Shown here one piece after another: positions 1 through 64,000 of a stretch of 64,000 nt of DNA. Under the pieces are notes generated by a model. That model was given only the letters and a program-made list of their open reading frames with translations, was not told the origin of the DNA and did no database searches. The stretch spans positions 288,001-352,000 of the forward strand of contig CAVTBR010000003.1 in NCBI GenBank assembly GCA_963733055.1, in the 5' to 3' direction. Every line of letters starts with the position of its first letter. Position 1 is the first letter of the stretch. Source of the DNA: Candidatus Bathyarchaeota archaeon. Lineage in GTDB: Archaea > Thermoproteota > Bathyarchaeia > 40CM-2-53-6. Made by a program: the position numbers and the translations under genes.

Positions 1-1127
1 AAGGCCCAGAGAGCAAACGCTAGGCGCTCAAAGAAAACGAGATATACGATAACCAGGGTGGCGGCCACAGCGAGAGTTGCAACTAGATAGAAGGCAGGTG
101 GCAATGGGACGCCACTGGCGAGGGTGATCAAGGAGAGACCTTGACTAAGCACAACCAGATTACCGAACGCAGGGGTGACTACTCCCGAATACCACGCGCC
201 AAAATCCTTGAACATGAACCACAGGTTAGGGATTAGAAAAGCCGCAAGCGCCGCCCCGGTGAACACGCCCACCCTCATCAAACGATTTTGCAATTTGAGG
301 CCCGAATCGGTCTTGAAGAACCAGATTAGAAGGTACGGAGCCAACAACCAAGGCGTCTGTTTCACCGCGCTCGCCAGTCCGAACATGATTCCCGCCACGA
401 GCGGCCGATCCATGTAAACCACCATGAGAACTAACGGGAGTATCCAGATGAAATCGGCGATGGAGCCTGCTGAGAAATTGATTGCTAAGTCGGATCCTGC
501 GAAGAGAGGGATTAAGGTCAGCGGCCTAATCTCCTTTGGAGCCCAAACGTAAATGATCACCAGCGTTACGATCTCGAAAATGTAGATTATGATTCTCGCA
601 TCGCGTACCCCCGCCCAAACCGCCGGGACGAAGGCGATGACCTGAAGCGCGGGATAGTTCAGCGTACTTACGAGATTCCCATTTGGCGTAAGGGTGATGA
701 ATTCGGGGCTTACGGAAAACATGCTCAGCGCTGACTGCAGGTCTTGCGGATACGGGTTAATCCCTTTGGATAGCAAAATCGCCGAATAGTGGACAAACGC
801 AAGAGCGTCCGTCTGATATGCACCCGGATGCTCGATCTGCGTTACTACGTACCAACTCGCAAGGGTCGCAAAGATAAGTGACCCAAATGCGGCGTCCCTG
901 AATCTCCTGATGCCTTTTATGTTTACGGTGGCGAGCAGGAAGAGAACGAAGGCGAGCGCGTAGCTAACGATTAGTAGCAGCACAACCTCCGGATGCGTCT
1001 CGACCCTACCCCGAATCCAATTTTGCAGCCCTTCAGCGAAAATGAAGCCGGCAGCAAACAGCATGCTAACTCTTACGCAGAACTGTTCCAGCGCATCGGC
1101 ACTGAGTCTGGACGCGGGATTAATCAT
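1..1127 (-). CDS. Multi-pass membrane protein, probable GT-C (GT87-like) glycosyltransferase; 3' end runs off the window
   Basis: Not in the ORF track. Manual translation from ATG at 1127 (overlapping the upstream stop, ATGATTAA) gives MINPASRLSAD..., hydrophobic helices, then the loop YQTDALAFVHYSAILLSKGINPY typical of archaeal GT-C-like proteins. Confidence 0.6.
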   Translation of the reverse strand, partial: MINPASRLSADALEQFCVRVSMLFAAGFIFAEGLQNWIRGRVETHPEVVLLLIVSYALAFVLFLLATVNIKGIRRFRDAAFGSLIFATLASWYVVTQIEHPGAYQTDALAFVHYSAILLSKGINPYPQDLQSALSMFSVSPEFITLTPNGNLVSTLNYPALQVIAFVPAVWAGVRDARIIIYIFEIVTLVIIYVWAPKEIRPLTLIPLFAGSDLAINFSAGSIADFIWILPLVLMVVYMDRPLVAGIMFGLASAVKQTPWLLAPYLLIWFFKTDSGLKLQNRLMRVGVFTGAALAAFLIPNLWFMFKDFGAWYSGVVTPAFGNLVVLSQGLSLITLASGVPLPPAFYLVATLAVAATLVIVYLVFFERLAFALWA

Positions 1128-3321
1128 GGGTCTTCCTCTTGCGGATAAGGATGGCAACCGTGAGTGCGAGGCAGACAGTGAAGCTGGTAAGTGAAGCTAT
1201 GCTCCATTGGTTACCGCTTGTTCTTTGGTATAAGGTCACTTGCGTAGTGTCCGGGGGAATTGTTAGCAGAATGTATCCCGTGACGCTGTCTCTCCCCACA
1301 ACGAGCGGCGATCCATTCGCGGTACCAACCCATGTGGGGAAATACGCCTCCTTCACGATTATCGTTGACGTGCCCGGAGTCGGTTGGAAGTTCATTATGA
1401 TTTCATCTGGGTTGGGGCTTGTTACACTAGTTAGGTTAACGTTGGATGAGTTCGTCTCTATGAATGATGGGACGGTTGTCGATTTGTATACTACGAGGTT
1501 GATGTTTCCGTAGGGAACGATGAGTTGTTCAGTAAAGTTGGTGCTTTGCATGAGTTCACCCGCTAGAGTTCCATTGTCCCCGATCATAATCCACGTTACG
1601 TCAAGAAGTTCTGAATATGAAACAAGTTTTTGCCATTCGCTTAACCGTGCTGTTTGGTTGGGTGCGGTCTCTAGGTCGTCCAGGCGATAGTCATTGAAGG
1701 CCGCTAGTTGCTTAACGAGTATGGTTTGGGGATACCAGCCGTCGATAATCGTTTTGTTGACGTAGGATGGGAGTACGTAGATCCAGAAGGGTACGTTGAT
1801 TCCGAGGATTCTTCCTTGTGAAGCGTCATTGCGGAAGTAGTTGATTACCTCTGGAGGAATTTCAGCGTTGGAGGTTGAATAGGGGAGGACTCCGTTGACC
1901 GTATTGTTTAGGTCGTAATTGATTTTCATGGCTACGCTTACGGTGATCGAAATTATGGCAAGAGAGACGAACATGATGACTAAGACTGGACGTCGGGCAA
2001 AGATCTTCGAAACCGAACGGAGTATACCTCGCGCGGTAAGCGCACTCATGGGCAACGCCAAGTACAGCCAGATTCTGTAAACGTCCATTGTCTTCGTCCA
2101 TATCGTATCTATGAGAGGCAATTGAAGTACGGGTAGAGCGTAGTAACCTAATCCCAGCCATAGAAATAGTATGAACCAGAAAACCGCGAAGATTACCCCG
2201 TTCTTTCTTGAAATTACCCGCCGGGCGTACTGAATGATTATGAACTGTCCTAGAAAGATAACGAATGAGGCGGCCACAATAATCTCGCCCAAAACTTCGA
2301 TGGTTCCGAAAGTGAGTATTTCACCGGCTTGAAAGACTGCCATTCCCGCTAGAAGCGAGGTGAAAAATACGGCTGGGCTCACTGGGATCCGTTTGGCGAA
2401 GTTGCGGCCGATAATTGATTGTACGGCGACTGCTGCCAGGACGAATTGAACGATACCCAAGAGATATGATGATACGTCGTATCCGAAATACGTGAACCTC
2501 AGGAACGGGAACGTGACGTTCCTGTTGAAGAATTGGTTCGATGAGAAGAGGCCGAAGGAGGTTATGAATGGGACGAGCCAGAACGAGGTTATGCCCAAAG
2601 TGCCACCGGCGACGAGGCCGAGTTTTAGCAGGGGCCGAGATGGCCCGTCCTTTGCGGAGGCAAGCAAAACCATGAGTAAGGCGACGAGTCCTGCGATCAG
2701 GGCGGATAGGTGATGCGTTAGTAGTAGGGCGGACATGGCAAGCGTGGAGAATAGGATATTGGTCTTGGAGTCTTTTTGCGCGAGCGCGCGGTGGAATGTT
2801 ATGAAGAAGATACAGGAGAGGGGTATGGCTAGGACTGTTGGGAACCTGTCGAAGAAAATGTAATTTTCTATGACCTCGGGGAACAGGCTGAAGAGCAACG
2901 CGCCGAGCGCTGATTCGCCTTTGTTAAAGCCTAGCTCCTTTGCGAGGAAGTAAACTGCCAGAGGTGTCAGTGAGTAGAATAGTGCGTCGACGAGTTTGTA
3001 GGCGAGTAACGGGTCCAGACCTAGCACTGCAAGCCCCGCGGTTATGTAGTAACTTAGCGGCGGGTAGAGCAAGAGGGCCGGTGAGCCGGCGTACCAGTCT
3101 GTGCTCCAAAACGGGGTTATGCCTTGCTTCCACCAGTACTGTAGGAAGAGAATTTTGTAGAGGTGGCTTGTCGTATCCACACTCAGCGGAATCCCGGGCA
3201 GAAACCGTGGAATGGTTATCGCCGCAGAGATCACAGTGGCCCCGGCGAGGAGAAGCCTGGAATTAGTGTTAAGCGCGGTGTTGATTGATCGCGAAGGTTG
3301 GCCGGGTGGTTTCGTTGGCAA
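1120..3321 (-). CDS. Multi-pass membrane protein of the PTPS-related/YfhO-like (GT-C fold) family, putative glycosyltransferase
   Basis: D..SH near the N-terminus, W...WYAGSP..LYPPL motif, many TM helices, soluble C-terminal domain with YFPTW and a terminal TM. Confidence 0.7.
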   Translation of the reverse strand: MPTKPPGQPSRSINTALNTNSRLLLAGATVISAAITIPRFLPGIPLSVDTTSHLYKILFLQYWWKQGITPFWSTDWYAGSPALLLYPPLSYYITAGLAVLGLDPLLAYKLVDALFYSLTPLAVYFLAKELGFNKGESALGALLFSLFPEVIENYIFFDRFPTVLAIPLSCIFFITFHRALAQKDSKTNILFSTLAMSALLLTHHLSALIAGLVALLMVLLASAKDGPSRPLLKLGLVAGGTLGITSFWLVPFITSFGLFSSNQFFNRNVTFPFLRFTYFGYDVSSYLLGIVQFVLAAVAVQSIIGRNFAKRIPVSPAVFFTSLLAGMAVFQAGEILTFGTIEVLGEIIVAASFVIFLGQFIIIQYARRVISRKNGVIFAVFWFILFLWLGLGYYALPVLQLPLIDTIWTKTMDVYRIWLYLALPMSALTARGILRSVSKIFARRPVLVIMFVSLAIISITVSVAMKINYDLNNTVNGVLPYSTSNAEIPPEVINYFRNDASQGRILGINVPFWIYVLPSYVNKTIIDGWYPQTILVKQLAAFNDYRLDDLETAPNQTARLSEWQKLVSYSELLDVTWIMIGDNGTLAGELMQSTNFTEQLIVPYGNINLVVYKSTTVPSFIETNSSNVNLTSVTSPNPDEIIMNFQPTPGTSTIIVKEAYFPTWVGTANGSPLVVGRDSVTGYILLTIPPDTTQVTLYQRTSGNQWSIASLTSFTVCLALTVAILIRKRKTHD

Positions 3322-3322
3322 G

Positions 3323-4075
3323 TTAGAGCCCGGCGGAATCGTCTCTGAGCTCGGTTTTGGTTTGGCGTCGGAGTGGTATGGGGTTGAGGATTATGATTGC
3401 CGCTACTCCGCCTATGATGAGGGCGAGCACGAGGATGGTGTCAATTCTTTCGGTTGTGAAGAAGAGCCTGGGTGGCATTGACCGTATGTTGTATTGAGTA
3501 AATGTGTGACCTGTTTCGGAGTCTTGCCAGATGAGGACGCCGGTTTCTTTGTTTATGAATTGGAATGTTGTCGTTCCGGCACCCGCTAGCATTAGGTATA
3601 GATATACGTTGGGCAGGCCCATCTCGATGCTAAGGACTACGTCCACATACATCTTCGTGTGCCGGAAGTCGTTGTTGCCTTTGAAAAAGCCTACAATGTC
3701 TCCGGTCTTTGTGACGGTTGAATTGTAAAGCACGTCAACGAATGTGAGGCCGAAGCCTGCGTCGATTCTGTCGTCGCTATCATTGCCCGATAACCAACCG
3801 TGGCCGAGGAATTCGAGCACTCGTAATCCGTTGTTGTTCGTTCCGTATATGTCGTTGAACATTATCCTTGCCCAGTCGGCCGTTGAATCCATTATGATCC
3901 TGATCTCGGGGCTCTTCTGCCAGCCGGTGACCTGTACGTCAGATCTAGGGTTACTGTTCAACATCCGAACGACAAGGACTGTTGAACCTAAAACGACCAA
4001 GATGAGCAGCGAGACGAGTGAGATACCTTTCAGAATAGCCGTTTCATGTTTCCTGACGACTGCAACTCGAGGCAA
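3323..4075 (-). CDS. Hypothetical membrane-anchored protein (N- and C-terminal TM helices)
   Basis: 250-aa ORF, TTG start, abuts the downstream gene (1 nt gap); two hydrophobic segments flank a beta-rich domain. Confidence 0.7.
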   Translation of the reverse strand: MPRVAVVRKHETAILKGISLVSLLILVVLGSTVLVVRMLNSNPRSDVQVTGWQKSPEIRIIMDSTADWARIMFNDIYGTNNNGLRVLEFLGHGWLSGNDSDDRIDAGFGLTFVDVLYNSTVTKTGDIVGFFKGNNDFRHTKMYVDVVLSIEMGLPNVYLYLMLAGAGTTTFQFINKETGVLIWQDSETGHTFTQYNIRSMPPRLFFTTERIDTILVLALIIGGVAAIIILNPIPLRRQTKTELRDDSAGL

Positions 4076-4139
4076 CGGACTCCTGCTTCCTCATCCCCAA
4101 GGGGACACCATTGACTTAACCTAGCTTCCGGGTAGGTCG

Positions 4140-4943
4140 TTAGCGAGTATTGGCCTGGAAGACTTTATCTTTCGGGTAGACTTCGATGCCAGTTTGACCA
4201 ATTTGGTATGGTCGTAGTTGGTCGTCGTGGCTGATCCCACGCATCTTCTCCACCTGAATCCCCCTGACGACGTTCCCATCGTGGACCATGGTGTGTAGTA
4301 GGACGACGCCTTGTGACAAATATTCTTCGATTTGAAATTGGCGTTCAAGCTCTGCGGTGCGTAGCTCACTGGTTACGATGCAGGAACAACCCGTTGATTC
4401 AAGGGCGTCGAAGAATAAGAGTAGGGCACGTCGCCTTTTGATTTCTTCAGGATAGCGAAGCATTAGTGACGTTATGGGGTCAACTACGATCCTCTGTGTT
4501 CCTTCCTCGGCAGCTATCCTGCGAATCGTTCGAACTAGCGATGGGAGGGTAAGTTCTGGCATGGTCAAAGTCACGGGATTGTCGCTGCCAATGTTGGGTT
4601 CCACGAACCTTTGACCCGGCCGTTTCAGGGGTGTCGCGTCTACAAATGTGAGCTTTCCCGCCTGTTCAAGAGAATCCAGGTCCCATCCGAATGATGTAAG
4701 ATCTACTTTCACGTGTTCGGGTTTCTCGTCGAGTGAGACATAGAGTCCGGTCTCGCCGGCTTTCGCGCCGCCAACGAGAAACTGTACCGCGAACGTGGTC
4801 TTTCCGGAGCCTGGGCTTCCAACGACAAGGATCGTTCTGCTCTTGGGCAGGCCGCCCCTCAATACTTCGTCTAAGCCCTTGATGCCAGTTGAAACCCGGT
4901 CCAACTCATTATCACTTAACTTGAGGAGAGTAGGGAATCTCAT
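4140..4943 (-). CDS. KaiC/RAD55-like RecA-superfamily ATPase (single domain)
   Basis: STGIKGLD...GG start, Walker A GSPGSGKT, SLDEK, Walker B IVVDP, EKMRG arginine-finger motif. Confidence 0.92.
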   Translation of the reverse strand: MRFPTLLKLSDNELDRVSTGIKGLDEVLRGGLPKSRTILVVGSPGSGKTTFAVQFLVGGAKAGETGLYVSLDEKPEHVKVDLTSFGWDLDSLEQAGKLTFVDATPLKRPGQRFVEPNIGSDNPVTLTMPELTLPSLVRTIRRIAAEEGTQRIVVDPITSLMLRYPEEIKRRRALLLFFDALESTGCSCIVTSELRTAELERQFQIEEYLSQGVVLLHTMVHDGNVVRGIQVEKMRGISHDDQLRPYQIGQTGIEVYPKDKVFQANTR

Positions 4944-5057
4944 TATTTACCTCAGTGGTCGGATACCCGATTATCTACCACTGTAATCGTAGTAGGACGT
5001 CGCTGAATTGCAACCAGTTATTCTAGAAAATGGTTTAGAGAGTCTTCTTTTGGTTTT

Positions 5058-5096
5058 TGAAAAAGAGAAACAGGGTACGGGCGCCTTGCGGCGCTC
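5058..5096 (-). terminator. Hairpin plus U-rich tract downstream of the 1456-aa gene
   Basis: Minus strand reads GCGCC-GCAA-GGCGC (5094-5081, GNRA loop) followed by TTTCTCTTTTT. Confidence 0.55.
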
Positions 5097-5102
5097 GGAC
5101 GC

Positions 5103-8100
5103 TTAAACGCGTCTTCGTTTGAGTAGGTATAGTGATGCTGCTAACGCCGAGAATGCGACAACCGCGACTGCACTGAATTCTGGGACAGGGATGTTGCTCT
5201 GCTCCAGGTACACGTTCTGACCCGATCCGGTTTGGCCTGGTGAGACCGCGACGGACCAAGTTTGAGGCGCGTATCCTGGTTGGCTTATGCTAAACTTGTA
5301 GGTGCCTGGGGGTAGGAAGGCTTGGTAAACGCCGTCATAGGTGTAGAAGTTCCACGTAGCTCCACTAGCGCCAGTCACGCTGACTGTGCCCCAGCTGAGA
5401 GTGCGGAACTCGTTACTCCACGTGAAAGCGAGTACGTTGCCCGAAACGAACCCGTTCAGGTCAACTTCAAAGATAGCACTAGCTTCTCCACTGTTGTGTG
5501 TTCCTGCGATTTGCCAAACTCCTTCTTGCGAGTACGGGCCTAAGTGGTTCGCGGCCATCGAGTGGCCGACGAAGTTGCTGTTCAATGCCATGTCTTCCGT
5601 CAGGCTGATGCCTGAGGTTGCGGTCGTGCCTGGGATGATGTGATACGATTCACCCATCAGCAGACCGTTGACTGGCGGATAGTACTGCGCGAATAAGCCT
5701 GGTGTAGTTGCTACTTGTAGACCGCCGCTTGCAGCTTCTTGGAAGCCTGCGTTGGCGGAGTACCATGGGACGAAGTCGGCTTCAGCTGTCCATCCACCCG
5801 TGTAGTCTGGTGCACCCACTATGCCCGAGTTCGGGAATGGGTACATAGCGTACGCGGCTGGGTAGCAGTCGAGCTCGAAATCGCATGCGCCACCCTGTAG
5901 CGGGTCACCAAAGTAGACACCCGTAATGTCGCTTCCGAACGGTACCTGCTGCGGCAAACCTGCCAACAACACGTTGAGCAGAGTTGTACCGGAGGGTACG
6001 TAGTTGTAACCGTTCAATCCGGAGCGTGGTTGGTCGTATGGTGATCCACCCTGGGTGCTGAATGGGTAGTACGGTGCAGTTGGGTTAGCGAATCCATTGC
6101 CGTTCGGCGAAAGGACGCCGTTGGCCGCAGTAGCGTGGCCGCTATAGACACCGCCTGGGTTACCAAACGGTGCTGTATAGCCTGAGCCTGGATAGGTGCC
6201 CTCACTGGACATCCATTCAGCCACTAACTGGCCTTGGTCATTGAATAAGCGAACCCGCGCAGACATGTTCTGACTTGTCGGAGTGATGATGCTCTCTTTC
6301 TTGAATAAGATTTGGAGAGAAACGTTCACACCGATGATCAAGTTGATCTTCATGTCCGCAACCTGCCCGCACGCCGCATAGGCTGTGAAGTCTTTGTCCT
6401 GGACGTAGCCGTACGTATAGGCTGCGAGGTTGTATTGACCAGGGGCAAAGGCGAGCGGCCATACAGTGTACAGGCTGTTAAACATGCTATTCTTCAGGAG
6501 CTTGTTAGCTCTGAGGAAGCCGAACGAGCCTGACGTGTAGCCGCCCACGAAAGCATAGCGGGCTGATTGGCCGTAGTAGACATCATGCGAGTTACTGAAT
6601 CCCAATAGTACGTTGCGTCCACCACCGTCCATCTCAGCACAGTTCAACGAATAGCCCTGGGATGGGTTGAAGCAGTCGGTTCCGCCCGGTCCCTGGAAGA
6701 GACCGCCGAGGAGACCGCCTTCAGTATTACCCGGAACTTCGTTGAATGGTACGCTGAGTGGTAGGTAGCTTGGTTCTGGGCCGAAGTAGTCGGTTAGGGC
6801 TCCGGCTGTGCCGTTAGTTACTTTGTAGAATCCGACATCAATCTCAGATCCTAAGCAGCCGCCTAGAGCTAGGAAACCGTTTTGGCATCCGGACCAGACC
6901 CAGTTCCTACTGACGCGTGGTCGTTCCCAGTCGATGCTGTACACTGATACGTTGAAGCCTGGGCCTAGGAATAGGTGGTCACTGATAGCGGTTGGATTAC
7001 CGCTTAAGGTGACTGATACCTGTTGCAATGGAGCGACCGCACATGGAGCAGAATCATAGTAGCCGTTTGCGGCTACGTTCACTGTGTACGTACCCGAGGG
7101 GATGCCGTAATTGTCACCACCCCAAGTATCGTTGATGCCCCAGTACTGAATCGCCGCACGACCGGAAGCAATGGAGTTTGCGTTCAAACCAGCTTTGTCC
7201 AACGCGCCGCCAACATATGGCGTGCCCGCGCAGGACACGCTTGGAGCTCCGTTCTCACCGGACCCGTTGGGTCCGTTGAACGTGTTTCCGTTGGCGCCGA
7301 ATAGGAATCCGTCGTACGCGTATTGATCGTACGAGTTGCATCCGTTAGTGTAGTAGTAGTAGCTTATTCCGCCAGCACCAGTGTAGCCGAGGGCTGTTAC
7401 GTTGTATGAGTAGATGTTTCCATCAGCTCCTTGCAAGTATCCCCAGAGGAATCCTGCGACGGAGTGGATTGGGCTTGTTACGATGGTGTTCGGTGTGTCG
7501 TGGAAGTAGACGGTCTTGTTCACCCAGCTGCTCAAGCGAATGTCGATTGGTAATGTTACGTCTCCTGCCCACTCGTTGGGTGTTACGTCAAAGTAGTACT
7601 CCTGGAAGGTAGAACCGTCCAGAGCAGTTTGAACATAACGGAAGGTCCAGACACGTACATAGTACCTGCCTGCTGTGAGGCCGTTGATCCAAGTAGCGTA
7701 AACCTGCGGAACTTCTCCCGACAAGTCTCTTGGAGCACCGTACTCACCCTTCAAACCCATCTCAAAGTGGAACGGAGTAGCAGTACCACCAGCAACGAAC
7801 CATTGCTGCGGTGGACCAACACCTTGCGGGTCGGAAGCCAGCAGGGTGTTTCCTGCTTGGCTGCTAATGGCTACATCACGCGAGTAACCATTAATCGCAC
7901 CCGTGAAGGGGTTGGGGTTGTCACCGTAAGCAGCGCCGTTGACTGTGCTGTACTCATGCCATGGAAACGCAATTGCGCTTCCATCGTGTGGGTCACCGCA
8001 CAAATCAGCCGCGCGTCGGCCGTAGTAGTCCTCTTGGCCTCCCGCTACACAAGGTAGTGGAGTCCAGACGACTGGCGCACCGGCGCTCGGGTCAACTTGG

Positions 8101-9473
8101 TTGCTGAGTGTTGCGTTACTGTATAGCTCAATCTTGATGTATTGACCACCGTCTGGCCCGTTTGGCCATGGTTGGTCACCGAACTGGTGTTTCGTGAACA
8201 CGTTACCGTGAACCACGGGTCCTGGTTGCAGGAAACAGTCAAAGTGAAGTGACTGACCTTTGAGGACAGTTACTCCGCTATTGCACAGTACCTGCGGGTA
8301 GCCTGCGGCTTCAGCGTAGATGTCGTAAACGCCCGGTGCGAGGCCTTCTAGTTCATAGTGGCCGTTCGCCGTAGCGTTCACGAAAGCTTGGCTGTCGATC
8401 GTGCCTAGGTCCGGTCGGTTCTGACCCGTGTAGGGGTCGATGCGCATAGTCATGTGCGCCCAAACCTTGCCAGCCTCAGCGATCGGTAGTTGGTATAGGG
8501 TTGAGTTGTAGCCCGCATACCGGAGAGTTCCGGTTATGATGGCTGGATCAGTCTCACCCTTCACCAACACGACTGGCCAGTTCTGAGGTGGAACCCAAAC
8601 GAATGGGTTCTCATTGCTCGCTCCGTGGCCGGCCAGTGTTGGGCCAACGCCGTAGACGTTGCTGCTGCTGTATAGAGCCATTTTGAAGAAGTATCGTCCC
8701 GCGACGGACGGTGCGGTTACGCCGTTGATTCTGGCGTAGTACCATTCGCCTGCGGATGTGAAGTTGATGTATTGGTGGTTGTAGTATATGCTACCTCCGC
8801 TGTTAGCGTCGATGGTAGCATCTACTGTTATCGCAACCATAGTCCAGCCTGGCGCATATCTGTCGTTCGGGCCAAGCTTCGCAACAAGGTACCGGTCGTA
8901 ACTGTTGGTTAACGTCGAGACGATTTGTGAAGAATCGAGTGACGTTGCACCTGGTACGTTGAATTCGGGTGGGATAAGGATGAACCATGTATCCCAACCG
9001 AAAGTCTTCTTCAAAGGTGTCTGAATTTCACAGACTGTTGCGCTACCAGATATACATGCATGGTTCGCATTCGGCGACCAAGTGTCTGGTGTGCCCGTTG
9101 CGTTCATTGCGAAGATCAGGTCACCGGTCGAGTTCGTTAGTACTGCTCCGAATGGGGCATACGTGTCCGATTGAAGCTGATACCAACTGTTGCTCGGTGC
9201 ACCCGGAGGATTACCCTGCGGGTAAGGTGACTGATAACCTGGTGAGCAGCTTGCGCTCACTGTGTTCGGCATACCCTGATACGCACATTGACCGCTACCA
9301 GGCCAAACATAACCAATAGGCCCAGCAACATGCGGGTCAAAATTATGAATGTCGTATGGGGACGTTCCGGACAGGTTGCCTAACGTGAAGTGCGCTTGTG
9401 TTGGAACAATAATTGCGAATGTACTAATTAGGAATATAGCGATTGTTAGCGTTGCAGCTAATTTTTTCTGCAA
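5103..9473 (-). CDS. Large secreted surface protein with carboxypeptidase-regulatory-like (beta-sandwich) domains and a C-terminal PEF-CTERM-type sorting signal; candidate S-layer/major surface protein
   Basis: N-terminal signal peptide (MQKKLAATLTIAIFL...AQ/QA); G/N/Y/T-rich; GL.PG.Y.I.AEA.GY and LPPGTY...QPGY motifs; ends IPVPEF-hydrophobic helix-KRRRV. Confidence 0.8.
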   Translation of the reverse strand: MQKKLAATLTIAIFLISTFAIIVPTQAHFTLGNLSGTSPYDIHNFDPHVAGPIGYVWPGSGQCAYQGMPNTVSASCSPGYQSPYPQGNPPGAPSNSWYQLQSDTYAPFGAVLTNSTGDLIFAMNATGTPDTWSPNANHACISGSATVCEIQTPLKKTFGWDTWFILIPPEFNVPGATSLDSSQIVSTLTNSYDRYLVAKLGPNDRYAPGWTMVAITVDATIDANSGGSIYYNHQYINFTSAGEWYYARINGVTAPSVAGRYFFKMALYSSSNVYGVGPTLAGHGASNENPFVWVPPQNWPVVLVKGETDPAIITGTLRYAGYNSTLYQLPIAEAGKVWAHMTMRIDPYTGQNRPDLGTIDSQAFVNATANGHYELEGLAPGVYDIYAEAAGYPQVLCNSGVTVLKGQSLHFDCFLQPGPVVHGNVFTKHQFGDQPWPNGPDGGQYIKIELYSNATLSNQVDPSAGAPVVWTPLPCVAGGQEDYYGRRAADLCGDPHDGSAIAFPWHEYSTVNGAAYGDNPNPFTGAINGYSRDVAISSQAGNTLLASDPQGVGPPQQWFVAGGTATPFHFEMGLKGEYGAPRDLSGEVPQVYATWINGLTAGRYYVRVWTFRYVQTALDGSTFQEYYFDVTPNEWAGDVTLPIDIRLSSWVNKTVYFHDTPNTIVTSPIHSVAGFLWGYLQGADGNIYSYNVTALGYTGAGGISYYYYTNGCNSYDQYAYDGFLFGANGNTFNGPNGSGENGAPSVSCAGTPYVGGALDKAGLNANSIASGRAAIQYWGINDTWGGDNYGIPSGTYTVNVAANGYYDSAPCAVAPLQQVSVTLSGNPTAISDHLFLGPGFNVSVYSIDWERPRVSRNWVWSGCQNGFLALGGCLGSEIDVGFYKVTNGTAGALTDYFGPEPSYLPLSVPFNEVPGNTEGGLLGGLFQGPGGTDCFNPSQGYSLNCAEMDGGGRNVLLGFSNSHDVYYGQSARYAFVGGYTSGSFGFLRANKLLKNSMFNSLYTVWPLAFAPGQYNLAAYTYGYVQDKDFTAYAACGQVADMKINLIIGVNVSLQILFKKESIITPTSQNMSARVRLFNDQGQLVAEWMSSEGTYPGSGYTAPFGNPGGVYSGHATAANGVLSPNGNGFANPTAPYYPFSTQGGSPYDQPRSGLNGYNYVPSGTTLLNVLLAGLPQQVPFGSDITGVYFGDPLQGGACDFELDCYPAAYAMYPFPNSGIVGAPDYTGGWTAEADFVPWYSANAGFQEAASGGLQVATTPGLFAQYYPPVNGLLMGESYHIIPGTTATSGISLTEDMALNSNFVGHSMAANHLGPYSQEGVWQIAGTHNSGEASAIFEVDLNGFVSGNVLAFTWSNEFRTLSWGTVSVTGASGATWNFYTYDGVYQAFLPPGTYKFSISQPGYAPQTWSVAVSPGQTGSGQNVYLEQSNIPVPEFSAVAVVAFSALAASLYLLKRRRV

Positions 9474-9480
9474 ATTTTCA

Positions 9481-9555
9481 TTTCTCCTTTAATTTGTTAT
9501 GCGCAAACGTTACGCATACGATTTCGGCAAACGGCTCTAAACGCATATAAGGGGC
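9481..9555 (-). promoter_or_regulatory. Putative TATA box, leader hairpin and SD for the 1456-aa gene
   Basis: Minus strand TTATAT at 9550-9545, inverted repeat TATGCG/CGCATA (9498-9518), AAAGGAGA at 9490-9483 ahead of the TTG start. Confidence 0.45.
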
Positions 9556-9736
9556 ACAGTTGGAACCCGATACATTCACGGAAATGTGCATTTCCGGCAT
9601 GGAAATGGACGCAAATTTATTCAACCATGGAATTTTCAGCCTGAAAACCGCTCAAAACCTCGGATTACCTTCGCGTCAGATGAACCGTGGATAACCCTAA
9701 TTTGGCACGTCGGTATACCACGCACAGGCCAACCAG

Positions 9737-11912
9737 ATGCGCGCCCGCATCCTCATCCTCACACTACTAATCCTCATACCCTTCCTGCTCGTTCCCCGGG
9801 CGCAGGCACAAACCACCCCCCAATACGTAATCCTCTACGCCCACGGCTACGGCAGCTCAGCTACTCTCACCGCCCTCCCACAATCCAACACTCAGAAAGC
9901 TGCGGACCTAACGAACGGCATGGACTTTAAACTCAGCCCCGTTCTCGGTCAAGATTTGCAAATTCAAGGGCCGGTTACGTTCAACGTCTACCTTCGCGCC
10001 AGCGGTCCCTTTGTCGGGACAGTCGGGGCGCAGTTAGCCGAAGTCGCGCCGGGCGGGTTGGAAACGCTCGTACCAGGCGCCAGGGTTGATACATTAATCT
10101 ACTTGAACACCGCGATGATTCCCGTAACCCTCGGTGTTGGACCCGCGATCACATACAAATTCCACGCGGGATCATCGATATTACTTCACATAGGCATTGC
10201 ACAAACCTCGGGAACCGCTAAACCCCTCTTGGTTTGGGACGACGCGAGCGCCCCTACAAGTGTAAAGATCCCGACAGTGGCTCCAGCCGATGTCGAGATC
10301 AAATATTTTGGCCAGAGAAATTTCGGCAGAATATTTGAAGCGGGCGTCAACGGGACTCAAGCGGTTCGCGTCAACGCAACGCTCACCGATGCGATTGGAG
10401 TATATCGGTTTAGCTCCGCCGCACTACGATTTACGGAGCAGAATGGAAGTAGCATCAGCGTACCGCTAAACCCCAAGAACACGACAGATTACTCCACCAC
10501 ATACACTGTTGCCTCGGATTTCGGGGAGGGACAGTGGCAGGGGAGTTTGCTTTTGCATGACTCGAGTGGAAACGATTACTCGTTCACTCAACCGTTTTGG
10601 GTCACCCAGTTCTACCCCGTCTCGATTGTTGTCTTGGCCTCCGACGGATCAAGCCTTTCGAACGCTACGCTAACCGTAGGCTTTGACGCGGAATCATTAT
10701 GGAGGTCGGTAACGAACTCAAGTGGTTGGAGTGCGCTAACGCTACCGTCCACCCAGGTTGTAGGGCCACTGAATCTGACGGTCTCATGGCTCGGCACCGA
10801 ATCTCTATTTCCCCTCGAAGTCACAAACGCCACAACGGTAACACTTCAACTAACGGTGTACTCACCCAGCATCAGAATCACATTACTCAACATCCCCGTG
10901 CCGTTCGCTAACGTAAGCCTCTACCAGACTAGCGAGGTGCAGCACGTGTCGACTGGGTTAGATGGGACTGCAAAATTTAGAAGCATCCCCGCGGGTGACT
11001 ACGTCGCCCGCGTCGACTATCTCTTCACATCATATCAAGCTCCCTCACTTCACGTGGGTCAGAACGGAGTAACCATAATCCAAGTCCCATTTCCTCACCG
11101 GACCATTACAACTACGACCTCTATAGCAATTATCGCAATGGCGTCCGTAGTTTTGATCCGGAGAAAACGAGGCAAACTGTACCCGACAAACTTCAACTAC
11201 TTCGCAGAGTTGACACACGGCGGTTTACCTGAAGCGTGCTTTGTTGTAATCGCCGGAAATTCGGGTTCAGGCAAAACGGTTCTTCTCAACTGCCTCGCCG
11301 CAGAACACCTTGCAACGGGCAGCTCAATCTACATAACCAACACAGAATACCCGGACAAAATTCGTGACGGCATGATGAGGCTTGGAGTAGGAAACGTCCC
11401 CGAAGTGAAGAACCCAGCACGCTTGATGTTCATCGACGCTTACTCAGCCGTGGGTGGAGGGAGTTCGATGGAAGAATTCTCAGTGAATTCACACACCGAT
11501 CTAACAAACCTAGGGATGAGCATATCAAAATGCCTTCAAGTTGCCGGCACTCGCGCGGACATCTACATGGACTCACTGAACCCTCTGACCACAGCGCTCC
11601 GGATTGATTACGTAATCAACTTCCTTCAAACCGTAGCCGCACGAGTCAAAGCAAACAACGGAAAGCTCTGCATAACCGTTGGCGCTGGCATCGATGATCA
11701 TGATATGACGAAACTTGAAGAATCTGCCGACTGCGTGATCGAAACCCAACTCAACGAATCCGGAGGGGGACAACGAAGGCGACTGAGAATAAAGAAACTT
11801 CGAGGCAAACCCTACATCGATCGCTGGACGCAATTCCGCAGTCGAACAAGACAAAGGCATCGTCTTCCTCACGCGAACCAAACCAACCAACCCACCCATC
11901 TTGGCAATCTAA
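9737..11912 (+). CDS. Signal peptide + large beta-rich ectodomain + single TM + cytoplasmic KaiC/RAD55-like ATPase (probable +1 indel near 11836; ORF track runs to 11959)
   Basis: Signal peptide MRARILILTLLIL...AQA; TM followed by RRKR; LTHGGLP, Walker A GNSGSGKT, FIDAYS, YMDSL, KKLRG. Removing one C restores the typical ending WTQFAVEQDKGIVFL...TAA at 11912. Confidence 0.85.
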
Positions 11913-12114
11913 AAGATCTTGGTCCCGAAGAATTAACTACTGCTCAGTTCGTGGCGTAATCAGATCTAATTCGGATTATCTATACGATCCTTTCGTCTGC
12001 CTGCTAGAATATGCTCTCCGACGGCTACTCGGAGAAGTACCTGGCTCCATGGAAAAACCGGTAACGTATGCCAAGCTTTAAGTTCAACTAAAAAATCGTA
12101 TTACTGGAATACAG

Positions 12115-12336
12115 TTGTACGTCGTGAAAGTTAAACAGAAAGGGCAGGTAACACTGCCTGCGGAGATACGGGACAAGATGCGAATCCAAGAGGGGTCCAT
12201 GCTTCAACTGGAGGAGATTGAGGGGGGCATCTTGCTGAGACCTGCAGCACCAATCAAGGCCGGAAAGGTGCGAGGGCCAGATGTCTACAAGAAAGTACTC
12301 AGTGAGCTTGATGAGTTGCGGAGAAACTGGCGTTGA
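12115..12336 (+). CDS. AbrB/MazE/SpoVT-family antitoxin
   Basis: VKVKQKGQVTLPAEIRDKMRI.EG swapped-hairpin signature; 4-nt overlap with the PIN gene. Confidence 0.88.
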   Translation: MYVVKVKQKGQVTLPAEIRDKMRIQEGSMLQLEEIEGGILLRPAAPIKAGKVRGPDVYKKVLSELDELRRNWR

Positions 12337-12728
12337 CTGGCGTTGCGGACACACGCCTGCTGCTCACGTTGGAATTCCCACCAAATGAAAAGATCAAGGG
12401 AGGTATAGAGAAACTTGTAGATAGGGAACTCTCGACACGACTTTTCGCTCCTTCAATAGTGCTCTCTGAATTCATCAAGATAGCGGGACGCAGGATAGGG
12501 GAGGAATCGGCCCTAGTGCGGATCAACCTACTCAAAGAAAGAGGCATGCGGGTTATTGCCGTAGACGAAGAAATGGCAATTGAAGCTGGGAAGACCCTAC
12601 TTACTACATCTGATGTACCGTTTGCTGAGGCTCTGATAGCCTCGCCGGTCAAGCTTGGTAAGGCGGATTATGTTGTTAGCGACGATCCACACTATGAGAA
12701 GATTGGAGTTGATTTGAAATGGATTTGA
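12333..12728 (+). CDS. vapC: PIN-domain (VapC-like) toxin
   Basis: VADT..L, VLSEF, PFAEALI, VVSDDPH acidic PIN motifs; 131 aa. Confidence 0.85.
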   Translation: MTGVADTRLLLTLEFPPNEKIKGGIEKLVDRELSTRLFAPSIVLSEFIKIAGRRIGEESALVRINLLKERGMRVIAVDEEMAIEAGKTLLTTSDVPFAEALIASPVKLGKADYVVSDDPHYEKIGVDLKWI

Positions 12729-12821
12729 AGCACGTGCTTTGGGTAGAGTAACGTAGTCGTGTCATGTTCTGTGGAAGTAACGTTTTCGAGTTCAGTCCAA
12801 TATTCGATCGCTCATGACCGC

Positions 12822-15791
12822 CTATGTGTTGGCAAATTCCCGCGCGTTTCGCATTCCGCCGTCCTTTCGTTTCCGTTTGCCAGCCAAGAGGAGCAATCCG
12901 AATAGGAACCCGAGAATTATTCCTTCTACTGGGAAGCCGGGTATTGCGGGTATGCTTAGCTGAGTTGTGTATGATGCGACATATGTTCCCGGAGCGTTCA
13001 CGGTTAGCGGGCCTTGAGAGGTTCCTCCGGTGGAGTTTCGCCAGCCAGTGAATTTGTAGCTCTCGATTCCGGCCACGATTGTTTGGTTTAGTGATGGGTT
13101 GATTGCTGCGCCTTTCTCGACCCAGGCTTGGTAGTTTGCGTTCGCGGGTAAGGTGTAGGAAGCGTTGTTGAGATTTAGTGTAAGGACTGTAGAGTTGGGT
13201 AATCCACTAGCCGCGAGTGTCACTAAGTATTGTGTGCTCCATTGTGCAGTGATGGTCTTCGCTGAATTTACGCGTAGGGTCACGTTGTTTGATAGACCGG
13301 AAAGGTCGCCGGTCCAGCCGGTGAATGTTCTGCGGGTTGCGTTCGTGTAAGTGATTTGGGAGGGGACACTGATCGCCGCCTGTGTTCCCGCGTCATACCA
13401 GCCGGCGCCGATTGGGGAGCCGTATTGTGATTGTAGTGTGAGTAGATATTGCGTCTTCCACGCGGCTAACAGCCTTGTAGGGGAATTGACTGTAATTTGC
13501 GCTGTAGGGTTATGCCCTAGCGTTGTGGAGTTCCAGCCGTTGAATATCATACGTGTCCCATTCGCATATTGGACAGTGGATTGAACTCCAACTGTGACGA
13601 CGGTGCCGGAGTTATACCAACCTTGACCGCTCGGTGAACCGGTTGGTGAAATTATTGTTACGTAATATTGCTTGATCCAGTTCGCTTGCAGAGTTACTGG
13701 TTTACTCATCGTTACGCTCAGTGAGGTTGAGTTCGAGGCGAGGTCCCCGCTCCAAGAAGAGAACATGAACCTGGAGGCGTTGACGGTAACGTTCGAGGGG
13801 TTGTTGGCGGATACGGTTACGGTCGCGTTAGGTTTGTACCAGGCACTTGGTGTTGTGGTTCCGCCGTTCTGGTTTATGGCTAGCAGGTATTGGGTTGCGT
13901 AAAATGCTTGGAGGACGGTACCTGAGGTTACTGTGACTTGCCTTGGGTTGGCAGTGCTCCCGTCTCCCCATCCAGTGAAACTTTGCCTGACACCCTGGGA
14001 CGTGTTCACTGCTTGCTCAATCTGGACGGTTATTGTTCCGTTCGGGACGCTGGTTTGGAATTGACTTGAAGTTATGTTATACTTTGCACCGTTGATGAGC
14101 ACCCAAACGTTTCCCGTAACGGATACGTTGAGCGGAATGTTGATTGTCAGTGTTGGTCCGACGTTCAACGTGAACGTTGATACGTTATTGGCGCGGTTTG
14201 TATCGTTGATTGTGTTGCCGGGGTCGATTGTTATTTTGAACGTGTGGCTTCCCGCCGTTGAGACCCATGTGAAAGTTGTGGGCGTTGTTGCTCCGGCGCC
14301 TACGGTGACCGTGACGTTAGTGTAGGGTTGTGTGTCGAGGTTTACTGCGACTGGGACATTGTTCGCTGCCTGTGTGCCGTAGTTTGCGATTTGTATGGTA
14401 ATCGTTACCGTTGTGTTGGGGACGGTGATTACTTGTGGTTGGGCTGAAACGCTTGCGATGGCTAAGTCGATGTATGTCTGGTTCTGTTGCTGAATCGGTG
14501 GAGGCTGTCCTCCGCCTCTGTTCACGCTCACTTGGAATGAGTTACCCGTCTGACCCGTGACCGTTACGGACAAACCATTTGCGGTATCGGTGAATGTTTG
14601 CCCGACACTCCATGTAGCCTCATTTAGTTGCGATACACTCGGGTGGCCATTAATGACCCTCACCTTACCAATCAGCTGCGTACTGTCTACGTAAAGTATC
14701 AGCACCCCAGCCGCTGGGAGGCCTGAGTCGTAACCCGTCCCCGATCTAACCTCAATCAAATAATACTTGCTCGCCGGCACGCCAGTACCCAACGGTACCT
14801 CAACGGCGTGAACGCTACTGCTCGCAACCTCAGTAGGAATTATCGTGAAAGTGGACGTCACTCCGCTACTCGCTGTTGTGACCATCGACCCGCTCATAAA
14901 TCCTAATTGTAATTTTGACCAAGCGTCCATGTGCGATGGGCTTGAGCCCGGTGGGTTACCATTCCACAAGCCCTTATCCATCAAAGACCATGGGCCCATG
15001 ATAGTCTGACCTGTATTCGTATTGTAGAGATCAGGAAGACCTAATTGATGACCGAACTCATGGCAGTAGACTCCCAGCGGAACAGCTCCTCCTGCCTCCA
15101 TTTCTGGGACGATATTGAATTTTGTTAACGTTATTCCGTTCGAACAAGCGGTTGGGGTTGGTCGCACGTATACCCCACCCAGGTAAGTAACTGACCAGAC
15201 GTCGTCCTTAACGCCGCTCGACTCTTCCCCGTTCCCCGAATGCAAGAAGATGAAATAGTCGTAGTTTGCGAAGTTAATGTCCTTACACGCGAGATTGTAT
15301 GCGTCCTGCGCTATTTGCCACGACGCATCTTGGCCATCGCATCCCGCGTCATCTATAGCAAGGCAATCCTTTCCATAGTGGGCCTCAGCGTAGGGAAGCT
15401 TGTACCATCCGAAAACGTCACCCGTTATCGTGACTTTTCCATACGAGTCCTCAAGATAGTAGGAAGCCACCGATTGGCTGGAACCGAAATATTCCGACCT
15501 GATCTTGCTCGTGCTAACTGAAAAATTAATGTCAGTGAAGTAAGATGCGATTATCGCGAGCTTCAAAGTACCCGAAATCGGCGCCGGGTTAGCAACATAC
15601 CCAAGGGTTGGAACAGGTAGAGGCATGGCCGGTAGCGGAGTTGAATTTGACTTAGTCGATAATGCGGGTTCGTATACGGCCGTCGGGCGAATAGTCGTGG
15701 CGGCTGCCACGTGTGAACCGCTTGGTACGAAGACAAGCGCGAAGAGAACGAGTGCGACCACGATAATCTTCCGTACGATTTCTAATGCCAT
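12822..15791 (-). CDS. M6 (immune inhibitor A-like) metalloprotease with CARDB domain, stalk repeats and a C-terminal IPGFP sorting signal
   Basis: YY.EDSYGK, HSGNGEE, zinc motif HEFGHQLGLPDLY, WSLMDKG, YYLIEVR; CARDB-like DP.NTI.D.N.ANN; ends AIPGFP-TM-KRKR. Start taken as ATG 15791 (MALEIV..., signal peptide). Confidence 0.88.
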   Translation of the reverse strand: MALEIVRKIIVVALVLFALVFVPSGSHVAAATTIRPTAVYEPALSTKSNSTPLPAMPLPVPTLGYVANPAPISGTLKLAIIASYFTDINFSVSTSKIRSEYFGSSQSVASYYLEDSYGKVTITGDVFGWYKLPYAEAHYGKDCLAIDDAGCDGQDASWQIAQDAYNLACKDINFANYDYFIFLHSGNGEESSGVKDDVWSVTYLGGVYVRPTPTACSNGITLTKFNIVPEMEAGGAVPLGVYCHEFGHQLGLPDLYNTNTGQTIMGPWSLMDKGLWNGNPPGSSPSHMDAWSKLQLGFMSGSMVTTASSGVTSTFTIIPTEVASSSVHAVEVPLGTGVPASKYYLIEVRSGTGYDSGLPAAGVLILYVDSTQLIGKVRVINGHPSVSQLNEATWSVGQTFTDTANGLSVTVTGQTGNSFQVSVNRGGGQPPPIQQQNQTYIDLAIASVSAQPQVITVPNTTVTITIQIANYGTQAANNVPVAVNLDTQPYTNVTVTVGAGATTPTTFTWVSTAGSHTFKITIDPGNTINDTNRANNVSTFTLNVGPTLTINIPLNVSVTGNVWVLINGAKYNITSSQFQTSVPNGTITVQIEQAVNTSQGVRQSFTGWGDGSTANPRQVTVTSGTVLQAFYATQYLLAINQNGGTTTPSAWYKPNATVTVSANNPSNVTVNASRFMFSSWSGDLASNSTSLSVTMSKPVTLQANWIKQYYVTIISPTGSPSGQGWYNSGTVVTVGVQSTVQYANGTRMIFNGWNSTTLGHNPTAQITVNSPTRLLAAWKTQYLLTLQSQYGSPIGAGWYDAGTQAAISVPSQITYTNATRRTFTGWTGDLSGLSNNVTLRVNSAKTITAQWSTQYLVTLAASGLPNSTVLTLNLNNASYTLPANANYQAWVEKGAAINPSLNQTIVAGIESYKFTGWRNSTGGTSQGPLTVNAPGTYVASYTTQLSIPAIPGFPVEGIILGFLFGLLLLAGKRKRKDGGMRNAREFANT

Positions 15792-17816
15792 AGTCTCGCC
15801 GACCGAAGAGATAAGAGACGTGCAGGCGCGACGAAGATGGAGTGTTGGAGTGTGGCTACGAGGCTTTGCAATGCAGCAACGCTTGAGCTCAGGAAGATTA
15901 AGGCTAGTGAGATGGCCCAAACAATTGCAAGAGGGGTCAGGGTCTTGATGTTTGGTTGGCGTTTTGTTCTTGCTGATCGGTAGAACATTGCGACCGCGCT
16001 GACTGGGAGGACGTAGATCAGGCCAATGAACAGGCTTCCCAGTAGATAACCCGCTATTGGGGATCCGCCTGGGACGATAAACGCCGCTAGCAAATATCCG
16101 AACTTTGCCAGGGTTGCGGTGAGGCTGATCATCGGTGTCAGTTGCGGAATACTCCTTCCGATCATTAAACCATTACTCAAGAAAACAGAGGAGAGATCTG
16201 CATTGACCGTCATCGGTGTCGGAACTTGGTTTGATTTCAAACCAATGGCCGGAGCGCTACTAGGCGAGGCAGAGTACATCAGCCAAATGGTAATTGGTTG
16301 TGTGACATCAACGATTCCGCCAAATGTCTGGTTGTCCGCGCGGAGTTCCGAGAATGAGTAGTTCCCGGTCGGGGCCTGAACATGCTGATTTTGAACTGTA
16401 ATGGTCAACTGTTGATTCGCATCGACCCATTCCGTGATCGGGGTCGGGCCGGTGAGGGTGACTGGCTGATCACCGACGAGCACGTTTGTGCTGGCGTTCG
16501 CGGGTAACCCCGGTGCGCTTATGCTGAGGGCGTACTGCGTTTTCCATTCTGCGGTCACCTGCTTCCCAGAGTTCATAATCAACCACCCTCCGGGTGAAGT
16601 GGAATTCGAATCCCCATTCCACTGCAAAAAGACACGCCTAGTCCCGTTTCCAAAATCAAGAGTGCGATTACTCACAGTGAAAGTAGCGTTTGCCCCGGCC
16701 AAATACCAACCCGAACCTTGCGGGGCTCCGTAAGGGCTGTTGACGTTAAGCGCGTATTGATCGGTATACTTCGCCGTAATATCCAATGATGAGTTCATGA
16801 CAACTCTAAGCGGATTTGATTTTCCAAATTTGCCCCAATCAGAGAAGGTCAACTTCGAATTGTCGGGCCCGGGAATGTCCGACGGAACCTGCAAGGTTAT
16901 CCCTCCTCCAGGCACCGAGGCAGAGAGAACTCCCTTCTGGTTGGCTTGAAACGGGAACCCATCCACCGACACCATCAGATTCGGTACCCCGGTTCTTACG
17001 GTAACTTGATTTACGAAGTCACCTAACCGCCAACGTGCGTTTACGCTGATCCCGTTGAGTTTCAGGTAATCGTTCAACCGAAGCTGATGTTCAATGATAA
17101 CATGCGATGCGTCGCTGTTCTGCATGTAGAGAATCGCAAAATAATAGTTGCCTGCGGCATCTGTAAGGAGAGACCAGACTTCGTTGTAATCATTGGCACC
17201 GGTAAAGTATTGGTTGTAGAGCGGGTAGATCGTTAGTGCGTTTGTTCCATTCAGCCACGTACCGGACGTTGATGTGAGGTATAGCTGCGGGCCGAGCGCA
17301 GAGAGACCGTTCGTAACCTTAGCAACGGCTGGGATGCTTAGTTTCGGAAGTACTGGGGGACTCGCGGCTACCGTTCGATTGTAGACATGCTGAATGCCTT
17401 GAAACGTCCAAACCTGAATGTTGTTGGAAGCGTAGTCGTACCAGCGTAAGATGAACGGTTCGTTTGTGGAGTTGGTTAGGTAGAGAAAGCCTATCCGGAA
17501 GTTGGTCGCGGTGACGTTGACTAAGAAGAATATGTACTCTTTACCAGTGGGCCATTGAGATGTCACGTATCCCCAAGGCGTTAATCCCATCGATAGGTAA
17601 TCGTTTGCCGACAAAGTGCCACCCTGTGGTGAAATGCGGAGCGTGTACGCGCTCTGCCGTTCCGCCGGCATAGAAGTCCAGAAGCTGGTTCTGCCCCGGT
17701 GTCCCTGGTGAAGGGATGGTAAGATAGGCTTGTGCGCCGACGTACGGAAGTATGCTACCGAGCAGCATCAATGCGAACAGTAAACCGAAACAAACCTTTG
17801 GAGTCCTAACGCCCAT
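15782..17816 (-). CDS. Secreted/membrane surface protein with stalk repeats and C-terminal TM helices (one frameshift near 17655)
   Basis: ORF 17541-17816 supplies the signal peptide (MGVRTPKVCFGLLFALMLL...VGA); ORF 15782-17671 continues the body with the QYAL..SPYG.PQGSGWY repeat and 3-4 C-terminal TMs. Confidence 0.7.
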
Positions 17817-18007
17817 ACCTATTGCCTGGAGTCATTTCCGAACTCGCTCAGACATCGGTAGGCATGTACCTTACCCACTTCTCTCGTTAAATGTCCATGC
17901 CGCAAATGCCGCGGCAATTGCCATGTCCATGTGCAGCTATCCCAAACTGATAGAAACCGTTGCACAACCTTTATTGGAACTTTCCAAGGTTAACCTAGTG
18001 ACGTGCC

Positions 18008-18487
18008 ATGAAGCCGACCCGGTACCTTCTCTTAGCGGGACTGACGATCGGAATGTTACTTCTAGGTACGGAACTGGCTAGTGTTAGCGCACAGCCGCAC
18101 GTCCAACAGGTATGGGGTGCGGGTGGCGGAGAAATCGTCGGCGCGGTTTATGGCATGACGTGGGATGATCAGCTTACCCCCATAGCGTGGGCTACAGTGA
18201 ACACGAACAACGGACGAACTACATTCGTAGCCTACAGTAGCGGAGGCGGCGATTACCAAATGTACCTCCCCCAAGGAACGTATAACGTCACAGTCGTCCA
18301 ACCAGGTTACGTACCGCAAAGTAGCGCCGTAGCCGTTGCACCTGGATCAGCGAGCACCATAAACTGGTATCTGGAAGAATCACACGTCCCAGTACCCGAG
18401 TTCCCATCAGGAATGGCATCAGCTATAGCCATCCTCGCGTTGGCCGCAGTCCTTGTCGCTGCGAGACGGACCAAACGCACGAAGTAA
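18008..18487 (+). CDS. Small secreted carboxypeptidase-regulatory-like domain protein with a PEF-CTERM-type sorting signal
   Basis: Signal peptide; LPQGTYNVTVVQPGY; ends VPVPEFP-hydrophobic helix-RRTKRTK. Confidence 0.85.
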   Translation: MKPTRYLLLAGLTIGMLLLGTELASVSAQPHVQQVWGAGGGEIVGAVYGMTWDDQLTPIAWATVNTNNGRTTFVAYSSGGGDYQMYLPQGTYNVTVVQPGYVPQSSAVAVAPGSASTINWYLEESHVPVPEFPSGMASAIAILALAAVLVAARRTKRTK

Positions 18488-18686
18488 ACCCCCACCTCTC
18501 CCACTCGTCTCTTCGTGGAGAATATGCCGCATTCACGAGGATTTCGTTGAACCGGGCGACGGAAACTTGATTCGTCGCAGAAACACAATTCGCACCCGCA
18601 CTACGCGTCGCTGGGCGACATCACACTCCCTTCAGTCTGTAGAATCCAGCAAGATTGATAATGCCCAAGCGTCGAGAATTGGGAGT

Positions 18687-19232
18687 ATGGAACCTAGCGC
18701 TTTTCACAAGGCTGCGGCTTTCGAGATCCTGAGGTTTCTTGGGATCACTTCCGCGATAGCTCTTGCATTCTACTATATCCCCAATTACTGGTTCCTAGAG
18801 AACATTACCGCCCAACACTCCGCCCTAGTGATGAACATGATTGGGATGAGGGCCACGGTTTGGTATCAGGGAGGCGAAGTTTTCGTAAACCAGTTTGATG
18901 TCCAGAGAATGTGCACCGGAGTACAAGTAATCGCTGTCTTTCTCGGAATCATCGTTGCACTTCCCAAAACCGCATTGAAGAAGAAAGTTCTAGCATTCGG
19001 GATCATAGCCATCAGCGTCTATCTCGCGAACATCGGAAGAATCGTTCTCGAGATCTGGCTACTATACAGCGGTACCCTACCCTGGTCGCTCGCCCATTAT
19101 CCAACCGGACTCATCCTGGGAGTTTTTGCCGTTGCTTTCCTGGTTGTTGTAGCGGATCATTTCATGCCCGCCATTGGTGACATGGCGCTCTCGGCGCTCG
19201 ATGGGTTCAGGAAACCAACATCGTCAAAGTAG
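18687..19232 (+). CDS. Archaeosortase (exosortase/archaeosortase family)
   Basis: Multi-TM protein with catalytic Cys in RMCTG, N..R in LANIGRIV, His in LAHYP; start taken as ATG 18687 behind GGGAG. Confidence 0.88.
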   Translation: MEPSAFHKAAAFEILRFLGITSAIALAFYYIPNYWFLENITAQHSALVMNMIGMRATVWYQGGEVFVNQFDVQRMCTGVQVIAVFLGIIVALPKTALKKKVLAFGIIAISVYLANIGRIVLEIWLLYSGTLPWSLAHYPTGLILGVFAVAFLVVVADHFMPAIGDMALSALDGFRKPTSSK

Positions 19233-19394
19233 CTCTGCCAGATCGAAGGTCGCGGTTCAATCAATCCGTCCGTCGTCAGCACGGCCATAGCAGTGCATGA
19301 TTGACAAGAGCGTGCGTGTTCAATTCATATAATATTCCGTCCGGTTTAGCGATTAGGTCATGGTTAGTCGCATAGAAATGCTGGAATTGATTAC

Positions 19395-20561
19395 ATGGTA
19401 AGAACGCAATCGATCTTGCTCATCATACTTGTCGCGTTGGCCCTGAGCCCGGTTGCCGTGGCCGTTTCGGCGTCGCCTAACCTTGGGCTGTTGCGAGTTG
19501 CGAGTTTTCTATGTCCTCGCCAGGTGGCACCGGGAGCCACTTTTCCAGTGAGTTTAGATGCGCAGTACGCAATTCAAGGTTTGCCGAACAGCGCAACAAT
19601 TCGCGGCGCAATTTACCCCGGGAACGATAACTCTTCCAGTCCATTATGGCAGAGCGATCCAACGTCGGTTTCGAATGGGGGCGATCAGGTTTGGAATATC
19701 ACCCTCACCGCGCCTCCAACTGAAGGATTCCTAAACCTCACCGCTTACGCCCTGTTCCTTGACAACGGAACTTGGAGATTCTTCAACGACCCAGTCAGTG
19801 GACCGGGCGTTAGCCATTCAACTATCAAAATTGGAAAAACCGCAAATCTCAACATAATTCTCGGCGCACCGAACGTCCCCGTAACCATCGACACCACAAC
19901 CGTCCAAACATCAGCTAACGGCGAAGCAAGCCTTCAGGTCGCGGTAGGTACCAGCCCTCTCGTGGATGTCCCGCCTACTGTGGAATTTCAGAATTCAACC
20001 CGAATCGTCTTCGTCCAATGGAGTGACGGCATTACTCAACCTCAACGCCACGTCCTGATCGACGGCGACATTACCCTTAGCCCTAATTACAAAACGCAAT
20101 ACCTTCTGAGGCTTACCACATCCAATTCAACCACTGATGCTTGGTACGATAAGGGGTCAAACGCGACGTTAACGGCTCCAGCGTCGGGTTCGGGTTCCTG
20201 GCCTCTGAATCTTTTCGGTGTCACTCAGACCTTCTCAGGTTGGGGCGGTGATGTTCACTCGTCGATTCCACGGCTGAACGTTACGATGGATTCACCAAAG
20301 ACAATAACCGCAAGTTACGCTGCCGATTACCTACCTCTTGCTGTACCAGTTGTATTCGGAGTTGGGATCGCCATTATCCTAATCGGCGTAGTCTTGGTGA
20401 TGCGACGAAGATCAAGCGTGGTGGCGCCTCCAGCAGAGGAACCCGTTCAGGCCACAGTCGAGGAGACGGTGGAAAAACAGACCCCCCCGACGTGTCCAAA
20501 TTGCGGACAAGAAACCGAACCAGAATGGGCGCATTGCATTAAATGCGGAACCAAACTATGA
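19395..20561 (+). CDS. Surface protein: signal peptide, ectodomain with stalk repeat, TM, cytoplasmic zinc ribbon
   Basis: YKTQYLL...WY..G repeat; TM then RRR; C-terminal CPNCG...CIKCG. Confidence 0.8.
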   Translation: MVRTQSILLIILVALALSPVAVAVSASPNLGLLRVASFLCPRQVAPGATFPVSLDAQYAIQGLPNSATIRGAIYPGNDNSSSPLWQSDPTSVSNGGDQVWNITLTAPPTEGFLNLTAYALFLDNGTWRFFNDPVSGPGVSHSTIKIGKTANLNIILGAPNVPVTIDTTTVQTSANGEASLQVAVGTSPLVDVPPTVEFQNSTRIVFVQWSDGITQPQRHVLIDGDITLSPNYKTQYLLRLTTSNSTTDAWYDKGSNATLTAPASGSGSWPLNLFGVTQTFSGWGGDVHSSIPRLNVTMDSPKTITASYAADYLPLAVPVVFGVGIAIILIGVVLVMRRRSSVVAPPAEEPVQATVEETVEKQTPPTCPNCGQETEPEWAHCIKCGTKL

Positions 20562-20595
20562 AGCCGGGTCTTCGGGGTACGATCGCCCGAGATCG

Positions 20596-21258
20596 CTAGG
20601 TCTTAGCGGCGTGTTTTCTGAGTGCCCATTCCGTAGCTTTGCTAATTGCCTCGCTAGAATTCCGCGCGACGACAAGGGGTGATTCCACCGTTTCGGATAG
20701 CCCTGGTGCGATCGGAATAACTTCAAACTTGTTACGAAAGCCTCCTCGTTCAAGTTCGCCTACAAAGTTTCGCAATTGCACCTCTGCTTCGTCCCCGGGT
20801 AGCAGTGGAATAACTAGGTTAGCGCCGAGTTCCTCTGAGTTTCGAAGTAGGTCCAGAGCGGTCTGAGTCTTGCCGAGGGATGTTGACTGAAAACCTGCTG
20901 ATCTCAGCGCGGCTGACAATACCAACGATGCTAATGCGCCTGCTTTGACACCTACCGGTCCGACGGTCACTTTCTCTCCGAATCTCCGCTGTGATTTCGC
21001 GAGCCAATCCTCTAAGACCTGGAGGCTGGCATTTACGGCGTTTTCGACTGCCGCGAGCTTTCCATGTTCATATTGACCGAGCTCGTGAAGGTCCACAACG
21101 ATATTCGTCGCTTCAATTACGGCGTCGAGTAATTCGCCGCTGGTATTTCCTCTGCCTAACGCCGCGTAAGTGTTCTGCCTCGCCTCGTCCGCTTTACCGG
21201 CCAGTAAAGCGCTTGTGAGTTGTTGAAGGCTCTGTTCTTTCTCGGTCAAGGTCACCAT
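20596..21258 (-). CDS. Corrinoid-protein-like (B12 cap + Rossmann-like) protein lacking the DxHxxG motif
   Basis: N-terminal helical cap (AL..G....A......ALGRG....ELL); V.VGPVG...L..AGF....LG matches the B12-binding Rossmann fold, but there is no His ligand. Confidence 0.6.
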   Translation of the reverse strand: MVTLTEKEQSLQQLTSALLAGKADEARQNTYAALGRGNTSGELLDAVIEATNIVVDLHELGQYEHGKLAAVENAVNASLQVLEDWLAKSQRRFGEKVTVGPVGVKAGALASLVLSAALRSAGFQSTSLGKTQTALDLLRNSEELGANLVIPLLPGDEAEVQLRNFVGELERGGFRNKFEVIPIAPGLSETVESPLVVARNSSEAISKATEWALRKHAAKT

Positions 21259-21317
21259 GCTCCTCCTCTCTCCGTGAGATTAGGACTTCGGTCCACCCCA
21301 CATCCTTAGGTGGTGAA

Positions 21318-22013
21318 CTACATTAGACGTGATTGAATTCCGAGGTCAGATATCGGGATGCGTTGTATCCCATCATCGACCGGCGAAACGCCGTAGATGA
21401 AACTCAATAACCTTGACACTGAAACGATCGGGACCTTGTCGACCATACGTTCTCTAAGATCACTCAAGGCTAGAATGACAGGCATGATCCTTCGCCTCTC
21501 CGTGTGATCAACCTTTAGGCGCTTAAGCAGGTCGGGCCGGCTAGCCAACGCAATCACCCGTTCTACTTGGGCCTTTGCCGCGTCCTGCATTTGTCCAGTC
21601 GACAGGCCCCTAAGCCAGTGTTTGCAATCCACAGCGAACGTTAGGGTATCGTTCCATGCGAGTATGTCTATCTCTCTCTTTCGGGTCTGAGATTTGAATA
21701 CGAAATGCTTCACCGTCCGAAAACCGTTCGCAGAAAACGTGTGCTGCGTGAAATCCTCGAATTCCTGCCAACCCAAGAATCGCGATATCCTCTTGGGGTC
21801 TCCCCCGTCGTGAATTAAACCTTCGGCAAGCATCATCCTCTGTTGCCGGTCCATTCTGAGGAGGCCGTCTGAGATCGAGACAAGCCCATGCTCTCGTAAG
21901 GCGTCGAGCTTCGCGGCTAGATTCATTTGTTGGGCAGATTCCAAGTCCTCAACATCTACGGCACGACTCTCAGCTGTAAGCTCAAGTAACTTGAGTTGCA
22001 GATTGGCAGGCAT
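21318..22013 (-). CDS. PD-(D/E)xK (Mrr/NERD-like) endonuclease-domain protein
   Basis: WQEFE...F..NGF, EIDILA, AVDCKHW motifs. Confidence 0.75.
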   Translation of the reverse strand: MPANLQLKLLELTAESRAVDVEDLESAQQMNLAAKLDALREHGLVSISDGLLRMDRQQRMMLAEGLIHDGGDPKRISRFLGWQEFEDFTQHTFSANGFRTVKHFVFKSQTRKREIDILAWNDTLTFAVDCKHWLRGLSTGQMQDAAKAQVERVIALASRPDLLKRLKVDHTERRRIMPVILALSDLRERMVDKVPIVSVSRLLSFIYGVSPVDDGIQRIPISDLGIQSRLM

Positions 22014-22038
22014 GGTCGATCCTAGTCGGGCGAATAGT

Positions 22039-23178
22039 TCACAATATTACGAATGAGAGTGCAAGCATCACTAGAGCTAGAGCAAACAAAACCTTCCTTG
22101 AGTTGGAGAGCGGAGAAATATCATCCAATGGCTCGAGGCCTTCAAACGGCCGTCGACTGACAAACATGAACACTAAAAGCAGAACCGCGAACGGCCAATA
22201 GCCAGCAAGCAACAGGATCCCGAACGCGATGACAGCCGTGGCCTTATGTCCTTTGGGCCCGAGCGTCGCCCTTGTAATGTGTCCGCCATCCAATTGCCAG
22301 ACCGGAAGGAGGTTGAGGAAGGTTATCAGTGCACCAACCTCTGCAGCAAAAACAACCTGAGTCAACACGAGCACTTGGCCAGCAGGTACAGCGCGTAAAC
22401 CCGCCTGCGTCAGCAAGTCGAGAAGGAATGGTTCGTTAGGCCAAGAATTGTATTGTAACAGCTTAGCGCCGAGTAGCTGGGTCGCCTGTTGGCTGGTGAT
22501 TATTGGGGAGGTCATAATGGCTACGATCGCAACAAAGAGTATGACCACGAACCCCGTGACAGGCCCGCTGAAGCCCAAATCAAATAATTGATCACGATTC
22601 GTAGGCGGCCCACGAAGAGAAATCATTGCGCCAAAGGTCCCTATAGGTGGTGGTCCGGGGACGAAGTATGGGAGGGTGGCGTCCATCTTATGGTATCTGA
22701 CAGCGAGTACATGTCCGAATTCGTGAAGCCCAATTATTCCCAGAATCCCCGCCGCCAGAGCTACGGCCTGATCGGCGGCGCTAAAACCCGAAAACATGAC
22801 CGCTGCAAGCCGAGGATCTACACCGAATATATTCAAGTAACTCGCCACCGAAACACTAACCAATGTCGCTAGAAAGAGCAGCAAATTGATCTTTCTTCTC
22901 GGTTTGCCTAGGATTGGTTTCGGGAATACGGATACGACGAGCTTGTCAGACACCCGCCTCACCTTGGCCATGAGGCCGTGGTTGGCTAGGTCGTGTAATA
23001 GTTCACGGAACTTATCCTTCACCGGTTCATTGACAACAGCGAAAGTCGGGAGGCCATTCACGTCTACGTAAGCGTCCAAGACGGTGAAACGATATTCGAG
23101 CATATTACGGATAGAACCGAAATCGATCCCAAAGGGTGGCGCTGCCGGGGTGAAAGTTGGCGTAGGGTCGGCAGTCAC
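22039..23178 (-). CDS. Site-2 protease (peptidase M50) family
   Basis: HEFGH zinc motif, IGTFGA, SGP, NLLPVWQLDGGH; probable GTG start at 23178. Confidence 0.92.
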   Translation of the reverse strand: MTADPTPTFTPAAPPFGIDFGSIRNMLEYRFTVLDAYVDVNGLPTFAVVNEPVKDKFRELLHDLANHGLMAKVRRVSDKLVVSVFPKPILGKPRRKINLLLFLATLVSVSVASYLNIFGVDPRLAAVMFSGFSAADQAVALAAGILGIIGLHEFGHVLAVRYHKMDATLPYFVPGPPPIGTFGAMISLRGPPTNRDQLFDLGFSGPVTGFVVILFVAIVAIMTSPIITSQQATQLLGAKLLQYNSWPNEPFLLDLLTQAGLRAVPAGQVLVLTQVVFAAEVGALITFLNLLPVWQLDGGHITRATLGPKGHKATAVIAFGILLLAGYWPFAVLLLVFMFVSRRPFEGLEPLDDISPLSNSRKVLFALALVMLALSFVIL

Positions 23179-23284
23179 ACGGTTATCCTTCTGTTTTTCG
23201 GGGCTAACACGACGGAGCTGATTTAAACATATTCGGGTCAAGGTCAGTTTGAAGCGTAGGTAATATCAAATAGTCGTCGGCTGC

Positions 23285-23791
23285 ATGAAATCGGCGAGTA
23301 ACCCGTTGCTGATTCAGAGAAACTATACGCTTCGCGGTTTTGGCCCGGCCGACCTCGACGCGGTCATGAACATAAACAGAGTTTGCCTCCCGGAAAACTA
23401 CGCACCTTACTTCTTCCTCGACACGTTCAACACTCTCCCGGACGCGTTCATAGTCGCTCAGTCTCAAGCGGGGGTTGTTGGGTACATAATGTGCCGTCTC
23501 GAGCACGGGTTCTCGGATCTAAGGCACCTTCGCTTCGCCAGGAAGGGCCACATTGTTTCGGTAGCTGTCATGCCCGAGTATCGTAACATGGGGATGGGCT
23601 ACTCGCTCGTACAACAAGCACTTTCAGCCATGTCCTTGCGCCGCGTTGACGAGTGTTACCTTGAGGTGCGGATAGAGAACTATCCTGCGATCAACCTATA
23701 CAAGAAAATGGGCTTCGACGTTTCCCGAACCATCCCAAGGTACTACTTTGATGGGTCGGATGCCTACGTGATGTCGAAATCCTTCATCTAG
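23285..23791 (+). CDS. ard1: N-terminal acetyltransferase (Ard1/RimI family)
   Basis: NRVCLPENY, VGYIMCR.E, GHIVSVAV.PEYR..G.G, LEVR..N..AI.LY, YY.DG.DAY. Confidence 0.92.
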   Translation: MKSASNPLLIQRNYTLRGFGPADLDAVMNINRVCLPENYAPYFFLDTFNTLPDAFIVAQSQAGVVGYIMCRLEHGFSDLRHLRFARKGHIVSVAVMPEYRNMGMGYSLVQQALSAMSLRRVDECYLEVRIENYPAINLYKKMGFDVSRTIPRYYFDGSDAYVMSKSFI

Positions 23792-23798
23792 CCGAGCA

Positions 23799-25158
23799 CT
23801 ACCGTTCGACCGGTTCCGGATGAATGGTTACGATAGCGTTTTCGAATTTCTGCCTAACGCTCTCCTCAATTTTAGAGATTAACTCATGAACATCCGAGAT
23901 GGGCTCGTCCCCTCGGAATACGCAGTGGACATTTATGTGCAGCTTGCCTTCGCTTCGATAAGTTGCGATCGCGCTTATTTCCAGGACGTCGGGGTACCGT
24001 TTGATTACAGACTTCACGGTATCCGAGACGCAGTTTGTCCTCCACGAGTTGACCCTCTCCAATTTCGGGAAGCAATGGTTCCAAGTGGACCGTGACCTGT
24101 CGAACCCTTGGAATCGATTTTTCGATTCCCTGCTCGACGGATCGTGCGATCTCGTGCGCCTTATCTAATGGGAGAGAAGGGTCGACCTGAACATGCAATG
24201 TCACATAAATGCCGCCTTCAACGGAAGTAACCGAAAGGTTATGCACCCCCTTCGCCCCTTCGACCAGGTTCGTTGCGTTTCGAACCTGCAACTCTACAGG
24301 GAGGCCCCATTCAAGAGGTTCCACATGTATCATAACCGTAGCCTTTCCAAGTAACTTGGTGAGTCTTGCCTCAACCCTAGAGGCTATCGTATCCGCGTCA
24401 GTTACTTTGGCATCAGGGGAAATTGCGCAGACCGCGTCCACGTACGTCTGTTCCCCCACACGCCGAACTCGCAAAGATTTGCATTTCAACACGTCGTCGG
24501 TGCTCCTAATTTCGCGCAGTACCGACTGGACAAGTTTTCCTGATACAGCGTCACTTAGGTCGAGCATCGAGCCGTAAATTAGTTTCACGCTGAGATAGCC
24601 TAGGAGGCCCGCGAGAACGAACGATATGGCCGTGTCCCCAACAGTATAGCCAAGGCTCGTCAGCCCTAATGCGACAAAAACCAGAGAGGTCGAAAAGAAG
24701 TCAGAGGCTGCGTGGTACAGGTCAGCCTTAACGGAAAGACTTCCCGTCTTCAAAGCCGCGGTGAGGATGACCATCCGAATGATTTCGATACTCATTGTGT
24801 ATGAAGCGGCAGCATAACCCAGCAGGCCCGGTTGCGCGTGGTTTCCAATGTTGAGGCGTAACAGGGCGAGAGCGGTAATTCCGACTGCGAATAGTAGGAG
24901 TATGATGCCGCCGATTAGTGCTCCTAAAGATTCGATCTTACCATGCCCGTAGGTATGGTCTTCATCTGCGGGTTTGAGGGAGAGGCTTGTCGCGACAAAC
25001 AGTATCAGTGTTGAGATTGCATCGAACAATGCGTGTCCGGCGTCGCTTAATAGCGACAGGCTTCCCGTTATGATTCCAGCTAGCCCCTCCACGATGATAA
25101 CCGAGGCGATGGCGAGGAGTGAGAGCTGTAGGGCTCGAGTCTTACTGATTCTTAGCAT
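23799..25158 (-). CDS. Cation diffusion facilitator (CDF) transporter with tandem C-terminal dimerisation domains (frameshift near 24031)
   Basis: SLSLLSDAGHALFD, KPADEDHTYGHGKIE, ADLYHAASD; three H.EP-ending domains (IHVEP, VHLEP, IHPEP), the last in the shifted frame. Confidence 0.88.
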
Positions 25159-25274
25159 CGCCTGACGCGGTCACCCCGATAATAGCCGTTTATGGGTTTA
25201 TCGGAAAGAGCTAGCGTAATCCTGCAACCATCCCGGTTCTCTAATAATGGGATCGCCATGAACTTAACAAAATT

Positions 25275-25859
25275 CTAAGTTGACATTGCGGGGTCGCCTT
25301 CCGGAAGTACGTCGACAGCCCAGTCGGAGCGTTTCCATTCCGGAACTGGAGTCTTACAGCCCTTCTTGGGAATGAATTTCGATCGCTCTATCAGTTTGTA
25401 TTGGTGGATGTAGCGTGGACAGTTCGGGAAGACATGGGTTGCGCGAACTCTCACGATAAACTGCGCTTCAGGGTAGTCAGCCATCAACGGGTCCTGTATG
25501 CTGATAGTGGCGTTTCCGTTCACTCTGAGTCTATTTCCCTCTTCGAGGTCGATGAATAGGAGACCCACGTGTGGGTTTCTGAGTACGTTACCCATCGAGA
25601 GGTACATGCCGTTTCCGTCGTAGTTGGGGAAGGCGAGGGTATGTTCGTCTACTACCCGCACGAACCCCGGAGCCCCTCCCTTATACGAGCAGCTAGGGTG
25701 TCCCAACTCATCTGACGTTGCGAGAAAGAACATGTCTCTCGTTTCGATAAGTCCTCTGTAATCGGTCAACTTGTCACTGACTAGAACTTCCTCAATCCTA
25801 TCCGCCATTCGCCTAGTATCAAACTGATCCTGAAGTCTCCGACTTCCTTCATGGTACAA
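25275..25859 (-). CDS. Pyridoxamine 5'-phosphate oxidase-like FMN-binding protein
   Basis: FFLAT, SYKGGAPGFV, FPNYDGNGM, GN...NP.VGLLF, NCPRYI. Confidence 0.88.
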   Translation of the reverse strand: MYHEGSRRLQDQFDTRRMADRIEEVLVSDKLTDYRGLIETRDMFFLATSDELGHPSCSYKGGAPGFVRVVDEHTLAFPNYDGNGMYLSMGNVLRNPHVGLLFIDLEEGNRLRVNGNATISIQDPLMADYPEAQFIVRVRATHVFPNCPRYIHQYKLIERSKFIPKKGCKTPVPEWKRSDWAVDVLPEGDPAMST

Positions 25860-25929
25860 GTGGATAACCGACTGAATTTACGCTCATGAACACTTAAGTT
25901 GATTCGGCGGAGCGCACACTCTCAGGGAT

Positions 25930-26574
25930 TTATTTGACTCTGTAACTAATCGCTAATCCATCCCCGAGTGGGATAATTAGGCTCGATAGTCGAGGGTCGT
26001 TGAAGATCCGTTTCGTGTACTCAATTATTCCTTCGGCACCTTCCCTCTGCACCCCTCGTAGGAAGGTTGCGCCGCCCCAGAGCAGATTATCAGCTAGAAT
26101 GATGCTGCCAGGCGAAGTTAACTTGATTGCATATTTCAAGTACTGCGGATACTCGTCCTTGTCAGCGTCGATGAAAACTACATCGTATGGCCCTTTCAGT
26201 TTCCGCAGTATTTCCAGGGCGGCGCCATGATGAACTTTTATCCGACGCTGCAGCCCGGTTTTTTGGATGGCCTCCTGCAATTCGCTGGCGACTTGACGGT
26301 CGACCTCGATCGTCTCCAACTTTCCCCTCTGGCCCATGCCTTTCATGAACCATAATGCGCTGTACCCGACCCCTGAACCGATTTCCAAGATTCGCCGAGG
26401 GGATTTGATTCTGGCGATGAGTTCTAGGAATCGGCCTCTAGTCGGGTCAATTGGGACCACGCCGAGTTCGTTGAGTTCATTAGACTTGTTCCAAACCCAG
26501 ACCTGTAGTTTATCCCCGGAGCCAACCCAGCCGCCAACGTAATTCATGATATCCTCATAATCCAGCGCGATCAC
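25930..26574 (-). CDS. Class I SAM-dependent O-methyltransferase (COMT/caffeoyl-CoA type)
   Basis: ILEIGSGVGYS, YDVVFIDADK, ADNLLWGG, PLGDG. Confidence 0.9.
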   Translation of the reverse strand: MIALDYEDIMNYVGGWVGSGDKLQVWVWNKSNELNELGVVPIDPTRGRFLELIARIKSPRRILEIGSGVGYSALWFMKGMGQRGKLETIEVDRQVASELQEAIQKTGLQRRIKVHHGAALEILRKLKGPYDVVFIDADKDEYPQYLKYAIKLTSPGSIILADNLLWGGATFLRGVQREGAEGIIEYTKRIFNDPRLSSLIIPLGDGLAISYRVK

Positions 26575-26593
26575 CTAACAACCGTCTCTGAAA

Positions 26594-27394
26594 CTACGTA
26601 GACCTTAGACTGACTGCTTTTCCATATTTCTCCGCCACGATCTCAACCATTATGCTCAGGGCTATCTCAGCAGGAGTCTTGGCGCCAATATCCAGGCCGA
26701 TAGGTGACTTGACTCTGGTAAGCAAATCAGGCGTTACGCCTTGCTCTTTGAGGCGCGAGAATGTAGTCGAGATCTTATTTCTGCTTCCGATCATGCCAAT
26801 GTAACCCGGAAGAACGGACTTGTTCAGGCATTCTCTCAAAACAGTCGCGTCAAATTCATGCCCGTGGGTAACGATGACGACGGAATCGATATCACGGAAG
26901 TTCAGGGCTCTGACGATTTGAGCATAATCACCCGTTTGAGTTTCATCCGCAAGCGGGAACCGCTTCTTATTGCTAAATTCTTCTCGATTGTCGGCGACTA
27001 ACACTTTGTAATCTAGTTGCTTTGCGAACTGCACCAGCGAGAGCGCGATGTGGCCTCCCCCAAACACAAACAACCTGGGAGTTCCTTCAATCATTTCGAG
27101 GAACACTTTCACTTTACCGCCGCAAAGCATCCCTAAGCCTTGAGCATTTCGTTCATCGAGGATGTATTCTACCAACTCCGTCTTCTTGCTCTGCATACAA
27201 CGCAACGCGTCCCCACGTACCTTTTCTTCAAGAAGGCCGCCCCCAACGGTTCCGCTAACTCTGCCATCGGGATAGACCAACATCCGAAATCCCATCTTCC
27301 CTGGACTCTGACTACCTCCTTCAACAACCGTTGCGAGAACAACCCTACTCCCTTCGCGCTTCACCTGCGCAATTTCTTCGAAGACGTCAACCAT
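26594..27394 (-). CDS. xdhC: XdhC/CoxI molybdenum-cofactor insertion chaperone
   Basis: GTVGGG, GMLCGG, FGGGHIA, VTHGH..D, YIGMIGS, SPIGLDIGA.TP.EIA. Confidence 0.93.
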   Translation of the reverse strand: MVDVFEEIAQVKREGSRVVLATVVEGGSQSPGKMGFRMLVYPDGRVSGTVGGGLLEEKVRGDALRCMQSKKTELVEYILDERNAQGLGMLCGGKVKVFLEMIEGTPRLFVFGGGHIALSLVQFAKQLDYKVLVADNREEFSNKKRFPLADETQTGDYAQIVRALNFRDIDSVVIVTHGHEFDATVLRECLNKSVLPGYIGMIGSRNKISTTFSRLKEQGVTPDLLTRVKSPIGLDIGAKTPAEIALSIMVEIVAEKYGKAVSLRST

Positions 27395-27759
27395 CGCTAT
27401 TCCTCGAAGACGAATCCGACAGCATCGTTCTGTCCTAAGAAACTCCCGGCGGGGTCCCTGAAATCAATGGTGTGGCACAATTCGAACACGCACAGAACGA
27501 CGTTGTCTGTACGATAATGTTTTTGCGCAAATGCGAATTTCAGATCGATATCTCACAAGGATACTAAGAACTTTTCGCAACTGCTCTCCGACTGGGCGCT
27601 CTTACCACACCGCGGCCACGAAAGACGCAGTTATAAGTTCACGGGTAGCAATATTGTGGTTGAGTACAGCTCGTCAACCCCGCGTATATGTCGAATATAG
27701 TTTACGTCAGTTACCGTTATACAGTTGGTTGGGAGCAGCGGTTGTTTAAGTGATTTGTT

Positions 27760-29358
27760 GTGAGTGGAAGTCAAACTGAGGGACCGGCCTATGTTCGAAG
27801 AGCATCTGGCCTTGTTCGTGAGTTTAATGCGAGAGATTTCGCGTTCTTCAATCTCGCCGGAATGGGACTCTTCTTCTCACTCTTCTATTGGGTAGCTGCC
27901 ACACCGCTTATTGGCGGCAACTATATAGTCGGATTCTTACTTTTCGTTATCGCAACACTCGCTGTCACTTTAGTTTACTATTGCTTCATGGTCATAATGC
28001 CCAGGAGCGGCGGCGATTACGTGTTTGTCAGTAGAGCGCTGCACCCATCAATTGGCTTCATCGGCAACATGACCTACGGTATGTTCTGGCTGGCTTTCGT
28101 TGCAATCGGGACAACCACGATTACTTCGTTTGGACTTACCGCATTCTTCGGCTATACGGGAGTAGTTTACAATATCCCATTATTTGTCAACATTGCAATA
28201 GCCACGTTGTCTACGTTTTGGATTTTTGTCTTGGGCGTGATATGGATCCTTCTTGGAGTGGTGATTGCTGGCCAGTCCCTTCGGACTTATCTTAGAATTC
28301 AGCAGATCATTATCGTCATTGTCGTAGTTCTCTATGTCCTCGGGCTTGGGGCCCTGCTGGTCGCAACGCCTGAAGGCTTCAAGTCAGCATTTAACGGCTT
28401 TACGTCCCAATACACGGGTAATGCGACAGACCATTACACTGCCATAATCACTGCGGCTGCACACGATGGGTGGTCCATCCCTGATCAAGTCTCTCTTTGG
28501 GGTAGCGTTCTTCTACTCCCCGCATTCGGTGTGGTAGGCTTCTTCCAATGGAACGCAAACGTCGGGGGCGAGATACGCAGCCCTAAGAGAACAGCGCTAT
28601 ATGGTCTAGTACTTGGGTCCATGATTTTTCTCGGCCTATTGGCCGCGGCCTCACTTCTTCTCTACCGGGTGGCGGGATTCAATTTTCTGTCATCAATGGA
28701 TTACCTGCTGGGGAACGATCCAAGCAAGGTTCCATTACCGGCGCTGCCTTACGCTGGGATAATGATCGCGATGATCATGCCACCCTGGCTTGGGGCAATA
28801 TACAATCTAATGCCCGCTATTCAGTCGATTCTCTTTATCCCCAGTGCGTATCTCGTCTTTTCCAGAGGACTATTCGCTTATTCCTTCGACGGCGTATTGC
28901 CGAAATGGTTTGCAAATGTGAACAGCAAAACGAAAGGCCCGCTAAACGCCATTGTGACCGCCTGCATCATTTCAATAATCTTCTTCATCATTATCAGCCT
29001 CCCAGCGAGCGCAACCTACGCCTTCTCCTTCAGTTCAGTTTACATATGGTTGACTGCAATTTTGCCAACTTTCTTCGTGGCACTAGCCGCCCTACTACTG
29101 TTCAAACTGAAACCGCAGCTTCATGAGCTGTCGCCGATGAAGGGAATCAAACTAGCCATCCCAGCGATTGTCAGCATAATCTTCATTGCGATCATTGTTT
29201 ACCTTACCCTAACGAGTCCGATTTACGCAGCAAACTCACCCTTAGGGATATACACGGCCATTGGAGTTGTAGTCGCGATTACATTGGTCTACTTAGTGAG
29301 CAGGATACGAAGGGGTCGTCTCCTGGAACTGAGTTTCAAGGAAATACCGCCAGCGTAG
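27760..29358 (+). CDS. APC-family amino acid/polyamine permease
   Basis: YVRRASGLVRE, MPRSGGDYVFVSR, GGEIRSP, SRGLFAYSFDG..P; about 12 TMs; FKEIPP C-terminus. Confidence 0.92.
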   Translation: MSGSQTEGPAYVRRASGLVREFNARDFAFFNLAGMGLFFSLFYWVAATPLIGGNYIVGFLLFVIATLAVTLVYYCFMVIMPRSGGDYVFVSRALHPSIGFIGNMTYGMFWLAFVAIGTTTITSFGLTAFFGYTGVVYNIPLFVNIAIATLSTFWIFVLGVIWILLGVVIAGQSLRTYLRIQQIIIVIVVVLYVLGLGALLVATPEGFKSAFNGFTSQYTGNATDHYTAIITAAAHDGWSIPDQVSLWGSVLLLPAFGVVGFFQWNANVGGEIRSPKRTALYGLVLGSMIFLGLLAAASLLLYRVAGFNFLSSMDYLLGNDPSKVPLPALPYAGIMIAMIMPPWLGAIYNLMPAIQSILFIPSAYLVFSRGLFAYSFDGVLPKWFANVNSKTKGPLNAIVTACIISIIFFIIISLPASATYAFSFSSVYIWLTAILPTFFVALAALLLFKLKPQLHELSPMKGIKLAIPAIVSIIFIAIIVYLTLTSPIYAANSPLGIYTAIGVVVAITLVYLVSRIRRGRLLELSFKEIPPA

Positions 29359-29364
29359 TCGCCT

Positions 29365-30321
29365 TTGACAAGAGTATTCTTCGCAACCGACGTCCACGGT
29401 TCTGAACGTGCGTTCAGAAAGTTCGTGAGCGCCGGTCCCTTCTACAAGGCAGGAATAGTGATTCTGGGAGGGGACATAACCGGCAAGATGATGACTCCAA
29501 TCGTTAAGACGAGCGAGCACACCTACGACGGTTACTACTATCAGAAAAAAGTTGAATTACATAACGATAGTGAACTTGAAAAGTTCGAGAAAGAAGTCAA
29601 GAATACTGGGTACTATCCATACCATTGTTCAGCAGACGAACTAGCAACGATTACGACAGACAAAGACAAAGCAGGCGCCATAATATTTCAGTTAATGAAA
29701 GAGCGACTTGAAGACTGGATTAGGCTCATTGAGGAGAAGCTCAAGGGCACCGGGGTTAAGATCTACATAACGGGAGGAAATGACGACCCCTACGAGGTTG
29801 AAAGTATCCTTCGTAAATCGGATTTTATTATCGACCCCGAAGGTGAAGTAATCAAGATCGATGAGAACAAGGAAATGATTAGCTCTGGCTTCAGCAACCC
29901 AACACCGTGGAAGACACCCAGGGAAGTCAGCGAGGAGAGGTTGAAGGAAGAAATTGAGAAGATGGTCTCCAAAGTTCAAGACATGAAGAACTGCATCTTC
30001 AACATTCACGTTCCACCTAAGGACTCCCAGTTAGACACATGCCCGCAACTGGATGATTCGGTGTATCCTCCGAAACCAATTCTGGACAAGGGAAGACCTG
30101 TGGAGTTTGGAGCCGGAAGCTCGTCAGTGCGTCTCGCTATAGAGAAACTCCAACCGCTCCTAGGCCTCCATGGTCACATTCATGAGAGCCGCGGCGCAAT
30201 AAAGATAGGAAGAACAGTTTGCATAAACCCAGGTAGCGAATACCAAGAAGGAATACTTCGCGGCGCAATAATTGACCTCAAGAAGGACAAGATTGACGAT
30301 TACCAGCTGACGTCAGGCTGA
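29365..30321 (+). CDS. Calcineurin-like metallophosphoesterase
   Basis: TDVHGS, GGDITGK, GGNDD, HVPP, HGHIHE, NPGS motifs. Confidence 0.92.
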   Translation: MTRVFFATDVHGSERAFRKFVSAGPFYKAGIVILGGDITGKMMTPIVKTSEHTYDGYYYQKKVELHNDSELEKFEKEVKNTGYYPYHCSADELATITTDKDKAGAIIFQLMKERLEDWIRLIEEKLKGTGVKIYITGGNDDPYEVESILRKSDFIIDPEGEVIKIDENKEMISSGFSNPTPWKTPREVSEERLKEEIEKMVSKVQDMKNCIFNIHVPPKDSQLDTCPQLDDSVYPPKPILDKGRPVEFGAGSSSVRLAIEKLQPLLGLHGHIHESRGAIKIGRTVCINPGSEYQEGILRGAIIDLKKDKIDDYQLTSG

Positions 30322-30385
30322 CCGCAACTTCGCCCAAAACAGAATATGTCCTTCGGTCCACATGGCGACTTAGCGTCGATGTGGA

Positions 30386-31171
30386 TCAGCGAGTTACTTC
30401 TTCAACATCCCTGTACCATTTGCTCTTTGAGCCCACTTTCGCTCTCATTTTCCAGGAGAATGATTTCGGTTCGTCTTCTATCCGTTTCAACAATTCTCCT
30501 ATCTTCAGGGTTATATCGTTGCGGTCTTCGTGCCTTAACTCGTTATACTTTGCGAGCCGGGTCTGAACTTTTCCCAGGTTCGTCGTCACGGTGTAGTAAA
30601 AGCCCCAATCTGATGCAAGCAGTTTAGCTATGTGTCCAGCGTCGACTGTTTCCGGCGTATTACCGTCCTTACCAATCGCATGTTCTCGAAGGAGCATCAT
30701 TGTGTCGATGTAATCTTTCTCGTTGACTTGCACGATCTGCAGCTTCTCAAGCAGCATGTCTGCGAGTGAGATAGTTAGCTCATCAAGAGCTAGGCGATCC
30801 TTGAAGGGAATATCGTGGTTCATCTCTAACTTGTCTAGAAAAATATCGATGTGGATCCCGTTTGACTTATTGTCCCAAATCAAACGCTTGTGGCCGAAGA
30901 GCGCAGTGACTGAGGGTTCATCCTCATACCCAAATTCCTTCATCATCGACGCCATCGCGTCTTTCTCTTTGCTGTACCCCGCAAAGTCGATGTCAGTTAG
31001 AACTCTATCCAATTTGGTGCTAAAGTAGCTGAACTTCGGGCAGTGAATTTGGAATGCTATTGCACCAAGAAGACGAATGTGTACCTCACGTTTCTTTGCT
31101 TCTTCGACTAACCGGGTTCCTTCGCCCATCATAAGCGCTAGCCGTTGCCGATCGGATACTGTGCCTGCCAT
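30386..31171 (-). CDS. Putative Pol-beta-superfamily nucleotidyltransferase (uncharacterised)
   Basis: RLLGAIAF..H, DIDF, IDIF, LLEKLQI.....KD..D pattern resembles the G[GS/A]...DxD...D NTase core. Confidence 0.6.
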   Translation of the reverse strand: MAGTVSDRQRLALMMGEGTRLVEEAKKREVHIRLLGAIAFQIHCPKFSYFSTKLDRVLTDIDFAGYSKEKDAMASMMKEFGYEDEPSVTALFGHKRLIWDNKSNGIHIDIFLDKLEMNHDIPFKDRLALDELTISLADMLLEKLQIVQVNEKDYIDTMMLLREHAIGKDGNTPETVDAGHIAKLLASDWGFYYTVTTNLGKVQTRLAKYNELRHEDRNDITLKIGELLKRIEDEPKSFSWKMRAKVGSKSKWYRDVEEVTR

Positions 31172-31249
31172 GTAGCCAGACTCACAACACTATTGCACTC
31201 TCAATTTGCCAGTTCTTTATAGCTTTGACCGGTCGTTACCGGGAAACTC

Positions 31250-33516
31250 TCATTTATTCTGCTTCAACGCCTTTAGTACTCTGTCAGGGTTGGCTGGAAG
31301 GGAATTGATCCTGACCCCGGTGGCGTTGTAAATTGCGTTCAAAATCGCTGGTGCCGTTGGAACGCTGCTTTGTTCCCCGACTCCCTTGGCGCCAAAGGGT
31401 CCGGAGGGTTCGTCTGTCTCCACGATGATTGGGTCGATCTCGGGCATGTCCATCGAAGTCGGAACGAGGTAGTCGACGAAATTCGGGTTCAGATTTCTGC
31501 CCTGCTCTAGCGCAATGTTCTCCAAAAGCGCCATACCTATCCCGAAACCAATTCCTCCGCTTATCTGACCACGAACCAAGGACGCGTTCATGGCCTTGCC
31601 AACATCGTGCGCGGCTGCGATCTTCAGTACTTTAACTATGCCAGTTCGTGTGTCAACCTCGACCTGCGCAACTTGGGTCGCGTAGGCGTAGGTAGGGTAT
31701 GGGTTCCCCTGTCCCGTCTCAGGATCTAGAGGGGTATTGGGAGGGTTGAACGTGGCCACCTCGCTAATCGGCTTCCCTCTATGATAACTGAGGGTCGCGA
31801 CTTCGCTGATTGGAATGTGTTTTTCAGGTGCTCCTCTAACGTACACCATATCATTCGCGGTTTCTAACGCATCGGTCTTGACTGATAATTTCTCGGCCGC
31901 AATTTCTAAAAGCTGTTGTCTGGCGGCGGTCGTCGCAAGTTTTACAGCGTTACCATTAGTGTATGTCCCTCGGCTTGCAACGCATCCCAGGTCGTAGGGG
32001 TCGGTGTCTGTATCGCCGCAGAGAACCGTGATATTCGCAAGAGAGATTCCTGTCGTCTCAGCTGCAATCTGAGCCATAACAGTCTTTGCACCTTGCCCCG
32101 TGTCGACGAGTCCGATCTGCACAGTCATCGTACCGTCTGGATATATTTTCACGTAGGCGCCAGCGGGGTTCGCCTCCTCGGTGATTGTGACGGGATAGAG
32201 CACTGAGGCAATACCTATGCCTCTCTTAACGGGCCCTGTCTTCTTCTCCGGTCCAACCAGCTCCTGGTTCCATTTCATAGCTTCACTAGCTCTCAGGATT
32301 GTTTCTGATATTCCTACGCTGTGAAGTACCTGGCCCGTCATTGTTCGATCGCCATTCTTGAGAGCGTTCTTGAGGCGGAATCTCACTGGATCCATACCAA
32401 GTTCCGCCGCGATGTGATCCATGTGAAGTTTCTTCGGCCGCGAGAACTTGCGCCACGCCAAACCCTCGCATGGCTCCACCCACCGGGTTGTTGGTGAACA
32501 CGAGGTAACCGTCCACTTTCATATTCGGAATCCGGTATGGCCCACTTGAACAGATGCAGCCCTTCATTAGACTGGAGGGGCCGTACGACGTGTAAGCTCC
32601 AGCATCACTTGTCACCTTCACCTCCCTTGCAACTATTTCACCGTCCTTCTTGACGCCGGTCTTATACTCGACATACATTAGGTGCCGTGAAGTTGAGCCA
32701 ACGAACTCATCTTCACGAGTCCAGACAATCCTGACCGGGTGACCTGTCTTCATGGCAAGAAGAGCGACGTATGGTTCAACGGACATGTCGTTTCGGCCAC
32801 CGAAGTTTCCACCCGACTCTGCTTGGACAATCCTAACCTTGGATAACTGTACTCCCAGGACCTTGGCAAGCTCAGCCTGAACCACGAAAGGCATTGAGAG
32901 GCAAGTACGAACGGTCATTTTGCCGTCAGGCGACATAACCGCTGTCGCGGCATGTGGTTCGATGTGGCAATGCTCCATCCTCTGTGTCCACAGATTGTCT
33001 TCGATCACCAGATCGGAGTTTCTGAAGCCTTTCTCAACATCTCCCGATCTAATCTTCCGATGCGTTCTCAGGTTGCCGCCTTCGTGTAACTTAGGCGCGG
33101 TCGGGTTTCAGGGCGTCTCGAAAATCGAAGACGGCGGGCAGTTCTTCATATTTGACATCAATTAACTGCAGAGCGTCCTCGGCAATTTCCTCAGACTCTG
33201 CGGCAACGGCTGCGATCGGGTCGCCGACGTATCGCACTCTGTCGCTGGCGAATATTACCTGGTCCTCAACTTCGCCGCCAAAAAAGTTGTACGGAACATC
33301 CTTCGCCGTGATAACAGAACTGACACCGGGCAGTCTCTGGGCTTTTTCAACGTCTATGCTCAGGATTCTAGCGTGAGGCATAGGACTCCTGAGAATTTTG
33401 GCATACAACATCCCCTGAAGCTCTGTATCGTCGCCGTACTTTGCCTGGCCAAGAACCTTATCGAGCACGTCAACCTTCGCTACGCCCTTACCAAGAACTT
33501 GATACTTCGTCTCCAA
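31250..33516 (-). CDS. Xanthine dehydrogenase-family molybdopterin-binding large subunit (frameshifts near 33100 and 32430)
   Basis: Three consecutive ORFs join: KVLGQAKYGDD, RSPMPHA; HCHIEPH, GGNFGGR, DAGAY, AMRGFG; GQG..T, ASRGT, HDVG, GQI.GG, GAKGVGE. TTG start at 33516. Confidence 0.9.
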
Positions 33517-33517
33517 T

Positions 33518-34000
33518 TCACAACTTCTCCTCGATCTTTCCATTTCGCGCCGTTGCTAGAATGGCTCTGATTATCGGTACGTATCCCGTACATCTGCAAA
33601 GATTTCCTGAGATTCCGTTCTTGACCTCTTCTTCCGTCGGGTTCGGATTATCCCGCAGCAAGGCTGTGGCCGAAAGCAGAACACCCGGAGTGCAGAAGCC
33701 GCAATGAACGGCGCCCCGCTCCACGAAAGCCTTCTGCAAGGGATGCAGATGATCCGGCGTTCCCAAGCCCTCAATCGTCATTACGTCTCTATGGTCTACT
33801 CTCGGCGCCAAGACTAAGCAGGAACAGACTGGTTCCCCATCAAGCAGCACCGTACACGCACCGCATTCTCCGCGAGCACATCCCTTCTTCGTCCCAGTCA
33901 GTTTGAGGCTGCCCCGCAGAACATCTAACAACGTCGAGTTTGGCTTAACTTCAACCGCAACTGTTTTCCCGTTCAATACGAAACTGATTTTTTCATCCAA
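33518..34000 (-). CDS. (2Fe-2S) small subunit of the molybdo-hydroxylase (CoxS-like)
   Basis: GTKKGCARGECGACTV, CGFCTPG, GNLCRCTGY. Confidence 0.95.
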   Translation of the reverse strand: MDEKISFVLNGKTVAVEVKPNSTLLDVLRGSLKLTGTKKGCARGECGACTVLLDGEPVCSCLVLAPRVDHRDVMTIEGLGTPDHLHPLQKAFVERGAVHCGFCTPGVLLSATALLRDNPNPTEEEVKNGISGNLCRCTGYVPIIRAILATARNGKIEEKL

Positions 34001-34004
34001 GAAT

Positions 34005-34868
34005 CTAGGCGCCTGCCTTCCCGACGGCCTTGCTGATTGCCATCTGAACGATTACCTTTGAGACATCTCTCCTATACTCGGCGGAAGCGCGCACATCTGA
34101 TATAGGGCGAATTTCCTGTGAACTTATCTCAGCGGCCTCGTTGATCTCTTTTTCACCAAGGGTCTTCCCAACGAGACTTGACTCTGCCTTTCTCACACGA
34201 AGTGGGGTTGGAGCTACAGACCCGAGGGCTATCCGGGCGCTCTTGCACACGCCATTTGGAATGTTGATTGAAACGGCAACGCTAACGATTGCTAGATCGT
34301 TCCCGTTCCGCCTCCCTACTTTGATGAACGCCGTCCCAGTTTTGGGCGCCCGATCTGGGACTTGAACTTCTGTTAGCAACTCGTCGTGCTGAATGACCGT
34401 CTTCTTCACGTCTAGGAAGAAGTCATCAATCATTACGGTCCTCTGTCCGCTTGATTTGACAAGTTTCAATTTCGCCCCCAATGCAAGCAGAGGTGTGGAG
34501 GTATCTGAACATGGAGAGGCATTGACGAGGTTCCCGCCAACTGTCCCCATATTCCTGATCAGTGGCGACCCAATGCGGCTAGCGGCATCGGCTAGGATAG
34601 GCGCATTTTCTGATACAATGGATGATCGCTCGAGCGTTCGATGTCTGGTTAGCGCCCCAATTCTCAATGAATCGTCGCCCTCTTCAATGAAATCAAGTTC
34701 GCTGAGATTGCTTATGTCGACTACATATCGGGGTGTAACAAATCGCAGTTTCAGTAGCGGTATCAGGTCAGTACCGCCCGCAATCAAAGTTCCTTCCGAA
34801 CCGAATTTCTCGATCAGCGACAGCGTTTCCTTCACTGTTTTCGGCGCGCTGTATTCAAATGGCTTCAT
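34005..34868 (-). CDS. FAD-binding medium subunit of the molybdo-hydroxylase (CoxM-like)
   Basis: MKPFEY..P, IAGGTDL, IRNMGTVGGNL.NASP.SD, PISDVRASAEYR; start could be up to 34901. Confidence 0.93.
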   Translation of the reverse strand: MKPFEYSAPKTVKETLSLIEKFGSEGTLIAGGTDLIPLLKLRFVTPRYVVDISNLSELDFIEEGDDSLRIGALTRHRTLERSSIVSENAPILADAASRIGSPLIRNMGTVGGNLVNASPCSDTSTPLLALGAKLKLVKSSGQRTVMIDDFFLDVKKTVIQHDELLTEVQVPDRAPKTGTAFIKVGRRNGNDLAIVSVAVSINIPNGVCKSARIALGSVAPTPLRVRKAESSLVGKTLGEKEINEAAEISSQEIRPISDVRASAEYRRDVSKVIVQMAISKAVGKAGA

Positions 34869-34927
34869 GCTGAAGAGTTCCGGAGTCATTCTACACGACA
34901 TACTACGATCCCTCTCTCAAATCGGGA

Positions 34928-36382
34928 TCAGAGTTCAAAGTACACGTGCTTGAGCTGGGTGTACTCATGCAACCCTTCAAGGCCCCTCTCCCTTCCGATG
35001 CCACTTTGTTTGTAGCCGCCGAACTCAGCTTCCGGAAACGTCTTGCCGTACGCATTGACCCAAACCGTGCCCGCTTTCACTTTTCTAGCAAATCCAAAGG
35101 CAGTCTTGATATCTCGCGTCCACACGGCGGCAGCCAATCCGAAGGCTGAGTCGTTGGCCACCTTAACTGCTTCCTCTTCGGTATCGAACGGGATCACGAC
35201 AACAACTGGGCCGAAGATCTCTTCTTGGGCTATGCGTGCTTTTGTTGGTACGTTGTCGAAAACCGTTGGAGCGACGAAATTCCCCCGGCCTAACTCACCT
35301 GTCGTTAATCTTGTTCCGCCTGTCACGAGTTCACCTTCGCTTTTTCCCTCTTCGATGTACTTGAGAACGGTTTTCATCTGGCTGCCCGATATAATCGGTC
35401 CAAGTTCGGAGCTTTCATCTAGTCCGTTTCCAACGCGCATTGACTGTGCCTTTTGCTTCAGCGTGGTTACGAATTTCTCATGAATTTGTTTCTGAACCAA
35501 TAGCCTCGTGGCCGCGAAGCAGATCTGTCCACTATGGGTAAATGCTCCACTTAAGGCTCCGGCAACGGCTTTCTCCTGATCAGCATCGGCGAAAACTACG
35601 TCAGGCGATTTGCCTCCAAGCTCCAGAGCAAGTTTCTTAACATTGTTCGCTGAGAGTTTCAGGATCTCTCTTCCCGTGTTCGCGTCGCCTGTGAAGGATA
35701 TCATGTCAACCTTGGGGCTTGAAACAATCTCGGCGCCAACGATGGACCCAGGACCCGTGATGAAGCTTAAGACACCCTTCGGAATCTCGGGAACTTTCGT
35801 CGCTAGTTCAATTATTCGCGCAGTGGTCAAAGGCGTAAAGCTTGCCGGCTTTACGATGCAGATGTTGCCGGCAGCAAGAGACGTGGCCATACCCCGGAAC
35901 AGCAGCAGGACTGGAACATTCCATGGCACGATGTGGCCGACTACACCCATAGGTTCACGCATAATGACGCTGTAGGAACCTTGAGCCATACTGAATGACT
36001 CGCCGCGGATATTCCTTGCAAAACCAGCATTGTACCTGAGCGTATCAACTGATGCGTCAATCTCGCCTTTCGCTTGTTTAAGCGGTTTCCCACATTCCAA
36101 TGTGAGTAATCGAGCCAAAGCATCGCGTTGCCCCTCCATGAGGTCGGCCAGTTTGTAGAGGGCCACAGCACGCGCTTTAGGATTCATCACCCAGTTCGGA
36201 TCTTCTCGACAATCATCTGCGAAATCGATCACCCGTTTAGCATCCTCGAGAGATGAGTTCTGAGCCTTAGCTATGGTTTCACCATTTGCTGGGTTTGTAA
36301 CTTCGAAAGTTTCACCGTTCGATGCTTGCACCCATTCACCGCCGATCAAGTTCCTGAGTACGTGAACTTCGGCTTTGTGCAC
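34928..36382 (-). CDS. NAD(P)-dependent aldehyde dehydrogenase
   Basis: PWN, FTG, LELGGKSP, GQICFA catalytic Cys, EEIFGPV, FGGYKQSG.GRE; likely GTG start at 36382. Confidence 0.95.
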   Translation of the reverse strand: MHKAEVHVLRNLIGGEWVQASNGETFEVTNPANGETIAKAQNSSLEDAKRVIDFADDCREDPNWVMNPKARAVALYKLADLMEGQRDALARLLTLECGKPLKQAKGEIDASVDTLRYNAGFARNIRGESFSMAQGSYSVIMREPMGVVGHIVPWNVPVLLLFRGMATSLAAGNICIVKPASFTPLTTARIIELATKVPEIPKGVLSFITGPGSIVGAEIVSSPKVDMISFTGDANTGREILKLSANNVKKLALELGGKSPDVVFADADQEKAVAGALSGAFTHSGQICFAATRLLVQKQIHEKFVTTLKQKAQSMRVGNGLDESSELGPIISGSQMKTVLKYIEEGKSEGELVTGGTRLTTGELGRGNFVAPTVFDNVPTKARIAQEEIFGPVVVVIPFDTEEEAVKVANDSAFGLAAAVWTRDIKTAFGFARKVKAGTVWVNAYGKTFPEAEFGGYKQSGIGRERGLEGLHEYTQLKHVYFEL

Positions 36383-36398
36383 GTTCTCTACCTGAATA

Positions 36399-37718
36399 CT
36401 ACTTTCCGACTTCAAAATCAATCGTCTCCTGAACAACATCAATACAATGATCCGCCTCTTCACGAGTGATACTGAGTGGCGGTGAGAACCTTATTCTATT
36501 CAGATACTGTCCCGCGCGAAAGAGAAGAACTCCACGTTCCGCGCATCCCCTCAGAATCTTCATTACAACTTCTGGCCGAGCGGGTTTTCTCGAGGCTTTG
36601 TCTTCGACGATTTCCCAACTAATTAAGAGACCTCTTCCTTGTACGTCGTCAACATGAGTATTTGTGGCGACATAGTCGCTGAGCCTAGCTAGAACGTGGT
36701 CACCGACTTTTCTCGCGTTATCTACAAGATGTTCTCTCTCTATGACCTCAATAGAGGCGAGGGCGGCAGCGCAGCTCACCGGGTTTCCTCCGAATGTTGA
36801 GAAGTCGGGTCCCTGGAACGAGTCAGCAATCTCAGATTTCGCCGAGATGACACCTATGGGAAAACCGCCTCCAAGTGCTTTGGCCATGGACACAATGTCC
36901 GCCTTTACCCCATAATGGTCGATGCCGAACATGCTCCCAGTCCTTCCGAAGCCAGTTTGAACTTCGTCAACGATGAACAGGATCTTATTCTCATCCAGAA
37001 TTTCCCTGATAATTTTGAAATATTCTGGCGGCGCCGGGATTGCGCCGGCAACACCTTGAATCGGTTCGGCTATGAAGGCTGCGGGTGCAGCGGAGACTTC
37101 AGTCTTCAACATTTTCTCCAAATAATGCGCGCAAGCATATTCACATTCAGGGGGTCCATTCTTGTAACCCATTGGGCATCGGTAACAATGGAATGAAGGG
37201 GCGTGCAATGTGCCCGACATAAACGGCCCGAGTCCGGCCCTCCAAGAACCAATTCCTGTTACGCCCATCGTAAAGCCTCCGCGCCCGTAGAAGCCTCCCT
37301 GAATCCCCACCGCTTCTCCGCGTCCGGTGTACTTCCTAGCTAGGGTGAGCGCATGTTCGTTCGCTTCGGTTCCGGTGTTGCAGAAGAAACTCTTAGTAGC
37401 TCCATGTATCGGAACCAACTCAGAAAGTTTCTTCGCCAGTCGAACCATAGGTTCCGTATAGAAGGTAGTACTAACGTGAGTCAGTCGTTCTATCTGTCTC
37501 CTTACGGCTTCGATAACGTATGGATGACAGTGCCCAACATTCATAACTGCAACGCCGCCCATGCAGTCGAGGTACTCCTTTCCCTCACTGTCCCAGAGCT
37601 TCGTTCCTAGCCCTTTCACGAAGACTATGTCAAACGAGGCCTTCACTGAGGGCATTATGTACTTTTTTTGAAGTTCGATTATCTCTGCTTTTGACAAAGT
37701 TGTTGCAGTTTGTAACAC
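36399..37718 (-). CDS. Class III PLP-dependent aminotransferase (GabT/ornithine/putrescine type)
   Basis: GKEYLD, NVGHCHP, GTEANE, AEPIQG, DEVQTGFGRTG, AKALGGG, STFGGNP. Confidence 0.95.
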   Translation of the reverse strand: MLQTATTLSKAEIIELQKKYIMPSVKASFDIVFVKGLGTKLWDSEGKEYLDCMGGVAVMNVGHCHPYVIEAVRRQIERLTHVSTTFYTEPMVRLAKKLSELVPIHGATKSFFCNTGTEANEHALTLARKYTGRGEAVGIQGGFYGRGGFTMGVTGIGSWRAGLGPFMSGTLHAPSFHCYRCPMGYKNGPPECEYACAHYLEKMLKTEVSAAPAAFIAEPIQGVAGAIPAPPEYFKIIREILDENKILFIVDEVQTGFGRTGSMFGIDHYGVKADIVSMAKALGGGFPIGVISAKSEIADSFQGPDFSTFGGNPVSCAAALASIEVIEREHLVDNARKVGDHVLARLSDYVATNTHVDDVQGRGLLISWEIVEDKASRKPARPEVVMKILRGCAERGVLLFRAGQYLNRIRFSPPLSITREEADHCIDVVQETIDFEVGK

Positions 37719-37776
37719 TCGCGCTCTCCAACTCGACCCGTGGGTGCAATTACCTATATTTTTGTGGACCGTAGAT

Positions 37777-37803
37777 TACGTATACTACGTACACTACGTA
37801 CGC
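37777..37803. repeat. Three tandem 9-bp units, each containing the palindrome TACGTA
   Basis: TACGTATAC-TACGTACAC-TACGTACGC read directly; lies just upstream of an A/T-rich TATA-like element (37750-37763) of the aminotransferase operon. Confidence 0.8.
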
Positions 37804-37820
37804 GAGCTGTGCCGAAAGTT

Positions 37821-37840
37821 AGCGTATGTAGAAATACGCT
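37821..37840. promoter_or_regulatory. Perfect 7-bp inverted repeat, candidate operator
   Basis: AGCGTAT-GTAGAA-ATACGCT. Confidence 0.4.
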
Positions 37841-37944
37841 GGAACGTTCCGCTGCACAACAATTTCCGGGCGAACTACCGCAATATACTTCATCGAGACT
37901 CCGATCAAGAGTTTCCGCTAATGCAAGATGCGTGCGTATTCCTT

Positions 37945-38799
37945 TCATTTTTTCCTCGGCTTAAGATACAATTGGGCCATTTCCTCATGTGTTGGATTCC
38001 AAATCCATCTAAGAGCAGTTATCGTGTCTAACGCTTCTTCAAACTCAATAGCACCATACGGTCTTCCGAATACATGCGCGTGAACGGTTACGTCAAGACA
38101 TGCCACGCCTTCATGCGTGGCGTACCATCTTTCAAGAATGCGGTGCAGGATTTGGGTGTAGGTGTTTGGCGCGTTCCCATACCGCACGTACAGTGGCATG
38201 TCGTTGACTTCCATCGTGAATGGAATTGCCACCAGCTTCTTGTCGCCGAAACTTTCCAAGTAAGGCATGTCGGCGTCGAAAGTATCATTATGCCATAGAA
38301 AATCCATTTCCGCGAGATGCTTGATCGTCGTTAACCCCGGTGTGGCTCGGGGGCTACTCCAACCCGTAATTTGCTTTCCTGAAGCGTGCGCGATAACCTC
38401 TTGGCATCGTTCAATGTTCTCCTTGTCAGCTTTCTCGTCAAGATATACAGGTAAGACATCTTGAGAATAAGAATGGCCGCATAATTCATGGCCTTCGTCC
38501 GCAATCCTTCTTACGAGTTCGGGGTATCGTTCGGCGATAATTCCGCTGGTGAATACCGTCGCCCTGACTTTCCTCTTATGCAAAATGTCTAGAAGCCGTG
38601 GCATGCCGGTAGTCGATGCGTACCGGGCCCAAGATCGAGACTGCGTATCGAGATAACCTGGTTTCAGTGGGTTTCCCATTGGGCCTATGGCGGGGGCAGA
38701 GTTGTCAGACCAGCCCTCAAGCGGTATGTTCACGAAAACAGCTACTCTTTTCCCGTCGGGCCAGCCGGCCGGTACAACTTCTCTCTTTCCATCTGGCAT
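37945..38799 (-). CDS. Polysaccharide deacetylase family (CE4, PuuE-like) amidohydrolase
   Basis: WPDGKRVAV, G.PRLLDIL, GHELCGHSY, W..P, HAHVFGRP. Confidence 0.85.
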   Translation of the reverse strand: MPDGKREVVPAGWPDGKRVAVFVNIPLEGWSDNSAPAIGPMGNPLKPGYLDTQSRSWARYASTTGMPRLLDILHKRKVRATVFTSGIIAERYPELVRRIADEGHELCGHSYSQDVLPVYLDEKADKENIERCQEVIAHASGKQITGWSSPRATPGLTTIKHLAEMDFLWHNDTFDADMPYLESFGDKKLVAIPFTMEVNDMPLYVRYGNAPNTYTQILHRILERWYATHEGVACLDVTVHAHVFGRPYGAIEFEEALDTITALRWIWNPTHEEMAQLYLKPRKK

Positions 38800-39786
38800 T
38801 TAATTTCTCGTTCCCGCAGGGGCACTTTCATGAGGCATATACTTTTGCGTCTTCATGCGGCCAAGCACTTCTTGGGTAGTCTGCAACAGCGCCTCGTCTC
38901 TGGCACTGCGCACATCGTTCGGGTTCATTCCACTCCAATCATAGTATCCTCGCCCTGACTTCAATCCCAGTTCACCTTTCTCGACCTTGTGTTTGAGAAA
39001 CTCTAGCGGTTCTTCCGAACCACTCAGTTCATTCCACAAATTCTTCGCAATTTTGTAGTTTAGATCTATACCATTCATGTCACGTTGTTCGAGAGGCCCA
39101 GAAACTGTCATTCTAGGAGCCAATCCTAGCGAGACAGTCAAATCGATGTCTTCGGCTCCGGCTATGCCTTCTGCAATCAAAAATGTAGCTTCACGGATCA
39201 TAGCATGCTGAATTCTATTCAGAATAAAACCTGGGATGTCCTTGTTTATCAAGATCGGAATCCGATGTAGCCCAAGCCATATCTCACGCGTACGTTTGAT
39301 CACGTCATCGGAGGTCTTGTCGCCTCTTATGACCTCAACGATCGGAACGACATGCGCGGGCTGTACGAAGTGCCCGCCAACGACTCGATCGGGTGTTCTT
39401 GTTGCGGCGGCAATTTTGCTTATTGGAAAGCCGGAAGTGTTGCTGGAGAGTATTGTGGTGCGCTCAGTAGATTCATCAAGTCTTCTGAAAACATCTTTTT
39501 TGACCTCTAGATCTTCAAACACAGCTTCAGCTACAAACTCGGCTCCCGCGGCAGCTTTTTCAAGAGAAGTGGTAGTTTGAATTCTCTCAATTACCTTAGA
39601 GGGGTCCTCTTGCAGGAGAGCGTGGCGATGAAGGTCTGAAGCGTACCGCCGAATGTTTTCTATCGATTTATCGAGAACGTTCTGATCTTTGTCCGTAAGA
39701 AATGTCTGCCTGCTCCCCATTGCCAAAACGAGTGCTATCTGGCCGCCCATAAGTCCGGCTCCTACGACCGCGGTTTTCTCTAACAA
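38800..39786 (-). CDS. 3-hydroxyacyl-CoA dehydrogenase family protein
   Basis: VVGAGLMG, EAVFEDLEVK, SSNTS, GHF..P, PGFILNR, G.LG.KSG.GYY. Confidence 0.92.
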   Translation of the reverse strand: MLEKTAVVGAGLMGGQIALVLAMGSRQTFLTDKDQNVLDKSIENIRRYASDLHRHALLQEDPSKVIERIQTTTSLEKAAAGAEFVAEAVFEDLEVKKDVFRRLDESTERTTILSSNTSGFPISKIAAATRTPDRVVGGHFVQPAHVVPIVEVIRGDKTSDDVIKRTREIWLGLHRIPILINKDIPGFILNRIQHAMIREATFLIAEGIAGAEDIDLTVSLGLAPRMTVSGPLEQRDMNGIDLNYKIAKNLWNELSGSEEPLEFLKHKVEKGELGLKSGRGYYDWSGMNPNDVRSARDEALLQTTQEVLGRMKTQKYMPHESAPAGTRN

Positions 39787-39916
39787 CTTGGCTCGTCACG
39801 GCCTCGGAGTCGGATGGTATAAAGCTCTGACTGCTTGACGCCAAAGATGATTTCGTGATCTATCACACGTAGTGAAACAAACTTTGCATGGATGCGGTGG
39901 TTTCCGATTCGACCAG

Positions 39917-40684
39917 TTACGTTGACTTTTTTGGAGCTCGCGAACTAGTACTTGTCCGCGCTTTCCTGAGTTCGTCTCGGACTCCTTGCATGAGGAAGGT
40001 TAGGTCAACTCCAATGCATATCAGTTTGAAGCCTTTCTCAACGGCTTGCTCAACCGGGCCTATGGGCGCTAAGAGTCCTGGTGCTACGCCATGGTTTTCG
40101 CAGCTTGATACAATCAATTCGACTGCTTTCTGGAAAACTGGACTATTGAAGTCGCGAAAGGTGTCGAGTGCAATCGACAAGTCATAAGGCCCGCAAAAAA
40201 CTGCGCTTATTCCCTCCGTCGTGACGATTTCTTCGATGTTTTGAAGAGCGAGTTTCGTTTCTATCTGCGGTATGACCATGACCTCAGCATCCGCTGTTTC
40301 CGCATATTCAGGATCTCTGAGGCCAGCGCGCCCACCCCAACTTCTCGACCCCGAATATCTCGCGGCTCTAACGGCCATCTCCGCTTCCTTACCCGTGTTC
40401 ACGAGGGGAACGATTACGGCCTTGGCGCCTAAGTCTAGAACCTTGTTGATCAGACTAGGGTCATTTGAGGGTACTCTCACTATTGGGATAGTGTCAGAAT
40501 AACTCATGGCTTGGATCAAGTTAGCAACTGTTTGCGTGTCAAGCACTGAATGTTGGATATCGAAATTCACCCAGTCTAAACCAAGGTTTCCAAGTGCATA
40601 GGGTACTTCTGGGCTTGATATTCCGAATGTAACACCGAAAGTAATTTGCCCATTCTTCAATTGTGACTTCAACTGATTTTTCAT
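39917..40684 (-). CDS. HpcH/HpaI (GarL-like) class II aldolase
   Basis: DW..FD.QH, IVRVP, LD.GA..VIVP.V, QIET, F.GP.DLS. Confidence 0.9.
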   Translation of the reverse strand: MKNQLKSQLKNGQITFGVTFGISSPEVPYALGNLGLDWVNFDIQHSVLDTQTVANLIQAMSYSDTIPIVRVPSNDPSLINKVLDLGAKAVIVPLVNTGKEAEMAVRAARYSGSRSWGGRAGLRDPEYAETADAEVMVIPQIETKLALQNIEEIVTTEGISAVFCGPYDLSIALDTFRDFNSPVFQKAVELIVSSCENHGVAPGLLAPIGPVEQAVEKGFKLICIGVDLTFLMQGVRDELRKARTSTSSRAPKKST

Positions 40685-40813
40685 GTGTCAGCAATCACTC
40701 TTTCAACACTATTGCTGAGTTGAATCATGAATATGATGCATCACGTTGTTCCGAATTATGGTAGTAAGGGGTTGAGCTTAAACACACCCCGTGCGACCTC
40801 AGCTCGAAAACTC

Positions 40814-41710
40814 ATGAATCGCAAAATTGGATTAATTGGCCTCGGAATCATGGGAAAACCGATGGCCCGTAATCTCCTGAAGGCCGGATACGAGTTAACA
40901 GTTTTTGACATAGTCGAGGCTTCACTGAAGGAGCTCGCAAATCAAGGCGCCAAAATTTCCCATTCTTCAAAAGAACTGGCGCAGCAGAACGATATAGTAA
41001 TCACGATGCTCCCTGACTCCCCGGATGTTGAAAAGGCAGCTTTTAGCCCGGGTGGAATTTTTGAAGGTATTAGATCGGGTTCCACGTTTATCGATATGAG
41101 TACCATCTCGCCGATTACGACAAGAAAATTGGCTGAGGCGGCCAAGAGCCGCGGTGTGCGCATCCTCGACGCCCCCGTTAGCGGAGGGGAGAAAGGAGCC
41201 ATAGATGCTACGCTGACCATAATGGTCGGCGGCGAAAGGGATGTTTTCGATGATTGCCGCTCTGTACTCGAGACCATGGGAAAGAACATCGTCTATTGCG
41301 GCGGATCGGGCGCTGGCCAAGTGGTAAAAGCATGCAACCAGATTTTGGTAGCAGGGGTTTTGGAGTCTGCAAGCGAAGCTCTCGTCCTTGGAGCCAAGGC
41401 CGGGGTCGATCCGGAGATTGTTCTTAAAGTCATAGCGGGCGGGTATGCCATGCGCGTGCTCGACGTCAGAGGTCCTCTCATGCTGAAAAGGGACTTCAAA
41501 CCTGGCTTCAAGACAAGATTGCATTACAAGGACTTGGGAATCGCTCTCGCGACCGGATCGGAATACGGCGTCCCTCTGCCCGTTACCAGCCTAATACGTG
41601 AAATGATGAATTCGATGAAGACCTCCGATCGAGGCGATTACGATCACTCAGGGATCATCACAGTTCTGGAAGGCCTTGCGAAGTATGAGGTCAAGAAGAG
41701 CAACGCGTAG
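40814..41710 (+). CDS. garR: 2-hydroxy-3-oxopropionate (tartronate semialdehyde) reductase / beta-hydroxyacid dehydrogenase
   Basis: IGLIGLGIMGKPMARNL, TMLPDSPDV, DMSTISP, LDAPVSGG, GAGQVVKACNQ, F.PGF...LH.KDL; ATG at 40814. Confidence 0.88.
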   Translation: MNRKIGLIGLGIMGKPMARNLLKAGYELTVFDIVEASLKELANQGAKISHSSKELAQQNDIVITMLPDSPDVEKAAFSPGGIFEGIRSGSTFIDMSTISPITTRKLAEAAKSRGVRILDAPVSGGEKGAIDATLTIMVGGERDVFDDCRSVLETMGKNIVYCGGSGAGQVVKACNQILVAGVLESASEALVLGAKAGVDPEIVLKVIAGGYAMRVLDVRGPLMLKRDFKPGFKTRLHYKDLGIALATGSEYGVPLPVTSLIREMMNSMKTSDRGDYDHSGIITVLEGLAKYEVKKSNA

Positions 41711-41945
41711 CAAGCGAACGATCTGCATCATCGGCTAACAACAGTCGTTGTAGTAGCCGCAATTCCAACACTTTGACCTGGTCTTACTACCCGAAACAAA
41801 GTCAAGAGGCCCGCCACAATTCGGACAGTCCGAAAGAGACATAGAGGGTCAGACAGGGCGATCTTTGAGGAAGAACAATAAAAGTTCAATTTGGGCAAAT
41901 TAGCGAAGTATTATCTTTACGAGAAAGCGTACTGATACCCTCAGA

Positions 41946-42290
41946 GTGAACGCTTTGCCCACGATATGCTCAATGTGTGGAACCGAAAACCGAGACGCCG
42001 CGAACTATTGCTTATTGTGTGGTAGCTCTGTTGTTGTTTCACCGAACCAGGCTTCCAGACCGAGCTTCTGCAACTTCCATCCGCAAACAATCGCCCAAGT
42101 ATATTGCTCTCAATGTGGGATCCCAATATGTTTGACTTGTGCTAGGTATGGCGTCGAGTCAGTCTACTGCCCCCCTTGCCATCAAAGCCGATTCCATTCA
42201 ATAATAAGACCCATTATCGTTGGACCTAGGCCATGGATTACTTATCCAACGACCCCAACGATCCGCCAACAGCGCGGATATTTCCGGTAA
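41946..42290 (+). CDS. Small cytoplasmic zinc-ribbon + B-box-like zinc-finger protein
   Basis: CSMCG..N...ANYCLLCG, then C..H......C..CG..IC..C......YC..C. Confidence 0.7.
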   Translation: MNALPTICSMCGTENRDAANYCLLCGSSVVVSPNQASRPSFCNFHPQTIAQVYCSQCGIPICLTCARYGVESVYCPPCHQSRFHSIIRPIIVGPRPWITYPTTPTIRQQRGYFR

Positions 42291-42405
42291 CCGGATCGCT
42301 TGACTCAAGATGAATTTGGCTCAGCCTTTGGCAAAGGCAGCGTAGGACGGTTGCCGTGACCTAGCCCAAAGTCAGAGCCGTTCGTCGATCCAGATCGGTT
42401 TCTGA

Positions 42406-43728
42406 TCATTCGGTTGAAGTCGAGTGGTTAAGGAGTCTTCGCCGCAACATGGTCACGACTGCTATCCCTAGAAGTAGGCCCGAGAGCAATGCTTCAATTG
42501 GGAACCCTGGTATCGCTGGCGCATTCGATGGACCGACTCCAAACGTAGCGGAAGCAGAATCCCCGGTTGAACCTATCGCGGTAACCGTATAAAATCCGGC
42601 TGCGACGTTTCCCGCAACGAATGATCCAGACAGTGTTCCTCCTGAGATTGAGCATGTCGCAGAGCTTACGGCGGAGCCCGAAAGTGAACAGGATGTGTCG
42701 CTTGTCGAGAAACCGGAACCCGACACCTGGATCGTAGTTCCTGGAATTACAGAATTTGTGTTGAGTACAATTGCCGGAGTCAGGGTGGCCGTAACGGTTA
42801 AGACTTGTTGGGCGAAGTCTCCTTGACTTGCTGCGCATGGGTTGTTGCCTGAGCAGCCGGTTACCTCTATCACATACTGGCCAGCTGCAACGTTACCCAC
42901 AACGAAACTTCCGTGAATTCCTTCTGTCCCTGAAGTCACAGAGCAACCAGAATTTGTCACTACGTTGGGGCTTGGACTTGTGATGGAACAGGCTTGGTCT
43001 GACAACTGGAACCCTGTTCCGCTGACTGAGATATCAGTGCCCGGAACTCCGGTCGCGGGGCTGAGGGTGATCAGAGGGCCGCCAGTAACGGTAAACACTT
43101 GCTGGGCGAAATCGCCCGCACTGGGACTGCAACCATTATTGCCAATACATGCCGTGACTTCAATTACGTAGTCGCCGGGCGAAACGTTGCCCACTATGAA
43201 GGTTCCACTGCCCGAACCGTTGCTGACAACGCACGCGGAAAGTGTCACAACGTTACCCGTCGGACTTGAAATTGAGCAGCTCGTATCGTTCGTAGGAACA
43301 TTACTGAAAGTGAAGGTAACTTCGTTACCAACAGAACCGGAGGTTGGGTTTAGAGAGAACGACAAGCCGTTCACTTGGAACGAGGTTTGGACGGAATCAC
43401 CCTTTGATTGTCCGGTCACGGTGATTATGTATGAGCCCGGGGGGGTGTATTGCTTGATCGTGAATGTGAAAGTCCCTGAACCGCCACTCACCGAGCAGGA
43501 TGAAGGGTTGTAGACGGGTGTCCCTGCAACGGTGCAGGTCGTGTCGCTTGAATCGTAGCCTGAAAGCGTGACGGTTACTAAAGTTCCAGGAATTCCGCTA
43601 GAAGGGTCAAAGCTAACCGACGGAGTTGCTTGAACATTGATTACGGCTTGCGCTGAGATCAACGTGATAATTCCTAGAGCGAAGAGCGCAATAACGTACC
43701 TGAAGCACCGTCTGGTTTGCAAACGCAA
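42406..43728 (-). CDS. Secreted Ser/Thr/Gly/Cys-rich protein with four Ig-like repeats and an IPGFP sorting signal
   Basis: Signal peptide; four ~95-aa repeats (P.SG..GT...SG....D..C.....C....G.F.V.N...G.Y...V); ends AIPGFP-TM-RRR. Confidence 0.85.
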   Translation of the reverse strand: MRLQTRRCFRYVIALFALGIITLISAQAVINVQATPSVSFDPSSGIPGTLVTVTLSGYDSSDTTCTVAGTPVYNPSSCSVSGGSGTFTFTIKQYTPPGSYIITVTGQSKGDSVQTSFQVNGLSFSLNPTSGSVGNEVTFTFSNVPTNDTSCSISSPTGNVVTLSACVVSNGSGSGTFIVGNVSPGDYVIEVTACIGNNGCSPSAGDFAQQVFTVTGGPLITLSPATGVPGTDISVSGTGFQLSDQACSITSPSPNVVTNSGCSVTSGTEGIHGSFVVGNVAAGQYVIEVTGCSGNNPCAASQGDFAQQVLTVTATLTPAIVLNTNSVIPGTTIQVSGSGFSTSDTSCSLSGSAVSSATCSISGGTLSGSFVAGNVAAGFYTVTAIGSTGDSASATFGVGPSNAPAIPGFPIEALLSGLLLGIAVVTMLRRRLLNHSTSTE

Positions 43729-43877
43729 TCATTCACATAGCAGAAAAACACTGAAGATAAACCTAACCGGCAAAGTAGTCAGATACGTGTCACTTTCCGA
43801 ATCAATTACGTCTGATTGTTAGCAGCACGTTGCGTTGAGGCGGGAACGTACTTGCCGTATGTGAACCCTAAAACGTT

Positions 43878-44102
43878 TCAGAGATGACTGACCGGCGTCT
43901 CCTCTTGTTTCCTAGCTACATAAAACGCGATTATCCCGGCTAGTACTGTGGGAAGGTAAACAATCGCTATTTCAAAGTCCAATGCAAGGAACGGGCTGTT
44001 CATGAGGCGCATCGTGAGCATCCATAATGAGACTAGGAGCAGGATTACGAACGCGTAGCGCCAAGTTTTTTTGTCTTCGTCGTGGGGCGTCGAATTTGTC
44101 AA
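43878..44102 (-). CDS. Small two-TM membrane protein
   Basis: Two hydrophobic helices; TTG at 44102 just after the rpo6 stop. Confidence 0.6.
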   Translation of the reverse strand: MTNSTPHDEDKKTWRYAFVILLLVSLWMLTMRLMNSPFLALDFEIAIVYLPTVLAGIIAFYVARKQEETPVSHL

Positions 44103-44109
44103 TCCCGGC

Positions 44110-44412
44110 TCAGTATCCGGCTTCTTCTCTCTCGCCTTCAAGTAACGTTGTGAGCGGGATGTTCATGCTCGTACCGTCGGGCAAGGACCTTCGTATGCTG
44201 ATCGGGAGGGCTTCTTCCTGAAGTTCAAGCTCGGCAAGTTCGATTGGTGACTTTAACGATTCGGGAACATCGAGCAATACTGGTGCGCCCATCGAAATCT
44301 GCAGGGCTCTCGCACCGACGACCCTGGCTCGTTCGAAACGCGTGAGTTTCTTGGGGCCGATCAGTTGGACCGATGCTTTTCTAGGACTCGCCTTCTCCCT
44401 CTTCTTTACCAC
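44110..44412 (-). CDS. rpoK: DNA-directed RNA polymerase subunit Rpo6 (K/omega)
   Basis: LTRFERARVVGARALQISMGAP, A..EL....LP.SIRR.LPDG; probable GTG start at 44412. Confidence 0.95.
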   Translation of the reverse strand: MVKKREKASPRKASVQLIGPKKLTRFERARVVGARALQISMGAPVLLDVPESLKSPIELAELELQEEALPISIRRSLPDGTSMNIPLTTLLEGEREEAGY

Positions 44413-46027
44413 TTTCTGGCCCCTTTGGTGCTCCGCTTTCCTTCGATTTGGACGATGCAATGACGTCGTCGATCTTCAAGATCATGCAGGCCGCTTCGCT
44501 GGCAGATTTCAGAGCCTGCACCTTTACCGCAAGGGGCTCATAAACTTCGAGTTTCGCCAAATCCGCAACCTTCCCCCCTATCGGATCGATACCTACCCAC
44601 TTCGACTTCGCTTGGTGCTTCGCCCTAACCGCCATCAACGAATCAATCGGATCCATTCCCCCATTCTCCGCAAGAGACAGGGGGATAATTTCCAGCGCGT
44701 CGGCGAATGCTTGAACTGCTAACTGCTCCTTTCCCGAGAGTTTCTGGCTGTAGGCTCTGACCATTCGAGAGACCTCCGCCTCAATGGATCCCCCACCTGC
44801 AACAACGAAAGGCTCAACGACGACGTCCCGAACAACACATAACGCATCGTGAATGGCACGTTCAGCTTCGTCTACCACGCGTTCTGTGCCTCCGCGGACG
44901 AGTATGCTAACTGCCTTCGGATTCTTGCAACCCTCCACGAAGGTCATTTTGTCATCGGATACTTTTCTTTCTTCAACGAGACCCGCTTGCCCTAAGTCGG
45001 AGGGCTTCATACCTTCAAGTTGAGAGAGTATGCGTCCCCCTGTAGCTCTGACCAGTTTCTCCATGTCAGACTGCTTTACGCGTCTTACGGCCAGGATGCC
45101 TTTCTTTGCCATGAAGTGTTGGGCTACGTCATCAATGCCTTTCTCGCAAATTGCAACGTTCGCGCCGGAATGTGCGATCTTGTCCACCATATCTCTGAGG
45201 ATCTTCTCTTCCTCGTCCAGAAAGCCTTTCATTTGATCCGGGTTCTGGATGTTCAGTTTCGCATCAAACTCAGGCTTCTCAACTTCAAGTGGACAGTTGA
45301 TGAGGGCAATCTTCGCCTTCTCAACCCGTTTCGGCATGCCTGGGTGCACGACCTCCTTGTCTAGAAGAACACCTTGAATCAAGACAGTGTCGGTTAACGC
45401 GGCGCCAGGTTTCTTCTCGACTTTGATGTCCTCGACATCCGCCTTGTACACCTTTCCCGACTTTTCGGCGACCTCCATAACGGCACGCAGTGCCATGTCT
45501 GCGATGAGGTCTTTGTAGTCGGAAAGGAGCTTGCTGGCAAGCGCTGTCTTAGCGACTTTCTTGAGCATCACCTTATCGTTCGGTTTAACTTTGATCGCGA
45601 GTCTGCGCAGAAATTCTAGCGCTTTTGCGCTCGCTATTTGATAGCCGTCGACGACTACGGTAGGGTGAACGTCCCTGTCGATCAGGGTTTGGGCTTTCGT
45701 TAACAACTCTCCCGCTAGAACAACAGCTGTAGTGGTCCCGTCCCCGACCTCATCGTCCTGAGTCTTGGCCACTTCAACTAGCATCTTGGCGGCCGGGTGT
45801 TGAACCTCCATTTCATCAAGAATCGTGGCACCATCATTGCTTATCGTCACATCGCCAAACCCATCAACCAACATCTTATCCATACCCTTCGGTCCGAGAG
45901 AGGATCGAATAGATTCAGCGACGACCAACGCCGCGGTAATGTTAGCGTGTGTGGCGTCGCGACCTTGAGACCTCGACGTCCCCTCTTTCAGGATAATCGT
46001 CTGTTGACCACCAATATTCCTTGACAG
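44381..46027 (-). CDS. ths: Thermosome (group II chaperonin) subunit
   Basis: LGPKGMDKMLVD, NDGATIL, GDGTTT, GGG..E, ILKIDDVI; conserved N-terminus (GQQTIILKEGTSR..GRDA) extends in frame to CTG at 46027. Confidence 0.97.
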   Translation of the reverse strand: MSRNIGGQQTIILKEGTSRSQGRDATHANITAALVVAESIRSSLGPKGMDKMLVDGFGDVTISNDGATILDEMEVQHPAAKMLVEVAKTQDDEVGDGTTTAVVLAGELLTKAQTLIDRDVHPTVVVDGYQIASAKALEFLRRLAIKVKPNDKVMLKKVAKTALASKLLSDYKDLIADMALRAVMEVAEKSGKVYKADVEDIKVEKKPGAALTDTVLIQGVLLDKEVVHPGMPKRVEKAKIALINCPLEVEKPEFDAKLNIQNPDQMKGFLDEEEKILRDMVDKIAHSGANVAICEKGIDDVAQHFMAKKGILAVRRVKQSDMEKLVRATGGRILSQLEGMKPSDLGQAGLVEERKVSDDKMTFVEGCKNPKAVSILVRGGTERVVDEAERAIHDALCVVRDVVVEPFVVAGGGSIEAEVSRMVRAYSQKLSGKEQLAVQAFADALEIIPLSLAENGGMDPIDSLMAVRAKHQAKSKWVGIDPIGGKVADLAKLEVYEPLAVKVQALKSASEAACMILKIDDVIASSKSKESGAPKGPESGKEEGEGES

Positions 46028-46140
46028 CCCTCAAAGCCTCCGCTATGAACAACTAAGCCCAGCAAGGAACTGATTTCATATAAATTTTACTAAAAGTAAC
46101 AACGAAGGCGAGAGACTTACAGCCTCATTCCCGAACGCAG

Positions 46141-46992
46141 TTAGCCCACTGACGCACCGCATTTCTTGCAGAACTTCGCCTTTGGCGGGAGTTTCGCTCC
46201 GCATTTCGGGCATGTGGATTCTGGTGACGTTTTCCCTCTTTTAGATTTGGACTTTAACATGAATACCGCGACTGCAATGATGATAATGATTATCAGAGCA
46301 GGAATTGCAACCCAAGTCATGTCGCCTGACGTGGGCAGAACATTCTGGCTTGACACTCCTTGTGTCTGATACAAAGTAAGGGTCTCAGTCGCCGCGGTCG
46401 TGAGGGCGTTTTCAATCGTGGCGTAGACATAATTGGTTACTGTCGTGGCGACTGGCTGTGAGACTAGCAATATATGCACGTTGGGGGATTGTCCAACAAC
46501 GAAGTTCTCCGCGAGGAACCAATAAGTGCCAGAAGTCGGCGGTGTCCATTGCCAACTAATTGTCGTCGCGGGCCCAAGGTCAGCCAACGTCGCGATGTTG
46601 TTGTCATCAGGATTACAGTATGGCGTCGGCAATGAGTTCCAGGTTTGGTAGTCCACATCTCTCAAAAGAAACAGCTGTATGTTTGAAGTTGCGGTAATGT
46701 TACCAGCAATTTGCTCCCCCGCGGTCACGTCGAAGTTCAATGGGGAAATGTAGCAGGCCCGGCCACTAGTAGGGGCGGTTATTTGCAGGGTTCTATCCAG
46801 AATCGTTGGGCTGACGGTTGTTGTTTGGTAGTTCGCGCCTGAGGTGACGACACTGTATTGGGTTGCGGAACTCTCGCTTGTCACGGTTGTGACCGTGCTA
46901 AGTGTAGTGATACTCTGGGCGAAACTTGGTCTTACCGCAAAAACAATTGTAACTAGCAGAAGCAGCGAAATGCAAATTCGTTGAAATCGCAT
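46141..46992 (-). CDS. Surface protein: signal peptide, Thr-rich linkers and beta ectodomain, TM, cytoplasmic zinc ribbon
   Basis: Signal peptide; P.SGTYWF..EN; TM; CPKCG...AKFCKKCG. Confidence 0.8.
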   Translation of the reverse strand: MRFQRICISLLLLVTIVFAVRPSFAQSITTLSTVTTVTSESSATQYSVVTSGANYQTTTVSPTILDRTLQITAPTSGRACYISPLNFDVTAGEQIAGNITATSNIQLFLLRDVDYQTWNSLPTPYCNPDDNNIATLADLGPATTISWQWTPPTSGTYWFLAENFVVGQSPNVHILLVSQPVATTVTNYVYATIENALTTAATETLTLYQTQGVSSQNVLPTSGDMTWVAIPALIIIIIIAVAVFMLKSKSKRGKTSPESTCPKCGAKLPPKAKFCKKCGASVG

Positions 46993-47086
46993 GCTGCCAG
47001 ACTATTCGGCATTGCTTAAGTAATTTTCCATGTGCCGCGAACGGTAGGTAAAGTATATGATTCGTGATTACGATTGCTCTGAACAT

Positions 47087-50008
47087 TCAAGTTTCTACTT
47101 TCTTGCCACATTCGATGCAGAAGGTGGAGTCGGGAGGTAACTTGTTTCCGCAGTTTGGGCAGGTTCTTGATTGTCTCCTCGACGGGTTCCGTTTACGTTT
47201 TCGGAACGCAAACAATGCTGAGAGGATGGCGACGATCGTGATGATTGAGGAAGTCATGTATGCTAGCGTATAGTCCGTCGCCCACACGGCTTGGACTGTG
47301 TTTGGTCCATTCATAATGGTGGTGGACGTTGTGCTTGTGATTCCGGTGTTCCAGCGAAGGAATGTGGCCCTTGCTCCCAGGATGCCTAGAATGCCGGGCA
47401 GTAGAGTTTGCGAACTCACTGAGTACGTTGCTGTTGAGCCTTCATCGTACCACCCTCCGCCTTGCGGGTTGTCGTAATCTGAGACGACCGTCAGTAGGTA
47501 TTGCGTTTTGAAAACTGGCGAATAGTCGCCGGGGCGAGTTGCCGTGATTACTCTTGTGAGGTCTGTTGATCCATCAGGCCAACTCACGAAAATGTATCGG
47601 ACACCCGTCGCTCCGATTTCGACCTGTTCCACTTGCAGCGTATGCGTGGATCCCGGGTCCCAATTGAACGAGGTGGAGGCTAGTTGTGCGCCCGTGTAAG
47701 TGGTGCCGTCGATAAGAACGGTTGCGTTATTGGGTAGGTTACCGAGCGTCACCAGTATCTTTGGTGAGTAGACCCAAGCACCCCTACCGTGAGTGGCTGC
47801 CCAAAGTCGGCCGTCCGAGGCAAACTTGAGATCCAAAACAGGCACTCCTGGCAACCCTCTTCCCAAGTTCGCCCAGCTTACGCCTTGGTTTACGGACACA
47901 TAGACTCCGCGATCGGTTCCGATGTAAATCCCTGACCCCTCTTGATTTAGGGTGATCGAGTCGACTGGCTCGTTTGGCAAATTGGAACTGACATCTTTCC
48001 AAGCTTGGCCTGCATTTGAGGTTGAGAACACATGTCCGTTTCCGAAACCGGTGAACGTAGCGTAGGCTTGAGTCGGGAATCTTGGATCTACTGCGATCTG
48101 AGTTACGGGAACATATGGTAGACCATAGTCTTTGGTAAAATGTCCTCCCTGATCGACCGAGACGAAAATGTTGCCTGCGGTGGTTCCGACATAGATGTAG
48201 TTGCTCGCGGAAGGTGCGACGGTTATCGCGGAGATGCATTCACCTTGGGAGCAGTCTGTCGGAGTTGGAAGTGAGAGACCCGGGGATACCTTGGACCATT
48301 GGCCTCCCCGGTTACTTGTTTTGTACAGGTTACTTGTACCTAGATACATTGTGCTGGGACTGCTCTGGTCTATTGCGATTGGAACCATGAAGGTTGCCTT
48401 GTCGGAAGACGCGATCCCATTCTCGATCGGTACCCAAGTTGCACCACCGTCTTCCGAACGAAACAGCCAGTCGTACCCGTCTTTATACACGCTCCATTGC
48501 TGGGTCTCGTACATTATTTTTGGATTCTGAGGATCGAACCCTGTCCATCCGCCGTCTCCACAATTGTTGTCTTCTGTCCACACTGTGGAAAATCCGTTAT
48601 GAGAAAGGCAGCCGTTATCTTGGGTCCCGCCCAACAAATGTGAACTATCTTTGGGGTCAACCGCGATGGAGTAAAATTGTGTAATTCCAAGGTTAGTGTT
48701 CAAATCCGTCCAGCAGGCAGTGGGTGCGCATGAGTCTGCGTTTGTTGAGGAGAAGATTCCGCCGTCGTTACCTACGTAGATCTTCGAATGTGATGTGGGA
48801 CTGAAAGCGAAGGCGTGCTGATCTACATGGATTAGACCCAGGTCGATGTAACCGCCCAGATCGCTCCAGGTAGCGCCTCCGTTGTTTGATCGGTAGAGGT
48901 CTAAGCCACCTAGGTAGATGGTATTGCGGTCGGTTGGGTCAACTGCAACATACAAATCGTAGTCGCATTGCTTACCGCAGAAATCTTTGTCGGCTGCCTT
49001 CGCAGGGGGCGGCACGTTGACCATTGACCACGTAGACCCGCCATCATTACTTCTATACAATCGCCCAACTCCAAAATCGCTGCTTCCATCGAAGTATTGA
49101 ATCGCAGCGTAAAGAGTAAGATGGGATGAGACGGAAATTCCCAAACTAATTCGGCCGACACTGTTTGGACTCGGCCAACCTGACGGAGGGCCCGCCCAAG
49201 ACTTCCCCCCGTCGTGAGATACATACAGACTACCATCCTGAGCCAAATAGACGCTGGAGGGATTCGCGGGGTCAATCGCCACGTCCCACGCTTGTTCATC
49301 AAAAGTAGTTCCCTGCGTCGGGCGGATCAGAGTCCAAGAGTTTCCTGCATCAGTAGAGACAAATAGACCCAATTGCACGCCAGGCTCCACGTAAACGTAG
49401 TCCGTGTGGGTTGCCATCGTACCCCCGAGTGAGGCGGTAGCAAAAATCTTGTTGGGATTCGTTGGATCGATTGCTAGCTTTGAGATGGCAGAACGTCCGA
49501 AAGTTGAAACGCCGAGGCGGATCCAAGTTTTGCCTCCGTCGAGCGACTTCAAGATTCCAGAACCATTGAACCCCCAGTTTGCGTCTCCAGTTCCTGCGTA
49601 CAGTACGCCGTTTGAATCAATCACCAGAGCTCCAATGTCTATTGATCCTGTGGTCAGGTTGTCCATCAGCGGCACCCAATTGGAACCGCCGTCAGTAGAC
49701 TTCCAGACACCGCCGGTAGCGCTTCCAACGTAAATCGTGTTTGCATTCGTCGGATCGATCGCGATGGCCGAAATTCTGCCGCTACATTGATCCGGAAGAG
49801 TACCTTGTCCGCAGTTCTTGAGTGGCGCAGGTCCAAATGAGACCCACGATCCGCCACTCGTCGGAAAATCCGCGGTTGGTTTAGTGGCTAAATTCGAGCC
49901 AGACGCAATAAACGTGAGAAGGGACGCCGCAAGAGCTAGTTCAAGCATCAATACACACAAGACTCGAAGTAGGCGCAATTTGAAATCGGCCGGCTTTAGA
50001 TATTCCAA
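47087..50008 (-). CDS. BNR/Asp-box beta-propeller (GH74/VPS10-like) surface protein with stalk repeat, TM and cytoplasmic zinc ribbon
   Basis: Many S.DGG.(T/S)W Asp-boxes, GRI.AIAIDP, HVDQH, GGTQDNG, GDGG, ATHGRG; KTQYLL...PQGGGWY repeat; TM; CPNCG...CIECG. Confidence 0.88.
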   Translation of the reverse strand: MEYLKPADFKLRLLRVLCVLMLELALAASLLTFIASGSNLATKPTADFPTSGGSWVSFGPAPLKNCGQGTLPDQCSGRISAIAIDPTNANTIYVGSATGGVWKSTDGGSNWVPLMDNLTTGSIDIGALVIDSNGVLYAGTGDANWGFNGSGILKSLDGGKTWIRLGVSTFGRSAISKLAIDPTNPNKIFATASLGGTMATHTDYVYVEPGVQLGLFVSTDAGNSWTLIRPTQGTTFDEQAWDVAIDPANPSSVYLAQDGSLYVSHDGGKSWAGPPSGWPSPNSVGRISLGISVSSHLTLYAAIQYFDGSSDFGVGRLYRSNDGGSTWSMVNVPPPAKAADKDFCGKQCDYDLYVAVDPTDRNTIYLGGLDLYRSNNGGATWSDLGGYIDLGLIHVDQHAFAFSPTSHSKIYVGNDGGIFSSTNADSCAPTACWTDLNTNLGITQFYSIAVDPKDSSHLLGGTQDNGCLSHNGFSTVWTEDNNCGDGGWTGFDPQNPKIMYETQQWSVYKDGYDWLFRSEDGGATWVPIENGIASSDKATFMVPIAIDQSSPSTMYLGTSNLYKTSNRGGQWSKVSPGLSLPTPTDCSQGECISAITVAPSASNYIYVGTTAGNIFVSVDQGGHFTKDYGLPYVPVTQIAVDPRFPTQAYATFTGFGNGHVFSTSNAGQAWKDVSSNLPNEPVDSITLNQEGSGIYIGTDRGVYVSVNQGVSWANLGRGLPGVPVLDLKFASDGRLWAATHGRGAWVYSPKILVTLGNLPNNATVLIDGTTYTGAQLASTSFNWDPGSTHTLQVEQVEIGATGVRYIFVSWPDGSTDLTRVITATRPGDYSPVFKTQYLLTVVSDYDNPQGGGWYDEGSTATYSVSSQTLLPGILGILGARATFLRWNTGITSTTSTTIMNGPNTVQAVWATDYTLAYMTSSIITIVAILSALFAFRKRKRNPSRRQSRTCPNCGNKLPPDSTFCIECGKKVET

Positions 50009-50407
50009 GTACTTAACAATTCGCTAGAGAAAAGTTTCATCGCTCCTATCCGACGGAATTCGCTTTTCGAAAAGCCTAAACTGATTTCGAGACTTGGCAA
50101 CTTTGGCACTTAAGCCGGTGGGTCGATTTCGTCTCCCCAAACTCTCGGTAATCAAGTTAGTTCTTGACCTATCAACAACCAAGAATCTTGGCGTGTAGCT
50201 CTCGTGAAGCGAGTTATCAAATTAGTAGAAATTTGACCAGCTTTCTGCTTTCAAGAGAAATGATGAATGTGATGATTGAATACATGTCCGAGCATCGTCT
50301 TTACGGAATCCGTCACATTTGCATGGCCAATTCCACACCGCGTCTGCTAGAAACACTTTTAGATGAACATACTCTAGAGAGCGACCTCGATTCAGAGTCG
50401 ATTCTTT

Positions 50408-51526
50408 GTGCGGGACATTATTCGAATTAATCAGCCGATGATTGGGAAGGAGGAGATTGACGCTGCGACGGAGGTTTTGAAGAGTGGCATTCTTACTGAG
50501 AAGAGTGGGATGGGGCCGCGGGTTCTGGAGTTTGAGAAAGACTTCGCGAAGTATGTCGGAGCTAAGCATGCTGTTGCCGTGAACACCGGGACGGCGGCCC
50601 TCCACTGTGCACTATTGGTTGCAGGCGTCAAGGCTGGGGATGAAGTCATCATTCCTTCTTTTACTTTCCACGCAACCGCCGAAACGATCCTAATGACGGG
50701 TGCCGAACCTGTCTTCGCCGACATCGACCCCGACACCTACACTGTCACGGCTGAAACAGTGGAGGCCGCGATGACTCGGAATACCAAGGCGATTATGCCG
50801 GTTCACATCTACGGGCTTCCCGCCGACCTTGACCCCATGAAGAAGGTGGCGAGGGAACGCGGAGTTGCGTTGATTGAGGATGCTGCGCAGGCTCATGGGG
50901 CCGAGTATAAGGGCTCCCGCATCGGGTCGGTTGGAGACCTGTCCTGTTTCAGCTTCTACGCGGGTAAGAACATGACGACGGGGGAAGGCGGGATGGTTAC
51001 GACGAATGATGACGATTATTCAGAAAGGCTGCGAATGCTTAGGTCGCATGGCGAACAACGACCTTACTGGCCGGTTTCAGTCGGCAACAACTACCGAATG
51101 ACTGAACTGTTGGCAGCGATCGGCTCGGCTCAGCTCAAGAAATTGCCCTCATTCCTAGAACGGCGTCGGAGCAATGCCCAGTTTCTCGCGGAAAAGGTTG
51201 GCATGCTGGGTAAGGTGGTTTCGCCAAAGGAGCCTGAGGGGCGCAAGCATGCGTGGTATCTCTTTACGCTTCGACTGCGGGGCGCAAATGCAGGGAAGCG
51301 GAACAAGGTGATTGAGAAGATGAGGTCTAGGAATATTGAAGCCTCTGTTTATTACGAGTCACCCCTGCACTTACTTCCACTGTATCGGGAGCGTTCTACT
51401 TCCCGGCGGCCTTTGCCTGAAACCGAGAAGGCATGTAGGCAGGTCTTCTCATTGCCCGTGCATCCTAAGCTCGGGGAACAGGAGTTAGACTACGTCTTCG
51501 ATACTCTGAAGCGAGTGCTAACGTGA
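50408..51526 (+). CDS. DegT/DnrJ/EryC1/StrS family sugar aminotransferase
   Basis: NTGTAALH, PVHIYG, IEDAAQAHGA, SFYAGKNMTTGEGGM, NYRMTE. Confidence 0.95.
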   Translation: MRDIIRINQPMIGKEEIDAATEVLKSGILTEKSGMGPRVLEFEKDFAKYVGAKHAVAVNTGTAALHCALLVAGVKAGDEVIIPSFTFHATAETILMTGAEPVFADIDPDTYTVTAETVEAAMTRNTKAIMPVHIYGLPADLDPMKKVARERGVALIEDAAQAHGAEYKGSRIGSVGDLSCFSFYAGKNMTTGEGGMVTTNDDDYSERLRMLRSHGEQRPYWPVSVGNNYRMTELLAAIGSAQLKKLPSFLERRRSNAQFLAEKVGMLGKVVSPKEPEGRKHAWYLFTLRLRGANAGKRNKVIEKMRSRNIEASVYYESPLHLLPLYRERSTSRRPLPETEKACRQVFSLPVHPKLGEQELDYVFDTLKRVLT

Positions 51527-52858
51527 TTTCTGTGCTACCAGGATCGGGAGTGCTCGTAGAATTTCGTCTAGAGTAGGCTTTGTGGTTTCTCGAATCTCGT
51601 AACTGACACGCACTGCCGGCTTAGGAAGCTTCATGATCCTTCGCAAGTCGATAGGGGTTCCCATGACTAGCAAGTCGCAATCTATTGCGGCGATTGTTTG
51701 CTCCAGCTCCCTGATCTGTTTCTCGCCGTATCCCATCGCTGGCAGTACTTGGCCTAGGTGCGGGTACTTTTCATAGGTACGTTTGATCGAACCAACCGCG
51801 AATGGCTTGGGGTCAACAAGTTGTTTGGCGCCGAACTTTCGTGCCGCAATCGCCCCAACACCTTCCTTCATCCCGCCATGGGTGACCGTTGGTCCATCCT
51901 CGATCGCAACGACCCTTTTGTCGCGAATTACCGCTTCATCGTCCACATGAATCTCCGATGCTGCGTCGACAATTTTCGCTTCGGGTCTCGCCAATTTCAC
52001 GTTCTTACGTACGATTTCGACGTTCTCGGGAGAGGCAGTGTCAACTTTGTTTATCACTACAACATCCGCCATCCTAAGGTTAGCCTCACCAGGGTAGTAC
52101 AGAAGCTCATGACCAGGACGAAGCGGGTCAACAACGACAATTTGTAAGTCCGGCTTGTAGAATGGGAGATCATTGTTTCCCCCATCCCATAGGATAACAT
52201 CAGCCTCCTTCTCAGCTTCGCGTAGGATCTGTTCGTAATCTACGCCCGCGTAGACGACGTTTCCAATGTCGATGTGCGGTTCGTATTCTTCCCGTTCTTC
52301 AATCGTGCATTCATATCGCTTCAAGTCATCGTAAGTGGCGAACCGTTCACAGATCTCGTCTGCCAGTATTCCATAGGGCATCGGGTGTCGGATAACAACG
52401 ACCCGCCCAAAATGCTTCTTGAGCGATCGTGAGACGGCTCTAGAAACGGTGCTTTTTCCAACTCCAGTCCGGACACCGCAAACAGAAATCATCGGCAGTT
52501 TCGATTTGATCATCGTCGTTTTCGGCCCCATTAAGCGAAAGTCCGGGCCGCAAGCCAACACCGCTGAAGCTTTGTGCATTACATCATCGTAGGAAAGATC
52601 ACTGTATGCGAGGACGACGAGCTCAACATTCTCGTCCTTGATGATCTTGGTAAGATCCGATTCGGGTAGAATAGGCACGCCTTTGGGGTAGAGTCGGCCT
52701 GATAATTTTGGAGGATAAGTGCGGCCTTCTATTCCTGGAATTTGAGTTGCGGTAAAAGCGACGACTTCGTACTCTTGGTTGTCTCGGAAGTAGACGTTGA
52801 AATTGTGAAAGTCTCTTCCCGCCGCACCCATTATAACAGTGCGAATCTGGTCGGCCAA
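51518..52858 (-). CDS. cDPG-synthetase-like P-loop enzyme, probable arginine synthetase (ArcE type)
   Basis: IMGAAGRDFHNFN, RTGVGKS, RHPMPYG, TIEEREEYEPH, WDGGNND, EDGPT.THGGM, LPAMGY. Confidence 0.8.
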   Translation of the reverse strand: MADQIRTVIMGAAGRDFHNFNVYFRDNQEYEVVAFTATQIPGIEGRTYPPKLSGRLYPKGVPILPESDLTKIIKDENVELVVLAYSDLSYDDVMHKASAVLACGPDFRLMGPKTTMIKSKLPMISVCGVRTGVGKSTVSRAVSRSLKKHFGRVVVIRHPMPYGILADEICERFATYDDLKRYECTIEEREEYEPHIDIGNVVYAGVDYEQILREAEKEADVILWDGGNNDLPFYKPDLQIVVVDPLRPGHELLYYPGEANLRMADVVVINKVDTASPENVEIVRKNVKLARPEAKIVDAASEIHVDDEAVIRDKRVVAIEDGPTVTHGGMKEGVGAIAARKFGAKQLVDPKPFAVGSIKRTYEKYPHLGQVLPAMGYGEKQIRELEQTIAAIDCDLLVMGTPIDLRRIMKLPKPAVRVSYEIRETTKPTLDEILRALPILVAQKSR

Positions 52859-53005
52859 TTCTCAACACTTCGTTTGGGCTAGAGTCGTTGGATAGTTATT
52901 CTTTGTGTCAGAAAACTATCAATGCGAGTAAATCAGAAGGAATCAGCGTTCTACGCACGGCTTTTAACACCCCAGTGGACCAACAGAAGGTGGAAGTAAG
53001 AACAA

Positions 53006-53422
53006 TTGTCAAGCGAACCACCCGTGCAGTCAACGGAAGCGAAACCCGCTGAGACCGACGTTACGCGTTACAAAGTTCGGTTGATAGCGGAGCCTTACGG
53101 GGAGGCGGAGGGTGAGATGATCAGGTTTCAGAGTCCCATGACCGTCGATAATCTGGCGAACGCGTTGCCTTTCGAAGGTAGGGCCGCGAGGTGGAAGGAG
53201 GAAATTTACTTCGAGACTCCGGTTAAGATGGGAGCGGAGAAGGCGAAGGATAGGATTGAGGTTGGGATGATGGCCTATTGGCCTATGGGGTCGGCGCTCT
53301 GCATCTTCTACGGCCCAACCATCCCTTATAGTCCCGTCAATATAGTAGGAAAGATTACCTCAAACCTTGAATTATTCCGCACCTTGAAAAGCGGAACGAA
53401 GATACGCGTAGAGAAAGCTTAG
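53006..53422 (+). CDS. Cyclophilin-like fold protein (TM1367-like)
   Basis: P.TV......LP, W.EEIYF, G..AYWP.G.ALCIFYG, SPVN..G. Confidence 0.85.
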   Translation: MSSEPPVQSTEAKPAETDVTRYKVRLIAEPYGEAEGEMIRFQSPMTVDNLANALPFEGRAARWKEEIYFETPVKMGAEKAKDRIEVGMMAYWPMGSALCIFYGPTIPYSPVNIVGKITSNLELFRTLKSGTKIRVEKA

Positions 53423-53425
53423 GAT

Positions 53426-53761
53426 CTAAGCTGCGGCGAGCTTGTAGATCTTAATCCTCGCGTTACCGCCCACTGGCTTCACTAGCCTGCGGCGCTCCAG
53501 CTCTTCGAGTATGTCTCTGGCGACGCTTAGCCTAACGTTGAATTGGGTAGCGATCGCGTAGGGCGTTAAGGCGCCGAGCTTTGAAATCTCTCCACTGAAC
53601 TTCGGATCGTCGAAATTAGGAAGCCCTATGCCTCCTGGCCCTTTCTTATCAGCAACCGTCTTCCCTTTGGTCTTCTTGGCAGGTTCAGCTTTCTTTCCCG
53701 AGTCTTGATGGACCTGCTCTTTTTCCATTTGTGCTAGGCTTTTCTTTTTGGCGCCACCCAT
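53426..53761 (-). CDS. rps25e: Ribosomal protein eS25 (S25e)
   Basis: MGGAKKKSLAQMEK, TPY.IA....V.LSVAR..L..LE, IY. Confidence 0.92.
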   Translation of the reverse strand: MGGAKKKSLAQMEKEQVHQDSGKKAEPAKKTKGKTVADKKGPGGIGLPNFDDPKFSGEISKLGALTPYAIATQFNVRLSVARDILEELERRRLVKPVGGNARIKIYKLAAA

Positions 53762-53890
53762 TAGAAATCAACCCTAGCGCCTACATACCAGGCGAATAAA
53801 AGCCTTGGTCTTGGAGTTGACATATTCCAAGAAATGCTCGTCCCCTACTTTCTTGCGTTCTCGTAATGTTCCAGTGAAGCCTCGCTCCAG

Positions 53891-54658
53891 TCAAGGTTGA
53901 ATGGGGCGCTTGATTTCCATTGCCGCCTTCGCCGGATCTGGAGAATTGTAAATGGAACGACCAACGATTAGGTAAGTCGAACCGGCCCTCAAGGCTGCGG
54001 TCGGGTCTCCGCCTTGGGCGCCAACGCCGGGGCTGTAGATGGGAAGCTTAGGTCCGGCAAGCTGTCGTACCCGTGCAATGAACCGGGGCTGGGTGGCGCC
54101 CACGATAACGCCACTGGCCTTCCATTCCACGGCTAACTCAGTCAGTATCTCAAAGACTGGCTTCCCGTGCCCATCTGGTCGCTGAGCCGTGAGCGAGTAG
54201 AAGGCTTCGGCGCCTGGGTTGCTCATGTATGTTAACAACAGCACCCCTTTCTTTGCAGGCTTGGCTGCTTCGAACACGGTGTCCAGACCATTCTCCCATC
54301 CCGCTATGGGACTTGCGATTACGGCGTCGAAGCCCATGTCGAAGTAGGTGCGTGCCATAAACTCATTCGTATGCCCAACGTCGTTCAGCTTCGCATCCAT
54401 GATCGTGGGCAAGCCGTAGTCGCTCGCTAGGCGGAGTATGGAATCTTTCACGACACCCAAGCCCAGCGCCATGATCAGCTGCCGGTTAATCTTGACCGCA
54501 CAAACCAACCCTCGCACGCTCTCGAGCACGTTCCGACTCCTCTCGAGGAGTTTTCTTGAGTCGGCGTCCTCCAAATCCAACGCAAGAACCGTTCTCGTAC
54601 CATTCCTCTCCGCCGCCCTCAGAACCTTCTCCTCAAACGACACGCCAAACGGCCTCAA
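53891..54658 (-). CDS. pyrF: Orotidine 5'-phosphate decarboxylase
   Basis: LALD, AVK, DAKLNDVGHT, MSNPG, VGAT, SPGVGAQGG, IVGRSIY. Confidence 0.95.
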   Translation of the reverse strand: MRPFGVSFEEKVLRAAERNGTRTVLALDLEDADSRKLLERSRNVLESVRGLVCAVKINRQLIMALGLGVVKDSILRLASDYGLPTIMDAKLNDVGHTNEFMARTYFDMGFDAVIASPIAGWENGLDTVFEAAKPAKKGVLLLTYMSNPGAEAFYSLTAQRPDGHGKPVFEILTELAVEWKASGVIVGATQPRFIARVRQLAGPKLPIYSPGVGAQGGDPTAALRAGSTYLIVGRSIYNSPDPAKAAMEIKRPIQP

Positions 54659-54802
54659 CGCGCTTCAGCACGGCACGGCAAAAAAGCTACCCTTCTCCAC
54701 AATCTCTGTGGTAGAAGAGTACACCGCCACCTCCTCACCGAAGCGTCCACGCAAACCGGCGTGAGATGGCCCACTGAACTGCATTCAGTTCGGCGAGGCG
54801 AA

Positions 54803-55537
54803 CTATTTGGGAAATATCGGCATATCCTTTACGCCGACAATCTTGGCGTAGAAGTATTTCGCATCGCTCGTATTATTCACATACTCCACTTTCTCGCCCG
54901 TCGGCTTAACGGCGATATACTTGACAAAGCCCTCCTTGGGTGCTTCGCTGAGCGTGGCGTAGAAGAAGACAGGTAGCGCGTCGGCTTCGTAATAGTGTTC
55001 GAACGGTATGCAAGTTCCGAGGATGTGATTCTTACCCCTGGTGAAGTGCCAGAGTGGGAATAGGGTTCCCTCTCGGAGCGAGAGTGGGAGTAGGATTCGG
55101 GCGATTGATCTTACGTCTTCAACTTCGGCGAGCATGGGCGCGGGTAAGCTTGGATGGTTTCCGTTGAGGGCTTCGATGAATGCATCGGGTGTTTTCTTCA
55201 ACTCCACGAAAGACGCATACCGATACCTAGTATCTCCCGCATCATCGGTAAACATCCACTCTTCCCCCTTGACGCCGTCACTTCGGTAGGCGAGAAATGC
55301 TCTCGGCGGGGTGTCAGATGTGGTGTAGGCTAAGATGGGGATGTCTCCTTCCCAATACATGTACGCCGTGAACAGACCGAGAATATGTTTTCCATTATGT
55401 TTGAAGTACCATAGGATCTGTGACCCTTCCGTCAACCCCAACGCCAATCGGGAAAAGGATAGTATGTCGTTAACTTGCACTGGGACTGGGGGCTTAACTG
55501 ACTCCACAGAGAACACCGATTTCTCTAGACTCAACAA
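54803..55537 (-). CDS. Conserved-looking hypothetical protein with two internal repeats
   Basis: 244-aa ORF; the two halves align (LW.F....HILG...Y.E.D..P...Y......P...F..Y.....GE.....D..Y.YA..V..K..P). Confidence 0.75.
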   Translation of the reverse strand: MLSLEKSVFSVESVKPPVPVQVNDILSFSRLALGLTEGSQILWYFKHNGKHILGLFTAYMYWEGDIPILAYTTSDTPPRAFLAYRSDGVKGEEWMFTDDAGDTRYRYASFVELKKTPDAFIEALNGNHPSLPAPMLAEVEDVRSIARILLPLSLREGTLFPLWHFTRGKNHILGTCIPFEHYYEADALPVFFYATLSEAPKEGFVKYIAVKPTGEKVEYVNNTSDAKYFYAKIVGVKDMPIFPK

Positions 55538-55683
55538 CTGGGAATACTTAAGGTTGCGACATCAATCCTCTCTGCTCCTCAATCTCAGCAACAGACTGAG
55601 TTTCAAGCAACTCAGTCACGACCCGCGATTCACCTATCCACGAATCAACTGGTCTAGAGAGAGATGCACCCCGTTCCTCAATT

Positions 55684-56430
55684 CTATCTGAACAAGTCCT
55701 CTTGCTCCGGCCGAATCAAATCTCGCACCGAACCATTACCCGCTGGGTAAACGCAACCCCTAACGATAGCCACCGGCACACCGTCACTCTTCTTCATCAC
55801 CAACTCCGCCGCCGAAGCCAACTCATCCGCCACAGCCATCTGAGTAACATTCAGAATGTACCCGAACATGTCCTTCTGGCCACGGTAATCGACAACAGGT
55901 CGTAAACCATCGATCCCAATCGCAACATTCACCTGCCCAATTCTCCAGGCACGTCCGAAGGTATCCGAAATTATGACAGCGACATCCGCGCCCGTGAGGT
56001 GCCGAATCCTCCGCCGTATCTGGCTGGCGGATTTATCCCCATCTAAGGGAAGAACTGTCAATGCGTCAGAATCTTCAACATTGGACCGATCAACGCCGGC
56101 GTTAGCGCAAACGAACCCATGCCGAGTCTCAACGATTAAATGCGCGCCCTGGGATCGAAGGACCTTCGCGCTCTCTCGCAGTATCACTTCGACGTGCCTT
56201 GGGTCCTTGCCGCTAACTTTCGCGATCTCCTCGGCCTTCTGCGAGGGAGTTACGGATTTTAGGTCCACGACTCCTCCCTCGGCTTTGGAGATTATCTTCT
56301 GCGCGACGACTATGACATCACCGCTGGCAATCTCTACCTTTTCTTCTCTCGCGGCCTTGACAATCTGTTCGGCAACGTCATCTCCTTCTTTAATCAGCGG
56401 CAGTTTCTGTAGGCCGATTATCTGAATCAT
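55684..56430 (-). CDS. cofE: Coenzyme F420-0:L-glutamate ligase
   Basis: P.I.EGDD, QKIISKAEG, ANAGVDRSN, SDTFGRAWR.G, DELASAAELV. Confidence 0.95.
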   Translation of the reverse strand: MIQIIGLQKLPLIKEGDDVAEQIVKAAREEKVEIASGDVIVVAQKIISKAEGGVVDLKSVTPSQKAEEIAKVSGKDPRHVEVILRESAKVLRSQGAHLIVETRHGFVCANAGVDRSNVEDSDALTVLPLDGDKSASQIRRRIRHLTGADVAVIISDTFGRAWRIGQVNVAIGIDGLRPVVDYRGQKDMFGYILNVTQMAVADELASAAELVMKKSDGVPVAIVRGCVYPAGNGSVRDLIRPEQEDLFR

Positions 56431-56436
56431 CGTTCA

Positions 56437-58989
56437 CTACCCCGAGAAGAACGATTCGAGTTTCTTTACTCCCGCCAGGTCTTCCCATTCAACGCCCAAC
56501 GAGTCTAGGACCTGTTCGAATGTGCCGCGGATGTATTCGATGTATTTTTCGCTGTCAACTTCTTCTAACCTGGCCAACTGAACTGGTTTAACACCGGGCT
56601 CACCAGAACCTTCACAAATGAGACTATGTCCCCTGGTTTCATTTCCGTTCCCGCCTGCTGCAATTGCCGCGCCGCCTTGACATGTTGAGGCGTAGTCTTC
56701 GTGTAGTTCTCGGGTGTTCGGCTCATCATCATTGAGAACGCCAGGTCGCCTAGGGCGTATTGTTTGTTTCGCAGTTTCACGTAGCACTCCCGGACAATTT
56801 CGGTAATCCTCGCTTTAGCCGCCTCAATGTCTTCAGGAGTTTTGACTTGGCTCAGTGTGGATACCATTTCGTAGAAGGTGGCATGCAAGAATTGCGGGAT
56901 GTGCCTCTTCTTCCCGGTCAAGCCTTTGATGTCTACGTTTCCGTCGGGTAGGACTCCGAAGTAGTTCTTCTTTCTCGAACTCAAAGCCAAGTAACGATAA
57001 TTCTTGTCGATCTCAAGCTCCATCTTCAGCTGGCTCGTCGACCACTCAATCAACTTATTCAACGCGTCCGTATCGCGCGCTCCAAGAAAGATCGAATCAG
57101 TATCCCCGTAGAACACTTCGAGGTTCAAGTCCCGGGCCTTCTGCAGCGCTTGTGTGATCACGTGCCTTCCTATAGCCGCGGTCGCCTCAGCAACGGGCGG
57201 ACAGTAGAGTGCGAAGTTATCTGCTCCGAAGACGCCGTAGCTAGCGTTTAGTACAACTTTGGTTGCGTCTGAAACAACCTTGTACCAGCTCTTGAGGGTG
57301 GGCGGTAGGGTGCGGTCTTTGGATCGTACTTTGTAGCGGCTTACCCTCAGGTCCCTCAACGAGCCTATCAGCAAGCTTTCCAGCCCTCGCTTCCTTGTGC
57401 ACACCCAGTGTGGCGTTCCCGGGACCAGGTTCTTCCTACACGCCTCATCTTGGTGTGGGCAGCGGACGGTCTCGTAGCCTAAGTTCCATACTTTGATTAT
57501 GGAAGGGTATAGGGACGCGAAGTCTAACACAGCTACATTGAAGTGTACTCCGGGCTTCGGCTCAACCACGATCGCGCCCTTGTACTTCTTTCCTTTAATC
57601 ACGGCCTCAGTAGCCGTCTGACCCTTAACCTCAAGAATCTCATCCCTCCGCGGGATCAGGTAGTGCCGTTTTCGGTGGTGGCAGAACATGATACTTCTTA
57701 TCCACCCCGATACTCCCTGCCTTGAAACGTCGTCCAAAGTCATGTAGCTAATCCGCGAAAGCGCGGTCATCAGCTTCATCACGAGATCGTCATCAAAGGA
57801 GGTTAATTGAAGAACGATCTCAGAGTCTCGGTAACAGTAGACCGCCAAATCGCTATACGGAGCTTTCGTGAAGAAACCTTTTCGTTCGATCTCAACCTTG
57901 GCCGTGTTGATTAGGGCCTCGCCGACCGCATCGAGCGTATTCTCCCTGTACTTCTGCCCGAACGCGTAGATTTGGATGGAGCGGTTGAAGAAGAATTTGT
58001 AGAGGTCTAAGTGAACTCCGTATCTGAGAAACGCGACGTCACGGCCGAGCTCGATGGGTATTTCCTCGTTCTTGAACCCCAACCTCTGTGCACGGTGGTA
58101 TAGGTACTTGAGGTCGAAATCGTCGCCGTTGAAGGTTACGACTATCGGATAGTCGATTAATGTCAGAAACAGAGAGGTTAGAAGCTCTTCCTCAGTATCA
58201 TACAACTCCATGCTTGCGTTCGGGGGGAGCTGCGCATTGCCATCAGCAATCCCTTCTCGGCGTAGCAGTAGGATTCTGCTGTTGCCATCAGAACCGGCCA
58301 GGCTTGCACAAATGACCTTCTGTTCGGCAAGCTCGGGGTCTGGCACGCGGGTTTCAACCGCCTGCATGACCTCTATGTCGATCGCGGCCCTGCGATACTC
58401 CGGCACGGGACATTCGAGTAACCTCATCCATTCCCGTGCCAACTCCCTGTATTCCGGCGAATCGTCGCGAAACAGTTCATCGACGTCCTTTGACGCTTGT
58501 TCGGGTAAGCGATATTCGACTCGCGATAGTCGTTTGTCTTTGACCTCATACATCATTCCAGGTTCAATGCCCTGATCGTAGATGTAGTTCTCTACGTACT
58601 TGATATCCGCCTCCCAAGCGGTAATTGCGTCACGAATCGAACCGGTCGGCTTTCCACCAATCGTTAACGGATCTTTGGCGACAATCTTCGTCACTTTCGT
58701 GTCTATACCCCGCAACACATCAGAATCTTTCCCCAGATTCGAAATGATCAAAGCCGAAATTCTGTGCGACATCGTGAATTTTCTGAAGTTCAGGGATAGT
58801 CTGCTTGCTGAAGCAGTACGGCTTGTGGCCTGAATCGTCGAACCAGAAGTAGATCTTATGCGACTTCGGTTCGTAAAGGCGAAGGAAACACTTCCTGATG
58901 TCTCCATCATAACCTATAGAGACCAAGTATGATGGCGGAACCGTTGACGGAGTTGAGGGATGGAATAACAGTTCTTGCCGCTTGGGCAC
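56437..58989 (-). CDS. polB1: Family B DNA polymerase, PolB1 type (frameshifts near 58722 and 56606; true start may lie near 59062)
   Basis: L.LY, DSGHKPYC, WEADIKY..NY.YD, exonuclease DIEV / FNGDDFD / YCYRD, polymerase DFASLYPS, K...NASYG, YGDTDS, KKNY, KGL.GKK; C-terminal LESFF. Confidence 0.93.
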
Positions 58990-59145
58990 CGGTTTCGCGG
59001 GCTGCTTTAGGGCCGGGACCGGTTGCGTGAAAAAGCTTTCAAGCGTCCTCGCCGTTCGCCAAGCCTCCGAACAAGTCGCGTAGCACGCCAGCTTCCTACT
59101 AAATAAATGCGCAGTGCAAGTTCACACCAAGGTTTTGAATTATCC

Positions 59146-60466
59146 TTGACGAAAGATTCCCTCGCCCTAGCCATCGAGGCGCTAAGCTGGATGGCGTACA
59201 CGGGGATCGGAGAGCGAGGCGCTCTCCTCAAAGCATCCAAGCAGCTCGGGCTCAACAACCCGAGTGACCTTCGTCAAGCCCACCAGTCCATAATGGAAAC
59301 AACACGATTCCAGAATCGAGTCGACTGGCTAATCTCAAAGAGTGTCCCGGAGGAAAGAACCAAGCAGGCGTCCCACGGAGTACGAAGCCTGCTGAGAATA
59401 ATTGCCTATACCAGGTTCGTGGACCGGAAATCTCCTCATCAGTTGGAGGTTCTTGTGGGTTGGGCTAGACAGATATTTGGTTGGAGAGATCTCCAACCGT
59501 ATGAAGAGGATATAGGACGTTTAGTGTCCAGCAAACCGCACTATGCCTTTCGAGATTTGCCTGACATCGAGCGAATAGCCGTTGAAACCTGCCACCCGGC
59601 TTGGTATGCGGAACGACTGCTGCGGCTCTTCGGAAGATCCCTGGCATTGAAAATCCTGGCACGCAACCTACTCCCAGTTGCATCATATGCGCAGCCTGAA
59701 TCCACTAAGGAGCGCGGACACAGGCCTGGTAGAAAAGGAACTGAACGCTGTTAAGGTAAACGGAGTCGCGAATGCGTTTCTCTTGGATAAATCAAGTCAA
59801 CTCAACAGAGCGAAACTCTCGGCATCTGGTGAAATCGTGATTCAGGATTTAGCAAGTATCGTCGCCGGCCTAGTCGCTTCACCCAGAGCGGGAGAATCCG
59901 TGCTCGACGTTTGCGCCTCCCCCGGTAACAAGACAACTCACCTAGCTGCGCAAATGGACAACCTGGGTGAAATTTTGTCAATTGAATCTTCGCCCAACAG
60001 GATTATCCATTGGAGGCAGGAGGTTGCTCGTAACGGTTGTTCAATTGCCGTGCCGATTATGGCAGATGCCGCGAAACTCCCAATCAAGAATCAAGTTGAC
60101 GTAGCGCTGATCGACCCCCCGTGCTCAAACACCGGGGTGTTCGCTAGGGATCCCGTTAGCAAGTGGCGCGTCACATCGGCGCACATCGCGGAACTCGCTC
60201 TAGAGCAAAGTTCGATACTCCAAGCCGCATCTGAGCACGTACGTCCCGGGGGAACCTTAGTCTATTGTACCTGCAGCATCCTGCCCGAGGAAAACGAGTA
60301 CATCGTTGAGGCGTTTCTCAAGAAGAATCCCGACTTCAAATTGGCCCAACAAACGCCCTTTATTGGGTCGCCGGGACTTCGAGGGTTAACTAAGTGCCAG
60401 AGATTCTATTCGCACTTGCACGATTGCAACGGATACTTCATAGCAAGATTGGAAAGGGCGAATTAA
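59146..60466 (+). CDS. NOP2/Sun (RsmB-like) RNA m5C methyltransferase (frameshift near 59691)
   Basis: HP.W, IQD.AS, LDVCASPGNKTTHLA, DPPCS.TG, YCTCS..PEENE, GYFIA. Confidence 0.9.
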
Positions 60467-61353
60467 CCGCTTCTCGCTTTTTCGGCTTGGGCAATGACTT
60501 CGAATATTATGCGAGCGGCCGCTACGGCGGTTGCTCCTGAGTCATAGTTTGGGCATACCTCAACCAGGTCGAACCCAAGCATACGTTCGTCGGCTACGAC
60601 CCTCGCCAGGGACAGCAATTCTTCGGGCGCTAGGCCATTGAACTCTGGGTTTGAGACGCCCGGCGCAAAGGCCGGGTCTAGAGCATCGGAATCGATCGTG
60701 AGGTACGTGTGGCTGAACTTCTTCGTGAAGGCGGCTACACGTTCCGCAGCCTTTGCTAAGCCAGCGTCGCGGATTTCCCAGGGAGTCATCGTCTGAATCT
60801 TGTGCTGCTTGATGAAATCAACTTCTTCCTTGCAAAGGGCACGCACCCCAAGAACGAGTACGCCCTCGGTTCCGACTTTTTCCGTAATCCTCCGGAGCAC
60901 AGTCGCGTGAGATATCTTACCCCCTCCGTATTCGTCCCTGAGGTCGCCGTGGGCATCGAAACTCACCACGCCAACACGTTCCGGAAAGTTTCGAACCGGC
61001 GCTTGAGTGATTGTGTGTTCTCCACCGATCACTACAGGAATCTTCTTTGCCATTAGAATGTCCTTGGTCACAAGTTCGAGTCGCGAAAGTGTTTCGTCTG
61101 CATTATCTACTATGTGCAAATCACCCGCGTCATGGATAGGTACTCGTTCGAGGTCTACTCCGGTTCGAAGGCTGTAGGTCTCAATGTTCAACGAGGCGTC
61201 GCGAATAGCATGTGGCCCAAAACGGGAGCCTGCTCGGTATGTGCTCGTATGGTCATAGGGCACACCGATAACCACATAACGAGATTGGTCAAACGGTGTG
61301 GAGAACCCTGAGAAGTTATCAGTCTTTGAAGCGTGAAAACTAAGATTCTGCAT
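60463..61353 (-). CDS. speB: Agmatinase (ureohydrolase family)
   Basis: GSRFGP..IR, GGEHTIT, DAHGDLRD, SHAT, TIDSDALDP..APG, DLVEV.P. Confidence 0.93.
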   Translation of the reverse strand: MQNLSFHASKTDNFSGFSTPFDQSRYVVIGVPYDHTSTYRAGSRFGPHAIRDASLNIETYSLRTGVDLERVPIHDAGDLHIVDNADETLSRLELVTKDILMAKKIPVVIGGEHTITQAPVRNFPERVGVVSFDAHGDLRDEYGGGKISHATVLRRITEKVGTEGVLVLGVRALCKEEVDFIKQHKIQTMTPWEIRDAGLAKAAERVAAFTKKFSHTYLTIDSDALDPAFAPGVSNPEFNGLAPEELLSLARVVADERMLGFDLVEVCPNYDSGATAVAAARIIFEVIAQAEKARSG

Positions 61354-61439
61354 CGACGCGCGCCTCTTCCTTGGAATGGTAAACCTTTATGGCACCTCTT
61401 CTGGCGTAATAAGGCCTCGCAACAAGGAGCGGCGAAAGA

Positions 61440-61895
61440 TTGACAGAAACATTCACTGAACGAACTGCCGGAATTTGGCTACCAACAGTATTCTATGGAG
61501 TCGGCGGAGCTTACATGCTTGCGTTTTGGGCGATGTTCAGCCCTTCAGCCTACCACCTCCTAGCCCTAGGCGCAGTTTCCGTAGTAATCGCTGCGGCGCT
61601 TTACTCATTGTCCAGGTGGGCGTACTGGCTTGGGCTTTTCACATTCCCCTTGCTCGCTACTGAGTTCGTTTACGCCCTAACATTTTCCGTCAATATCGTA
61701 GGATGGTATCCTAATCCAACCGTCGCCGTATTCAACACGTCTATGGTGGTTTACTTGTTCTTTCTGTGCTTCTCATTTTTACTACTCATCGACCGGAGAA
61801 ATACCTTGAAGAGCGACAGATTTCTGGACAGGTTACGCGGATCGGTTTCTGGCGCCCCCAGTAGCCCAGAAACGCCTCAGACTTCGGGCGCTTAG
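61440..61895 (+). CDS. Hypothetical four-TM membrane protein
   Basis: Four hydrophobic segments; GGAG upstream of the TTG start. Confidence 0.7.
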   Translation: MTETFTERTAGIWLPTVFYGVGGAYMLAFWAMFSPSAYHLLALGAVSVVIAAALYSLSRWAYWLGLFTFPLLATEFVYALTFSVNIVGWYPNPTVAVFNTSMVVYLFFLCFSFLLLIDRRNTLKSDRFLDRLRGSVSGAPSSPETPQTSGA

Positions 61896-63202
61896 CCTTC
61901 TTTCGTAACCGAGATCGCACCGAGCTTCGGTGTTCTATAGAAGTACGAAGTCTTCGAGAATAGCCCTTCAATAACGGCCTTGGTGTTGCTCAGCAGCAAC
62001 CCATAAACAATCGCCCCCAAGTAGCCCAGATGAAACACCCTCTTCATCTTTGAAAGGCCGAACTGGGAGAACTCTGACAGCGCCACAGCCGAAGCTACGA
62101 GTGGCGCACTATAGATGACTAATGAGAGAAGAAAGGTGAATAGTGCAACTTGATAGCGCCAAAAGCCCAGCAACCAGAACGACGGTGGAAAAATAGCGTA
62201 ATAGAGCAGGGCCACAATGAGCCCCATGATGGTCAAGGGGCATATGAAATATGTGCCTAGATGCAGCAGGGCTTCGACTTTCTGGAAGAAACTCAATTTG
62301 TCGCTCCGCACGATGGCCCCACCGTACTTCCTGAGGCACTCCGAGAACCCTTTTGCCCATCTAAATTGCTGATGCCGCAGGTTATCGAAGCTCGGCGGAA
62401 TCTCACCTGGACAGACTACGGTTGGGACGTATATGTAGCGCCAACCTTTCAAATGCAATCTAATTGAGAGGTCTAAATCTTCAGCTAACGTCTCTGGGCT
62501 CCACCCCCCAGCGTCCACAATCGCCTGCCTTCGGAAAACACCGCATGTCCCGCTGAAGTGTGCTAGGAGATTCCCGACGTACCTGGCCCTCTGATCGACA
62601 AAGGCGTAAACATCGATAGCAAGCGATAGTGCCTTAGCGATCCACGAGAATTGGCCGTCCAAGTAACTCCAACGAGATTGTACAAAGGCCACCTTATCGT
62701 TCACGTAGACGTAAGGAACCATCTTTTTCAGAAAATCATGAGGGGGAACATAGTCTGCATCAAACAGCGCGATCAGTTCCCCCTTGCTTCGTTCGAGTGC
62801 GACCTGCAACGCGCCAGCCTTGAACCCAGTTCGGTCGTCTCTATGAATGACTTTTACCAAGCCGGGATATTTGCTCTGAAAACTCTCTACCACCTTAGTA
62901 GTGCCGTCAGTAGAATCATCAACAACGACTATCTCGAGCCTATCACGTGGATAATCTAACCCAACGCATGCCTTGACTAGGCGGCCCGCGACTCGTTCTT
63001 CGTTGAATAGCGGAAGGTGAATCGAGACAAGTGGCCAAGACTCTAATGGCGGCGGGGTCGCGATCTTTCTCCTGCCTCGAATCGAAAGGAGGCTCAAGAC
63101 CCAAACGTTGATCGCATAGATAGAGATCAATCCAGTAATTGTGGCGACTAGAACAAGGACCAATTGCTGAATGCTGGAGAGGTTGCCGGGGAACGAATAC
63201 AT
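61892..63202 (-). CDS. Processive GT2 (cellulose/glucomannan synthase-like) glycosyltransferase
   Basis: P.FNE, DDSTD, GFKAGAL, DAD, AEDLD, QQFRW (QxxRW); C-terminal TMs. Confidence 0.93.
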   Translation of the reverse strand: MYSFPGNLSSIQQLVLVLVATITGLISIYAINVWVLSLLSIRGRRKIATPPPLESWPLVSIHLPLFNEERVAGRLVKACVGLDYPRDRLEIVVVDDSTDGTTKVVESFQSKYPGLVKVIHRDDRTGFKAGALQVALERSKGELIALFDADYVPPHDFLKKMVPYVYVNDKVAFVQSRWSYLDGQFSWIAKALSLAIDVYAFVDQRARYVGNLLAHFSGTCGVFRRQAIVDAGGWSPETLAEDLDLSIRLHLKGWRYIYVPTVVCPGEIPPSFDNLRHQQFRWAKGFSECLRKYGGAIVRSDKLSFFQKVEALLHLGTYFICPLTIMGLIVALLYYAIFPPSFWLLGFWRYQVALFTFLLSLVIYSAPLVASAVALSEFSQFGLSKMKRVFHLGYLGAIVYGLLLSNTKAVIEGLFSKTSYFYRTPKLGAISVTKEG

Positions 63203-63307
63203 TGCATGGTCCTTCTAGCAGTGGAAAACGACGTAACTTGGCATGGGGTATAAGGCTTTTCAAGCAAGGGCGCAGAGCGGGCGTGAAGCAAAGTCACCTC
63301 GGAATGG

Positions 63308-63835
63308 GTGGGTCGGGACACGAAACAGATTGACAAGGCAATGGCGTTCGCGGGGTTCTTGCTCCTAACACTTGCAGTAGTAATTATCGTGTATTACGCA
63401 ATCACGATTCCAGCCGAGGGATCGTTCGGTGAACGGTACGTTACCACCGTAATTTCTCCGCCCTACCCGTTGAATCAAATTACAACTTTCAAGCCAGTGA
63501 CCTTGATGACCTACTTCTTCTTCTGTGGAACCGTTTTCGTGTTGGAAGTAAACAAGGACCGCCTCAGTCGTGTCGGTACGCGTGGCGTAAGGGCCATACT
63601 GTTAACGGCCTCTTTCGCTGCGGGATACGAATTTCTCTGGAACATGTTCGCTTGGTTCACCACTTGGTTTAGGAACGGCGGATCCCTGGATCTAACAGCA
63701 AACACGTTCCACGCCCATATTTTTCCCCCCGTGAATTTCAATTTCGCAACAAAAGTATCCTTCCTGATCTTCGCCTTGTGCCTCTACTGTTGGCATTTCC
63801 TCCAAAAGATACCCAAGAAAGACGCTCAACAGTGA
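63308..63835 (+). CDS. Hypothetical multi-TM membrane protein
   Basis: Four hydrophobic segments; YE..WN...W and PVNF.FATK motifs. Confidence 0.7.
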   Translation: MGRDTKQIDKAMAFAGFLLLTLAVVIIVYYAITIPAEGSFGERYVTTVISPPYPLNQITTFKPVTLMTYFFFCGTVFVLEVNKDRLSRVGTRGVRAILLTASFAAGYEFLWNMFAWFTTWFRNGGSLDLTANTFHAHIFPPVNFNFATKVSFLIFALCLYCWHFLQKIPKKDAQQ

Positions 63836-63877
63836 TTTTCAAGGTCCCCTTTTCGGCCGAAGTACAGTCACAACCAT

Positions 63878-64000
63878 TCAACTCGACCTACTATGGCGAA
63901 CAGGTGCGGATGGAATGGGTTTCTGCATCAATGCCCTGTTTATGTAGCATCTTGAGCAGGACACAAGTGGACGCTTTCCTCTCGACTTCACTTGAATCAA
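63878..64000 (-). CDS. 3' end of a gene entering from the right; zinc-ribbon-like tail, possibly DNA topoisomerase IA
   Basis: Manual translation LIQVKSRGKRPLVSCSRCYINR...* resembles the I.V...GKRP...C..C end of archaeal TopA; only 40 codons visible. Confidence 0.35.
   Translation of the reverse strand: MIQVKSRGKRPLVSCSRCYINRALMQKPIPSAPVRHSRSS

Follow-up and report, generated by a model that had tools for sequence, protein, structure and literature searches.

A predicted single-pass membrane KaiC-family ATPase with an extracellular beta-domain stalk and a candidate soluble KaiC partner in Bathyarchaeia

The window, a stretch of 64,000 nucleotides from a Bathyarchaeia genome, contains a gene predicted to encode a type I single-pass membrane protein, in which an ectodomain built of beta domains is connected through one transmembrane (TM) helix to a cytoplasmic ATPase domain of the KaiC family. 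Judging from gene order and homology, this membrane KaiC is half of a conserved two-gene module, the other half being a canonical soluble single-domain KaiC. The module may work as an envelope- or contact-sensing transmembrane KaiC switch acting with the soluble KaiC, a reading to which we give about an even chance. To our knowledge, no membrane receptor form of KaiC-like ATPases has been characterised. Titles and abstract openings of the literature on archaeal, membrane, PKD or Bathyarchaeal KaiC yielded no description of a single-pass ectodomain-TM-KaiC protein, and the term 'KaiC' is absent from a 2015 membrane-protein survey (PMC5898192). The organism from which the DNA derives is a soil archaeon.

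The gene starts with an ATG at position 9737 of the + strand in the ORF listing, and its homologs begin at the corresponding place. The receptor-like topology proposed by the sequence-only reading, namely signal peptide, beta ectodomain, one TM and cytoplasmic KaiC, is borne out by the sequence, by AF2 models and by its recurrence across the family. The N-terminus MRARILILTLLILIPFLLVPRAQA/Q is signal-like, as had been suggested: residues 1-24 (9737..9808, + strand) consist of MRAR, a hydrophobic core and AQA followed by Q, with a putative cleavage site after AQA, and AF2 places a helix at residues 2-17 followed by a low-confidence linker. The expected beta ectodomain of about 430 residues corresponds to residues 25-453, which are all-beta in the AF2 model (pLDDT 89.1) and can be divided into four domains on the + strand by AF2 and structural matching with VIA-align. 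D1 (residues 25-181, 9809..10279) is a beta jelly roll whose fold resembles the C-terminal non-catalytic domain of X-prolyl dipeptidyl peptidases and CocE (PepX_C/CocE), with Z scores of 17.2 (8yzn_A, rmsd 2.5, 150 residues aligned), 15.6 (6nff_A), 14.4 (4pf1_A) and 13.2 (3i2f_A), and 142-152 residues aligned at rmsd 2.0-2.5 across its structural matches. D1 has no Pfam match at E<=1 and, unlike the PepX/CocE enzymes, no attached hydrolase domain. D2 (residues 182-291, 10280..10609) is an Fn3/Ig/macroglobulin-like beta sandwich matching many Fn3, MG and Ig domains at Z of about 9-10, and it receives no specific assignment because the fold is common. D3 (residues 292-374, 10610..10858) is a transthyretin/CarboxypepD_reg-like sandwich (Z 10.3 to 9hfj_A, 9.3 to 9yh9_B). 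D4 (residues 375-453, 10859..11095) is probably a CarboxypepD_reg domain, with Z scores of 12.5 (3e8v_A, rmsd 1.9, 76 residues aligned) and 10.9 (5aq0_B) and a Pfam PF13620 match at residues 385-444 that, at 30.7 bits, is slightly below the cut-off of 32.3. Neither Pfam nor structural matching recognised a small-ligand sensor domain in the ectodomain, where only adhesin- or S-layer-like beta sandwiches were found.

The ectodomain ends in a juxtamembrane motif, VPFPHR (residues 450-455, 11084..11101, + strand), in which 20 aligned family members agree fully on V450, P451 and P453 and to at least 90% on H454; VPFPH recurs throughout the window's sub-clade, and PKD-type relatives carry a different juxtamembrane motif. 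The single TM helix with an RRKR stop-transfer, also part of the earlier proposal, is well supported: AF2 predicts a helix at residues 455-477, with a hydrophobic core at residues 457-474 (11105..11158; Kyte-Doolittle 19-mer score 1.94), followed by the basic segment RRKRGK (residues 475-480, 11159..11176), which a short tether links to the ATPase. Neither R476 nor K480 varies in the same 20 members, and at least three K/R residues directly follow the TM in 72 of the 74 related proteins having a TM before KaiC. Moreover, N-glycosylation sequons number 9 per 428 residues in the ectodomain versus 1 per 225 in the cytoplasmic part, and the ectodomain lacks Cys.

On the cytoplasmic side, a KaiC/RecA-like ATPase domain occupies residues 483-701 (11183..11839, + strand) according to Pfam and the AF2 model of P0003, a 91% identical relative, in which the domain is folded confidently. 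The KaiC assignment made earlier agrees with Pfam PF06745, which matches residues 483-693 with 63.3 bits (cut-off 26.6, E 2.8e-17), covering positions 2-210 of the 231 of the profile. The ATP motifs described there as intact are so: Walker A GNSGSGKT (residues 507-514, 11255-11278), Walker B IYMDS (609-613, 11561-11575) and KKLRG (686-690, 11792-11806), all on the + strand. The replacement of EE by TE (11342-11347) is equally clear, IYITNTEYP aligning with IYVALEEHP of PH0284 from Pyrococcus horikoshii. Across a sub-family alignment of 54 sequences, the Walker A Gly is present in all and the Lys in 53, the Walker B Asp in all, and the trans-acting Lys/Arg pair (K-x-R-G) in 54 (K686) and 52 (R688) sequences, with KKLRG aligning to KMRG of PH0284 and KaiC. 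The first catalytic Glu position is never E in the 54 sequences (T in 40, V in 8, the others I, M or A), and the second acidic residue is E or D in 50 (E in 39, D in 11). As the first catalytic Glu is absent, ATP turnover may be very slow or absent; the conservation across the 54 sequences indicates that the ATP site is under purifying selection. Walker A is lost in 5 of 86 relatives. At the positions aligned with the KaiC phosphorylation pair, E661 is found in 20 of 20 sequences and E662 in 19 of 20, so that a KaiC-CII-type autokinase is not indicated; the CI half of KaiC likewise has Glu at these positions. Pfam found no protein-kinase or histidine-kinase domain in the protein, and PADLOC defence-system models gave only P-loop-level matches to mad8 (22.8 and 20.6 bits). 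A match to DUF7504 (Pfam PF24336; 30.8 bits, cut-off 27), restricted to profile positions 82-178 of 179 and lying under the KaiC match, was found in nearly all relatives scanned.

The sequence-only reading had taken 9737-11912 as one open frame, which proved not to be the case. Frame 0 from 9737 continues to 11959, giving 740 aa of which the final 39 residues (11840..11959, + strand) match no relative and are a product of the frameshift. The stop at 11910-11912 belongs to the +1 frame. There, positions 11841..11912 (+ strand) encode the 23 conserved C-terminal codons, VEQDKGIVFLTRTKPTNPPILAI, and the stop, which match the ends of the homologs and supply the missing end of the PF06745 profile. 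The shift stems from a single extra base at about 11838-11840 (+ strand), which blastn showed to be missing in six of six relatives (L001, L002, L004, L007, L008 and L009); likewise, of the 716 positions of the family profile, the match of the window's genome ends at 701 and those of other genomes at 705-716. Without the extra base the product would be 724 aa long. The conserved end forms the final strands of the ATPase fold in the P0003 model (E697-702 and E706-711), and the insertion, if real, would by that model remove the last beta strands of the fold. Among sequencing runs, one DNA run (8% of sampled words) and no RNA run turned up for this DNA; the reads of the DNA run gave three 151-base contigs, none spanning 11784-11867. 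We doubt, while giving the idea some weight, that the frameshift is real and the window copy a recently broken gene, in an organism that has lost or is losing a function maintained by the family elsewhere. The extra base does sit outside any homopolymer run, and other assemblies hold broken copies, split in two frames in G333 and with an in-frame TAA in G325. Against this, the rest of the gene, 701 codons, is intact and shares 91% identity with the nearest relative, and another conserved KaiC gene in the genome (C3, about 388.6 kb) also has a single frame break; in a 3-contig assembly, this pattern suits assembly indels.

The fusion of ectodomain and KaiC is real rather than an assembly artefact, as the whole architecture, typically of 723 aa, recurs in 91 protein clusters and many genomes. 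Among 401 sampled Bathyarchaeia genomes, 104 have a match at E<=1e-20 and 31 one of near full length, and within the window's own genus the family is present in 19 of 22 genomes besides the one studied here. A TM directly precedes the C-terminal KaiC in 74 of the 86 nearest representative proteins. The same layout with swapped ectodomains was found in other Bathyarchaeia, where PKD, CARDB, Ig and CarboxypepD_reg domains are placed on the same KaiC subfamily; a Pfam scan of 35 relatives returned PKD repeats in 21, CARDB only in 1, CarboxypepD_reg in 8 and no recognised domain in 5. The membrane-type KaiC domains form one well-supported set in a quick tree with SH-aLRT support and midpoint root. 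Forms combining several TMs with KaiC in the window's genome (C3:564562 and C1:341781) have a different layout. A 723-aa frame with a weak KaiC match (C3:218737) was considered as a paralog and rejected, being a double AAA+ ATPase.

The partner gene (4140..4943, - strand), which the sequence-only reading did not bring up, encodes a soluble single-domain KaiC of 267 aa that matches the full Pfam KaiC profile (E 7.6e-59). In 17 of the 21 loci whose flanks are long enough, an ortholog (40-84% identical in alignment) is adjacent to the membrane KaiC or within about 6 kb of it; these include 10 of the 11 loci with a different ectodomain. L005, L006 and L008 have no such ortholog within 10 kb, the second copy in L038 has none at its side, and in the quick tree the soluble KaiC is not the closest paralog of the membrane KaiC. 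Complex prediction with residues 468-723 of P0003 and the window's soluble KaiC, run without controls, scored 0.02 and 0.12 where the mark is 0.32, a result that speaks neither for nor against binding.

In the window's genus, the KaiC pair lies within an envelope island that encodes PEF/PGF-tailed surface proteins together with GT-C glycosyltransferases and an archaeosortase-like protein, a setting that substantiates the suggested link to the envelope. As described in the sequence-only reading, the membrane KaiC is transcribed divergently from a giant surface gene (5103..9473, - strand), with 263 bp between the two; this neighbour encodes a 1456-aa protein ending in IPVPEF, a TM and KRRRV, and it lies divergently beside the membrane KaiC in 12 of the 16 related loci and is absent from distant loci. 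Downstream, a small PEF-tailed CarboxypepD_reg protein (18008-18487, + strand; domain scan and tail motif) and an archaeosortase-family gene (18453-19232, + strand; TIGR04178, 40.6 bits, cut-off 23) are found, and both recur on this side in 13 of the 14 related loci that have flanking sequence. Near-identical tails of the form S[HN][VI]PVPEF, TM and RRR are carried by the giant and the small protein in the window and in L001-L009, L011-L013 and L015. BLASTP of the ectodomain itself against the giant and the small PEF proteins gave nothing significant (best E 0.40 and 1.1). Beyond the KaiC pair, 11 distant loci share no conserved regulator or output gene beside it.

The closest solved relative is PH0284 (PDB 2dr3), which aligns with residues 18-223 of the cytoplasmic part (E 2.2e-11) and shares the single RecA/KaiC domain, both Walker motifs and the K-x-R-G finger; it is, however, soluble and has EE, whereas the window protein has TE and is tethered to a TM and a 430-aa ectodomain. 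The circadian KaiC belongs to the same Pfam family, and its Walker motifs and KLRG Lys/Arg, K224/R226 of the cyanobacterial protein, align with ours, but it has two domains rather than one, and the circadian models NF006799 and TIGR02655 gave only 46.6 of the 408 and 20.1 of the 546 bits demanded. ArlH/FlaH of the archaellum motor is also a single KaiC-like domain, soluble rather than membrane-bound; the equivalog model NF052589 scored 35.8 bits against a cut-off of 215, and no archaellum genes occur among the neighbours scanned. PH0284 crystallised as a hexameric ring, and ArlH binds ATP, shows undetectable hydrolysis and acts via nucleotide-dependent protein contacts (PMC5019145), its autophosphorylation being reported to control oligomerisation (bioRxiv 10.1101/2021.03.19.436134). 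Makarova, Galperin and Koonin (2017, mBio), as summarised in PMC5847659, proposed that KaiC-like ATPases are archaeal signal-transduction hubs: signalling networks would be built from KaiC paralogs that have expanded in number, have in part been inactivated and are joined to input and output domains by fusion or adjacency. With single-pass receptor kinases, such as the eukaryotic receptor-like kinases and bacterial PknB-type proteins, topology alone is shared; the likeness lies in an ectodomain of modular build, a single TM and, in the cytoplasm, a nucleotide-using domain likely to act through oligomerisation, and it is an analogy and not family membership.

In the proposed switch, the outside of the protein would be a glycoprotein-like stalk, with the jelly roll as its head, then the Fn3/Ig-like domain and the two CarboxypepD_reg-like domains, and the inside a KaiC-CI-like RecA ATPase domain held about ten residues from the membrane. 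Engagement of the ectodomain with a cell-envelope component, an external surface or a glycan would change how the ring-forming cytoplasmic domain clusters or which ATP state it is in, and this altered state would be relayed to the soluble KaiC as the output switch. Timing could be set by ATP binding and slow turnover, as it is in ArlH and KaiC. In favour of this reading are the fold and predicted topology, the breadth of the family, the selected ATP site, the exchanged ectodomains, the gene pair, the envelope setting and the precedent of ArlH. Against it stand the lack of a recognised small-ligand sensor domain outside, the want of a shared regulator or output gene in distant loci, the missing first catalytic Glu, the loss of Walker A in a few relatives, the loci without the soluble partner, the more distant place of that partner in the quick tree and the frameshift of the window copy. 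The oligomerisation, the contact with the soluble KaiC, the sensed target and the direction of signalling are elements that we infer.

The same features may be given other explanations, of which a structural one, that the stalk is a SlaB-like holder or spacer of the surface layer and KaiC couples this anchor or organiser to cytoplasmic partners or to ATP-dependent assembly or quality control without any sensing, is in our view unlikely. It would suit an ectodomain of stalk-like beta sandwiches only, the divergent position next to the giant gene and the composition of the island, and SlaB (8qox_B) is indeed among the structural matches (Foldseek E 2.0e-06, VIA Z 9.6, rmsd 12.8), but this match is no better than those to many unrelated sandwich arrays. 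Furthermore, the giant gene is missing from distant loci, and ectodomains swap freely between lineages while the KaiC pair stays, a behaviour that fits receptors better than a fixed structural part. The envelope context, together with an intact Walker A/B and a Lys/Arg finger typical of ring ATPases, might also befit a membrane-anchored motor, whose hexameric ATPase would pull, export or insert surface proteins. We regard such a motor as highly improbable: one TM helix per subunit leaves no obvious channel, the conserved neighbours include no gene for a partner channel, the first of the two catalytic Glu residues has been lost, and the closest solved relatives and ArlH are switch-like and not translocases.

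A further explanation starts from the juxtamembrane motif, as VPFPH, the TM and RRKR copy the tripartite signal of [VI]PVPEF, TM and basic residues, and would make the protein a client or regulator of the archaeosortase, either cut at VPFPH, which would free the ectodomain from a TM-KaiC stub, or docked on the sortase, coupling sorting to the ATP state of KaiC. The invariance of the motif in the sub-clade, the near-identical PEF tails around it and the archaeosortase-family gene of the island are in its favour, as is an exosortase-family gene that directly adjoins the membrane KaiC in L033 and L036. Those two loci, however, are without VPxP, PKD-type relatives have their other motif in this place, and in 8 of the 11 distant loci no sortase gene lies within about 5 kb. 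The likeness is also short, BLASTP of the stretch giving only E 0.40. Archaeosortase signals known so far are very C-terminal, and the PEF tails of the neighbouring surface proteins are terminal, whereas VPFPHR, TM and RRKR are internal here, with about 245 residues after them, and thus lack the placement of a PEF/PGF-CTERM substrate. Taken together, we judge a role as sortase client very unlikely. Slightly more credit, though still little, is due to a broader picture that retains the sensing switch: a KaiC receptor system of Bathyarchaeia with exchangeable adhesin-like ectodomains, in which a membrane CI-like ring would dock a dedicated soluble KaiC as a split two-tier switch, the archaeal counterpart of receptor kinases, and in which the receptor of this sub-clade would bear an internal sorting signal that an archaeosortase could cut or bind. 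If true, surface-protein sorting would be tied to a cytoplasmic ATP switch in the window's sub-clade.

Classical two-component systems and receptor kinases are scarce in archaea. The membrane KaiC proteins provide a defined family for the study of archaeal sensing, with clear domain borders, confident models, natural ectodomain swaps and a candidate partner in the soluble KaiC, and the proposal is testable with recombinant proteins although the organisms are uncultured. The module is moreover linked to an island for surface-protein sorting and glycosylation.

Architecture, family and context together support the view that the gene starting with ATG at position 9737 on the + strand, here called the membrane KaiC, represents a family of putative KaiC-like signalling ATPases with a modular single-pass receptor form and a dedicated soluble partner. 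The layout proposed by the sequence-only reading, namely a signal peptide, an ectodomain of about 430 residues, a transmembrane (TM) segment with RRKR and a KaiC domain, was borne out by ORF translation, Pfam and an AF2 model, and the receptor-like interpretation stands as regards architecture, family and context. The translated N-terminus resembles a signal peptide (MRAR, a hydrophobic core, AQA/Q), the ectodomain is high in Ser, Thr and N-x-S/T sequons, and the hydrophobic stretch TITTTTSIAIIAMASVVLI is followed by RRKRGK, with PF06745 (KaiC) matched at residues 483-693 (63.3 bits, the cut-off being 26.6). AF2 modelled residues 1-478 from a 79-row alignment (pLDDT 89.1): residues 2-17 form one helix, residues 455-477 another, and four beta domains lie between them. 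The ectodomain contains nine sequons in 428 residues and zero cysteine, whereas the cytoplasmic part, 225 residues long, has one sequon and a Cys content of 2.2%; because of this contrast and the basic cluster after the TM, the ATPase domain is predicted, by rule rather than by a topology program, to lie inside the cell. A tether of just ~10 residues links RRKR to ..ELTHGGLP, the first conserved KaiC motif, so that a ring would lie flat against the membrane.

The ectodomain folds were matched by a full scan of ~48,000 PDB representatives against the AF2 model. D1 (residues 25-181) is predicted to be a jelly roll as in the C-terminal domain of X-prolyl dipeptidyl peptidases and CocE-type hydrolases, with no hydrolase attached (Z 17.2 to 8yzn_A, 15.6 to 6nff_A, 14.4 to 4pf1_A and 13.2 to 3i2f_A). 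D2 (182-291) resembles many folds at Z ~9-10, as a generic Fn3/Ig/macroglobulin sandwich, and both D3 (292-374, Z ~10) and D4 (375-453, Z 12.5 to 3e8v_A and 10.9 to 5aq0_B) are CarboxypepD_reg/transthyretin-like. Most Foldseek matches of the ectodomain are to adhesins, pilins, MG arrays of complement proteins or SlaB, an S-layer stalk.

The Walker A motif GNSGSGKT, the Walker B motif IYMDS and KKLRG lie where they had been placed from the sequence alone. Among 54 members of the sub-family in which ATP-site conservation was counted, the Walker A glycines, the Walker B Asp and the trans-acting K686 are kept in all 54, the Walker A lysine in 53 and the trans-acting R688 in 52. The reported reduction of EE to TE agrees with phmmer, which pairs IYITNTEYP with IYVALEEHP of PH0284; the second acidic position is E in 39/54 and D in 11/54, and the first is E in 0/54 (T 40, V 8, I 2, M 1, A 1, others). 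E661/E662 are the HMMER-aligned counterparts of KaiC's phosphorylated Ser/Thr pair, and Glu-Glu at these positions is what we take to be the state of the KaiC CI half and of most archaeal single-domain KaiCs. Owing to the motif conservation and to E661/E662 at the phosphosites, the domain looks nucleotide-binding, ring-competent and probably slow, and a CII-type autokinase is disfavoured. Its sequence assigns it to the KaiC/RecA Pfam family; the identities of circadian KaiC (NCBIfam 46.6 against a cut-off of 408) and of ArlH (35.8 against 215) were rejected. The closest solved relative is PH0284 (PDB 2dr3; phmmer E 2.2e-11), a hexameric, single-domain protein according to PMC5019145.

One claim of the earlier reading, a single open frame from 9737 to 11912, did not hold: the frame-0 ORF goes on to 11959, with a 740-aa product, and the stop at 11910-11912 belongs to the +1 frame. 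Homologs are typically 723 aa long and end in ...DRWTQFRVEQDKGIVFLTRTKPTNPPxLAI, a C-terminus which the window encodes in that +1 frame. In a DNA alignment, one base fewer is present at ~11838-11840 in all six aligned relatives (L001, L002, L004, L007, L008, L009), the window having TTCCGCAGTCGAA and L001 TTTCGC-GTCGAA. The shifted residues correspond to the last two ATPase strands (E697-702, E706-711) in the AF2 model of the intact, 91%-identical homolog P0003 (pLDDT ~87-91), so the frameshift, if real, should be harmful. That it is a real mutation appears possible but doubtful. An assembly indel would be in keeping with the 3-contig, 2.88-Mb assembly of the window's genome (G000) and with a single frame break of like kind in another conserved KaiC gene (C3, ~388.6 kb), although the extra base lies outside any homopolymer; one public sequencing run was found, with 8% of sampled words, and its three contigs fall outside the frameshift site. 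That other gene, outside the window at G000:C3:387700-389250, encodes a two-domain KaiC whose second domain shifts frame after ...ANARKG(R/E). Interrupted orthologs of the membrane KaiC were also observed in other assemblies, in two frames at G333:C20:113785-115927 and with an in-frame TAA at G325:C16:514968-517112.

A homolog search with the whole protein yielded 91 clusters, nearly all of about 723 aa and alike in their Pfam set; the named ones are Bathyarchaeia except for two on short contigs, which were assigned to Methylomirabilota and Acidoferrum bins. Full-length profile matches at E<=1e-20 occur in 104 of 401 sampled genomes of the class, and matches at this threshold in 19/22 of the genus besides G000 and 51/58 of the family; a single-frame match from position <=29 to position >=701 was registered in 31 of the 401, and in many other class genomes the KaiC part alone matches, within ORFs of 575-1013 aa. 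Searched against 1.84 billion representatives, the cytoplasmic domain matches 646 proteins at E<=0.001, 65 of them reaching E<=1e-30, and most of the best matches are 530-1689 aa long, with the match at the extreme C-terminus. A hydrophobic 19-mer right before the KaiC match was found in 74 of 86 examined relatives, with at least three K/R after it in 72 of these, and GxxxxGK[ST] is kept in 81 of 86.

The same architecture with swapped ectodomains, a search for which had been suggested, emerged from the family survey, the Pfam domain counts and a quick tree, with PKD, CARDB and CarboxypepD_reg forms before the TM-KaiC. Pfam identified PKD repeats in 21 of 35 long relatives, CARDB alone in one, CarboxypepD_reg in eight and no recognised domain in five, with KaiC and DUF7504 at the end of all 35; named PKD-type members are Bathyarchaeia too. 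In the quick ML tree (SH-aLRT support only, midpoint root), 69/69 membrane-type domains fall within one set of 86 rows (support 98), and the membrane type divides in two, one sub-clade being PKD/CARDB and the other, which includes the window, jelly-roll/CarboxypepD_reg (support 99). PKD/CARDB-type KaiCs (P0138-P0179; L031, L032, L034, L037) have a juxtamembrane ..FDW.., then LPYxIP at the TM start, replacing VPxPH. Genome G000 has 37 KaiC profile matches as a whole; outside the window, other membrane-linked forms are C3:564562 (7 TM + KaiC, 512-aa frame), C1:341781 (4 TM + KaiC, 412 aa) and C1:813923 (1 TM + KaiC, 314 aa).

The soluble KaiC (4140-4943, - strand, 267 aa; Pfam E 7.6e-59, full profile) is canonical, with DE replacing EE. 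Among the loci of full-length relatives (L001-L016), its ortholog is inside the locus in L003, L007, L009, L012, L013, L015 and L016, and L005, L006 and L008 have none within 10 kb; the remaining six end too early to judge and are excluded from the count. At the distant loci with swapped ectodomains (L030-L040), the ortholog stands tail to tail with the membrane KaiC in 10/11, the sole exception (L038) being a second copy of the membrane KaiC, which brings the pairing to 17 of the 21 loci whose flanks are long enough. The genomes of L004, L005, L006, L008 and L011 have their best soluble ortholog on a different contig. Partners cluster apart from the membrane type in the quick tree, within a clade of canonical KaiCs, and thus the pair is not a recent tandem duplication.

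A conserved island surrounds the KaiC pair in the window's genus. It comprises GT87-like and PTPS_related membrane glycosyltransferases, a 250-aa protein with N- and C-terminal TMs and no family match (3323-4075, -), kept beside the soluble KaiC in L003, L007, L009, L012, L013 and L015, and the giant surface protein (5103-9473, -, 1456 aa; tail IPVPEF + TM + KRRRV), whose divergent orientation from the membrane KaiC, as originally described, was confirmed at a distance of 263 bp. Also present are an M6-type metalloprotease surface protein (12822-15920, -, 1032 aa; HEFGH, CARDB, PGF-like tail IPGFPVE + TM + KRKRK), whose homologs in L005, L007 and L008 have PPIPGFP tails, and a 629-aa membrane protein, a small PEF-tailed CarboxypepD_reg protein (18008-18487, +), an archaeosortase-family gene (18453-19232, +; TIGR04178, cut-off 23, scored 40.6 bits) and a zinc-ribbon membrane protein, these last four being downstream in 13/14 loci with flank. 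The giant and small surface proteins bear S[HN][VI]PVPEF + TM + Arg/Lys tails, nearly identical among relatives, and, with the archaeosortase gene after the small one, resemble a sorting system together with the proteins that it sorts; since the IPGFPVE-type tail differs from the PVPEF tails, the island would hold two kinds of sorting signal. A repeated domain of ~130-180 residues is common to the proteins at 12822-15920, 15782-17671 and 19395-20561 (tblastn cross-matches), and no Pfam model matches it. Directly after the membrane KaiC, an AbrB-type antitoxin-like ORF (73 aa) and a PIN gene (131 aa, Pfam PIN E 2.9e-07) at 12115-12728 have tblastn matches in 0/16 related loci, and so look like a local toxin-antitoxin insertion. 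Neighbours differ at the distant loci, where an exosortase-family gene adjoins in L033 and L036, GT2 in L036 and L040, and GT4 in L037. In genus g2 (L030, L035, L039), two further genes are found repeatedly close to the pair, one APH-family phosphotransferase-like (236-261 aa) and the other for a zinc alcohol dehydrogenase, which may be plain synteny.

We give roughly an even chance to the membrane KaiC being a transmembrane switch read by the dedicated soluble KaiC. The modular surface stalk would report contact with an envelope component, an outside surface or a glycan, the membrane-apposed KaiC-like domain would shift its ATP-dependent assembly state, and the soluble KaiC would read that state; what is sensed, ring formation and contact between the two KaiCs are points that we infer. 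Such a switch is suggested by the receptor-like modularity, by an ATP site and a trans-acting Lys/Arg that are strictly conserved, by the soluble KaiC with which the gene is paired and by the precedent of ArlH/FlaH, which, according to PMC5019145, binds ATP without detectable hydrolysis and acts via nucleotide-dependent contacts. A purely structural stalk, organising the surface layer, is a distinctly less probable role, and a role as archaeosortase client or regulator is less probable still: the invariant juxtamembrane VPFPH + TM + RRKR mimics the neighbours' [VI]PVPEF + TM + basic tails, but the resemblance of the VPFPH segment to PEF tails is short (E 0.40), the motif is missing in the two loci where an exosortase gene adjoins the membrane KaiC (L033 and L036), and the remaining distant members carry another motif or none. 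A membrane motor seems the most improbable of these roles.

The transmembrane switch belongs to a concept of KaiC receptors that was probably already anticipated. The membrane KaiC fits in concept the 2017 proposal of KaiC-like ATPases as archaeal signalling hubs, as outlined in PMC5847659, and its relatives carry the automatic annotation 'PKD repeat protein/KaiC/GvpD/RAD55 family RecA-like ATPase'. Among the titles and abstract openings listed by full-text searches, none describes a single-pass ectodomain-TM-KaiC or its pairing with a soluble KaiC, and the 2017 work may already list membrane-fused forms. With the weight of the find lowered by the window's broken or mis-assembled copy, the membrane KaiC family gives a concrete way into signalling across the archaeal membrane that lends itself to testing.
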